A stretch of DNA of 43,016 bases, taken from positions 1 through 43,016 of the forward strand of contig JAUCBJ010000957.1 in assembly GCA_032718475.1 (NCBI GenBank). The letters are read 5' to 3'. The notes beneath the pieces are model-generated. The model saw only the letters and a program-made list of their open reading frames with translations, ran no database searches and was not told where the DNA came from. Source of the DNA: Nemertoderma westbladi (taxonomy: Eukaryota > Animalia > Xenacoelomorpha). The translations under genes were made by a program, and so were the position numbers. This document shows positions 1 to 43,016 of this stretch, one piece after another; position 1 is the stretch's first letter; each line of letters begins with the position of its first letter.

Positions 1-362
1 GGTGAAATGGACGCGCACTAGGCTGGCTTCTGCTAATGTTGTGTTTATTGGTATAAAAAATTTGTCTTCTTCTAAAGTATATTTATAAACCAAAAGACAT
101 ATAAATTTTGGCAGGTTAAACTGCTAAAGGTCTTCAAAAGCGCGTACAGCAGCAATGAATGACGGTACCGGAAGCCAGAGTTCACACAGGTTCGTAGTAT
201 AGGCCTAGCCTATGTAACAAATGCAGAAATGTAATTTAATGAATTGTAATTAATTAAATTGAAATGTAGGCTAAATAAATAAATAGGGCGTATAATAAAT
301 TTAAATAAATAAATAGAAGTACCAGATTTCTGGCGTTGATTAAAAACACTGAACAGCGGGAC

Positions 363-621
363 GGGCTCAAAGCAATTTGGTGCACACCACTTGACTGCCT
401 GATTGTTTTTGGTTATACAGTAGTGTGACTATTGACTGTCTGACCATGTGACTACTGACTGTCTGTGTCTGACCATATGGTTTCCCTCAATTGGTAAAGT
501 GGTCGTTTATTGTTTTGGTTAGAAAAGCCCGCCTCTGTAACCTGCTCCTTTCAGCCTTTCCCTATAAATGAGCAATTTTGAAAAAAAATCACAAGTGGTG
601 TGCACCAAATTGATTATTCCC
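363..621. mobile_element. MITE with terminal inverted repeats and 7-bp TSD, carrying one copy of the 69-bp satellite monomer
   Basis: caatttggtgcacaccacttg (373-393) is the reverse complement of caagtggtgtgcaccaaattg (592-612). Termini are GGG...CCC. gcgggac is duplicated at 356-362 and 622-628. 481-552 matches the 9386-10340 satellite unit. Confidence 0.75.
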
Positions 622-654
622 GCGGGACAATGCCGATATCACGCGATCAGCCAA

Positions 655-912
655 TGGAATCTATGAAACCCGGATCAGGAAGAAGGCTACTGAGTCTATT
701 AAATTGAAACTCTGAAAATATCGCGACCCGGGACGATGGCCGCACTGTATACTAAACCCAGGACGATTCGACGGAGTCTATTAAACCCGGGACGATGACG
801 GCAGACTCTATGAAACCCGGGACGATGGCGACGGAGTCTATTAAACCCGGGACGATGTCGGCGGAGTCTATTAAACCTAAAACGATGGCTTCTGATTCTG
901 AGTCTATTAAAC
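655..912 (+). repeat. Degenerate 30-bp tandem repeat that reads ESIKPGTMxx on the + strand
   Basis: Unit gagtctattaaacccgggacgatg(n6), about 6-8 copies. An open frame runs from ~774 to TGA at ~927, with frameshifts upstream. Confidence 0.7.
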
Positions 913-1140
913 ATTTTACTGGTTTGTGAGATCGACCTGCCAATACTAACTCAACTCGCTTTCTCCGAATTCCTAGTAATATATTTTGATTTTAATAATA
1001 ATTATTCAACTTATTAATTTTGTTGTTTATAATGAATTATACAGTTATAATGTAAAGTAATTATATCTTTTGACAGACTACCGTACTGACAGACTGTATG
1101 AGCGACTGTGATAAAAAAGTAAATGGTGCCGAAATATTAA

Positions 1141-2446
1141 CACTTAACTGCAGATAGAGGGGGGTGGGGGGGGGGGGGGGGACTTTCGACGCAATCAAAA
1201 TTCTTCCCTCTCCAGGTGAAAATCAACGCAAATAACAGCTGTTTACTCCTAAAAATAAAACTGCAACCTGTTCTATTGAGTTTTATTTATTCCTTTTGGT
1301 TAGAATAACGTGCCACCGTAACTAAACACTAAACCCAGATCGCATCGCATTCCTCGTCGACGTAAGTCTGACTCTTCCCGTCGCACTCCGTGACCGGAGT
1401 AAGAAACTACGCAAAATACTGCAATCTATAAACCCAGTATACGTGCTACCGGTACGCCTACTGGTTAAAAGTAATCTTATTTAGCGACATTTTATACGCA
1501 ACTAAATTTATAATGTATGAAAAGACCAAATGAAATTTAATATTAATTTTCGCCTGTCTGCATGGATGTTTATTTTTAGATTATCTTTCATTTGGCGGTC
1601 CAGTTCGCCACTCTTTCGATCCAGTTCGGTTCAGTTCGGTCCAGATTCGAGTACAGTACTATCCATGCTTTTTTGGTTTGTTGAATTCATTATTACATTA
1701 GTAATCGAAAGCAAGATTAGAAGGAAAATTTTCATTTTTTTATCAATAGAAAGTAAAAGAGCACCAAAAGTGCAAGTGGTACTCAAAATTGGTAAATTGG
1801 CCATACAGTTTGGCTACTGAGATTGTAGAATGTGCTGATTTCATTGGGAAGGTTTATTCCTCTACATCAAACATATCGAAGAGTTGTGTAAATATACTGT
1901 AACAACATACAGTAGGCATGTTGTTATATTAGTTATTCCCTAGTCAGTTATTTGTGCCCCTGGAGCGCGAAAAAAACAAGTTAGTGGAAATATGATAATG
2001 AAAAATCACCACAAATTGATTTTATAACCATATGGGTTTTTTGGGATGCTATGATCACGAATATGACATTAAAAAATATCGTACCTTGTTGATTACGGCT
2101 TTTTTGGATACGTGTCAATGTGCGGCACGAAAAATACAAGTAGCACAAATTTCATAATGAATAATCATTACCAAATCAAATTTTATAACATTTGGGGTTT
2201 TTTGGAATGCTGATCACGAATATGACACTGAAAAATATACCAGAATAGTTTCAGAATTACCAAACCAAAGGCAAAATTTGCACATACCAGAAATATTTAT
2301 AATATAACTACTTTCATCGTGATCAGCGACTTCGAAAACTCGAAATTTCTAAAATAACCACCCTCATCCCCTGCACCCACCCCCCCCCCCCCCCCCCCGG
2401 GCCAATTAAGTACTGTAATATAGCCCGGGCCAGATAGCAGATAGGG
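1141..2446. mobile_element. Putative piggyBac-type non-autonomous element
   Basis: TTAA at 1137-1140 and 2447-2450. Imperfect TIR cacttaactgc / gcagataggg. Subterminal poly-G (1158-1181) mirrors poly-C (~2377-2398). Internal tgatcacgaatatgac repeats. Confidence 0.5.
1660..1858 (-). repeat. Dispersed repeat fragment, same family as the 3383-3698 and 5269-5615 copies
   Basis: Reverse complement aligns to ccaatgaaatcagcacattcta...ggtgctcttt...ttcgattactaat...ccaaaaaagcat in the 5410-5615 region. Confidence 0.75.
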
Positions 2447-3382
2447 TTAAACGTACCGGTAACTCGGGATTAACTGAATATGAATCTCTTAATTCCGCAT
2501 CAAACACATACTGTAGTAGAGTAGAGTAAAATAAAGTTCCTCAAATCATGAAACGACACTATATTCCAGGATAGTTAATAATAAATCCCCTAAATAATAT
2601 CAGTTCCTCATTATATTGAAGTCGTAATATTAATAATTTATCTCAGCATATCTATTATGTATCAATTACCTTTGTATATTAAATCCAACTCAGTAAGAAG
2701 CGAACACTACTGTTAAGGTCCGAAAGGGCCGATTTCTTTGGGGGATTCAGATAGGAGTCCTTCTGGTTTAGGCAAGAAGAATAAACCTAGCATGATGATT
2801 CTTAAAGAATAACCGGCCCCACCAACAACCCCAAGTCCAGCAGTAGCTTCATCTCTAGATCAGATAAAGAACTAATTTTACTCTCCTTCATGAATTTCGA
2901 TGGACGATGGACGGTATATTATTTTTACTGGCGGTCTCCGAGGAATTTGAGGTATTTATATTTATGTGACAATGAAGTCGGAACAGAATCCGGGTTTACT
3001 GAATATATCGCCCGTCGAAATGTACAAATGTTAGTGGAAGGCCCTGGCACCTGGTGTCATCTGATCTGTAAAAAATCCCTGACTAGTCGAACTAAGTGCC
3101 ACTGTAGACCGAGCGCGCAAACGGAATCTATACACTACACACAGCACAGCACATTCCAACTTTCCCGTTAACTGCTACGGCCTCCATACAGATTCAGATA
3201 CTATGTCCCGACTAGATTAGGCCCCCGTGGCTGCCAGCCCGTGTAGAAGTGATAATAACTAGTCAAATAAACACAGGTATTCAGGTAATGTAATAATGAT
3301 AAGGCATTGATGCCTAACACAGTACAGCATAATGCACTCAGCAGTAATGTAATGCCTAACGCAGTAGTACAGTATAATGCAC

Positions 3383-3698
3383 TGCACATACCACATACAG
3401 AATAATACACTACATTACCGGACCAGTACCGACCAGAGTACTGAAAAAGAAGTACAATTTTAGCGCTTAAAGGACTTAAAATTTTCGACTGACACATTGG
3501 CCATTTTTGAAAATACCAAAAATTTTATAAATATTGCCAATGAAATCAGCACATTCTAAAACCTCAGTAGCCAAACTATACGGCTAAATTACCACTTTTG
3601 GCTATTTGAAAATTTCGAGCTACTTGTAATTTTGGTGCTCTTTCAGTGTCTATTATAAAATAAACAATGAAGATTTTATTCTAATTCGATTACTAATA
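3383..3698 (+). repeat. Left copy of ~315-bp direct repeat flanking a LINE fragment
   Basis: Colinear and highly similar to 5269-5581 (tgcacata...ttcgattactaata). Confidence 0.9.
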
Positions 3699-5268
3699 TT
3701 TCCTTTCATTTCTTTTAATCAAATAAAATTGATATAACACAGATTATTGGGTCATAAAATATATACAGTACAGTAATTACACAAAAGCAACAATAAAATA
3801 CGTAGCCCAACATAGATAAAATCAATGTTAACTTTACAAACTTTAAATAAAACAGTGTTCAGTTTGAAATAAAGGCTGTACAAGATTCATAAAAATCATA
3901 TGATGTTATAAATTCATAGGTGTAGTCGTTCGTGATAATTGTACAACGAATTAATATTCCGAAAGAAGTGTTCTAAGTGGTAAATCACAAAGTAGTACAG
4001 CAGGTCCAAGGTCAATCACCCCAGCTCCAGCAACAGTCAGTTTAGAGGTCTCCATGGTCTAAGTGCAAGTACGCGAGCGAAACGTAGAAAAGGTCAGCGT
4101 ATGGTGCAAGCTACGTGCTTCCAACCTTTCCCTTGGATGTAATTAAGGTTACAGCCTGTAGGAGCTCCGGTGGATCCCGGTGGAATGCTCAGCAATGCCG
4201 ATATGAAATCAGTGAAATGGTATTTAGATCCCGTGCTGTGATGGTAACTCAGACGATATTGAAGTATTGAGTAATCCTATTGTGTTTGTCTTTGAATGAT
4301 ATGTTCTTGAGATTGTAACATTCCTCGATGTACCTGGCATTAATGCATTCGATGGTCGTGAGGGTTCCCAATTTAATTCTCGCTTTCAGTTCTTTAACAC
4401 CGTAGCTGTGTTGTAGAAGGGAACTTATACTTGGCATTGCGAACTCTAGATTATTGCAGCGGTTGTACAAACTACCAATACCTACGTATCTCTTCATTGT
4501 GTCCATTGTGTTGATTTGCAGCATATTGCGAAGGTTGTACTGTAGATTTGGATTGGGACAGGATGTTAGTCGCCATAAAATTCCGATACAGGATGTAAAG
4601 GCATCGAAAGCAAGTGGTTGGCACCCCATTAAACAGTATATCACCTGATTCGAAGCGTATGTTCCAAGATGGAGTAGGCCCCTTAGTGTTTTCCGGTAAT
4701 AAATCTCAAGTTTTTCAATCTCGGTCTTTGTTAAGCGCCCTCTCAGGAATTTTGCGTTGTATAGTATCATAGGGAGTGCAACAGACCTCCACAGGTGAGC
4801 GAGAGTAGTGGTATTGAGCCACCTGAGAGTCCATGCGTTCCGGTGAAAAGATTCAGAGGCCATGGCGATTAGACGGATACACTCAGCGAGAGGATTGGGT
4901 CGCCAGAATTCTAGCTTGTATCCAAGGAATAGCAGCATAGATTGCCCTGGTATGAGTGTGTTCTTAATAGTGATGAAGGTAGGGATGCTGACGTTACTAA
5001 CGTTGGTTTTACTGGGGACACAGTAAGTCCATTTAGTCTTACTACTCTCAATATCCAGATGTACAGTATATTCCGCAGATTGTCGATGATGATGGATAGG
5101 ATTCTTTCGAGGTCCTCTGGATTTCTTGCCAGCACTAATATGTCGTCGGCGTACGCAATAATGTCCATCCAATTGCTCCCAGCTGTATGTTTATACCCAG
5201 CAGAGTCCAGTGCGTGAAAGACGTCACTCAGATAAAAGTTGGATAAGACTGACGAGATGTTGGATCCT
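3699..5268 (-). mobile_element. 5'-truncated, frameshifted non-LTR retrotransposon (reverse transcriptase pseudogene)
   Basis: ORF 4911-5285 has QGSNISSVLSN (RT motif 4) and IIAYADDILVL (motif 5). Overlapping ORF 4249-5172 has FLGY (motif 7) and thumb-like LPMILY...KLEIYYRKTLRGLL. Confidence 0.85.
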
Positions 5269-5581
5269 TGCACATACTGTACCACATACAGAATAATACA
5301 CTACATTACCGGAAGCAGTACCGACCAGAGTACTGAAATAGAAGTGCACTGCCTGGCACTTAAAATTTTCGACTGACACATTGGCCATTTTTGAAAATAC
5401 CACAATTTTATAAACTTTGCCAATGAAATCAGCACATTCTAAAACCTCAGAAGCCAAACTATACGGCTAAATTACCACTTTTGGCTATTTGAAAATTTCG
5501 AGCTACTTGTAATTTTGGTGCTCTTTTCGTGTCTATTATAAAATAAACAATGAAGATTTTATTCTAATTCGATTACTAATA
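5269..5581 (+). repeat. Right copy of ~315-bp direct repeat flanking the LINE fragment
   Basis: Matches 3383-3698. Continues into the host repeat sequence also seen inverted at 1660-1700. Confidence 0.9.
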
Positions 5582-6212
5582 ATTAATTCGACTATCCAAA
5601 AAAGCATAATATGGATTAATGGTTATACCAAAGCCTTGAAGGGTGATGCTTGTATTTTGAGTAATTTTATCAATTCCAAAAAGTGCTGATATGGTATGGG
5701 TGCCAGGAACTCCTCATATCTCGAAAACTACTGGAGCTATTAAATTTTTATTTGTCTCATCTGAAAGAGGACATAATTTTAGTTAGGGACAAGTACTTTC
5801 GACGCGCTAGACATATTGTTTCAGGGGTTCTATCTAAGAGAAATAACTGGCCCACTAAATTTAGGGGCTTTGCAGCAGCTTGGCGTGTCTACAGTAGGTC
5901 AGGGCCTGGCATTTCAGCGCTCCTGGGTGAGTGCGTCCGGGGGAACATTCCCCCCTCGCTACGCCTCTGGTAATAAGGCACTGCCCGTGACTGTGTATTA
6001 TTCATTGGCAATATTATGATAATCGATGCATGGTAGGCATAGCCGTTGTCTGATTGGTTAATATCACTTCAATTGCTTGCCAATCTGAATGAATTATCTG
6101 ATGGATTTAGTTCCAAACTCGAATGTTGACCAATAAGAAACGATGATGACAAATATTCCTGGAATTATTAATCTCCTTTTTGTTAGGCCTACAATTCTGC
6201 GCTCTTTTACCT

Positions 6213-6310
6213 CGGGTCAGCTTAGCCAAGTGGATACTTCCCTTGAAAATGGTTTCAAAATCAAACTGCACTTGATCATCACGGGTTCGAGTCCCGTTGT
6301 TTCCACTGGC
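6213..6310 (+). mobile_element. tRNA-like Pol III promoter head (SINE-like remnant)
   Basis: A-box-like tagccaagtgg (~6222) and B-box ggttcgagtccc (~6283). No full cloverleaf seen. Confidence 0.45.
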
Positions 6311-7069
6311 GCCTTCTGACCTTTTTGATCTTGTAATATTCCAAACATTAACATATCCTTTGTTTCAACTTCGTTCAAGTTGTGTAAAATTTTGTTATAA
6401 ACAATGTCCCACCCTATCCCGCACTCTCATAGCCCATTGCACCCTCCGATGCACACCAATACTTACAACAACCCTGCCCTACCCAAACTTAAAATTGATA
6501 GATATTTATAAAATTGATTGATAGCACTGATTGAATCATATTTGGGATTCAATTATGGTGAGATCCTGACCTACTAACTATATTAGGTCGTGGAGAGAGT
6601 TAATTTTATGGTCAGAAGTTAGTATTTATAATTTTAATTTCGATATAATTTCTTGTATTTCGGAAGTTTGAGTTTCATAACTAATGATCCAATGTCATAT
6701 GCATGAGTTCAACAACTAATTTGTGGTATAATTTTGATTGAATGCAATCTGACATTCCTTAAAAAATAATGTTAACAGTTAATAACAGTTTACACAAAGC
6801 TAAGGTTTCACATACATATAAACATTGTTAATTAATAAAATATCATATTGCTAATTGCACTTTTAAATTATGACAAAGTAGCAGCTGTACCACAGACACA
6901 AGTATAACAGCTGATAGTTATGTGCATTAATGCATGCATTTTGTAATGGATTGGTTCTACATCTACATTCAAATTGACTTATTGTGTTTGGTTATGTAAA
7001 TAATAATGTGTGTAAAATAATACGTTACGACCATTGTACGAGTCGTACCGATGACACCTTAGATGTTAA

Positions 7070-7876
7070 TTAAATTAATAGATTCGGTTCAGTTGCTTCT
7101 GTTTGGGAAGGGAACTCCTTAACAATATCTGAGTTGTTTATTAAACCCCGAACCAACGAGCGGTAGTTGCAACCGGAACTAAACAAGTGCTGCAACACAA
7201 TCGGGTTGGGGATCGGATAAGGTTTACTAGAGAACTCCCCGATAAAATCGGGATAACCGATCGTATTAGTAGACCTGTCGCCCCCATGACATGGTATTCT
7301 ATGGCAACCCGCGTCGTCTAGATTCACGGTCACAACACTTTTACTGCCGGGAGACAAGGATCCCGGTTTCGCGAATAGAATAGCGGAATCGTTGAGAAAT
7401 TCGTCGAATTCGAGACGCGATCGGAACGCGTTGAGGAACGGGATCCCCGGAACGGATGTAATCGGAACGCCCATATCCGAGACAACGCATTTCTCGATTA
7501 AACTACCCGGAACATCGTCGCATAAAAGTTGGCAAAGCGATAGTATCTCCGCGGCGGTGAAACAACTCTGGGATAAGAATACTTCCTTGTAACATCGATA
7601 TAAACATTTAATAAAACTCCTTCGATTCCAATGGGTTTTCTTAACGAAATCGAATTCGCGGAATAAAACATGCGTTCCTTCGGAGACGCTACGAAAATAA
7701 TCGGCTACAACTCTAGCCGTTGATGGCGGCTCTGGGTGTGGGAGGTCTCCCTTGGCCAAAGTATTCAAAGCTTGATTAACTAGTAACACCTCCGATATAC
7801 AATCCGATAGGTAAACTACCAGATCGTGTTTCTCTACGTATTCGGCGCAGGAATAACGGGATGGTTTGTTTGACAT
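7070..7876 (-). CDS. CSTPP1: Centriolar satellite-associated tubulin polyglutamylase complex regulator 1 (C11orf49 homolog), single-exon CDS
   Basis: 268-aa ATG-initiated ORF. Motifs EYVEKHDLVVYLSD, YFRSVSEGTHVLFREFDFV, NRRSFI and LCQLLCDDVP resemble vertebrate C11orf49 (YFNSVCQGTHILFREFSFV, LLQLLCPDFP) as I recall it. Confidence 0.85.
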   Translation of the reverse strand: MSNKPSRYSCAEYVEKHDLVVYLSDCISEVLLVNQALNTLAKGDLPHPEPPSTARVVADYFRSVSEGTHVLFREFDFVKKTHWNRRSFIKCLYRCYKEVFLSQSCFTAAEILSLCQLLCDDVPGSLIEKCVVSDMGVPITSVPGIPFLNAFRSRLEFDEFLNDSAILFAKPGSLSPGSKSVVTVNLDDAGCHRIPCHGGDRSTNTIGYPDFIGEFSSKPYPIPNPIVLQHLFSSGCNYRSLVRGLINNSDIVKEFPSQTEATEPNLLI

Positions 7877-8183
7877 AATTGTTTATCATTAGGGTCTATA
7901 TCAGTATATGCTATAGCATAGCAGGCTATAGCAGTAGATTCCTCTAAATGTTAGGATAATTTAAAATCTTAAAAATTGAATTTCAGAGATCTCTATAAAT
8001 AAATACCGCACCTTCAGTTCAGATCAGACCATTTTTCAGTTTTTATTGGTATTTCTGCAAAGTTATATTTTAAGGCCTACCAACGAATTATCCACAATTA
8101 ATTGCTGCAATCCAATGCCACTATGCCACTAATGCCAGGAAAAACAATATATTGAAAAAGAGTTAATAAATTCCAAATTCCGA

Positions 8184-8537
8184 TCACTCGATGGTCTCCT
8201 GTTTGTCCTTCACTGCAACCTTAAATCGTTCTTCCAGTAAAGAAATCTCTGATAATAAGTCAGTGAGAGCATTCTTAAAGGCTTCCTGAGGCGTAGACTC
8301 TGTGGTTGTTTGTACACGAAGAACGAACTTGTGCTCCAGTGGATGGGGTACCTTGTAACCAGCGAATATGACTCCGGGGTCTTTCAGCAGTTGACACGTG
8401 ATCATATTTCCCAGCGTGTGGTCCTCCTTCATCACAGAGAAGATTGCAGCGTTAGGAACTTTCGTATCTTTTTGTATCGTAACTTTCTTTTCTCCACCGA
8501 ACAATAGAAATGACTCAAAAGGGGGAGGTGCATTCAT
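8184..8537 (-). CDS. POLR2J: DNA-directed RNA polymerase II subunit RPB11, single-exon CDS, 117 aa
   Basis: [13 protein letters not shown]...KEDHTLGN...[13 protein letters not shown] is the RPB11 signature. The true ATG is at 8537; the ORF-track start at 8612 is non-ATG. Confidence 0.97.
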
Positions 8538-9385
8538 ATTTATAACATAGACGGCACTGCAGTACACAGTGCCGTACAGTACTGGCAATCTAGCCTCTGT
8601 AGGGTAGGCCAATAGGCCTATGCTATATCAGCACCGGTATGTCCCGATATCTGTATATCCCTGTATCCAGATACTGAGATATCATAAAAACCAATAACTG
8701 CAGAACTCTAGACTGCTGGACTGTCAGACTGTAGTACTGCAGTACTGTAGACTGGTAGAGCGGTATAACAACTGTATATTAGAACACAGACACATAAGCA
8801 GCAAACCCTCGCATGCATCATCAACCAACAGAGCAATCAAAACGCAATAATTTTTATTGTCCGTTTAAATCCTTTTTTGTCCTTTTTTTTTTATTTTTTA
8901 TGTCCTCCAAAAGTCTAATGTTAGGTTCCATGCTACCGGTTTCTCTACTGCTGTTCTCTCAGGCTATCAGTACCGGTATTAGTATATATAGCACTATTTT
9001 GCTGTATTGTATGTACAGATGTAGGTATAAAGCAGGTATTTCTGTATTTTAGTACCGGTACAGGCACCGGTACTGCTATAGGCCTACTATGTAGCCTACC
9101 TTTTAAATACGGTAATGGTAGGCCAACCGGTTGTGCTAATAAATTTTAAATAATTGCAGGCCAAACTGGATTGCAGGATTGTGGAAAATGTGGATATACC
9201 TTTCACATAATTTAGGCCTATTACTGTATTAGTTTTATAATCAATAATGGATCATGACTACTGTCTGAGTAGTGTTACGGATAGTGGCACCACTACTTCC
9301 AACAGTACAGATCAGTTCATAAACTCATCCGTACTCGAAAAAACTGAAAACTAATTTGACAGGTGGAGTTTGGTTTGTTGACAGT

Positions 9386-10340
9386 TTGGTTAGAAAATCC
9401 CGCCTCTGTAACCTGCTCCTTTCCCCGAATTGGTAAAGTGACCGTTTATTGTTTTGGTTAGAAAGGCCCGCCTCTGTAACCTGCCCCTTTCCCTCAATTA
9501 TTTAAATGATCGTTTATTGTTTTGGTTAGATAATCCCGCCTCTGTAACCTGCTCCTTTCCCTCCAATTGGTAATGTTATCGTTTATTGTTTTGGTTAGAA
9601 AATCCCGCCTCTGTAACCTGCTCCTTTCTCTCAATTGGTAATGTTATCGTTTATTGTTTTGGTTAGAAAATCCCGTCTCTGTAACCTGCTCCTTTCTCTC
9701 AATTAGTTAAATGATCGTTTATTGTTTTGGTTAGAAAATCCCGCCTCTGTAACCTGCCCCTTTCCCTCAATTAGTTAAATGATCGTTTATTGTTTTGGTT
9801 ATAAAATCCCGCCTCTGTAACCTGCTCCTTTCCCTGATTTGGTAAAGTGACTGTTTATTGTTTTAGTTAGAAAATCCGGCCTTAACCTGCTTCTTTCCCT
9901 CAATTAGTTAAGTGATCGTTTATTGTTTTGGTTAGAAAATCCCGCCTCTGTAACCTGCTCCTTTCCCTCAATTGGTAATGTTATCGTTTATTGTTTTGGT
10001 TAGAAAATCCCGCCTCTGTAACCTGCTCCTCTCTCTCAATTGGTAATGTTATCGTTTATTGTTTTGGTTAGAAAATCCCGTCTCTGTAACCGGCTCCTTT
10101 CCCTCAATTAGTTAAATGATCGTTTATTGTTTTGGTTAGAAAATCCCGCATCTGTAACCTGCTCCTTTCCCTCAATAAGTTAAGTGATCGTTCATTGTTT
10201 TGGTTAGAAAATCCCGCCTCTGTAACCTGCTCCTTTCCCTCAATTAGTTAAGTGATCGTTTATTGTTTGGTTAGAAAATCCCGTCTCTGTAACCTGCTCC
10301 TTTCCCTGATTTGGTAAAGTGACTGTTTATTGTGACTGTT
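9386..10340 (+). repeat. 69-bp tandem satellite, about 14 copies
   Basis: Unit tttggttagaaaatcccgcctctgtaacctgctcctttccctcaatt(g/a)gt...tcgtttattgt with three recurring sub-variants. Confidence 0.95.
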
Positions 10341-11505
10341 TATGACTCCTTTCCATCAATTGGTAATTGTTTTTGGCTATAAAATGAGTGTTTTGCTACG
10401 TCATGTGGTAATCGATTATCGACAACAACCACAAACTATTAAATATAGAGTCTTTTTACCACCCACAGGCGCATATGGAAATCTATCTTATAGTCTACAA
10501 ATCATGGAATCATGGAATGTTTTGGCACAGGCATAGTGAAATCAACTGTCTGACAGTCCAGAAATCAGCAGTCTGACAGTTTGAAGAAATACATACATAA
10601 AAAGTCATTAAAAGGACAATAAAAGTCATTAAAAGGACAACAAAAGTCATTATGCATAATTCGTAAAAAAAAACGGACAAAAAAAGTCAAATAAAAGGAC
10701 ATAAAAAATCACTGCCCAATCAAAATAGCAAATTCAACCTCTTCAGCAAAGGATCCCTCTGGAGTCCTCCTATTGGCTTGTTTATTTCGTATTTAGTTAA
10801 TTAGAAGACCGTCAGGGCTTATTGCTGTCAAAAAAATGTCTTTGTGTTTGTCTGTATGTATGTTTGTGCACATTGATATTGGCTTGGAAGGGTAAGAAGT
10901 GCTCTACTTCATGGCCAACTATACAAAGAAATGTATCGATTACTTGGGTTCTTATTTCGCTTATTAATTATTTAAGCGGGTAAAATTAAGCTCTTGTTGT
11001 ATAAAAATAGCACAGGTCGAGTCGCCGTGTCCCATTCTCACAAAGTTTTTATTATATTCGAGTGTTTAATATAAAGATGTATGATTATTTATTGATTGAA
11101 AATAAAATAGTATATAAATATGTAATATTCCTACACGCAGCCTGAACTTTGCCTATGGTAGCGAATAGGGAAGGATTTTCTCTGTATCATAGCAACGTTG
11201 TATAATTATTTAACCCTGGCTAGCTGGGAAGACAGGTAGCAAGCTGGTTGGAGTGTTGAGTGTGTCTCAGTAAATCCAATGGTTGGGGTGGGTTGTCTAT
11301 TGAGAACTCCGAACTGGTCATGGCATTAATTCTGCTTTCTCCAAGGCTTGCATGGCTTTACATATTGATTGCGATTGATATTTGATTGGGGATAAGATTA
11401 TCATTTAGTTTTTCGGTTTCAAGTTGTCTTATAGACGGTCTTCATATAGCCAGCTTGCTGGCTTTCTAGTTTTTTAAAAGAACCTTTGTGAATATTACTG
11501 TATAC

Positions 11506-11871
11506 TACTACTACTACTACTAAGATCGACATGCTGCATTGCAGTTGTATTTTTAAGAATGCTATGCCGCCTTATCGACAAAATTGCGTCGCCACAACTC
11601 CATGACACCCATGACATTTGCTACTGTAGATCATCCGCATCTTCAAGGCCAGTGTCCTTTAAGATGCGTCTCAAGAAAGTCATGGGATGTCCACCATGCT
11701 TATTCACTCCATGAGGCTGTCAAAGCACAAATTATGCACTGGCTGGTCCTCTCGGCGAAAGTACTGTCCTGCAAAGCGGAGGTGGCTTTGTTCTAGTGTC
11801 AAGCTAGGGGAAGCCAATGCAACACTTCCAATGCTATATAGTGTCTGATTGGAGATGTGTTCATTATACTT
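11506..11871 (-). mobile_element. RTE-like LINE 3' end with (TAG)n tail; left part of the copy interrupted by the 800-bp array
   Basis: Reverse complement of the 16690-17036 and 18125-18470 sequence. (cta)n tail at ~11506-11522. Continues at 16363. Confidence 0.85.
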
Positions 11872-11974
11872 AATTGAATGTATTAATTGAATGTACCGAC
11901 ATACTGACTAACAGGGGGTTGTGATGTATATATTATCTTTAAGGTAAACACTAGAGACTTACACCCTTTAACTA

Positions 11975-12012
<38 letters not shown>

Positions 12013-12348
12013 GAATCAGGACATTAAGCCCAAAATACCTTCCAGCCCCTAAGGCCATCAAGGAACACAAAACAAAACAAACAAAAAACACAAACAAAAG
12101 TATAGATTCAGGACATTAAGCCCAAAATACCTTCCAGACCCTAAGGCCATCAAGGAACACAAAACAAAACAAACAAAAAAACACAAACAAAATATATTAT
12201 ACCATGCTCCACATACAAGTATGTATCGCAACCCTAACCCTAAACCTAACCGCCATACACTAAATGATACCGGTATTAAACTGCACAAAAGCTAAGCCTA
12301 TATTATATAAGAAAATATATGACATTTTTGTCGCCGTGAAAGAGGTAG

Positions 12349-12443
12349 GACTAAAACAAAAATAATTAATTTGTTAAAAATATGGTTGCGTTTCGGCGTC
12401 TAGGACCAGTACGCGCTAATCCTCGACACCTCATCAGCTGGAC
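12349..12443 (-). ncRNA. Hammerhead ribozyme-like motif, copy 1
   Basis: Minus strand reads guccag CUGAUGA ggugucgaggauuag-cgcgua-cugguccuagacgcc GAAAC. The catalytic boxes flank a long stem II (gguguc/gacgcc, agga/uccu, uuag/cugg). Candidate GUC at 12351-12349. Stems I and III are weak. Confidence 0.55.
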
Positions 12444-12778
12444 AGGGAATTAGCCAAGCCTAACTATATTGCACCATTGACCTAAATTAATCGCACCATC
12501 AACTCAGTTACCACTCAGCCCAAACAGACTTCAGACCTCAGAACATTGGAACCCTATAGGCCTACGGTAAGTAAACATGTTACCAATGGAAAACTGGTAG
12601 TTTGCTAGAGCAAACACACAGCACAAAAATTATATAAGATTTAACAACATGCAGTGATGCCGGAGTTCTGCTCTATTCATATGTGATAATTGAATGTACC
12701 GACATACTGACTAACAGGGGGTTGTGATGTATATATTATCTTTAAGGTAAACACTAGAGACTTACACCCTTTAACTAC

Positions 12779-12809
<31 letters not shown>

Positions 12810-13145
12810 GAATCAGGACATTAAGCCCAAAATACCTTCCAGCCCCTAAGGCCATCAAGGAACACAAAACAAAACAAACAAAAAACACAAACAAAAGTAT
12901 AGATTCAGGACATTAAGCCCAAAATACCTTCCAGACCCTAAGGCCATCAAGGAACACAAAACAAAACAAACAAAAAAACACAAACAAAATATATTATACC
13001 ATGCTCCACATACAAGTATGTATCGCAACCCTAACCCTAAACCTAACCGCCATACACTAAATGATACCGGTATTAAACTGCACAAAAGCTAAGCCTATAT
13101 TATATAAGAAAATATATGACATTTTTGTCGCCGTGAAAGAGGTAG

Positions 13146-13240
13146 GACTAAAACAAAAATAATTAATTTGTTAAAAATATGGTTGCGTTTCGGCGTCTAG
13201 GACCAGTACGCGCTAATCCTCGACACCTCATCAGCTGGAC
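13146..13240 (-). ncRNA. Hammerhead ribozyme-like motif, copy 2
   Basis: Identical core gtttcggcgtc...gacacctcatcag at 13187-13234. Confidence 0.55.
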
Positions 13241-13574
13241 AGGGAATTAGCCAAGCCTAACTATATTGCACCATTGACCTAAATTAATCGCACCATCAAC
13301 TCAGTTACCACTCAGCCCAAACAGACTTCAGACCTCAGAACATTGGAACCCTATAGGCCTACGGTAAGTAAACATGTTACCAATGGAAAACTGGTAGTTT
13401 GCTAGAGCAAACATACAGCACAAAAATTATATAAGATTTAACAACATGCAGTGATGCCGGAGTTCTGCTCTATTCATATGTGATAATTGAATGTACCGAC
13501 ATACTGACTAACAGGGGGTTGTGATGTATATATTATCTTTAAGGTAAACACTAGAGACTTACACCCTTTAACTA

Positions 13575-13611
<37 letters not shown>

Positions 13612-13947
13612 GAATCAGGACATTAAGCCCAAAATACCTTCCAGCCCCTAAGGCCATCAAGGAACACAAAACAAAACAAACAAAAAACACAAACAAAAGT
13701 ATAGATTCAGGACATTAAGCCCAAAATACCTTCCAGACCCTAAGGCCATCAAGGAACACAAAACAAAACAAACAAAAAAACACAAACAAAATATATTATA
13801 CCATGCTCCACATACAAGTATGTATCGCAACCCTAACCCTAAACCTAACCGCCATACACTAAATGATACCGGTATTAAACTGCACAAAAGCTAAGCCTAT
13901 ATTATATAAGAAAATATATGACATTTTTGTCGCCGTGAAAGAGGTAG

Positions 13948-14042
13948 GACTAAAACAAAAATAATTAATTTGTTAAAAATATGGTTGCGTTTCGGCGTCT
14001 AGGACCAGTACGCGCTAATCCTCGACACCTCATCAGCTGGAC
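13948..14042 (-). ncRNA. Hammerhead ribozyme-like motif, copy 3
   Basis: Identical core at 13989-14036. Confidence 0.55.
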
Positions 14043-14747
14043 AGGGAATTAGCCAAGCCTAACTATATTGCACCATTGACCTAAATTAATCGCACCATCA
14101 ACTCAGTTACCACTCAGCCCAAACAGACTTCAGACCTCAGAACATTGGAACCCTATAGGCCTACGGTAAGTAAACATGTTACCAATGGAAAACTGGTAGT
14201 TTGCTAGAGCAAACACACAGCACAAAAATTATATAAGATTTAACAACATGCAGTGATGCCGGAGTTCTGCTCTATTCATATGTGATAATTGAATGTACCG
14301 ACATACTGACTAACAGGGGGTTGTGATGTATATATTATCTTTAAGGTAAACACTAGAGACTTACACCCTTTAACTACTGAACTACAAAAAAAAAAAAAAA
14401 AAAAAAATACAGAATCAGGACATTAAGCCCAAAATACCTTCCAGCCCCTAAGGCCATCAAGGAACACAAAACAAAACAAACAAAAAACACAAACAAAAGT
14501 ATAGATTCAGGACATTAAGCCCAAAATACCTTCCAGACCCTAAGGCCATCAAGGAACACAAAACAAAACAAACAAAAAAACACAAACAAAATATATTATA
14601 CCATGCTCCACATACAAGTATGTATCGCAACCCTAACCCTAAACCTAACCGCCATACACTAAATGATACCGGTATTAAACTGCACAAAAGCTAAGCCTAT
14701 ATTATATAAGAAAATATATGACATTTTTGTCGCCGTGAAAGAGGTAG

Positions 14748-14842
14748 GACTAAAACAAAAATAATTAATTTGTTAAAAATATGGTTGCGTTTCGGCGTCT
14801 AGGACCAGTACGCGCTAATCCTCGACACCTCATCAGCTGGAC
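14748..14842 (-). ncRNA. Hammerhead ribozyme-like motif, copy 4
   Basis: Identical core at 14789-14836. Confidence 0.55.
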
Positions 14843-15538
14843 AGGGAATTAGCCAAGCCTAACTATATTGCACCATTGACCTAAATTAATCGCACCATCA
14901 ACTCAGTTACCACTCAGCCCAAACAGACTTCAGACCTCAGAACATTGGAACCCTATAGGCCTACGGTAAGTAAACATGTTACCAATGGAAAACTGGTAGT
15001 TTGCTAGAGCAAACACACAGCACAAAAATTATATAAGATTTAACAACATGCAGTGATGCCGGAGTTCTGCTCTATTCATATGTGATAATTGAATGTACCG
15101 ACATACTGACTAACAGGGGGTTGTGATGTATATATTATCTTTAAGGTAAACACTAGAGACTTACACCCTTTAACTACAAAAAAAAAAAAAAAAAAAAATA
15201 CAGAATCAGGACATTAAGCCCAAAATACCTTCCAGCCCCTAAGGCCATCAAGGAACACAAAACAAAACAAACAAAAAACACAAACAAAAGTATAGATTCA
15301 GGACATTAAGCCCAAAATACCTTCCAGACCCTAAGGCCATCAAGGAACACAAAACAAAACAAACAAAAAAACACAAACAAAATATATTATACCATGCTCC
15401 ACATACAAGTATGTATCGCAACCCTAACCCTAAACCTAACCACCATACACTAAATGATACCGGTATTAAACTGCACAAAAGCTAAGCCTATATTATATAA
15501 GAAAATATATGACATTTTTGTCGCCGTGAAAGAGGTAG

Positions 15539-15633
15539 GACTAAAACAAAAATAATTAATTTGTTAAAAATATGGTTGCGTTTCGGCGTCTAGGACCAGT
15601 ACGCGCTAATCCTCGACACCTCATCAGCTGGAC
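15539..15633 (-). ncRNA. Hammerhead ribozyme-like motif, copy 5
   Basis: Identical core at 15580-15627. Confidence 0.55.
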
Positions 15634-15968
15634 AGGGAATTAGCCAAGCCTAACTATATTGCACCATTGACCTAAATTAATCGCACCATCAACTCAGTTA
15701 CCACTCAGCCCAAACAGACTTCAGACCTCAGAACATTGGAACCCTATAGGCCTACGGTAAGTAAACATGTTACCAATGGAAAACTGGTAGTTTGCTAGAG
15801 CAAACACACAGCACAAAAATTATATAAGATTTAACAACATGCAGTGATGCCGGAGTTCTGCTCTATTCATATGTGATAATTGAATGTACCGACATACTGA
15901 CTAACAGGGGGTTGTGATGTATATATTATCTTTAAGGTAAACACTAGAGACTTACACCCTTTAACTAC

Positions 15969-15999
<31 letters not shown>

Positions 16000-16362
16000 G
16001 AATCAGGACATTAAGCCCAAAATACCTTCCAGCCCCTAAGGCCATCAAGGAACACAAAACAAAACAAACAAAAAACACAAACAAAAGTATAGATTCAGGA
16101 CATTAAGCCCAAAATACCTTCCAGACCCTAAGGCCATCAAGGAACACAAAACAAAACAAACAAAAAAACACAAACAAAATATATTATACCATGCTCCACA
16201 TACAAGTATGTATCGCAACCCTAACCCTAAACCTAACCGCCATACACTAAATGATACCGGTATTAAACTGCACAAAAGCTAAGCCTATATTATATAAGAA
16301 AATATATGACATTTTTGTCGCCGTGAAAGAGCTAGTAAGTCTCTATAGTGTTTACCTTAAAG

Positions 16363-16544
16363 GTTCATTATACTTGACATAGTGAACCCGGCGTAGCATT
16401 CTTGTGAATGTGCCATCCAGAGATTTGGTGTCCTCGGTATTTAGAGCTCAGCATGCACTCCCATAGAGGAGTACTGACAAGTGCTGGCCTACTGCTGCTT
16501 TTAAGTTTCCGACGTATTCAATGTAATTTCCAGATCATTGACAG
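16363..16544 (-). mobile_element. Continuation of the minus-strand RTE-like LINE interrupted at 11871
   Basis: tacttgacatagtgaacccggcgtagcattcttgtgaatgtgccatccagagatttgg is the reverse complement of the adjacent RTE coding sequence (KSLDGTFTRMLRRVH). Confidence 0.85.
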
Positions 16545-17036
16545 ATCATAAGGTCCGATTATTTAGAGCAGCAGTAGTTCCAGTACTCCTCTACGGGAGT
16601 CCATGCTGGGCTCTAACTGCCGAGGACACCAAATCTCTGGATGGCACATTCACAAGAATGCTACGCCGGGTTCATTGTGTCAAGTACAATGCACACATCT
16701 CCAACCAGACACTATATAACATTGGAGGTGTCTCATTGGTTCCCCCAAGCTTGACACTAGAACAAAATCGCCTCCGTTTTGCAGGACATTGCTTTCGCCG
16801 TGAGGACCAGCCAGTGCATAATCTTGTACTTTGGCAGCCTCATGGAGTGAATAAGCATGGTGGACAGCCCATGACTTTCTTGAGACGCATCTTAAAGGAC
16901 ACTGGCCTTAAAGATGCGGATGATCTAGCAAATGTCATGGGTGATAGGTAGTTGTAGCGGTGCAATTTTGTTGACAAGCCGGCACAGCATTCTTAAAAAT
17001 GCAGCTGCAATGCAGCATGCCGATCCTAGTAGTAGT
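16545..17036 (+). mobile_element. 5'-truncated RTE-like LINE with (TAG)n tail, flanked by 130-bp direct repeats
   Basis: ORF KVRLFRAAVVPVLLYGSPCWALT...RLRFAGHCFRR (RTE thumb/C-terminus). Tail tagtagtagt. 16415-16544 is repeated at 17037-17166. Confidence 0.88.
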
Positions 17037-17459
17037 ATCCAGAGATTTGGTGTCCTCGGTATTTAGAGCTCAGCATCCACTCCCATAGAGGAGTACTGAC
17101 AAGTGCTAGCCTACTGCTGCTTTTAAGTTTCCGACGTATTCAATGTAATTTCCAGATCATTGACAGCCTCATATACAGTAGTTATATATGTTAGTTACAG
17201 TTATCATATGAAGTTGCATTTCTATTAGCAATGTCATTAAAAAAAAGACAAATTATTCTAAAATTAACTCATTACCAGTTTAGCGAAATTCACTAACTAC
17301 AGTATGCCTATGTACTGTACAGTATTCTGTCCGAGCGGTGGACTTTTTCACTTGTTGGTAAGTTGTAAGAGTTTCTAACATGTCAACGAGTGGAAAAAAT
17401 CAACACTCGAGTTCAGTAGGCCTATATCTGAATTTCATCGACAACATTTGTGTCTACAG

Positions 17460-18470
17460 TTGATCGTGACACAGAACCATTTGAAGTGTTATGGGGCGTC
17501 CTCCAGGCTAGGGAGACACACTTGCACCATTCTTGTTCATAATTGTGGTTGACTATGTTCTACGCATGTCATTAGATCATCATAATGATGATGGGGTGAT
17601 GATAACTCTACCTACTGGCTCCAGAAGTCGAGGAAATCCTGCCAAGTACCTAACTGATCTAGACTTTGCTGATGACTTAGGAGTACTCTCAGAATCACTA
17701 GAGGGAGCCCAACGGCTCCTCAGCTCATTAGAACATGCTGCTTCTAGTGTTGGTCTTTTTATTAACTCCAGAAAGACCAAAATGTTGGCAGTTAACTTTA
17801 AAGTCGTCAGCAAGTCTCTGATCGGATGAGCATAAGCTCAAAGGATGGTATGCTTGAGCATGTGGACAACTTCTGTTACCTTGGATCATGGATCCGGAAG
17901 TCAGGTGAGGACCTTCGAATACGCATGGGCAGCCTTGAATAGGCTTTCCAGGATTTGGAAGTCACCGATAATTAATCGGAAACTTAAGGTCCGATTATTT
18001 AGAGCAGCAGTAGTTCCAGTACTCCTCTATGGGAATCCATGCTGCGCTCTAACTGCTGAGGACACCAAATCTCTGGATGGCACATTCACAAGAATGCTAC
18101 GCCGGGTCCATTGTGCCAAGTAAAATGCACACATCTCCAACCAGACACTATATATCATTGGAGGTGTCTCATTGGTTCCCCCAAGCTTGACACTAGAACA
18201 AAATCGCCTCCGCTTTGCAGGACATTGCTTTCGCCGTGAGGACCAGGCAGTGCATAATCTTGTACTTTGGCAGCCTCATGGAGTGAATAAGCATGGTGGA
18301 CAGCCCATGACTTTCTTGAGACGCATCTTAAATGACACTGGCCTTGAAGATACGGATGATCTAGCAAATGTCATAGGTGATAGGGAGTTGTGGCGGTGCA
18401 ATTTTGTCGATAAGCCGGCACAGCACTCTTAAAAATGCAGCTACAATGCAGCATGCCGATCCTAGTAGTA
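17460..18470 (+). mobile_element. 5'-truncated, frameshifted RTE-like LINE (RT motifs 4-7 to 3' tail)
   Basis: GVLQ..GDTLAPFLFIIVVDYVLR, LTDLDFADDL and GLFINSRKTK, with the same C-terminus as the 16545 copy. Ends gatcctagtagtag. Confidence 0.9.
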
Positions 18471-18777
18471 GCAATAATTAGTCTACACATGTTGTGAATT
18501 ACAATTAACATAAAAATACAGTAAAATAAGGAAGCGAATTTTCATTCGTTGTAAAGGGCAAAAATTTACTTATGAACCCAGAAAACGAAAATAACCAAAA
18601 GGTAATAAAACATTGTTGCGCGGGTGTAGCCAACATGTATTTTACACATTTTTGTGTGGTATTGTTAAATAATTTACAATAGTTTTTGAGTTATTAAAAA
18701 AAATCAAGTCTCCCCTAACGTCAAGTGGAGACTTGCCCTACACTCACCCTACATACATAAATATACTACCGTATAAT

Positions 18778-18823
18778 CAAGGACTACAGTACTCTACTAG
18801 AGAGACTAGTAGAGTAGTCCTTC
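18778..18823. mobile_element. Palindromic micro-element (caaggactac...gtagtcctt), same family as 34654-34694
   Basis: Hairpin flanked by actaccgtataat / actactgtataat direct repeats (18765-18777, 18824-18836). Confidence 0.6.
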
Positions 18824-19038
18824 ACTACTGTATAATCTGTGTTGTGTAACTGGTCGCTGAAATAATGTGACTACCCGTCCAGTGGCCAGCTCCACATAGA
18901 CATCACATTTGTTATAATTTTATGTAATTTGTTAAATTTTTGCAGTCTATGTGTGAGAAATTGTTAATATATCTTATCTTAGCTAAATCCAACTACTTAT
19001 GCATTGTTTACTCAGTTGCTGGACAACACTGGTATTAT

Positions 19039-19140
19039 TACTGTTTACGAAAACATTGACAGACCCGAGTTGTTCCATTACAACAGGAATACTGTTTACG
19101 AGAACATTGACAGACCCGAGTTGTTCCATTACAACAGGAA
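19039..19140 (+). repeat. 51-bp tandem duplication
   Basis: tactgtttacga(a/g)aacattgacagacccgagttgttccattacaacaggaa occurs twice. Confidence 0.9.
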
Positions 19141-19542
19141 TCAACAATTTTCTGTCCTTAGAATAAAAATGAGCTTCCCTTTCAAATAATTATTTAATGC
19201 AAATTTTGTTATTCAGTATACAATGTAAAATGTGCCAGCCGGAATTACAGTGACGTCACACACATTAAACAGCCATCTGAATTCCTTGATATTTTATTTA
19301 AAAATGCTCACATATTTCAACCTTCGACTAATAAATAGGCGGTTCCGCTTTAAATGTCATTGTTTCTTGTATTAATTCATTTCGATTATATTATTTTAAT
19401 AAAAAGTACGAAAAATGTGTAAAAATGTAGTATGGGCCTATATGGCAGTGAAGGTTAATGGAAGATACTGTACTACTGTAAGATAAAACCATCTTACAAG
19501 TTGACATACTGTACTGTACCATATATATACAGTATATACATT

Positions 19543-19752
19543 TACGGTGGCTGAAAGCGGCCAATATAATTCACTACTTTTTTAATTTTTATTTTGATCA
19601 ACATTTTTTTCTTGAATTTCAACCCGGGTTGATATTAATTTCAACCCGGGTTGATATTATTTTCAACCCGGGTTGAAATTCAAGAAAAAAATGTTGATCA
19701 AAATAAAAATTAAAAAAGTAGTAAATTATTTTGGCCGCTTTCAGCCACCGTA
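19543..19752. mobile_element. Near-perfect palindromic MITE with TACGG...CCGTA termini and 6-bp TSD (IS3EU-like)
   Basis: Arms of ~90 bp are reverse complements. The centre has three tcaacccgggttga palindromes. tacatt is duplicated at 19537-19542 and 19753-19758. Confidence 0.8.
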
Positions 19753-20813
19753 TACATTACCTTTAGATCAATTTTACTTAAAACTAAGTTTTTTCAGTTA
19801 CATGGTTTTGACTTAAGAGGGCAGTATTATGTATTGGGTTTAGCCGTTTAAAAGCAGTTTAGCAGTTGGATTTATTGTTGTCCACTTGGTTATTACAATA
19901 AAAAGTATCTCGGTCCAATGCCATTATGTCATCTCTGATTCACCTAACTATTCTGACGTCACACGTATGTTTTATTTTTCCCCAACTGGTACCATTCCAC
20001 AGTGAGGCATCCCTAACACGGTGTGGGGTCTGGGTCTGACTTACACCTCGCCTCGTTGGAAAGAAATTAAATAGCGTTGTAGTTTATCCTTACAACTCAT
20101 GTAAAAGATGTAATCTTTTCTTTCTTCTCGACTCAAGAATCTCGAGCATTTGGTACCTTGGTTAGGGAAAGATGCGGCATAAACTATTACTTCGGCTCTA
20201 CTGCTGCCCGCATTAATATATTTTATTTTGACTTTAACTAAGAATCCACAAAGCGCCAGGTTATACAAGTATACAATATACAAACTCAATGGAATCAAAA
20301 ACAATCTTTAAGTGAAGTAAAAGTAAAGTTTTATTCGGTTGTAAGGACAGGGATTACGCACTAACCTCTAGAACTAAAGTGATATTTCTGAGAGGAGGTT
20401 AGGTTATATAAAATATCGGCGCCGTTTTTAGCTAAAAAGAGGCAAAGAGGTTATCCCGATAAAGGATATAAATATATACAGTACAAATACTGTATACATA
20501 AAACCCTGCCGCTGTAAAGTGCTCCCCATTCCCTGAAATGTTAAAGTGATCGTTTATTGTTTTGGTAAATAAAGGAATAAGCGCATGGGAATAAGTGCAT
20601 GGGAATAAGTGGGAATCGGTTGAAGGGAGTCAAAGGGGATATGACTCGACATGCTACTAATTTAAAAGTTTCACTTTGATTCATTGATTGAAATTAAAAT
20701 CATTAAAATCAGATTCACTGAAAACATTAATAACCTGAAAATCAATGTATTTTTGATCAGTTACAAATATATATAATTCACTACAAAATACAACAATTTT
20801 GTTACCGGTAACT

Positions 20814-22577
20814 TTAAGATTTATGAACAGAATTGATATGGGTGTTTAGGCAGTCTTGCCGACTGAATTCTTTATTACAATAACCGCATTTATGTTTGAT
20901 ATCTTTATGTATAGAATCGATATGTTTTTTTAGGTCGTCTTTGTAACTGAATTCTTTATTACAATAACCGCACTTATGTTTGATATCTTTATGTATAGAG
21001 TCGACATGTCGGTTTAGTGCGGCTTTTCTAGCAAATAATTTTCCACAATCGGAGCAGCTATACTTGATGATACCTTTGTGGGCAAAGTTAATGTGGGCGT
21101 TTAGACTACTTTGCCGGCTTAATTCTTTATTACAATAACCGCACTTAAGTTTGATATCTTTATGTATAGAGTCGACATGTCGGTTTAGTTCGGCCTTTGA
21201 AGCAAATGATTTTACACAATCGGAGCAGCTATACTTGATGATACCTTTGTGGGCAAAGTTAACGTGGGTATTTAGACTCCTTTTCTGGCTGAATTCTTTA
21301 TTACAATAATCGCACTTATGTTTGATATCTTTATGTACAGAGTCAACATGTGGTTTTATGTCGTGTTTGTGTTTGAATTCTTTATTACAATAACCGCATT
21401 TATGTTTTATATCTTTGTGAACGGATTCGACATGTTGTTTTAGTACGGCTTTAGAAGCAAATGATTTTCCACAATCAAAACAGTTGTACTTGATATCTTT
21501 ATGAAAGTAGTTGACATGGGTGGTTAGATTTCCTTGGTGGCTGAATTCTTTATTACAATAACCGCACTTATGTTTGATATCTTTATGTATAGAGTCGACA
21601 TGTCGGTTTAGTGCGGCTTTTCTAGCAAATGAGTTTCCACAATCGGAGCAGCTATACTTGATGATACCTTTGTGGGCAAAGTTAATGTGGGCGTTTAGAC
21701 TACTTTGCCGGCTTAATTCTTTATTACAATAACCGCACTTAAGTTTGATATCTTTATGTATAGAGTCGACATGTCGGTTTAGTTCGGCCTTTGAAGCAAA
21801 TGATTTTACACAATCGGAGCAGCTATACTTGATGATACCTTTGTGGACAAAGTTAACGTGGGTGTTTAGATTCCTTTGCTGACAGAATTCTCTATTACAA
21901 TAACCGCACTTATATTTAATATCTTTATGTATAGAGTCGACATGTCGTTTTATGTCGTGTATGTAACTGAATTCTTTATGACAGTAACCGCACTTATGTT
22001 TGATATCTTTATGGGTATCGTCAACATGCTTCTTTACATAATTTTTTATTTTAAACACTTTCTCACAATAATCGCATTTATACTTATTCTTGACGTCTTT
22101 ATGAACGGATTCTATATGTCTCTCTAAAATTCCTTTGTTATCAAATAATTCATTACAATGCAAACAGGAACTGGTGTCTGAAGAAGATACCAACTCCCCA
22201 ACAGTTTCATTAGAACTACCGGACTCTGTTGTTGCACAACTAATTGTTGGTTCTGTACCTTCAGTTCCAATGGGCCTATCATACGAACAGTCTGGACTAT
22301 TGTTTTCCCGTTTTTCAACAATAAAATAATCTCCAGATGGTTCATAAGAAATATCTTCGTCATCTAGTACAGGGACAACATTTACTCTACCGAACAAATT
22401 GTTGTGATCTTCGATGGGAGATGATCCGTAAACGCAGTTCTCTTGTTTAACATCACGAGAATAGGGGGTGGAGTCTGTTGGTTCTTTCTTTATAATTATA
22501 AAGTCTGTTGGTTCTTTCTTTATAACTATATCGGCGCCAGATGATTTCTCTTTCAATAAATTAGTATGTTGATCCAT
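20814..22577 (-). CDS. Tandem C2H2 zinc-finger protein (16 C-x2-C...H-x4-H fingers), single-exon CDS
   Basis: 589-codon open frame with first ATG at 22577 (MDQHTN). KDIK/KGIIK linkers. Acidic N-terminus with IKKEP twice and VKQE. Confidence 0.9.
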   Translation of the reverse strand: MDQHTNLLKEKSSGADIVIKKEPTDFIIIKKEPTDSTPYSRDVKQENCVYGSSPIEDHNNLFGRVNVVPVLDDEDISYEPSGDYFIVEKRENNSPDCSYDRPIGTEGTEPTISCATTESGSSNETVGELVSSSDTSSCLHCNELFDNKGILERHIESVHKDVKNKYKCDYCEKVFKIKNYVKKHVDDTHKDIKHKCGYCHKEFSYIHDIKRHVDSIHKDIKYKCGYCNREFCQQRNLNTHVNFVHKGIIKYSCSDCVKSFASKAELNRHVDSIHKDIKLKCGYCNKELSRQSSLNAHINFAHKGIIKYSCSDCGNSFARKAALNRHVDSIHKDIKHKCGYCNKEFSHQGNLTTHVNYFHKDIKYNCFDCGKSFASKAVLKQHVESVHKDIKHKCGYCNKEFKHKHDIKPHVDSVHKDIKHKCDYCNKEFSQKRSLNTHVNFAHKGIIKYSCSDCVKSFASKAELNRHVDSIHKDIKLKCGYCNKELSRQSSLNAHINFAHKGIIKYSCSDCGKLFARKAALNRHVDSIHKDIKHKCGYCNKEFSYKDDLKKHIDSIHKDIKHKCGYCNKEFSRQDCLNTHINSVHKS

Positions 22578-23499
22578 TATCAAATCTAATCTTCAATAAA
22601 TATTAATCAATAAATTAAATACAGGTGGCAGTAGTTCTAGGTAAGTCAAGCTCTTCACTAATATAAATTTCATGCGATGTAAATATAATAAATAGATTAT
22701 ATAAGGACGTTCAAAAGTTGCATGTCGCTGTAACGGAATGGGGCAGGTTATAGTGACAGTGACAAGCAAATGGAACCAAAAGAAACCTATCACTACTACA
22801 GTACCAGCAGTACTTACAGTACCAGTACGATTGGAGAGTAAAAAGGTTTAGGTGATTTATTAAATATGTTATTGGCGATTCATTTAAAGACACAGAGTGT
22901 GCTACGTACGATCGCGGTTGTATGGAACTACGACAGTTCCTATGTAGCAAACTTTGCCCGCGTTTGAACTTAAGTAATTAATTACCGGTACCTAATACTT
23001 AAACAAAACTCAAGTTCGTGTAGCTGATTATGAAACTGTAACCTGTAAAGCTAGTCGCTACAGACATTGTCAATAGGTTGCTATGGTATTTTCAAAAAAC
23101 TAAATATTTAACTTCATCATATCAAAAATAGTAATCTTCCATAAATTTTAACTAATCATATCTACAGATATACTATAAGAGCTGTTGCTTTGCTATGGCA
23201 GTTTCCTCCGTTGCATGTTTAAGAGTTTAAGACCCTCTAAAAAATCAGCTCAACCGTTTGGTGAAGTCTACCCAATTTGTTTATAATGTCCGATATCAGT
23301 ACTAAACATCTATATGGGGCTGGGGTAGCTCAGTCGTATAAAAACACTTTACGGGGTCATAGGCTGGAGCCTGTATTACATATAGAAACACCTAGATTTA
23401 TAAACATTGAGGCAGAAAACAACAGTTGGACATTTTTTTACCGACGAAAATACGAAATTAAACATCATGATTATTGAAATATTTCCGTTGCTATGTTAA

Positions 23500-24035
23500 C
23501 CCGAGAGGGTTTTATAAATTGCAGAAATAGATAACAATTCAACCAGTATGTAGGAGTGTGGAACAATTCAACCAGTGTGGATACACTGCGTCGTACCGGT
23601 ACTAGAGTAGACTTTGAATGATACCGACTGAACTCTGAAACTGTAAGCTTGACGAAGAGTATGGTGTGGCATTCAAGGCGATAAATGCTCCGTTAGATGG
23701 AAACCACAACGAGTCTAAACGACAAAACGAAGTTTGGACTTCGTCGTCTTTATTCGAAGTTTATTAGACATCAGTCTTCCATTCCGGGTATATTTGGACT
23801 CAGCGACTTTGTTCTCGGGTTTACTATTACTCCATGTGCCAGTGCCATCTGCCATATTTATGTTCAACCAAGCATTTTTCGCCGCCGTATCGTATTCATC
23901 GTGAAGCCTTCAGGTAGGCCTAGTCGGAATCGTTCATATGAGTAGTCTAGTCTAGTAGTACCGGTACAACGCAGTGCATTCTACTGAAGTACTGGCTAAA
24001 TTGTTATCAATTCTGAAATTTAAAACTCCTTAAAG
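23500..24035. mobile_element. Degenerate MITE with ~90-110-bp inverted arms, possibly TTAA-flanked
   Basis: gataacaatt...cactgcgtcgtaccggtacta (23530-23603) is inverted at tagtaccggtacaacgcagtg...aattgttatc (23956-24008). TTAA at both outer edges. Confidence 0.55.
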
Positions 24036-24825
24036 TTTAAAACTCCTGGCAACGAACGGTACGGCTACGGTAGTTAATTATGTCGTTTACTTTTGAATTT
24101 TCGCTGAAAAAATATAAAAAACTATAGCAAACCATAGTTTCTGCCTCATTTTTGATAAATCTAAGTGTTTCTAGATGTTTCCGCCCTTTATCAAACTCGG
24201 TGATTGTTTGGCTAGTGTCGTTCAAATGTACTACGTACTAATACCCTGTTTCCAGGTGTTTCCAGCCATTTTCCAGGGTTTTCAGCTTTTCAGTACATAC
24301 CAAAGACTACTCTACCATTGAAGGTGCAGCCATATACAGGTATACGCAACAGTTTGACAGTGCTTACCCGTAATATATGCGAGTGAAAACGCAGAATACA
24401 CTACACTGATTAATGACAATCACAAATATAGGCCTACAGCCAGACTGTAAGTAAGTTGAAAGGGTTACTGCTGTACTGGGTTAGGCTATGGTAACGGTAC
24501 CCGGGTACCGCACCATACATACAGCCATACCGGAACGGCTACATTCTGACATTTCAGCCCACAATTTTTATTACCGGTACCGGTCTCAGACCGGTACAGA
24601 AAATAAAACTTTTCAATAGGGCGGTCTGCCTGCCTGCCTGCCGGTACCAATACTGCAATAAAACATTGACTTTAATCATCCACACTTTGCAGCTTTGACA
24701 GTGCACATTCAGACATTGCAGGTGCAGCATTGTCGGGGTCTCGGCCTCGGGGTCAATAAATCCAGAAATCCATAATTTCTTACGACATTAATTAAGTAAT
24801 TCGTGTAATTACGGGTACGGTATGC

Positions 24826-25090
24826 GGCTTTCGCCGTGCCCGTGAGGACCAGCCACAGCCAGTGCTTAAGCGTGTGGTTTGCAGCTTTGGCAGCCTCATG
24901 GAGTTAATAAGCATTTAAGCATGGTGGACAGCCCATGACAGAATTTATTGACTTTCTTGGGAGGGTGGGACGCATCGTAAAGGACACATGAAGAATGCTG
25001 TGCCGGCTTGTCGACAAAATTGCGCCGTCATAACTCCCTATCAGCTATCACCCACACCCATGACATTTGCTAAGATCATCCGCATCTTCA
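24826..25090. mobile_element. Rearranged RTE-like 3' fragments (+ piece followed by - piece)
   Basis: 24826-24987 matches cagcctcatggag...aaggacac. 24992-25090 is the reverse complement of the next downstream segment. Confidence 0.75.
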
Positions 25091-25463
25091 TTGCACAAGG
25101 CTAGTCTGCCAGTCAGCCATTCCAGCGTAACGGTCGTGACATTCCGCATGGGTTTCCGGTATTAATGAGTATGCTAAGGGCACATGGAAGAATGATATTG
25201 AAAAGATATTACTATGATATGATCCTAAGATATGGACCTTTAATAAAATTGAAACCGCTCTGGAATACATTACGTTTTATTGATTTTATTCCGGTTTAAA
25301 GTTGGCGTAACGGTCGTGACTGAAATGGACAATCTTTTTATAGAGACTCCTACACATTATAAATTTCTATCGAATTTACTGTACTTATTTACCGTTACTT
25401 ATGTCAGACTACATGTTAATAGATAGAGTTTCAAATTAAATTAACAGTATGGCAATATAATAT

Positions 25464-25730
25464 CCAGTGGCGGCGTTAGGGCCCCCCGATCGGGGGGGGG
25501 GGGGGGGGGGGGGGGGGCACGCCGGGGCCCCGACCCGCCGGGTCCAGAGCACAGCGGGGCCCCGAGCACGCCGGGGACCCAAGCACAACAGGGCCCCACA
25601 TAGCCAATACTTCAATATGAGCCATGGCAACAGAGCCAGACCAAAGGGGCTGGGTGAGTTAGGTATACTCAGGGGAGCACCCAGGGGGGGTGGGGGGGGG
25701 GGGGGGGTTGGTAGGGGGCTCCAGATATCC
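25464..25730 (+). repeat. GC-rich, poly-G-containing DNA transposon end (hAT-like cagtggcgg start)
   Basis: Abrupt GC rise at cagtggcggcgttagggcccc. G runs at 25492-25517 and 25684-25708. Confidence 0.4.
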
Positions 25731-25806
25731 AAATCCAGATAACACAGAAACAAATCCCGGCTAAGGTCTGAAGGCAGAAGGTGCCCAGCTAAGATCCCAC
25801 CAAACA

Positions 25807-26258
25807 TGGAAGGTATTATGGAAAAGGGTGTTAAGCCACAAAAGTTCAATTTGAGATAATCGATGTTTTCAAGTTTTTGTGCTAGAATGTAGCATTTTCT
25901 CCGAAATATTGATCAAAATGTGGCTTAACACCTTTTGGAAAACTTCATACTTGGCAAAACGTTAAATTGTCAAAAGGTGTCATACTGTAGGCCTACTTGC
26001 AAAAAGATGTCAAGCCATGCACACTATTATTATGTGGATTAAATCTTTTTTGCAATATTATTTGAAGTTTAACACTCTTTGACTAATCACAAATCCGGAT
26101 TGTGGCTTAACTTTCTTGTATTTTTAAGGCATTTCTTCGTATTATTGGGCAATAGGATCTCATAATGAGGTAGATTAAACTTTCCTCTACCGAATGATAC
26201 AAAAAACTCAATTTCATCAAAATGTGGGATATTAACACCCTTTTGCATACCACCATCC
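25807..26258. mobile_element. MITE with imperfect ~30-bp TIRs and internal tgtggcttaac repeats
   Basis: tggaaggtattatggaaaagggtgttaa is an imperfect reverse complement of ttaacacccttttgcataccaccatcca. Confidence 0.6.
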
Positions 26259-26261
26259 ACA

Positions 26262-27403
26262 TTACTCCCCAGTTATCTCAGCCTAGGCTGAGAACACTCC
26301 CCAGTCTTCTCAGCCTAGGCTAAGAACACTCCCCTTAGGCTGAGATAATTGTTTAGTTGTTTCTGACTTATACAATATACATTACATACTCTATACATAG
26401 GATCTAAGTTCGTTTTACCATATACCGGTACATAATATACAGGCAGCAAAATAAAGCATAATACTTTTTAGCAGTAATTTTTTATGTCCGTTCATTTGAC
26501 TTTTTTGTCCACAATTTTTTATGAATTTTGCATAATACTTTTGTTGTCCGCAGAATGACTTTTTATGTATGCATTTCTTCAATTAAGAGAAAGGAGCATG
26601 TTACATAGACGGTCTTTTCTAACCAAAACAATAAACGATAAAATTACCAATTGACAGATTGAAGGAAAGGGGCAGGTTACATAGACGGTCTTTTCTAAGC
26701 AAAACAATAAGCAATAAAATTATCAATTGAGGGAAAGGGGCAGGTTACAGAGGCGAGCTTTTGTAACCAAAACAATAAGCAGTTACAATACAAAATGAGA
26801 AAAAATAGCACGTAACAAAAACGGGCTTTTCTAACAGTTAGAACAAGCTAATTAGGTTGGTTGTATTGTGGTGGTTAGATTAGGTGGGTTGTATTGTGGT
26901 GGTTAGATTATGTTGGTTGTATTGTGGAGGTTAGATTAGGTTGGTTGTATTGTGGTGGTTAGATTAGGTTGGTTGTATTGTGGTGGTTAGATTAGGTTGG
27001 TTGTATTGTGGTGGTTAGATTAGGTTGGTTGTATTGTGGTGGTTAGATTAGGTGGGTTGTATTGTGGTGGTTAGATTATGTTGGTTGTATTGTGGAGGTT
27101 AGATTAGGTTGGTTGTATTGTGGTGGTTAGATTAGGTGGGTTGTATTGTGGTGGTTAGATTAGGCGGGTTGTATTGTGGTGGTTAGATTAGGTTGGAACA
27201 GAAATTAGTTCTAACAGTATTTAATATAATTATTTAACATTGAAAAAAGCAGCATCTGGATTTAACTTAAAGATATAATTATTTGTAGGGTTTTTCGCAA
27301 TTTGGGGAGTCATCTCAGCCTAAGGTGAGTGTGAGGTGAGTAAAACTGGGGAGTGTTAGTCGGCCTAGACTGAGACGACTGAGGAGTGTTCTCAGCCTAG
27401 GCT
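26262..27403 (-). mobile_element. Composite non-autonomous element: repetitive inverted ends, 69-bp satellite units and a 28-bp minisatellite
   Basis: actccccag..tctcagcctaggctgaga blocks at 26262-26346 are inverted at 27303-27403. 26470-26580 is the reverse complement of 10585-10715. 26580-26835 contains inverted 69-bp units. Confidence 0.7.
26851..27196 (+). repeat. 28-bp minisatellite, about 12 copies
   Basis: Unit attaggttggttgtattgtggtggttag. Confidence 0.95.
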
Positions 27404-27482
27404 TATGGCGTCTGATTTGAGCCAAAATACCTTAGAATTATAAATGTGTACCTTACATTTTTCATTAGCTTATATTTATAAG

Positions 27483-27670
27483 CATCGCTTAAAAGTATGG
27501 TATTTTATTTCATTTGAATTTATACATCGCTTAAAAGTAAGCTATGTTTTATGTAGTTGACTTTAATAAATCGCTTAAAAGTAAGATATTTTTTACAAGT
27601 TCTCTTAAAACATCGCTTAAAAGTAAGCTGTGTTTTTTGTATTTGCCGTGAAAATCGCTTATAAGTAAGC
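27483..27670 (+). repeat. Degenerate ~43-bp tandem repeat, 5 copies
   Basis: Core atcgcttaaaagtaag recurs at ~27484, 27526, 27570, 27612 and 27655. Confidence 0.8.
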
Positions 27671-28250
27671 CATGTTTTTGCAATTGCCTTGAAAATCCTC
27701 CTATATTGTATGTTCTTTTTAAATACAAATACGACACAAAATCGCAAATACAAAAATAAAAACAAAAATACAAAATACAAAAAAATTAAAAAATAAATAC
27801 AAAATCGCGTGTTGAAGTTTCGGTCATTAATAAATAAAATAATTTAACTCCGTGTTTTTGATAAAATGCTGTAGGAATGTGAATAATATCAAAATAACCG
27901 TCTGGGCAATATTCATCATTGTTTTATAAAAAGTTATGATACTGTCGGTATACTTTGCGCATGTGGCATGTAGGCCTACTGTGCTTTTTAAATAACTACA
28001 GTATAGTTAGTACATACGTACATTCAAGTAAATCTAGATAACACGAAGTGGGGCCTTCGCGCAGCACGTGACATGAACTTATGTTAATTGTGAACTCGAA
28101 ATAAATATTTGCAAAATGTAAACATGTCCCCTAGTCACAATAACACATAGACGTTGACTGAGTAATTGCAATCGATTTAAGACTTCACAAAAACTCAGTC
28201 TGAGGTCTAGAATATATATAAATGTAATAAGAGGTCTAGAATATATGTAA

Positions 28251-28520
28251 ATGTAAAAGTAAAAAAGCAGGCCTACATTTTCTTCGACTATTAGGCCAGG
28301 GATTACGCACAAAGTCTGGCGACTTATTTCCAGTGCGGTCCCCCAGAACTATACTCCTCAGAGTAAACTTCAGTACTCATTTAAGGATGCAAGGCAGAGA
28401 TGCGCCCTGGCTGGTCCCTTTAAAGCATTCGTACCGAAACGAAAACTGCCCTGGCCCATGCGTGGATTGTACCCACGACCTACTAGAGATGTGAATTCTA
28501 TGCAACCACTACACCAAGGT
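28251..28520 (-). mobile_element. tRNA-derived SINE, copy 1 (more decayed)
   Basis: Minus strand A box tggtgtagtgg, degenerate B box, (ttttac)n tail. Colinear with 28600-28873. Confidence 0.8.
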
Positions 28521-28599
28521 GTGACGTATGTGCCAGGTATCAGGAAAATGATTATAAACAATAATAAGAAAGGGCTGACGTTTTAATTTCACACATAAA

Positions 28600-28873
28600 T
28601 AGTAAAAGTAAAAGTAAATTTTCTTCGGCCACTAGGCCAGGGATTACGCACAAAGTCTGACGAATTATTTCCAGTGCGGTCCCCCCAGAACTTTACTCCC
28701 CAGAGGAAGCTCTAGTACTCATTTAGCTACCACTTAAGGATGCAAGGCAGAGATGCGCCCTGGCTGGTCCCTTTAAAGCCTTCATGCCAAAACGAAAACT
28801 GCCCTGGCCCATGTGAGGATCGAACCCACGACCTACAGGAGATGTGAATTCAATGCAACCACTACACCAAGGT
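28600..28873 (-). mobile_element. tRNA-derived SINE, copy 2
   Basis: A box tggtgtagtgg, B box ggttcgatcc, central ccttgcatccttaagtggtagctaaatgagtac and (ttttac)n tail. A similar tail fragment lies at ~20314-20360. Confidence 0.85.
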
Positions 28874-30366
28874 GGATCCTTTTAATTTCACACATATCTA
28901 AAATGTTTAATTTCAGGACATTTAATGTTTAGACATGTTGGAGACTGATGAACTAACTAGATGGGTTTCTTAAAGTTTTTAAAAAATCTCACCTTTTGGT
29001 CCTGTAATAATGCCAACAAATTTTCAACACGACACAGCGTTAAATCCGACAAAGTTATTAGCATGTCAAATCGTAACGAAGACTACGTCGCGGCGTCAAC
29101 AACTATTTGCCATTATTGTCCCACCCCTAACATTGTCAGTTCACTAAGGCTCCGGCAACGTCGTGGCTCACCCCACAAAGCGCGAGCTGTGTAATCTTAG
29201 CACACAGTACAGCCGGCCGCTGTATTATTTACCTGTACTGTACGTACAGGTCTATAAACATGGATAAATAGGCCAGGTACAGTACCGTGCTATTTATCCA
29301 TAGTGCAGTAGTGCTGCGTTGCACTGACTAACTGCTTCCTGAATACGGGCAAAGGCAAATACGTCCCACATACGGTAGGCTACGGGAACTATTTCAAATA
29401 CGTACACATACAGACATACGGCAAAAAGACAAACCCCATTTTGGGGACGCTGTAAAAAAAAATTGGCGAGGGTTTTGGAACATTTGAAAACAGTTTTATG
29501 AAGCACAATATGTGTGCTACAGCAGTACAGACTCAAAACAAAATAAATGCATTTCTAAATACTTTCCTTTTTCTCCAAAAGGTTTACTTATCTGCTTATG
29601 CTGGGAATGGCTGCAATGTAATACTGTAATATATAATGCAGCTGCAATGCAGCATACCGATCCTAGCACCTAGCAGTCTGGTACAGTTAGACAGTACTGC
29701 AGTAGTACTGTCTGACTGTAGTAGTAGTATCACTTCGCTCTTCTCCGTTCCATTCTTCCTTCATCCTTGATGCTGTGATGTGCCTGCACGGCTACCGACC
29801 AGTGCGGGAATCTGTTGCCGACACGTCCCTCGTGTTGTCAAATGCTGACTCAGATCCCGGGCTCTGGGTGTAGACAGGTAGAGTAGAACTGTAAATAAGT
29901 AGGCCTAAACATTTATTGGTAAATTACTGAATTATGTTCTTGTCTTCAGTTGGTGGTGGATATTGCAGTATTGTTTTGTGCAAAGTTGTAGGCCTATAAG
30001 GTAATGTTTTTAGATTTGAAAATAGAGGAGACTTGAAAGTAAAAAAAAGTATCACTTCGTTCTGTTCTACTGTATATAATGTCTGAATGTATCTATGTAC
30101 TGTACTGTATGTACTGTAATAGGGGCCTACTTACAGACTTCAGTACTTTAATATATACAGAAATAAATAAATAAGCACAATTAGGATAGGCTACATAATT
30201 TAATTAATTCTATAATTGGATACCAAGATACAGAAAGACTAACACTGGCCAACGGATTCAATCTAACTGTCTAATACATAATACAGTAATCAGGTACGGG
30301 TAATACAGTAATTGGTAATACAGTAATAGGCCTCTACTGCAATTCCAACCGGTCCGGGGATTCACG

Positions 30367-32085
30367 ATGACGCCCATATTATCGCTGACAGCAACCAACT
30401 CACTTTACCTAATACTTCTAGTGGTCAGTTCGCTCTCCCAATGTATTGGCGTTGATCCGCTTACTTTCGGACCTTTTTCTAGAACCACGCAGGTTCCCTT
30501 ACAAACTCAGTCTTCCACCTCAAATCCCGAAACAAAACTCGTTCGAAGGACCGTTTTTAAAGACAGAGTTGAAACTATTGCTATACCTTCTGACACACGA
30601 ATACAATTCACAACATTAGTGGAAGATGTCGACATAACAGCTGTTACCTTCATGGGTATCACCCAACACTCCCCCCTCTCAATCGCGTTAGATAACGCCA
30701 GTCCGAGTTACACAAGTAACAATGTTGGAATAACAATCCGATTTACCAGCGCAAACAACCGACGCGCGCGGTGGTTGCTAACCAACGCCAATAACGCCAA
30801 CGTTACTGTAACCTACGTAGTGCATTACATAGGTGAGCGAGACCCAGTACCAGGTGGGTGCAACCACGAGTTCCCTCTAGAGAACGACCCCAACCTCCAT
30901 TTACTCTCCTTTAACAACCTAATCACCGACCTATCCTACCAACCGGCCAATAAGGGCGCCCCCCTCGGCTACACCTATGAATGCGACAACCCGAACGCGC
31001 CTCGCTTCGGATTGGTCTACGAGTTGTACGTGACGCACACGTTGCTAGGTGACCGCGACGCGGGACACTTCCACGACTGCGTCTCGCGACTGTTGGGTCC
31101 CGCGGCGGGCGGCGACTCACAACCCGTGTGGTCCGAGGGCCCCGGAGGTAAACCTCGACGACTACTAACCTCCTCTCGAGGGCTCGGCACGCTCTACAGA
31201 CTGGTAGTGAAGGACCCCGATTACGGAACCGAGTCTGTCTACGCAGTCGGCACTACCTACTCTTGTGACGTCACTGGCGACTGCTCCAAGTACTCACATT
31301 GGACGGTCCAACTACTGATTGTCTGTCTGTCCGTTGTCGGTCTGTTTGTGAGTCTGTTAGGGCACCGTTTCCTGCAAACAACCCTGTTTATATTCGGACT
31401 GCTCTCCTTCGCTTTGGTTTCCGGGGTAGCTATAGGAACCGGTGTTTCATTGGCCGTCTCCGTAACAGTAGTGATTATCTGCGCTCTAATTGGCGGGATT
31501 CTCAACCTGTTACTATGGTGGCGGTTCGGTATTCCGGTAGTTTCTGTCCTCCTTGGTGGGCTCACTGCCGGCTACCTCCTCGGTGCCATTGTTTTCTTCT
31601 CCCCCTTCTACAACCTCCACCCCTGGCGCAACGAGGCCAGTTACGGTCTCGTCTTCACTTGCTTCTGTCTCCTTCCTAACTCCCTTTTTATATTCCGCCC
31701 TCGTATTCTGAATATAATTAGCTGCGCCGCGATTGGCTGTTGCTTAATTACTCTCGCAGTCGATGCATTCCTTCCTACTAACATCGGGTACATCGTGTTG
31801 TTGACCCTTTGGAGACAGACTCGCCCGTTGATTGGTCAGTCGCCGAATGACGTAGTCTGGGTGAACCCCTACCAAATGTACGACATCGTACTGGGCGCTG
31901 CTTGGCTTGTTATCCTGTGTCTCAGCATCACCCTGCAGTGCTACAGGGAAAGACGCAACGATACCTTCCCGGTCTGTCCTTATAGGAAGAGGCAACTAGC
32001 TCGTCTGAGCGCCGACCAATCTCAGCCTAGGGTGCGGGCCCGGCCAGCCAATGAACGCACACCTCTAATAAACCAAATAACCTAA
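30367..32085 (+). CDS. TM7SF3: Transmembrane 7 superfamily member 3 homolog, single-exon CDS
   Basis: 572-aa ORF with signal-peptide-like N-terminus, DPVPGGCNHEFPLENDPNL motif, GHRF, multiple C-terminal hydrophobic helices and an ERTPL tail. Confidence 0.9.
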   Translation: MTPILSLTATNSLYLILLVVSSLSQCIGVDPLTFGPFSRTTQVPLQTQSSTSNPETKLVRRTVFKDRVETIAIPSDTRIQFTTLVEDVDITAVTFMGITQHSPLSIALDNASPSYTSNNVGITIRFTSANNRRARWLLTNANNANVTVTYVVHYIGERDPVPGGCNHEFPLENDPNLHLLSFNNLITDLSYQPANKGAPLGYTYECDNPNAPRFGLVYELYVTHTLLGDRDAGHFHDCVSRLLGPAAGGDSQPVWSEGPGGKPRRLLTSSRGLGTLYRLVVKDPDYGTESVYAVGTTYSCDVTGDCSKYSHWTVQLLIVCLSVVGLFVSLLGHRFLQTTLFIFGLLSFALVSGVAIGTGVSLAVSVTVVIICALIGGILNLLLWWRFGIPVVSVLLGGLTAGYLLGAIVFFSPFYNLHPWRNEASYGLVFTCFCLLPNSLFIFRPRILNIISCAAIGCCLITLAVDAFLPTNIGYIVLLTLWRQTRPLIGQSPNDVVWVNPYQMYDIVLGAAWLVILCLSITLQCYRERRNDTFPVCPYRKRQLARLSADQSQPRVRARPANERTPLINQIT

Positions 32086-33357
32086 TAAACTGTTACAAAT
32101 TCATTCCGTATATTTAAGTTTCTCACGTTTTTCTCACGAGAAATGTGGTACTCATTAACATTGAGACTCACTGACTGCATTGACGAGATCAGCAGTTGAT
32201 AAAACTAATTAATTATCATTAAGTTATTTACTTGTGCTAACCTGCTTGCTAGCCGCGTTAGTCGAGGAATCTCTTCAGTAGCATTTGTTATAGAGAAGTT
32301 GTATGGACTTTTCCCGTCGAGAGTTCTACCATATGACAGCGGTATATTTTACGCTTCATTTTGTATAAATATTATGCTTATTGCTATTGTCCTAATATTT
32401 TTTTGTTTTGTTTTCTTGTAATAGAATGTAATTGCACCCCAATCATACATACTTGACTATCCCATATTGAAATAAAAATAATTTATTATTTGCATACTTA
32501 GTGAAGTTTTTTTTATGTGTGCTATTTAATTTAATTTAATATTAACATTTAGTTATGTGGTCAAAATCTTTCCAAAATTGTAACATTATTTTAGCCTAAC
32601 ATAAAGTACTTCATAACCCATGAGAGCAACAAATCGCGTAACAGTTGTACAATAAGCAGCGTCGACTTTACAGCTATTTTACTATGATATTGAACATCCG
32701 AAATAGCTTAACGGTTGCCGTGCCAACCTCAGCAAAATAATAATATTATTAATTATTATTAACAAATTTAAATACTAGCTAACACCAATTAGCAGATTGC
32801 AAAGATTAAAATGGTTGACTCCGTATTTGACATTTTTTAATTTCTGGTTCTCAGCTTTTACAGGTCGATGATCTATTAATTCCTCTTATAATGTTAGAGA
32901 AATTGAACCAAAAAATTTTGCTTTTTTTCATCAACAAAATTATATGCGTTTTTCATGAGCAGTCGTTTCGTAATGTTACAATTTTGGAATGAATCTAGAG
33001 TACATAACGGTACATACTTCTAAAGTAATTTACAGTGTACTGATCCTCGTGTGTTTATTTGCACTGACTCACTACGTTCGTTCGTGTAAGAAGCCATTCG
33101 GATCTGCACACTGTAAAGTGATACTTACACAGAAGTATGTAAATAGTGATTACTTATATTTATATATATTAATATTAATAATGAAGTTTTCTATTTTTCG
33201 ATATATTTAATGTTTGAACAATGATGAACAAAAATTAAAGCAGACCATACCAGTTCTTTGCGAAGTTCTTCTCTGGGGCGAGCCACGAAGTGAGTGAAGC
33301 CTTAGCATAGGGGGACCATTAACTAGTTGTCTGTGGATTAACTAGTTGTCAGGAAAT

Positions 33358-34005
33358 TGGCATAAGCTCAAAGGATTTATATGCTTGAGCATGTGGTTGA
33401 CTTAAGGCCTGTTTACACGTGGCAACTTTTAGAGCAACTTTCTCGGCAACTTGTAGAGCAACCCAGGTTGCCGATCAAGTTGCTCCGTGTAAACACGTAA
33501 AAAAGTTGCCGTAAAAGTTGCTCAATTAGCGAATTTGGTGTATTAAAGCGGGATAATCAAATTAAATTATCAAATTAAAAACTAGCTAGTAGATAAAATG
33601 ACCCACTATTTTACAGTCAACTAGCCAAGTTGCTAAAGTCTAAAAGTTGCCGGCCAAGTTGCTGGTAAAGTTGCCGCGTGTAAACACCGATTAAATTAAG
33701 TTGCTCCAAAAAAGTTGCTTTAGATGCCGAGAAAGTTGCTCTAAAAGTTGCCACGTGTAAACAGGCCTTTATGCTATCTGTGATCTTGGATCCCGAATTC
33801 AAGTGAAGACCTTCGAATATGTAAGGAGAATGCATGGGCAGCATTGGCTGGACTGTCCAGGTTTTGGAAGTCACATGTGATACGTCAGAAACTTTAAAGT
33901 TCGAATATTTAAGGCAGAAGTAGATCCAGTAGACTTATATGGGAGTCCAACTGCTGAGGATACAAAATCTATGGATGGGACATACATAAAGATTGCTACA
34001 CCGGT
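33358..34005 (+). mobile_element. Old RTE-like fragment interrupted by a Harbinger-type MITE
   Basis: gcataagctcaaagga..tatgcttgagcatgtgg and gaccttcgaata...gcatgggcagc...ctgctgagga match 17830-18105. Confidence 0.75.
33405..33768. mobile_element. PIF/Harbinger-type MITE with ~44-bp perfect TIRs and TTA TSD
   Basis: aggcctgtttacacgtggcaacttttagagcaactttctcggca and its reverse complement form the ends. tta at 33402-33404 and 33769-33771. Confidence 0.88.
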
Positions 34006-34262
34006 ATGATATCATAAGCAAGCACTAGCATAGCAATCTGGCAATAATTTTTTAGAAATTGTTTAATACTGCTGTATTTATTAATAAAATGAACCGTGGA
34101 GATAGTATAAATATTATATATAGACACAAAATAAATAAAATATCGGTAGAACTCAAATTATTCAACAATGGTTGGACCCCCAAATTTTTGTTAATGATAA
34201 TGCACTCACCTCACCAGTTGATTAAAAGTGTCTTTATTTAGGTACATGCCGTCCCAATTTTT

Positions 34263-35004
34263 GTACAAATCGTAATGAGATTGCATGAAATTTGAAACAG
34301 AGATACAGTAGTTTCACCTCCCTCCTCCTTGCTGGGTGAGCCAGAACTTTTATTTTCACTTTCATTCTTTAGCTACAAGAGTTTGAAAAAAGTGTCTCCG
34401 GTGAAATAGCACCAGTTACTCCGCAGTTATTCTTCAACCTTATAGTGATTTGTTGGTACCAATGGAAAGCTGGCGATGTAAGGATTCCAAATATGTATCA
34501 TAATCTGAATTTCGTCTTAAAATAGCTGAGATATCAGCGTTTAAAACTTGCATTCTATTAAATAAATACAACATATTCTGGAATATTTTGTTTATCCCAT
34601 ATGTAGCTTGGCAACAATGCAATACATCTTTAATCATACTATTACATAGCTACCAAGGACTACTATACTACTACTACTAGTAGAGTAGTCCTTGATAGCT
34701 ACTCATGCATTAACAAATTGTTCCAGAATATGTTGTATTTATTTAATAGAATAAAATAGCCTCGCTCAGATGCAAAACCATAAATGTTTTAAACAACCAG
34801 CTTTCCACTAGTACCTAAAAATCACTATAAGGTTGAAGAATATCTGCGGTGTAATTAACTGGTGCGATTTCGCTGGAGACATGTTTTCAAACGCTTGTAG
34901 CTAAAGAATGAAAGCGAAAATAAAAATTCTGGCTCACCCAGCAAGGAGGAGGGAGGTGAAACTATCTCTGTTTCAAATTTCATGCAATCTCATTAAGATT
35001 TGTA
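34263..35004. mobile_element. Foldback element with ~300-350-bp inverted arms
   Basis: aatgagattgcatgaaatttgaaacagagata...ctccttgctgggtgagccagaa is inverted at 34928-34995. A further arm fragment lies at ~36595-36720. Confidence 0.85.
34654..34694. mobile_element. 41-bp micro-MITE with CAAGG...CCTTG termini and perfect 8-bp TSD
   Basis: caaggactact...agtagtccttg. atagctac is duplicated at 34646-34653 and 34695-34702. Confidence 0.8.
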
Positions 35005-35751
35005 GAAGAAAAAAAATTTTTTTTTTGGGGGGGGGGGGGGTGTCACTGAATTACGACACTATATTCCAGCACATTGTGTACACCCATACATTTTATATGA
35101 AATAGTCCTATGGGGGAATTGTTGCAAAAAATATAGAAACCCAATCAGAATAAAATAAATAAAATATTACGGGCCATAACATTCAGCCATTTCCAAGCTC
35201 ATTCCAATCCCAAATAAATCATTGAACATCCTACAGTACCAGTTATTGAAGGTTTATATAGATTAGAAATTGTAAAATTAATGTTTATAAACATACATTT
35301 ATAACAAAAAAACAAGCATTTATATCACGTTTATTTGGCCAAACTTCACAAATACATTCATATAACACTCGCTCAACTAAATCAAAAAATTTTTTTATTC
35401 CTCGAACTAGACTAATAAATACACAACAATCGTTAAAATTCTGTGGTGCAAAGATATGGAATAATCAAAACTCTAAAAAAAAAATCAAAAAGTACACTGG
35501 CTAGAAAATTAAAAATAATTATCTTTAATGAATTATAATAATAAACATTTACTTCACAACCGTAAACTAAGATATCGAAAATAACAAGTTTATTAAATTG
35601 TTTCACTTTAACACCCTTTAAAATAATATTTAATTATTCATTATATTATTAATTATAATTAAAAATAATTATATTAATTACATAAAGTAGGGCAATCTAC
35701 TTTGCAAACGTCAATATTGCTTCAAGACGTACAGTATTACTTCAATATGAT

Positions 35752-36057
35752 GCAGCAGCTTGGTCTAGTGGTGACATTACTGTGCTTCCGATTAGGGAGC
35801 CCGGGTTCGATCCCTAGATGGGGCAGCACTGTTTGGGCACAGTACTTTAAATGCTGCAGCCTAGCCCAACCCCGGCTTTCATCCTTCAGTGGTCGATAAA
35901 TGGGAACCAAGGCAACTTGGGAAACAAAGTGGAAGGGTTTACTGTGGAAGATCACCCATAGTGGTGAACAGGCATTCCTTGGCTTAACGAGCCTAAAAGA
36001 ACTGGTACAGTAACTGGTAAGTGGCACATGCTGGATTCAATTTGTACCAACCACCCA
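35752..36057 (+). mobile_element. tRNA-derived SINE (second family)
   Basis: A box tggtctagtgg, B box ggttcgatccc, central ctttcatccttcagtggtcgataaatgggaacca similar to the 28.6-kb SINE core. Confidence 0.8.
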
Positions 36058-36080
36058 TCGATGTTTGTGGCTCGAGCCAC

Positions 36081-36353
36081 GAAATGAGCGAAAGCCTTAG
36101 CATAAGGGTACCATTAATGATGTCTGTCGTCGTCGTAAATTTTTGATTGCTAATAACTCGGTTATTCCTTAATGAAATTAAACGAAACTTGGTACGTATG
36201 TAGTCTGTCGAAAGTTTAGAAAGAATCTGAATTTTGGTAAAAACGAACGAACGCAACGAGGCAAATGAAGGAGACGAGTATTGTGTTGACGACATCTGAC
36301 TAACGAGACAACTCGTTAATGGGGCCCCTATATGCTAAGGCTTTGCTCACTTC
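36081..36353. mobile_element. MITE-like element with ~37-bp imperfect inverted repeats
   Basis: gaaatgagcgaaagccttagcataagggtaccattaa versus ttaatggggcccctatatgctaaggctttgctcacttc. A related end lies at 33281-33325. Confidence 0.65.
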
Positions 36354-36380
36354 ACACGAACGTGTAAAAATCTGCAAAAT

Positions 36381-36560
36381 TACTACTAGAATCGGCATGC
36401 TGCATTGCAGCTGCATTTTTAAGAATGCTGTGCCGGCTTGTCGACAAAATTACGCCGCCAAAACTCCCTATCACCCATGACATTTGCTAGATCATCCGCA
36501 TCTTCAAGGCCAGTGTCCTTTAAGATGCGTCTCAAGAAATTCATGGGCTGTCCACCATGC
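36381..36560 (-). mobile_element. RTE-like LINE 3' end
   Basis: (tac)n tail followed by the reverse complement of the RTE 3' UTR and C-terminus. Confidence 0.85.
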
Positions 36561-36759
36561 AGGTCGCAATACTAGCTTCCCTACACCTACCAGAGTCTTT
36601 GAAAAAAGTATCTCCGCAATATTGCACTTGTTACTTGTTAAACCGTAGTTGTTATTATTCAACCTTCCAGTGATTTGTTGGTGCTGATTGAAAGCTGCTG
36701 GCCATACAATGATTCCAAATAATTAGGATTAGTTCGACGAAATAGAACAGCTGGATGCC

Positions 36760-37068
36760 CTCTGGAGTCCCGAATAGACGGGGTGGGTGAAAATTTTGAA
36801 AACTTAGGCCTACTTAACTTACAGTACTTAACATACAGTATAGGCGTACAGGTACAGTACAGTTAGTACCTGTGGTTACCGGTGGTATACTCGATACACG
36901 GTTTTTGTTTTCTTTCACTTTCAACTCTCAACTATTATGAGATATAATGAGATTATTATGAGATATTATGAGATTATGACGTTATTTAATCATAATAAAA
37001 AATGTACTAAATTTTAACTATATACTATATTAATAGCCGCGTCGCCCCGTTTATTCGGGAGTCCAGAG
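36760..37068. mobile_element. Tc1/pogo-type MITE
   Basis: ctctggagtcccgaatagacgggg versus ccccgtttattcgggagtccagag followed by TA. Confidence 0.6.
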
Positions 37069-37436
37069 TATATGTCACTTGAGTTGAGTTTAGAAACTAA
37101 ATCGGATTTTTTCGTCCTCAGTTGAGAATAGGGGGGTGTTTTACAAAACAATTATTATAATTGAGGGCTAAAAAGTGTTGTTGTTTTCAGATGTCAAGTT
37201 CAGCTACACCCTATTTCTCATTTTTAGCGTAAATGTGTAGTGAAAACGCCCGTATTCAAGAAAAAACATTACAGTAGTTGTACCCTTATCTTCTAGAAAT
37301 AGATAATAGATAATATAGAAATTGCATATATTGATTTATAACACTATGTAAAGTTAAGTAGATGAAAATATCAAAATAAATGTCCAACAAGTTACTTTAT
37401 GTTCCAGAATTAGTTACATTATTTCCTCGCTACTTT

Positions 37437-38684
37437 TTACTCCCCTAGAACGACGGTACGAATGATCCTCTCCGTCACGGAATACGGATCGCAATTGGAG
37501 GAAGGCCTTCGATCCTCCAGATATCCGCACTTATCGGCGGCGACGTGACGGGGTATCCGAACGCTGGCGCCCCGGTTGGCCACCCCCGACGAGTAGTCGT
37601 CGATGTGTGCGGTCTCGTGGTCCCCGGTAAGACGCCGCTTGTTGTCCTCGCCCTGTTTCGGGTCGTACGCGGCGATGTGCTCCTCGTGGCGCGACGAGAG
37701 TCGCTCGCAAGCCGCTTCGATCGCAGAAATCCCATCTGGTTCACGCATCGCTAGAGTCGAGAAGTTGCAATGCGCACCGGAGCCGTTCCACGGCCCCGGT
37801 ACCGGCTTAGGATCAAGAGAAACAACGATTCCGAAATCCTCGGCGACTCTATGGAGAAGAAACCTCGAGACCCACAAATGGTCAGAAACGTCTATCCCCT
37901 CGCACGGACCTATCTGGTACTCCCATTGACTTGGCATTACCTCTGCGTTGGTCCCCGCTATCTTGATCCCCGCGTACAGACACGCTTTGTAATGGGCCTC
38001 GGCTATCTCCCTTCCGTAAACCTTGTCCGCACCCACCCCACAGTAGTACGGGCCTTGGGGGGCGAGATACCCCATCTTGGGCCATCCGTACGGGTGCCCA
38101 TCGCGGTCCAACACCGTGTACTCTTGCTCGATCCCAAACCACGGCTTTTCTTCCAACACTCGCTCCATTACAGCGACACAACTAGCGCGTTTGTTGCTCT
38201 CCGCTTTGACCCAGTTGTATTTGTAGACGTCGCACAGACAGAGTTTGTTGTTCCCGCGACGGAAAGGGTCTCGGAACAAAGCTACCGGTTTTAGAAACAT
38301 GTCGCTGTTAGACCCTTCGGCCTGGTAGGTCGATGAACCATCGTAGTTCCATACAGGTAATTCCGTGGGCGATTTTGGTACAAAGTCGAAGGTTTTTGTT
38401 TTGCATCGAAGACCTTCGCCGGTTCCGTCTATCCATATGTACATGACCTGGACCAATTCCTCCAAGGGTTCCAGGGTTAAGTAGTGCTGCAGCACCGACT
38501 TCTTACCCATATCGTCAAGTGCGCCTCCGATGGAACACATTGTTCTAAGACTGATTACTGGTACCGGTACAGGTTGCACCCAAGTTATATTGTTACGACA
38601 GACAACTGAATTAACACAAAATGTATTACTCTGATGGAAAACTGAACGTGGAACTGATTTTATAATTTGGCGCAAACACGTCAT
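37437..38684 (-). CDS. GLUL: Glutamine synthetase type II with N-terminal extension (putative mitochondrial targeting peptide), single-exon CDS
   Basis: [78 protein letters not shown] and GYLEDRRP are all GSII motifs. Confidence 0.97.
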
Positions 38685-39849
38685 AATTTGTAATTGCTAA
38701 CATAACTTTAGCAGAATGTTAAAGCATTATACACTACTGCAGTACAAGCAGTCACATGATTGGACACATTGACAGGTAAAATATTCTGATCTACCAATGA
38801 GAAATGATAACGAGTTCGAATAGTGCGCCAGTTCCCAATAAGAGCTATAACCTCTACCGACCATTTCGAAGAATATTTTTGGTATCGATTGCATCATAGC
38901 TATACAATATAATTATACCTATTAAATCGCATGAGGGTCCTGTTCCGTTCCTGTTGGGTGCGTGGGTAAATGGAATGGAGGGGGAGCCAATTCTGGATAA
39001 AGTAAAGATATATATTAAAGAATAGTTGTCAACAAAGAAAAAAATAGACATGCCGCATGATATGGGATTCCTGAAGGAATTATTGTAGCAATCATCAATA
39101 CACGATAGTGCCACAACATTTGTGTCTTAAAAATAAATAAATATTCGCCTGGAAAAGTGTACTGTATATCCACCAGCCACCACTAAAATTTGCTGCCGTT
39201 TTTTTTAAGCAGAAAAGTTCTAAATATGACTAACTAATAATACTTATAATTATTTATAAAAAATATTGTATAACTAACAACCTACTGTAGTTATGGTTTG
39301 TTATACGGCTTATTTTGCTTCCGGTGAATATATCCGTAGGCTTACTGTATAGTATAACAACCTCTACAACATTGAATAACATCAGTATGCACTGTGCGGT
39401 GCGCAATATGCTGTAAGGTTATTTATTTTTTTTTTATTTGTAGGTGATCTAATGGGCATTAACAATTATTCAATCAAATTGAAACCAATCCAACTATCTA
39501 CAATTTATTACAACAGTTTTTCTAATAAATTAAAATTTAAATTGCACTAAATTAACACATGGATTAAATATATTTATTAACACTAAAAAGACAATATATA
39601 TTTATTTTATTATACAATTATTTCCGATTAATAAAAATTTATAATAATAATTGTAAATAATTACCAGCATAATTATTTCAAAGGAAATAAGATAAGTATT
39701 TATATTAGATAAATCATAAAAATATAAATAATGCCCTTTAAATGTGTCAGGAATTTAATTTAATAAAACTCATAAAATGATTAGTTCATGTTGAGAAACA
39801 TGATGAACGAATTCGAATCTAGGGCCCATATACTGTAACTCTCTGTAAG

Positions 39850-41480
39850 ACTCAACTATGCCTGATGATTCCTTTGATACAAGCAGCATTACCTGCCTGC
39901 ACACAGACTCCAATGCGTTTACGCAGGTGTTCAATGGCCCTCTTATTCCCGCTGACTTTCTCTACATGCCGGCCAAGTTCGCGGAGGAAGTCCATGACGT
40001 GCTAGTACCAACACTGCCCAAGGTCTGCACTGCTGCAACAGGCTGTACTATATACTGTAGCTCGGAGACAGATCGCTGTATTTCCATATCTTCCGGTCCT
40101 CGGTTAAGTTGGCAACAGTGAACCGTCGCTAGAGGCTATGACCTGGTAAGATGGGACGAGTCGGTGAGTACAGGTGAAATCCCAGACTAGGGGGGAGCCC
40201 CTGGAGCATGGTAGTAAGGTCGCACCATCCGGATCATTTCGGTAAAAAGTTAAATAACTGTCTAACCTTAGGCCAAGTGGAGCAGATGTCAAAGTATTCA
40301 GCCAATCGCCAGATCCCGGTGCCTTGCACACTTTAAGGCGAGAAAGAGAGGAAAGGTCAGGTCGCTGGGAGAGGTTTTCAACTCGATGTTGCACGATGGG
40401 CTCCATCCAATTCCGCTGACTGGATGGTTCTTCAGGAAATGAGGGAACAGGTAGAGGCTTTTCCAAGAATATAACGCCACTGCATCGAATGGCAACGTGG
40501 AGACAGGCTCAATAATCTTCGCTATCAGGTCCCTATTCCTGTTTAGTGATGCAAGGAATGCGGCTGGTGCAGTGTGGGATACAAATGGCACTCCTGACCC
40601 TCCTAACCGGCAGGGGAGGGTTGACTGATCCCAAGAGTTTGGATACATTTTTACGTTGGTGAATTTCTCCAGTGTATCTTTTAGTATCTTTTAGATGGAA
40701 GGTGGGTGAACTACGCAGGACATACGTGAGTTTAGGCATTGCCATGCAGTTCTTCAGGAGAAAAAATGCATCGCGATGTCCCAGTTTCTTGAGGCGGGAG
40801 TGCAAGATATGGAGCATTTCGACCTTCTCCTTGAGAGTAGAACTCAGGGCAGTACTTCCTAATGGTGCCCCAAGAAGACATAAGTCATCCGCAAGAGTTT
40901 CTCTAATATTGGTGCAGGCTGATTTGAAGGCGTCAAGGGTTTGGTCGTGGCCGTGGAGAATACACAGCACATACTTTTCCTCATTCAGGTAGAGTCCAAG
41001 TCTTCGCATGAGGAACGAAACTCCAAAAAATTTGAAAGGACTATCTCCCAATTGCCAGCTGAGTTTACATCATCTGCATAACCTACCTTCAACTCTGTCT
41101 GGAAGATGGCAAGCTTTTGATGGAGGCATTCACAAAAACCTAAGATAACCAGGGATCACCTTTCTGGAAGCCATCTGCAGATAAAATGATGTTGTTATCA
41201 TCTCATAACAATGAAGGAAGAAAGAGATAAGCTGCGGGGTTCTTTCAGCAAGACATTCTGCAACATGGTCCCTTCTCATTGTGTTAAACGCATTAGAGAA
41301 GTTCAACTTTAATTCAGAGGCGAATTTCGGTGAGACTGATCTGGTGGCACACTTGGCTGTTAGACGCCCGAGGGTCTCTCCCACAGTGATAGGCCGGATA
41401 CCATCTCCTTTCTTAAGGAAAGCGCTCATTGAAGCTCCAGCTACAGTAGGACAAGACGAACTGAACGGGGGACATCTGCT
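39850..41480 (-). mobile_element. Decayed CRE-like non-LTR retrotransposon (RT plus restriction-like endonuclease remnants)
   Basis: GIRPITVGETLGRLTAKC, KLNFSNAFN, LLGAPLG, LPCRLGGSG, GDWLNTL..LGLRLD and PDGATLLPCSRGSPLVWDFTCTH, spread across frameshifted ORFs. Confidence 0.85.
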
Positions 41481-43016
41481 GACAAGATCTTGTTGACCAG
41501 TGAGGTGAGTTATTATATTAGTTGTTAATTAATTACAGTATAATATAATTAGATAAAAATTAATATTTACCATTAAAAATACTATTAAAAAAATGAGGTT
41601 GTCATGACTTATAGAAAAAGAGCAGTAATGTAAAAAATCAAAAGCCAACAAGCAACAACGCCCTCGTAAAACCATGTACTGTAACATCTCGAATATATAT
41701 ATGCGGACATATATCAGTATGGAACAAAGTTATTATTAAATCAATTAATGCGCGACTACGGGATACATATTGATATTGATAATTAGTGTAGGCCTACTGT
41801 AGTGTATATTGGCTGTCTGTCGACATACAGTAATATGTATAAATCAGAGGTTCGAAGTTTATGTGGATATCAAGGGCATGTTGCTATGCAAATATGAACT
41901 GTTGCTATGCAAAACAGAAATTGAAAATATGTGAATATTGTTCCTTAGTATAGTCAGCCGATATTGTGGGTCTGTAGAGACGTTTCTGGAACCAGCCGAA
42001 AAGCTGTTGATATGCTGATGGCTGCTATGCAGATTGTTAGAGTTGTCAACTTTTAAGTCCTTTTTCACCTGGTTCGCTGGTTGCTATGGTCGAATTTTTA
42101 TCCCCTGTAAACTACAGTACGGTACATTCAACAAATTCCATATTATTTGTCAAACTTGTTTGCATTGTGCACGTCTGCACGTGCATGCTCAAGCACAGAC
42201 TGACAGACTGGCGAGATGTGTGCAGTAGGTTCAGGTAACGACTTACTGCTGTACTGTACTGACTTATTTTGACTGGGCATATCTGCCTATCACAAATGTT
42301 GCTTGTTGGATTTACTGATTTATGCTGTACTGCTGTACAGCTGGGCCATAGCCTGATAGCTGCCTACCGCCCTACCAGCCTACTGAGTGACAGACCGAAC
42401 GTAATCCTGTAATCAGGATCGATTGTAACATAGCTGCAAAGTTTTTACGAATCGAACGTAACCTCAATTACAGTTACATTGGTAACACTATGTTACAGTT
42501 ACATTCGATCTACAAATTACTAAGCCCGAATGTAACATACATTTAGGCCTATTTCAGTTGTGTTTTGATTTCAGGAGTTAACCGATGAAATGATTATTTT
42601 ATTTACAGGAAGAAACTGTTTGGTGAGTATACAAAACAAAGACCCAATTAACAGATTAAGTAACCTGCATAATCTTGTAAGATAAGATAAGATAAGATAT
42701 GTATATTTTTACTACTTGAAGAAATCATAACCATATTGACATGCATCATAATATAATTATATAAAACTTAAACAAGCGATAGTATGACAGTCAGACAGTA
42801 TGAATTCATCATGCAGATGGAGGCCGGACGGGTTGAACCCATTATTTCGGACACCATATTAATACTACAAAAGTTACTGTACTACACTACTGTGACTGTA
42901 CTACACTATGTAATCGTAATCATGAAAATTATTTAGTATTTTAAATGTATTTTAAATTTCAATATTTACTATTTATATATTATTATGCTAAAGTTTGGTA
43001 CCATTTAAAGGCTATT

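Follow-up and report, generated by a model that had tools for sequence, protein, structure and literature searches.

What kind of element is the block of near-identical repeats that interrupts a LINE copy in the xenacoelomorph Nemertoderma westbladi, and how did it come to be there? We analyzed this block (11872-16362, ~4.5 kb) within the whole 43,016-nucleotide stretch of contig JAUCBJ010000957.1 (hereafter the window, whose coordinates we use throughout), for which a sequence-only reading had proposed a ribozyme-bearing concatemer, inserted in one retro-event and related to retrozymes or to parasites of Penelope-like elements (PLEs). On balance we lean toward a recent single insertion of a non-coding multi-copy repeat, in which target-primed reverse transcription (TPRT) of a minus-sense RNA longer than one unit would have been primed by both cut DNA ends in the manner of PLEs.

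The block is a single insertion made of five full units (803, 797, 802, 800 and 791 bp) and one partial unit of ~455 bp (Table 1), as had been counted from the sequence. Full units differ from one another at only two points (alignment columns 368 and 733), in A-tract length and in a private 8-nt duplication in unit 4 (TGAACTAC), much as in the earlier description of units that vary almost only in their A-tracts and a few point changes. A-tract lengths across the six units are 33, 27, 32, 22, 21 and 27. Next to the A-tract of unit 4, TTAACTAC is followed by TGAACTAC, a second duplication that resembles in form the one at the left end of the block (below). GC content of the unit is 36.5%, and a search of the block for open reading frames yielded a longest stop-free stretch of 80 aa, in agreement with the earlier claim that no credible ORF is present. 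ARAGORN found no tRNA-like part in the unit, and a BLAST comparison of the unit with the remaining window sequence returned low-complexity matches only. The folding energy of the unit showed no excess over shuffles (z = +0.32 for the minus strand and -0.14 for the plus strand), and a viroid-like structured RNA is therefore not favoured. Each unit also includes a telomere-like stretch, AACCCTAACCCTAAACCTAACC, whose G-strand sense falls on the strand of the hammerhead half discussed below; no further telomere-like doublets were found elsewhere in the window.

Table 1 Features of the insertion, its units and its target (window coordinates; each unit range begins at the unit start)
Feature	Position	Strand	Basis
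Interrupted LINE copy, left half, C-terminal ORF region	11512-11871	-	Paralog alignment, homologs
Left copy of 13-bp target-site duplication, GTTCATTATACTT	11859-11871		Exact match to 16363-16375
Terminal 13 nt (AATTGAATGTA + TT), repeat of the first unit's start	11872-11884	+	TRF, sequence read
Five full head-to-tail units (strand given as the putative sense of the RNA template)	11885-12687, 12688-13484, 13485-14286, 14287-15086, 15087-15877	-	Unit alignment; two point differences
A-tract of unit 1 (33 A); no other part of the unit varies in length	11976-12008	+	
Internal 92-bp repeat, ~2.3-2.4 copies, A/C-rich, in every unit	12009-12196	+	TRF period 92
Telomere-like stretch AACCCTAACCCTAAACCTAACC, one per unit	12230-12251	+	
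Hammerhead enzyme half, unit 1 (CUGAUGA, helix II, GAAAC)	12390-12437	-	Motif search, fold
Same enzyme half, units 2-5	13187-13234, 13989-14036, 14789-14836, 15580-15627	-	Motif search
Sixth unit, partial, ~454-458 nt, the 5'-truncated end of the long arm	15878-16334	-	
Short inverted arm, 28 nt	16335-16362	+	Inverted repeats; sequence read
Right copy of 13-bp target-site duplication, GTTCATTATACTT	16363-16375		Exact match to 11859-11871
Interrupted LINE copy, right half	16363-16486	-	Paralog alignment

That the block splits a LINE and is bounded by a perfect 13-bp direct repeat could be verified against a neighbouring paralog of the flanks (16569-17037, turned), which aligns to 11512-11871 and then to 16363-16486 and contains the 13-mer once. 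Because this paralog is uninterrupted and has a single 13-mer, the two LINE halves fit back together and the 13-mer qualifies as a genuine target-site duplication (TSD); the paralog serves as an empty site. The LINE's 3' ORF region occurs in three copies in the window, a sister copy carries RVT_1 and DUF6451, and the homologs are proteins of 885-1049 aa with an APE endonuclease and a reverse transcriptase (RT), at a best identity of 47%. In independent DNA contigs (runs X1-X4, below), upstream LINE sequence stands directly before 16366 in at least 40 (X1), at least 20 (X3) and at least 4 (X4) contigs. The target is AT-rich and contains ATT.

Both ends of the insertion hold short copies of unit sequence. 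On the left, a stutter that had been read as 11 nt is more exactly a perfect 13-nt tandem, TTAATTGAATGTA twice over 11870-11895, which includes the target's last two bases (TT; TRF period 13, 2.0 copies, 100%). On the right, the inverted piece of unit sequence noticed earlier abuts the right target duplication and consists of the complement of unit positions 53-79 plus a 2-nt TA insertion. The partial unit ends at 16331-16335, its boundary with the inverted arm being ambiguous within 16332-16335. Neither end of the insertion carries poly(A), the A-tract being internal rather than terminal. The direct arm begins with unit position 1 and the inverted one with position 53, which puts the two starts 52 nt apart at this one locus.

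The duplicated start and the inverted arm fit TPRT primed from both cut DNA ends. In the PLE-style mechanism that we modestly favour, the template would be a minus-sense RNA longer than one unit, either a multimeric transcript or a circle, with its sense deduced from the end structure. The top-strand 3' end at 11871 would prime the long arm, its cDNA reading as plus-strand sequence from the first unit position onward. A second, short cDNA would be primed on the same RNA by the 3' end of the bottom strand at 16363, from unit position 53, and the two cDNAs would then be joined at 16332-16335. The offset between the starts may be the counterpart of the PLE 'tail' between two reverse-transcription start sites. 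An autonomous element would presumably supply the enzyme in trans. Several points weigh against this mechanism, namely that among the 14 ORFs (at least 90 aa) scanned in the window no Penelope-type RT or GIY-YIG was found, the sole RT being the LINE's, that the 52-nt offset exceeds the 30-40 bp of a PLE tail, that the inverted arm measures only 28 nt, that LINE twin priming gives an identical two-primer geometry, and that some of the copy number possibly stems from unequal exchange after insertion. Two bases of the target belong to the terminal duplication of 13 nt, which could therefore also reflect later replication slippage. A plus-sense polyadenylated RNA copied with template jumps was rejected as the template, since the A-tract is not where the insertion stops and no AAUAAA or AUUAAA was seen by eye in the 30 nt before the A-tract.

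To place the insertion in a family, we used Logan contigs of the four DNA runs, leaving out the A-tract and the 92-bp repeat part (for loose ends, 24 of 838 and 18 of 220 rows were considered). Exact unit words reach depths of 1,850-9,346 against 17-112 in long or flank-specific contigs, and depth steps from ~11,000 to ~71,000 at 15875, these depths not being copy numbers. Contigs beginning at 15871-15873 differ from one another in their upstream sequence (at least four contigs in X1, two in X3 and three in X4), and a 280-nt X4 contig bridges a unit-unit junction. Among the matches listed, inverted joints occur in other copies at 12328/12401 (X1, X2) and 15744/16310 (X1, X3), and none of the matches listed for the four runs bridges the flank/insert junction. 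Together, these observations indirectly indicate a multi-copy family with recurrent head-to-tail and inverted junctions and with heterogeneous sequence upstream of a common left terminus. The sequence-only interpretation is supported in so far as the element is young, codes for no protein, exists in multiple copies and went in as a preformed tandem block flanked by a target duplication of its own. Metagenome scans with a family-invariant 22-mer and with a degenerate core/helix II/GAAAC pattern gave 0 matches each.

LINE machinery can leave similar ends. In LINE TPRT with twin priming, two primers arise from staggered nicks, and a TSD of ~7-20 bp, 5' truncation and a short inverted 5' segment are the classic outcome, as known from L1. 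We therefore considered whether an 800-bp satellite transcript was retroposed with twin priming by an APE-type LINE, such as the RTE-like family that fills the window, with no PLE involved. APE+RT copies are abundant (three 3' ORF regions in the window, and very high contig depths), and the insertion combines a 13-bp TSD with 5' truncation and a short inversion. However, the unit has no sequence in common with the window's LINE copies, and with no unit/LINE similarity in the window there is no common 3' tail; the insertion's 3' end has neither poly(A) nor a microsatellite; head-to-tail and inverted junctions recur in the family; and the hammerhead-derived motif points to PLE ancestry. LINE-dependent elements, moreover, usually insert as monomers. 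Taking both sides together, we regard retroposition by a LINE as unlikely. A LINE-dependent SINE was also tried and rejected, ARAGORN having found no Pol III head, the A-tract being internal and the unit showing no similarity to the LINE copies of the window.

We next turn to the ribozyme. As described earlier, a CUGAUGA-stem II-GAAAC motif is present on the minus strand of all full units (5/5), and its helix II (GGUGUC/GACGCC) is flush over 6 bp, extendable to ~14 bp and closed by a G10.1-C11.1 pair. CUGAUGA with a flush 6-bp helix II and GAAAC appeared in 0 of 20,000 dinucleotide shuffles of the unit. The claim that the element bears a ribozyme is supported for the enzyme half, comprising the conserved core CUGANGA...GAAA and its G10.1-C11.1-closed helix II, and is not supported for a complete hammerhead (Rfam RF00163/RF00008). 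Over 141 nt, Rfam Hammerhead_1 scored 12.9 bits, the gathering score being 34; Rfam searches of 1.7 kb and 241 nt gave nothing at E<=10, Rfam over the entire window gave no match at the gathering threshold, and a relaxed type I/minimal/type III descriptor found no complete motif. Each unit holds a single core, and neither a cleavage strand (U16.1/H17) nor a helix I or helix III lies in a workable position; in the order core-II-GAAA-III-H17-I, no helix III with A15.1-U16.1 followed by H17 and helix I was found. GAAA is followed by CGCA in the unit, versus the CGUH required by a minimal hammerhead, and constrained folds produced a three-way junction whose joining strands measure 9 nt rather than one. 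With the enzyme half only, self-cutting is unproven, and as there is no cleavage strand in cis, self-cleavage is not predicted. The two common variants that the wider family shows within the motif lie at 12433 (A>G, on the free core position N7) and 12397 (C>T, turning a helix II U.G into U-A), and the candidate helix I positions are lost from majority variants.

Other ways of completing the motif were examined and rejected. For trans-cleavage, the most favourable substrate-like sequence, GCGU-A/CUGG, would pair over 4+4 bp but sits within the loop of helix II of that very motif; by a rough estimate ~0.2 such 4+4-bp sites per unit are expected by chance, other candidates pair over 3+3 bp, and no substrate site with at least 9 paired bases was found anywhere in the window. 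In a type III reading, closing stems AUGGUGC or GGUGCG with CGC-A-ACC fold, but U16.1-H17 is absent from the junction and helix I falls out of register. A dimeric helix III via the AAUUAAUU palindrome, checked by hand, was likewise out of register. A literature text search for the motif letters returned unrelated primer matches only.

Could the element nevertheless be a true retrozyme, in which the minus-strand RNA self-cleaves (in dimeric form, in trans or assisted by a protein) and an 800-nt circle is ligated and repeatedly copied by a Penelope-type RT? Its core, helix II and GAAA are far beyond chance in every full unit, the two common family variants within the motif fall on a free position or keep helix II paired, and the near-identity of units fits copying from a single template; in addition, PMC4209133 and PMC11167929 describe PLE hammerheads as often minimal and near-inactive alone, one of them being protein-assisted. 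A retrozyme in this full sense nonetheless appears doubtful to us, given that the U16.1/H17 strand is missing where it is required and has its best candidate in the helix II loop, that descriptor and Rfam score both fall short, that CGCA follows GAAA while helix I candidates disappear from majority variants, and that the unit shows no excess folding energy. In PLEs, insertion in vitro does not require cleavage by the hammerhead, and ribozyme mutants still insert (PMC11167929). We consider the motif most likely to be inherited from a Penelope-type hammerhead, and self-cleavage is probably unneeded for insertion. Tentatively, this may be a retrozyme lineage that has only the enzyme half of the hammerhead and yet continues to amplify in the form of preformed tandem arrays, with self-cleavage dispensable in vivo or with the half-ribozyme cutting in trans or as a protein-assisted dimer.

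The copy number could alternatively have arisen at the DNA level, either from one or two units expanded by unequal crossing-over or slippage or from amplified extrachromosomal circular DNA that integrated. Tandem arrays readily expand, the units are nearly identical, their A-tracts vary like microsatellites, and the 13-nt duplication across the target/insert boundary resembles DNA slippage. Set against this are the single intact TSD round the whole block, the truncated unit and inverted arm, which form an insertion-time structure, the 13-bp length of the TSD, which is not expected from integration of circular DNA, and the fact that multi-unit arrays are the rule for such elements, so that an origin at the DNA level seems quite improbable. 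Near-identical 800-bp repeats are difficult to assemble, but an assembly artefact with fewer units at the locus is very improbable in view of the orderly private marks (A-tract lengths, two point changes and the 8-nt duplication) and of the head-to-tail junction also seen in the independent run X4.

PLE-style insertion from both cut ends remains the reading we lean to, and the locus offers a clean, very young tandem retro-insertion, both ends of which are resolved to the single base. Such loci are raw material for understanding how Penelope-type RTs build tandem and inverted copies, so far shown only in vitro and for one lizard element. The half hammerhead adds a small test case: should the family be active while lacking a ribozyme that cuts itself, spread would not depend on cleavage, in agreement with the insertion of ribozyme mutants in vitro (PMC11167929). 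In unit size and copy number the element is within published ranges, and it is otherwise ordinary.

Among the closest known systems are PLEs. Hallmarks of their insertions include partial tandems next to which lies a 5'-truncated copy in inverted orientation, and a tail of 30-40 bp that one end carries (Craig et al. 2021, PMC8557442). Cleavage and extension affect both DNA strands, with two internal RT starts without homology to the target (Frangieh et al. 2024, PMC11167929). The Penelope-like end pattern suggested earlier agrees with these descriptions (PMC8557442; PMC11167929): the locus shows a 5'-truncated partial tandem (the sixth unit, ending at 16331-16335) with an inverted 5'-truncated 28-nt copy at the 5' end, a terminal extension confined to one of the ends, putative RT starts without target homology and an AT-rich, ATT-containing target. 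Multicopy head-to-tail insertion is likewise shared with non-autonomous PLE forms, and some PLE clades (Naiad) are without canonical hammerheads (PMC8557442; PMC11167929). It departs from PLEs in the offset between its starts (52 nt versus 30-40) and in having no RT/GIY-YIG partner among the 14 window ORFs, and from the telomere-attaching Athena and Coprina in that the telomere-like repeat here is on the opposite strand. LINE twin priming shares the two-primer geometry, the inverted segment and the TSD length, and differs in the poly(A) end, which is absent here, in the multi-unit body and in the recurrent tandem and inverted junctions of the family.

The half hammerhead resembles those of PLE pseudo-LTRs, as presented in sections of PMC4209133, in its CUGANGA core and GAAAC, weak or absent helices I and III, a long irregular helix II a G10.1-C11.1 closing pair, and in the low or no activity expected of a single motif. 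It is unlike them in that those motifs retain U16.1-H17 and, immediately following GAAA(C-G), a helix I of 2-5 bp, whereas here CGCA follows, with no helix I strand after it. For animal non-LTR retrozymes, a complete type I hammerhead, canonical or minimal, serves as the operational criterion (Cervera & de la Pena 2020, PMC7229834; 10.64898/2026.07.22.740005); the element has no complete type I hammerhead in at least two consecutive units, and its unit is larger than the experimental circles of 170-400 nt. Consensus lengths of retrozymes span 51-972 bp (Li, Clavereau & Pollet 2026 preprint, 10.64898/2026.07.22.740005), a range that includes 800 bp, so that the larger-than-typical size noted earlier does not set the unit apart, and 75% of families have at most seven units (10.64898/2026.07.22.740005), a usual maximum that the six units here respect. 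With these retrozymes it further shares a non-coding head-to-tail tandem of low GC (36.5%, the criterion being <45-50%), a target duplication of more than 4 bp (here 13 bp), a multi-copy family and a hammerhead-type core on one strand.

The 13-mer GTTCATTATACTT is found at both 11859-11871 and 16363-16375, on either side of the block of tandem ~800-bp units, and a paralog of the flank (16569-17037, turned) aligns to 11512-11871 and then straight on to 16363-16486. Because this paralog runs through the site with a single 13-mer, the direct repeat is identified as a target-site duplication (TSD), which sets the bounds of the insertion at exactly 11872 and 16362. The interrupted flank belongs to a LINE and corresponds to its C-terminal ORF region. 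A downstream sister copy carries RVT_1 and DUF6451, and the proteins matched by a 148-aa frame across the paralog, at up to 47% identity, are 885-1049 aa long and combine an APE-type endonuclease with an RT domain. In Logan contigs from four DNA runs (X1-X4; one organism, three studies), LINE upstream sequence stands directly before 16366 in at least 40 (X1), 20 (X3) and 4 (X4) contigs, which represent empty sites in paralogs. The first two LINE copies form a head-to-head inverted pair with ~100 bp between them, and 64 nt at 16415-16478 are 98% identical, in inverted orientation, to 17037-17100. A 68-bp tandem repeat lies roughly at the estimated 3' end of the minus-oriented, insertion-carrying copy. 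Elsewhere in the window lie four long Pfam-matching frames, which may represent either retrocopies or genes with few introns from an animal-like genome.

Features of the window, with strand and basis of annotation
Feature	Position	Strand	Basis
Vault RNA gene	6214-6326	+	RF00006, 62 bits (gathering 34), full-length model match
Rpb11-type RNA polymerase subunit	8184-8627	-	Pfam match, long uninterrupted frame
68-bp tandem repeat	10000-10333		4.9 copies, 89% matches
LINE 3' ORF region, first copy	11512-11871 + 16363-16486	-	
LINE 3' ORF region, second copy	16569-17037	+	
LINE 3' ORF region, third copy	17379-18432	+	
Unit starts	11885, 12688, 13485, 14287, 15087, 15878		Repeat search and MAFFT alignment of units
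12-finger C2H2 zinc-finger protein	20814-22592	-	Pfam match, long uninterrupted frame
TM7S3/TM198 domain protein	30319-32085	+	Pfam match, long uninterrupted frame
Glutamine synthetase	37437-38696	-	Pfam match, long uninterrupted frame

Repeat search and MAFFT alignment give five full units (803, 797, 802, 800 and 791 bp) followed by a sixth that is truncated, with point differences among the full units at two aligned positions only and A-tracts of 33, 27, 32, 22, 21 and 27 A in units 1-6. The block has a GC content of 36.5% and a longest stop-free frame of just 80 aa; ARAGORN found no tRNA-like head in the unit, and the unit shows no similarity to the window's LINEs. At the left end, TRF gives a perfect 13-nt tandem (TTAATTGAATGTA twice, 11870-11895) that takes in the target's last two bases. 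On the right, the sixth unit breaks off at 16331-16335 and is followed by 28 nt (16335-16362) abutting the TSD, the complement of unit positions 53-79 plus a TA insertion. The sequence-only reading had described five full units and one partial unit, a 13-bp direct repeat around LINE halves that rejoin, an 11-nt stutter on the left and an inverted unit piece on the right, and all of these observations are confirmed; its interpretation, a large ribozyme-bearing retrozyme or Penelope parasite, is supported in part.

Unit 4 carries an 8-nt duplication at 14379-14386 (TTAACTAC then TGAACTAC), immediately 5' of the A-tract. Its form resembles that of the duplicated start at the insertion's left end, and a slip of the reverse transcriptase may have produced it. 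Each unit also contains one telomere-like AACCCTAACCCTAAACCTAACC (12230-12251 in the first), the window's sole telomere-like doublet, within the unit's most abundant module.

Word depths run from 1,850 to 9,346 in contigs with an exact match to the unit, compared with 17-112 in long or flank-specific contigs, indicating that the unit is multi-copy, with depth not equal to copy number. Summed depth in X1 is strongly uneven along the unit—~57,000-71,000 at unit positions 1-50, 125,000-235,000 at ~340-450 and 4,000-15,000 at ~690-775—and the unit is thus made of modules unequally shared with related repeats. Depth rises ~six-fold at 15875. At least four contigs in X1, two in X3 and three in X4 first match the unit at 15871-15873, and upstream of this point their sequences differ from one another (agreement 0.54-0.67), as would be expected from independent left termini or from other elements with the same terminal module. 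At least two further inverted joints between unit segments were found, 12328/12401 in runs X1 and X2 and 15744/16310 in runs X1 and X3. In X4, one contig of 280 nt spans a unit-unit junction. Among the best-supported loose contig ends (best 24 of 838 and best 18 of 220), other copies diverge on both sides of the unit-unit junction region at 15866-15873: some contigs exit the unit after 15866, with 13 identical letters shared by X1 and X3, and the entry points of others fall at 15871-15873. Between exit and entry lie ~10 nt that may be a joint from monomer-end joining.

On the minus strand, all five full units carry CUGAUGA, a flush 6-bp helix II (GGUGUC/GACGCC) closed by G10.1-C11.1, and GAAAC, with helix II predicted by folding to reach ~14 bp, interrupted by a 1x1 internal loop. 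This half-hammerhead is no chance match: it occurred in 0 of 20,000 dinucleotide-preserving unit shuffles (both strands), with 5 hits at a stem of at least 5 bp and 19 at a stem of at least 4 bp. The contig data hold just two common family variants within it, both hammerhead-compatible, with 12433 A>G located at N7, a free position of the core, and 12397 C>T turning a helix II U.G pair into U-A; this compatibility lends weak support, because variation is low throughout 12376-12620.

A complete hammerhead, however, cannot be drawn for the unit, so that the ribozyme previously proposed stands as regards core, helix II and GAAAC but not as a whole. At gathering thresholds, the vault RNA is the sole Rfam match in the window, and at E<=10 there is none in 11800-13500 or 12300-12540; on 141 nt, the sole hit was Hammerhead_1, whose 12.9 bits fall below its gathering score of 34, in an alignment that uses helix I and the core without GAAA. 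A relaxed type I and type III descriptor (helix I >=3 bp, helix II >=3, helix III >=2, loops <=90 nt, C3-G8 or U3-A8 cores) gave zero matches on both strands. This descriptor is blind to loop-less minimal motifs, but the minimal form is likewise absent, since CGCA lies directly 3' of GAAA where CGUH is needed. When the circular unit was scanned for cleavage strands pairing both arms, the best site was GCGU-A/CUGG with 4+4 bp (~0.2 such sites expected by chance, a rough estimate), the others having 3+3 bp; it lies inside the same motif's helix II loop and is topologically unusable in cis. No substrate-like site with at least 9 pairs occurs anywhere in the window. Free and constrained folds predict a three-way junction closed by a type III-like stem, but its junction strands are 9 nt long, compared with one nucleotide in the hammerhead. 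For the whole unit, predicted folding is no better than that of shuffles (z +0.32 minus strand, -0.14 plus strand).

Features dating from insertion are the TSD, truncated unit, inverted arm, duplicated start and lack of a terminal poly(A). Going inward from either flank, one reads plus-strand unit sequence heading away from that flank, the long arm starting at unit position 1 and the short arm at position 53, and the two arms join at 16332-16335 with a 3-4-nt junction ambiguity. Judged from sequence, this geometry is how two cDNAs from one minus-sense RNA would be expected to look, with each staggered target 3' end acting as primer; reading by hand revealed no primer-end homology to the template beside its start at either end. 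Penelope-like elements are described (PMC8557442) as inserting in the form of partial tandems, next to which lies an inverted copy truncated at its 5' side, with a tail of 30-40 bp confined to one of the two ends. They cleave and extend both DNA strands, start reverse transcription at two neighboring internal sites that share no homology with the target, have AT-rich targets with ATT, and insert in vitro independently of ribozyme cleavage (PMC11167929). Because the end structure matches these descriptions, we adopt target-primed reverse transcription: the block probably arose from a minus-sense RNA longer than one unit, copied from both target ends. The template, whose sense we infer, would be a multimeric transcript or a circle, and the reverse transcriptase would be supplied in trans, probably by a Penelope-type enzyme. 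LINE twin priming is a serious rival as to this enzyme, as it yields an identical two-primer geometry. Unit number may have changed somewhat after insertion.

The telomere-like AACCCTAACCCTAAACCTAACC reads as G-strand (TTAGGG-like) on the half-hammerhead strand, the reverse of the arrangement described for Athena and Coprina elements, which attach to telomeres. In PMC7229834 and 10.64898/2026.07.22.740005, animal non-LTR retrozymes are operationally defined by tandem repetition together with complete type I hammerheads; the latter paper gives consensus lengths of 51-972 bp, within which the present unit is not oversized as had been suggested, and at most 7 units in 75% of families, and comparable families may figure in its supplementary tables. 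The element resembles retrozymes in being tandem, non-coding, low in GC and flanked by a TSD, but lacks the complete hammerhead and is therefore not classed as a strict-sense retrozyme. By analogy, it would work both like a retrozyme and like a non-autonomous Penelope derivative.

What the first reader, a model, noticed from the sequence alone, without database searches (positions are those of the whole stretch)
12349..12443. Atypical hammerhead core whose candidate GUC cleavage site coincides with the end of the insertion
Seen: the minus strand has intact catalytic boxes CUGAUGA and GAAAC around a ~14-bp stem II. About 40 nt downstream, after an aacaaa/uuuguu hairpin, is a GUC (12351-12349). 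The last unit matches the consensus up to 16335 (one mismatch at 16332), which is the equivalent of 12348, the nucleotide immediately 3' of that GUC. Inference: the 5' end of the copied RNA may be a self-cleavage product. Caveat: only about 2 bp of stem I and 2 bp of stem III can be drawn next to the core, so it is either a non-canonical or dimeric hammerhead or a decayed one.
Basis: partly seen in the sequence, partly recalled or inferred. Interest (0 to 1): 0.8.

Follow-up and report, generated by a model that had tools for sequence, protein, structure and literature searches.

The report
Rewired hammerhead in a Penelope-type repeat

Summary
Each of the five complete units has CUGAUGA, a 14-pair hairpin and GAAAC on the minus strand. 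A GUC lies 40 nt further on, and the array ends at 16335, the base just 3' of the equivalent GUC (+/-1 nt). The type-I reading is weak. Rfam gives no significant hammerhead hit. The 2+2 pairing at that GUC occurs 17 times per unit by chance. In the family's majority copies the first stem I pair is broken, and no recurrent copy ends were seen there.

The array (11872-16363) is a single insertion with a 12-bp target duplication, 5.6 head-to-tail units and a 28-nt inverted piece. This pattern matches Penelope-like-element (PLE) insertions, with the minus strand as RNA sense.

The core fits a non-circularly permuted type-CSG hammerhead better. A substrate strand sits inside the hairpin loop, with 4-bp stems I and III, a 6-bp stem II and a 9/10-pair bridging helix. 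Spacings are like the two published CSG ribozymes. The predicted cut is at 12410|12409. It is unproven: no covariation data, no RNA data, and a competing hairpin that is more stable. Confidence is about 0.45.

The parts
11872..16363 (-). The whole insertion: a non-coding tandem retroelement array with the minus strand as RNA sense.
   Evidence: It is flanked by identical 12-bp duplications. Two paralogous copies of the host repeat are uninterrupted at this site.
11860..11871 (.). Left copy of the target-site duplication, TTCATTATACTT.
   Evidence: The target is AT-rich and contains ATT.
16364..16375 (.). Right copy of the target-site duplication, TTCATTATACTT.
11884..16335 (-). 5.6 head-to-tail units. 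Four spacings between unit starts measure 791-802 bp (fifth complete unit 797 bp). Plus-strand unit starts are at 12349, 13146, 13948, 14748 and 15539.
   Evidence: Only 3 substitution columns and 14 variable columns out of 802 differ among the five complete units. The poly(A) run varies from 21 to 33 across the six copies.
16336..16363 (+). A 28-nt inverted piece at the sense-5' end. It is the reverse complement of the unit stretch equivalent to 11937-11961 plus a 2-nt insert.
   Evidence: It reads as a short second cDNA primed from the other target strand. It starts 54 nt from the start of the direct array.
11870..11895 (.). A 13-nt sequence repeated twice (TTAATTGAATGTA) at the sense-3' junction, where the direct cDNA would have started.
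   Evidence: Other copies of the family also break within 3-6 nt of the equivalent place: loose ends at 15871 (4 contigs, X1) and 15873 (3 contigs, X4), and two joints to 15874.
12431..12437 (-). Block C of the hammerhead core, CUGAUGA. Equivalent copies start at 13228, 14030, 14830 and 15621.
   Evidence: In other family copies only N7 varies: 12433 A>G in 45-94% of depth.
12390..12394 (-). Block G, GAAA, plus C15.2.
   Evidence: No variant reaches 3%.
12395..12430 (-). In the CSG reading only its basal 6 bp (12425-12430 with 12395-12400) form stem II.
   Evidence: One search gives -19.1 kcal/mol. Family changes: 12397 C>T turns a U.G pair into U-A in the basal stem, and 12402 A>T breaks a pair in the upper part.
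12406..12414 (-). Block S of the proposed type-CSG hammerhead: III-b GCGU (12414-12411), A17 (12410) and I-a CUGG (12409-12406). The predicted cut is between 12410 and 12409. Equivalent A17 positions are 13207, 14009, 14809 and 15600.
   Evidence: This is the only site in the window with at least 4+4 contiguous pairs to both core arms (5 of 5 units, 0 elsewhere). No variant reaches 3%.
12438..12441 (-). I-b, CCAG, which pairs with CUGG at 12409-12406. After a U.U mismatch, one further G-C pair is possible (12443 with 12404).
12388..12391 (-). III-a, ACGC, which pairs with GCGU at 12414-12411.
12445..12454 (-). 5' strand of the bridging helix P0, GCUAAUUCCC.
   Evidence: It pairs at 9 of 10 positions with 12424-12415. 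The window background for such a match is 0.0092. A variant contig in each of X1 and X3 reads UAAUCCUU here, which pairs 8 of 8.
12415..12424 (-). 3' strand of P0, GAGGAUUAGC, directly after II-a.
   Evidence: P0 is part of the predicted fold of the growing transcript at 60 and 65 nt.
12401..12405 (-). A 5-nt linker, UCCUA, between I-a and II-b.
   Evidence: The length matches the two published CSG ribozymes. The linker is the most variable part in the family: 12402 A>T, one X4 contig reading UCUCA, and a 3% lineage with a 1-nt insertion.
12349..12351 (-). Equivalent copies are at 13146-13148, 13948-13950, 14748-14750 and 15539-15541.
   Evidence: Only 2+2 pairs flank it. The neighbouring position 12348 is variable in the family.
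12230..12251 (+). A telomere-repeat-like motif of CCCTAA type on the plus strand. It is present in each of the six unit copies.
   Evidence: Its role is unknown.

Best explanation
The 11872-16363 array is one insertion of a non-coding ~800-nt retroelement, likely made by a Penelope-like-element reverse transcriptase/endonuclease.

Shown by the sequence and my calls:
- a 12-bp target duplication in an AT-rich site, with the empty site seen in paralogues;
- 5.6 near-identical head-to-tail units;
- a 28-nt inverted piece at one end, whose start lies 54 nt from the start of the direct array;
- an intact CUGAUGA...GAAA core with a G10.1-C11.1 pair.

Inferred, insertion. The enzyme nicked both target strands. 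It started cDNA synthesis at two neighbouring internal sites of a multimeric or circular minus-sense RNA. It copied 5.6 units on one strand and 28 nt on the other, and the two cDNAs were then joined.

Inferred, ribozyme. The block order is C, then S, then G.
- Stem I is CCAG with CUGG.
- Stem II is the basal 6 bp of the hairpin.
- Stem III is GCGU with ACGC, and A17 is at 12410.
- A 9/10-pair helix (P0) joins the far ends of stems I and II.
- P0 would form first during transcription and hold the hairpin open. Cleavage would fall between 12410 and 12409. The RNA could later refold into the more stable 14-pair hairpin.

For: Insertion type:
- The TSD and empty site are seen.
- The head-to-tail units differ at only 3 substitution columns of 802.
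- The inverted piece and the two start points 54 nt apart are seen.
- These features match published PLE hallmarks. Craig et al. 2021 (PMC8557442; passages read) describe partial tandems, an inverted 5'-truncated copy at the 5' end, a 'tail', and non-autonomous multicopy head-to-tail insertions. Frangieh et al. 2024 (PMC11167929; parts 1-2 of 4 read) describe cleavage and extension of both strands, two adjacent internal RT start sites, and AT-rich ATT targets.

Sense strand:
- Laid depth steps up 6.8- to 14.4-fold at the array-start equivalent (15870) in 4 of 4 runs.
- Depth rises broadly from the unit's sense-5' part to the hammerhead and beyond.
- Contigs break recurrently at 15871-15874.

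Type-CSG fit:
- The S block is the only site in the window with at least 4+4 pairs to both arms (5 of 5 units, 0 elsewhere). Shuffles give 3.6e-5 such sites per position, which is about 1e-3 for the 28 possible places inside the 36-nt insert.
- P0 pairs at 9 of 10 positions against a background of 0.0092.
- The layout after CUGAUGA is II-a 6, P0 strand 8-10, spacer 0-2, III-b 4, H17, I-a 4, linker 5, II-b 6, GAAA. The published alignment with its structure line (supplement of PMC10085705) has 5, 8, 2, 5, C17, 6, 5, 5.
- All blocks abut the core with no insertion.
- The three majority family changes inside the motif fall on N7, the linker, and a U.G-to-U-A change in stem II. No variant reaches 3% in the S block, I-b, III-a or P0.
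- A variant P0 strand gives 8 of 8 pairs.
- Folds of the growing transcript contain P0 at 60 and 65 nt.
- Craig et al. note Naiad PLEs with 'HHR_half_core', where the two core halves lie 35-50 nt apart. Here they are 36 nt apart.
Against: - There is no covariation test. The five copies in the window are identical, and read tables give frequencies without linkage.
- No RNA data exist, so cleavage is untested.
- The competing 14-pair hairpin is much more stable. It scores -20.5 kcal/mol, against -8.1 for the 6-bp stem II plus only -1.7 for stem I and -2.8 for stem III in isolation.
- Stems I and III are 4 bp, shorter than the published 6 and 5.
- The conserved stretch is not more conserved than its surroundings. 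Majority-variant positions number 3 of 67 inside the motif and 12 of 194 outside (my count).
- A 3% lineage has an insertion and a deletion that partly favour the long hairpin.
- No copy ends were seen at 12409/12410, and the array end itself is not explained by this cut.
- The CSG fit was found post hoc, after a lead from earlier scan notes.
- No PLE reverse transcriptase gene is in the window. Pfam on 8 of the 16 ORFs of at least 120 aa found none. No genome is held.
Confidence: 0.45

Rival explanations
1. Decayed or non-cleaving hammerhead relic. The core and hairpin descend from a PLE or retrozyme hammerhead but no longer cut. The element spreads without cleavage, and both the array end at the GUC and the internal 4+4 complement are coincidences.
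For: - Rfam gives no significant hit.
- The stable hairpin should dominate the fold.
- Neither candidate cut site shows recurrent copy ends.
- Frangieh et al. 2024 found that hammerhead mutants did not affect insertion in vitro, and found no reads ending at the cut site.
- Craig et al. 2021 report PLEs that thrive without canonical hammerheads and carry bare 'HHR_core' motifs.
Against: - All 11 invariant core letters are intact, and in the family only N7 varies.
- The joint chance of the S block (~1e-3) and P0 (~0.009) is low.
Confidence: 0.3
2. An atypical type-I hammerhead, possibly dimeric or protein-assisted, uses the long hairpin as stem II. It cuts after GUC 12351-12349, and the cDNA ran off that 5' end.
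For: - The array end coincides with the base 3' of the GUC to +/-1 nt.
- PLE hammerheads with a 2-bp helix I have been described in D. virilis (PMC4209133, passages read).
- A protein-assisted PLE hammerhead is known.
- One other head-to-head junction lies 3 nt away, at the equivalent of 12351, in 4 of 4 runs with one contig each.
Against: - Stem I and stem III have 2 bp each, with a 37-nt loop between GAAAC and GUC.
- The 2+2 pairing is at chance level: 17 such sites per unit.
- Position 12348 (1.1) is A in 38-75% of depth.
- The loop-3 hairpin loses pairs in the majority copies.
- No loose end at 12348/12349 appears among the 24 rows shown of 175.
- The junction at the equivalent of 12351 retains the GUC, so it cannot come from RNA cut there.
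Confidence: 0.12
3. The unit boundary marks a transcription start in each unit rather than a cleavage site. The cDNA stopped at the capped 5' end of a multimeric read-through RNA.
For: - PLE pseudo-LTRs are reported to carry the transcription start site.
- An AT-rich stretch lies 10-24 nt upstream of the boundary.
Against: - The AT-rich stretch is too close for a usual TATA spacing (established knowledge).
- No recurrent ends were seen at the boundary.
- No RNA data exist.
Confidence: 0.08
4. Pure chance resemblance: a hairpin that happens to be flanked by CUGAUGA and GAAA.
For: A core with a stem of at least 5 bp is expected 0.053 times per shuffled window, so a very large scan will meet many such cases.
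Against: - The stem has 14 pairs.
- The G10.1-C11.1 pair is present.
- The motif lies on the sense strand of a PLE-type element.
- Variation within the core is limited to N7.
- The S block and P0 add further fit.
Confidence: 0.05

Closest known systems
Type-CSG non-circularly permuted hammerhead ribozymes (CSG-1 and CSG-2; Eckert, Friedrich, Weinberg and Weinberg 2023, PMC10085705)
   Same: - The block order is CUGAnGA, then cleavage strand, then GAAA.
- All three stems abut the core without insertions.
- An extra helix joins stems I and II. Its 3' strand follows II-a directly.
- A 5-nt linker lies between I-a and II-b.
- The overall size is about 55-67 nt.
   Different: - The published examples are two similar sequences from soil metagenome DNA, and both were shown to cleave. 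This one is in a eukaryotic, animal-like repeat with very many copies and is untested.
- Stems I and III are 4 bp here, against 6 and 5.
- The cleavage triplet is GUA, not GUC.
- A 3-nt spacer lies between P0 and I-b.
- The linkers here can pair with each other to extend stem II into a more stable 14-pair hairpin.
Animal non-LTR retrozymes (Cervera and de la Pena 2020, PMC7229834; Li, Clavereau and Pollet 2026, bioRxiv 10.64898/2026.07.22.740005)
   Same: - The units are non-coding and arranged head to tail.
- The unit length falls within the reported 51-972 bp range.
- The GC content is low and the copy number high.
- The TSD is longer than 4 bp.
- A hammerhead core is present in every unit.
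- A link to PLEs is proposed.
   Different: - Described retrozymes carry canonical or dimer-type type-I hammerheads with a 6-bp helix I. This one fails the type-I fold and the Rfam models.
- Circular RNA has not been shown here.
Penelope-like element insertions and their hammerheads (Cervera and de la Pena 2014, PMC4209133; Craig et al. 2021, PMC8557442; Frangieh et al. 2024, PMC11167929)
   Same: - Multicopy or partial tandems.
- An inverted piece at the sense-5' end.
- Two adjacent internal start points.
- An AT-rich target.
- A hammerhead motif on the sense strand.
- Atypical motifs are known in this group: a long helix II, a 2-bp helix I in D. virilis, and 'HHR_core'/'HHR_half_core' motifs in Naiads.
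   Different: - The window has no RT/EN gene, so this copy is non-autonomous.
- The distance from the motif to the cDNA start points is about 470-530 nt, against about 90 nt in the anole element.
- The block order is permuted.

Membership tests
Hammerhead ribozyme, type I (Rfam RF00163 and clan CL00010) | Conserved core CUGANGA ... GAAA with a G10.1-C11.1 pair closing stem II | tested here: met
   The core is identical in 5 of 5 units.
Hammerhead ribozyme, type I (Rfam RF00163 and clan CL00010) | Stem III directly after GAAA, leading to an NUH cleavage site, and a stem I of several base pairs formed by the flanks | tested here: not met
A type-III drawing also fails the NUH rule (by inspection).
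Hammerhead ribozyme, type I (Rfam RF00163 and clan CL00010) | Score at or above the Rfam gathering threshold | tested here: not met
   There were 0 hammerhead hits at the gathering threshold and 0 at E<=10 on 1201 nt. On 141 nt, Hammerhead_1 scored 12.9 bits against 34, with E=2.3.
Type-CSG permuted hammerhead (Eckert et al. 2023) | Blocks in the order C, S, G, each uninterrupted next to the core | tested here: met
   One search gives the block coordinates. The published definition was read.
Type-CSG permuted hammerhead (Eckert et al. 2023) | Stems I, II and III formed across the pseudoknots | tested here: met
   The stems have 4, 6 and 4 contiguous pairs. The 4+4 site is unique in the window, with a chance of about 1e-3 of falling inside the insert. 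This is pairing potential only, not a shown fold.
Type-CSG permuted hammerhead (Eckert et al. 2023) | [quoted passage not shown] | tested here: met
   It pairs at 9 of 10 positions, against a background of 0.0092. It is predicted in growing-transcript folds.
Type-CSG permuted hammerhead (Eckert et al. 2023) | Covariation supporting the stems | tested here: inconclusive
   Only one-sided changes were seen: U.G to U-A in stem II, and a variant P0 strand that pairs 8 of 8. No linked sequences of other copies could be obtained.
Type-CSG permuted hammerhead (Eckert et al. 2023) | Site-specific, core-dependent self-cleavage | not testable with these tools
   This needs a bench test. No RNA run was listed.
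Animal non-LTR retrozyme | Non-coding head-to-tail repeats of tens to hundreds of bp with a TSD longer than 4 bp | tested here: met
Animal non-LTR retrozyme | A type-I hammerhead in each unit, and linear or circular unit-length RNAs | tested here: inconclusive
   The core is present but the type-I fold fails. RNA could not be examined.
PLE-mediated insertion | Tandem or partial-tandem copies, an inverted piece at the sense-5' end, and two neighbouring internal cDNA start points ('tail') | tested here: met
   Searches show these for this locus. The first start point recurs in other copies. Recurrence of the second was not shown.
PLE-mediated insertion | A PLE RT/GIY-YIG gene in the same genome that shares the element's sense-3' region | not testable with these tools
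   No genome is held. No such ORF was found among the 8 of 16 ORFs scanned.

The most novel reading that the evidence does not exclude
The working ribozyme of this very abundant animal repeat family is a type-CSG hammerhead, a wiring so far published only for two soil-metagenome sequences. It folds during transcription with the help of a bridging helix, cuts at 12410|12409, and is then locked away in a long hairpin. If so, permuted hammerheads would be a normal part of Penelope-type retroelements and retrozymes, and searches with type I-III descriptors would have missed them.
Probability: 0.4. Interest if true: 0.8.

Novelty: new variant of a known kind. Interest (0 to 1): 0.6.

Why it matters
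Retrozymes and Penelope-like elements are the main homes of hammerhead ribozymes in animal genomes. Even so, whole PLE clades are reported to lack canonical hammerheads or to carry bare cores that fit no descriptor (PMC8557442). A permuted, pseudoknotted hammerhead in such an element would explain those orphan cores. It would move type-CSG ribozymes from a two-sequence metagenomic curiosity to a eukaryotic family with very many copies, and it would give a short RNA of about 90 nt that can be tested at the bench in a day.

My searches of the held library found no paper placing permuted hammerheads in eukaryotic retroelements. 'type-CSG'/'type-SGC' returned 1 paper, the original one. 'hammerhead' + 'non-circular' + 'permut' + 'retrotransposon' from 2023 returned 4 papers, none on this.

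Earlier unchecked notes of this scan make similar proposals in other genomes, so the idea is not unique to this locus.

Tried and rejected
- Rfam at the gathering threshold on the window found only a Vault RNA. Rfam at E<=10 on 12100-13300 found nothing. On 12330-12470 it found only sub-threshold rows.
- A type-III drawing came out of the MFE fold (-39.9 kcal/mol, z = -1.14, 24 of 200 shuffles fold as well). I rejected it. The would-be 16.1/16.2 letters do not fit NUH, and the majority family changes at 12463, 12469 and 12477 break its pairs.
- I searched for a trans or distant substrate site for the core arms over the whole window. Nothing better than the internal 4+4 site turned up.
- I considered a min-HHR reading with the cleavage strand right after GAAAC. 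Position 16.1 would be C, and no stem I follows (inspection).
- tRNA-like SINE head: ARAGORN found 0 genes.
- No whole genome is held for this window.
- Sequencing runs: 8 were listed and 5 hold part of the stretch. No RNA holder was listed.
- Metagenome scan with a 24-nt pattern gave 0 matches.
- Earlier findings searched by place and by sequence returned nothing.
- I searched the Craig et al. supplement for four 11-nt motifs. The single match lies in coding sequence and is unrelated.
- I did not compute energies for family-variant sequences.
- Supplements of the bioRxiv preprint could not be seen.
Full report
WHAT IS THERE

Between 11884 and 16335 the window holds 5.6 head-to-tail copies of a repeat. 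Spacings between successive unit starts are 791-802 bp. Among the five complete units, 14 of 802 alignment columns vary. Three of these are substitutions; the rest are length changes of a poly(A) run and one small duplication.

On the minus strand every complete unit reads CCAG-CUGAUGA, then a 36-nt hairpin, then GAAAC. The hairpin has 14 pairs in 15 positions and scores -19.1 kcal/mol. Forty nt further comes a GUC (12351-12349), preceded by a small AACAAA/UUUGUU hairpin.

The last unit follows the consensus to 16335, which is equivalent to 12348, with one mismatch at 16332. The G at 16335 could also belong to the adjoining piece, so the end is exact to +/-1 nt.

THE ARRAY IS ONE INSERTION

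- The flanks belong to an abundant inverted-repeat element.
- Two paralogous copies of that element run uninterrupted through the site. Here TTCATTATACTT stands on both sides, at 11860-11871 and 16364-16375.
- Between the last unit and the right duplication lie 28 nt (16336-16363). They are the reverse complement of a unit stretch equivalent to 11937-11961.
- At the left junction a 13-nt sequence is repeated.
- No poly(A) stands at either end.

This is the pattern described for Penelope-like elements (PLEs):
- Craig et al. 2021 (PMC8557442; passages read) describe partial or multicopy tandems, an inverted 5'-truncated copy at the 5' end, an optional 'tail', and non-autonomous multicopy head-to-tail insertions.
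- Frangieh et al. 2024 (PMC11167929; parts 1-2 of 4 read) describe an enzyme that cuts AT-rich DNA, extends both strands, and starts reverse transcription at two adjacent internal sites of a multi-copy RNA.

Read this way, the plus DNA strand at the left flank primed a long cDNA on minus-sense RNA. The minus DNA strand at the right flank primed a 28-nt cDNA starting 54 nt away on the same kind of RNA. These steps are inferred.

WHICH STRAND IS SENSE, AND THE FAMILY

No genome is held. Four DNA runs of one coded organism hold the repeat, and no RNA holder was listed. X1 and X2 are one sample, and one run may be the window's own source.

Laying their contigs shows a very abundant, variable family.
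- Summed word depth steps up 6.8- to 14.4-fold at 15870 in 4 of 4 runs. This lies within a few nt of the equivalent of the array's start (15877).
- Contigs break there recurrently: 4 contigs in X1, 3 in X4, and two joints.
- Depth rises broadly from the part that is 5' in minus sense (6-13 thousand in X1-X3) through the hammerhead region (tens of thousands) to the next part (100-250 thousand in X1).

A fixed end plus loss towards the other end is what 5' truncation gives if the minus strand is the RNA sense. The hammerhead core is on that strand. Depth from contigs is a poor copy-number measure, so this argument is only moderate.

THE TYPE-I READING FAILS ITS TESTS

- Rfam gives no hammerhead hit at gathering score or at E<=10 on a whole unit. 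On 141 nt, Hammerhead_1 scores 12.9 bits against a gathering score of 34 (E=2.3), and it pairs other bases.
Seventeen UH sites in a unit plus flank do as well or better, and 704 do so in the window.
- In other family copies the base just 3' of the GUC (12348) is A instead of C in 38-75% of depth, which removes one of the two stem I pairs.
- Positions 12353, 12355, 12356 and 12375 also differ in most copies, and the small hairpin loses pairs.
- No loose end at 12348/12349 is among the 24 rows shown of 175.
- One head-to-head junction in 4 of 4 runs lies at the equivalent of 12351. It keeps the GUC, so it cannot stem from RNA cut there.

What remains is the coincidence of the array end with the GUC. 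Only two sites with at least 2+2 pairs lie within 100 nt 3' of GAAA, so an exact hit has a chance of about 0.0025-0.0075. After allowing for post hoc choice I put it at 0.01-0.04 (inference). That is suggestive, not convincing.

A BETTER FIT: BLOCK ORDER C-S-G

A scan for any strand that could pair with both arms of the core found one site with at least 4+4 contiguous pairs, and it lies inside the hairpin loop. GCGU-A-CUGG (12414-12406) pairs with ACGC after GAA and with CCAG before CUGAUGA. The site is present in 5 of 5 units and nowhere else in the window. Shuffled windows give 3.6e-5 such sites per position. That is about 1e-3 for the 28 places available in the insert.

This order (CUGAnGA block, then cleavage block, then GAAA block) is the non-circular 'type-CSG' permutation of Eckert et al. 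2023 (PMC10085705). I read passages of the main text, and the alignment with its structure line in the supplement.

The published ribozymes have a fourth helix that joins stems I and II. Here the 10 nt after II-a (12424-12415) pair at 9 of 10 positions with 12454-12445, just 5' of I-b. The window background for such a match is 0.0092.

Element lengths here, with the published values in brackets:
- II-a: 6 (5)
- bridging strand: 8-10 (8)
- spacer: 0-2 (2)
- III-b: 4 (5)
- one unpaired H17: A (C)
- I-a: 4, or 5 of 6 with a U.U mismatch (6)
- linker: 5 (5)
- II-b: 6 (5)

Family changes also fit this reading.
- Inside the 67-nt motif the three majority differences are N7 (12433), the linker (12402), and a U.G-to-U-A change in basal stem II (12397).
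- A further contig changes two linker letters.
- A variant 5' strand of the bridging helix pairs 8 of 8.
- No variant reaches 3% in the S block, I-b, III-a or the bridging helix.

Predicted folds of the growing transcript contain the bridging helix at 60 and 65 nt, before the hairpin's 3' strand exists.

The proposed mechanism, all of it inferred, runs as follows. The bridging helix forms first. The pseudoknotted hammerhead assembles and cuts between 12410 and 12409. The RNA can then fall into the long hairpin.

WEAKNESSES OF THE CSG READING

- The long hairpin is much more stable: -20.5 kcal/mol, against -8.1 for the 6-bp stem II plus small terms for stems I and III.
- Stems I and III are short.
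- There is no covariation and no RNA evidence.
- The motif is not more conserved than its surroundings: 3 of 67 majority-variant positions against 12 of 194 (my count).
- No copy ends were seen at 12409/12410.
- The fit was found after a lead from earlier scan notes, which are unchecked AI notes and not evidence.
- A 3% lineage carries an insertion and a deletion that partly favour the hairpin.
- Over a scan of this size, cores with short stems arise by chance: 0.053 per shuffled window. The weight therefore rests on the S block, the bridging helix and the retroelement context.

COMPARISON AND NOVELTY

The element as such is a new member of a known kind. Animal non-LTR retrozymes and PLE non-autonomous repeats have units of 51-972 bp, and a PLE origin is proposed (Li et al. 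2026 preprint, Results read; Cervera and de la Pena 2020, passages read).

PLE hammerheads are known to be atypical. They have a long helix II, a 2-bp helix I in D. virilis, and low activity (PMC4209133, passages read). One is protein-assisted and dispensable for insertion in vitro. Naiad PLEs carry cores that fit no descriptor, including half cores 35-50 nt apart; here the two halves are 36 nt apart.

A type-CSG hammerhead in a eukaryotic retroelement is not in the papers my searches reached. I therefore rate the finding as a new variant of a known kind.

My confidences are:
- CSG reading: about 0.45
- inactive relic: 0.3
- transcription start at the boundary: 0.08
- pure chance: 0.05

Noticed in passing
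window 6214-6326 (+): A Vault RNA gene: Rfam RF00006 at 62 bits against a gathering score of 34. It is the only hit in the window at gathering score, and it points to an animal-like eukaryote.
   Followed up: no
window 11512-11871 and 16364-17037; further copies at 17985-18487, 24840-25090, 36381-36560: The insertion sits in an inverted-repeat (foldback or MITE-like) element that is far more abundant than the hammerhead repeat. Summed word depth reaches 2.6 million in run X1. Many contig ends fall at 16549 (124 in X1).
   Followed up: partly
window 12230-12251 and five equivalents: Each unit carries a telomere-repeat-like motif, CCCTAA-type on the plus strand and so G-strand-type in the sense RNA. 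Endonuclease-less PLEs use reverse-complement telomeric repeats beside hammerheads. The orientation here does not fit that use.
   Followed up: partly
window 11976-12008 and five equivalents; 11974-12196 and equivalents: Each unit has an internal poly(A) run of 21-33 on the plus strand, which is poly(U) in the sense RNA, followed by a 92-bp sub-repeat present 2.3-2.4 times. The run length differs in nearly every unit, as expected from polymerase slippage.
   Followed up: no
window 11870-11895: A 13-nt sequence stands twice at the junction where cDNA synthesis would have begun. This could be stuttering or re-alignment of a telomerase-like reverse transcriptase at initiation.
   Followed up: no
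window 12398-12406 (-): A second GUC lies inside the hairpin (12406-12404). It is followed by CUAGAC, which pairs at 5 of 6 positions with GUCCAG before CUGAUGA. This is what the weak Rfam Hammerhead_1 alignment used. It overlaps stem II, so I did not pursue it.
   Followed up: partly
supplement of PMC8557442, the consensus printed just before >Naiad_Ovul: The 3' end of a published Naiad consensus shows a GAAAC block about 20 nt before a CUGAUGA block. Upstream of both is a strand that pairs with both arms (5 and 6 pairs, by eye). This is another non-type-I/II/III order in a PLE reported to lack canonical hammerheads.
   Followed up: partly
window 20814-22592 (-): A long open frame with at least 12 C2H2 zinc fingers (Pfam E = 9.6e-65). 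It coincides with the 84-bp and 171-bp tandem periodicity.
   Followed up: no
window 30319-32085 (+), 37437-38696 (-), 8184-8627 (-): Uninterrupted open frames with TM7S3/TM198-like, glutamine-synthetase-like and RNA polymerase Rpb11/L-like domains. The genes look intron-poor here.
   Followed up: no
window 9385-10333; 26851-27196; 25492-25517: Other repeats: a 68-bp tandem array (14 copies), a 28-bp tandem array (12.4 copies) and a run of 26 G.
   Followed up: no
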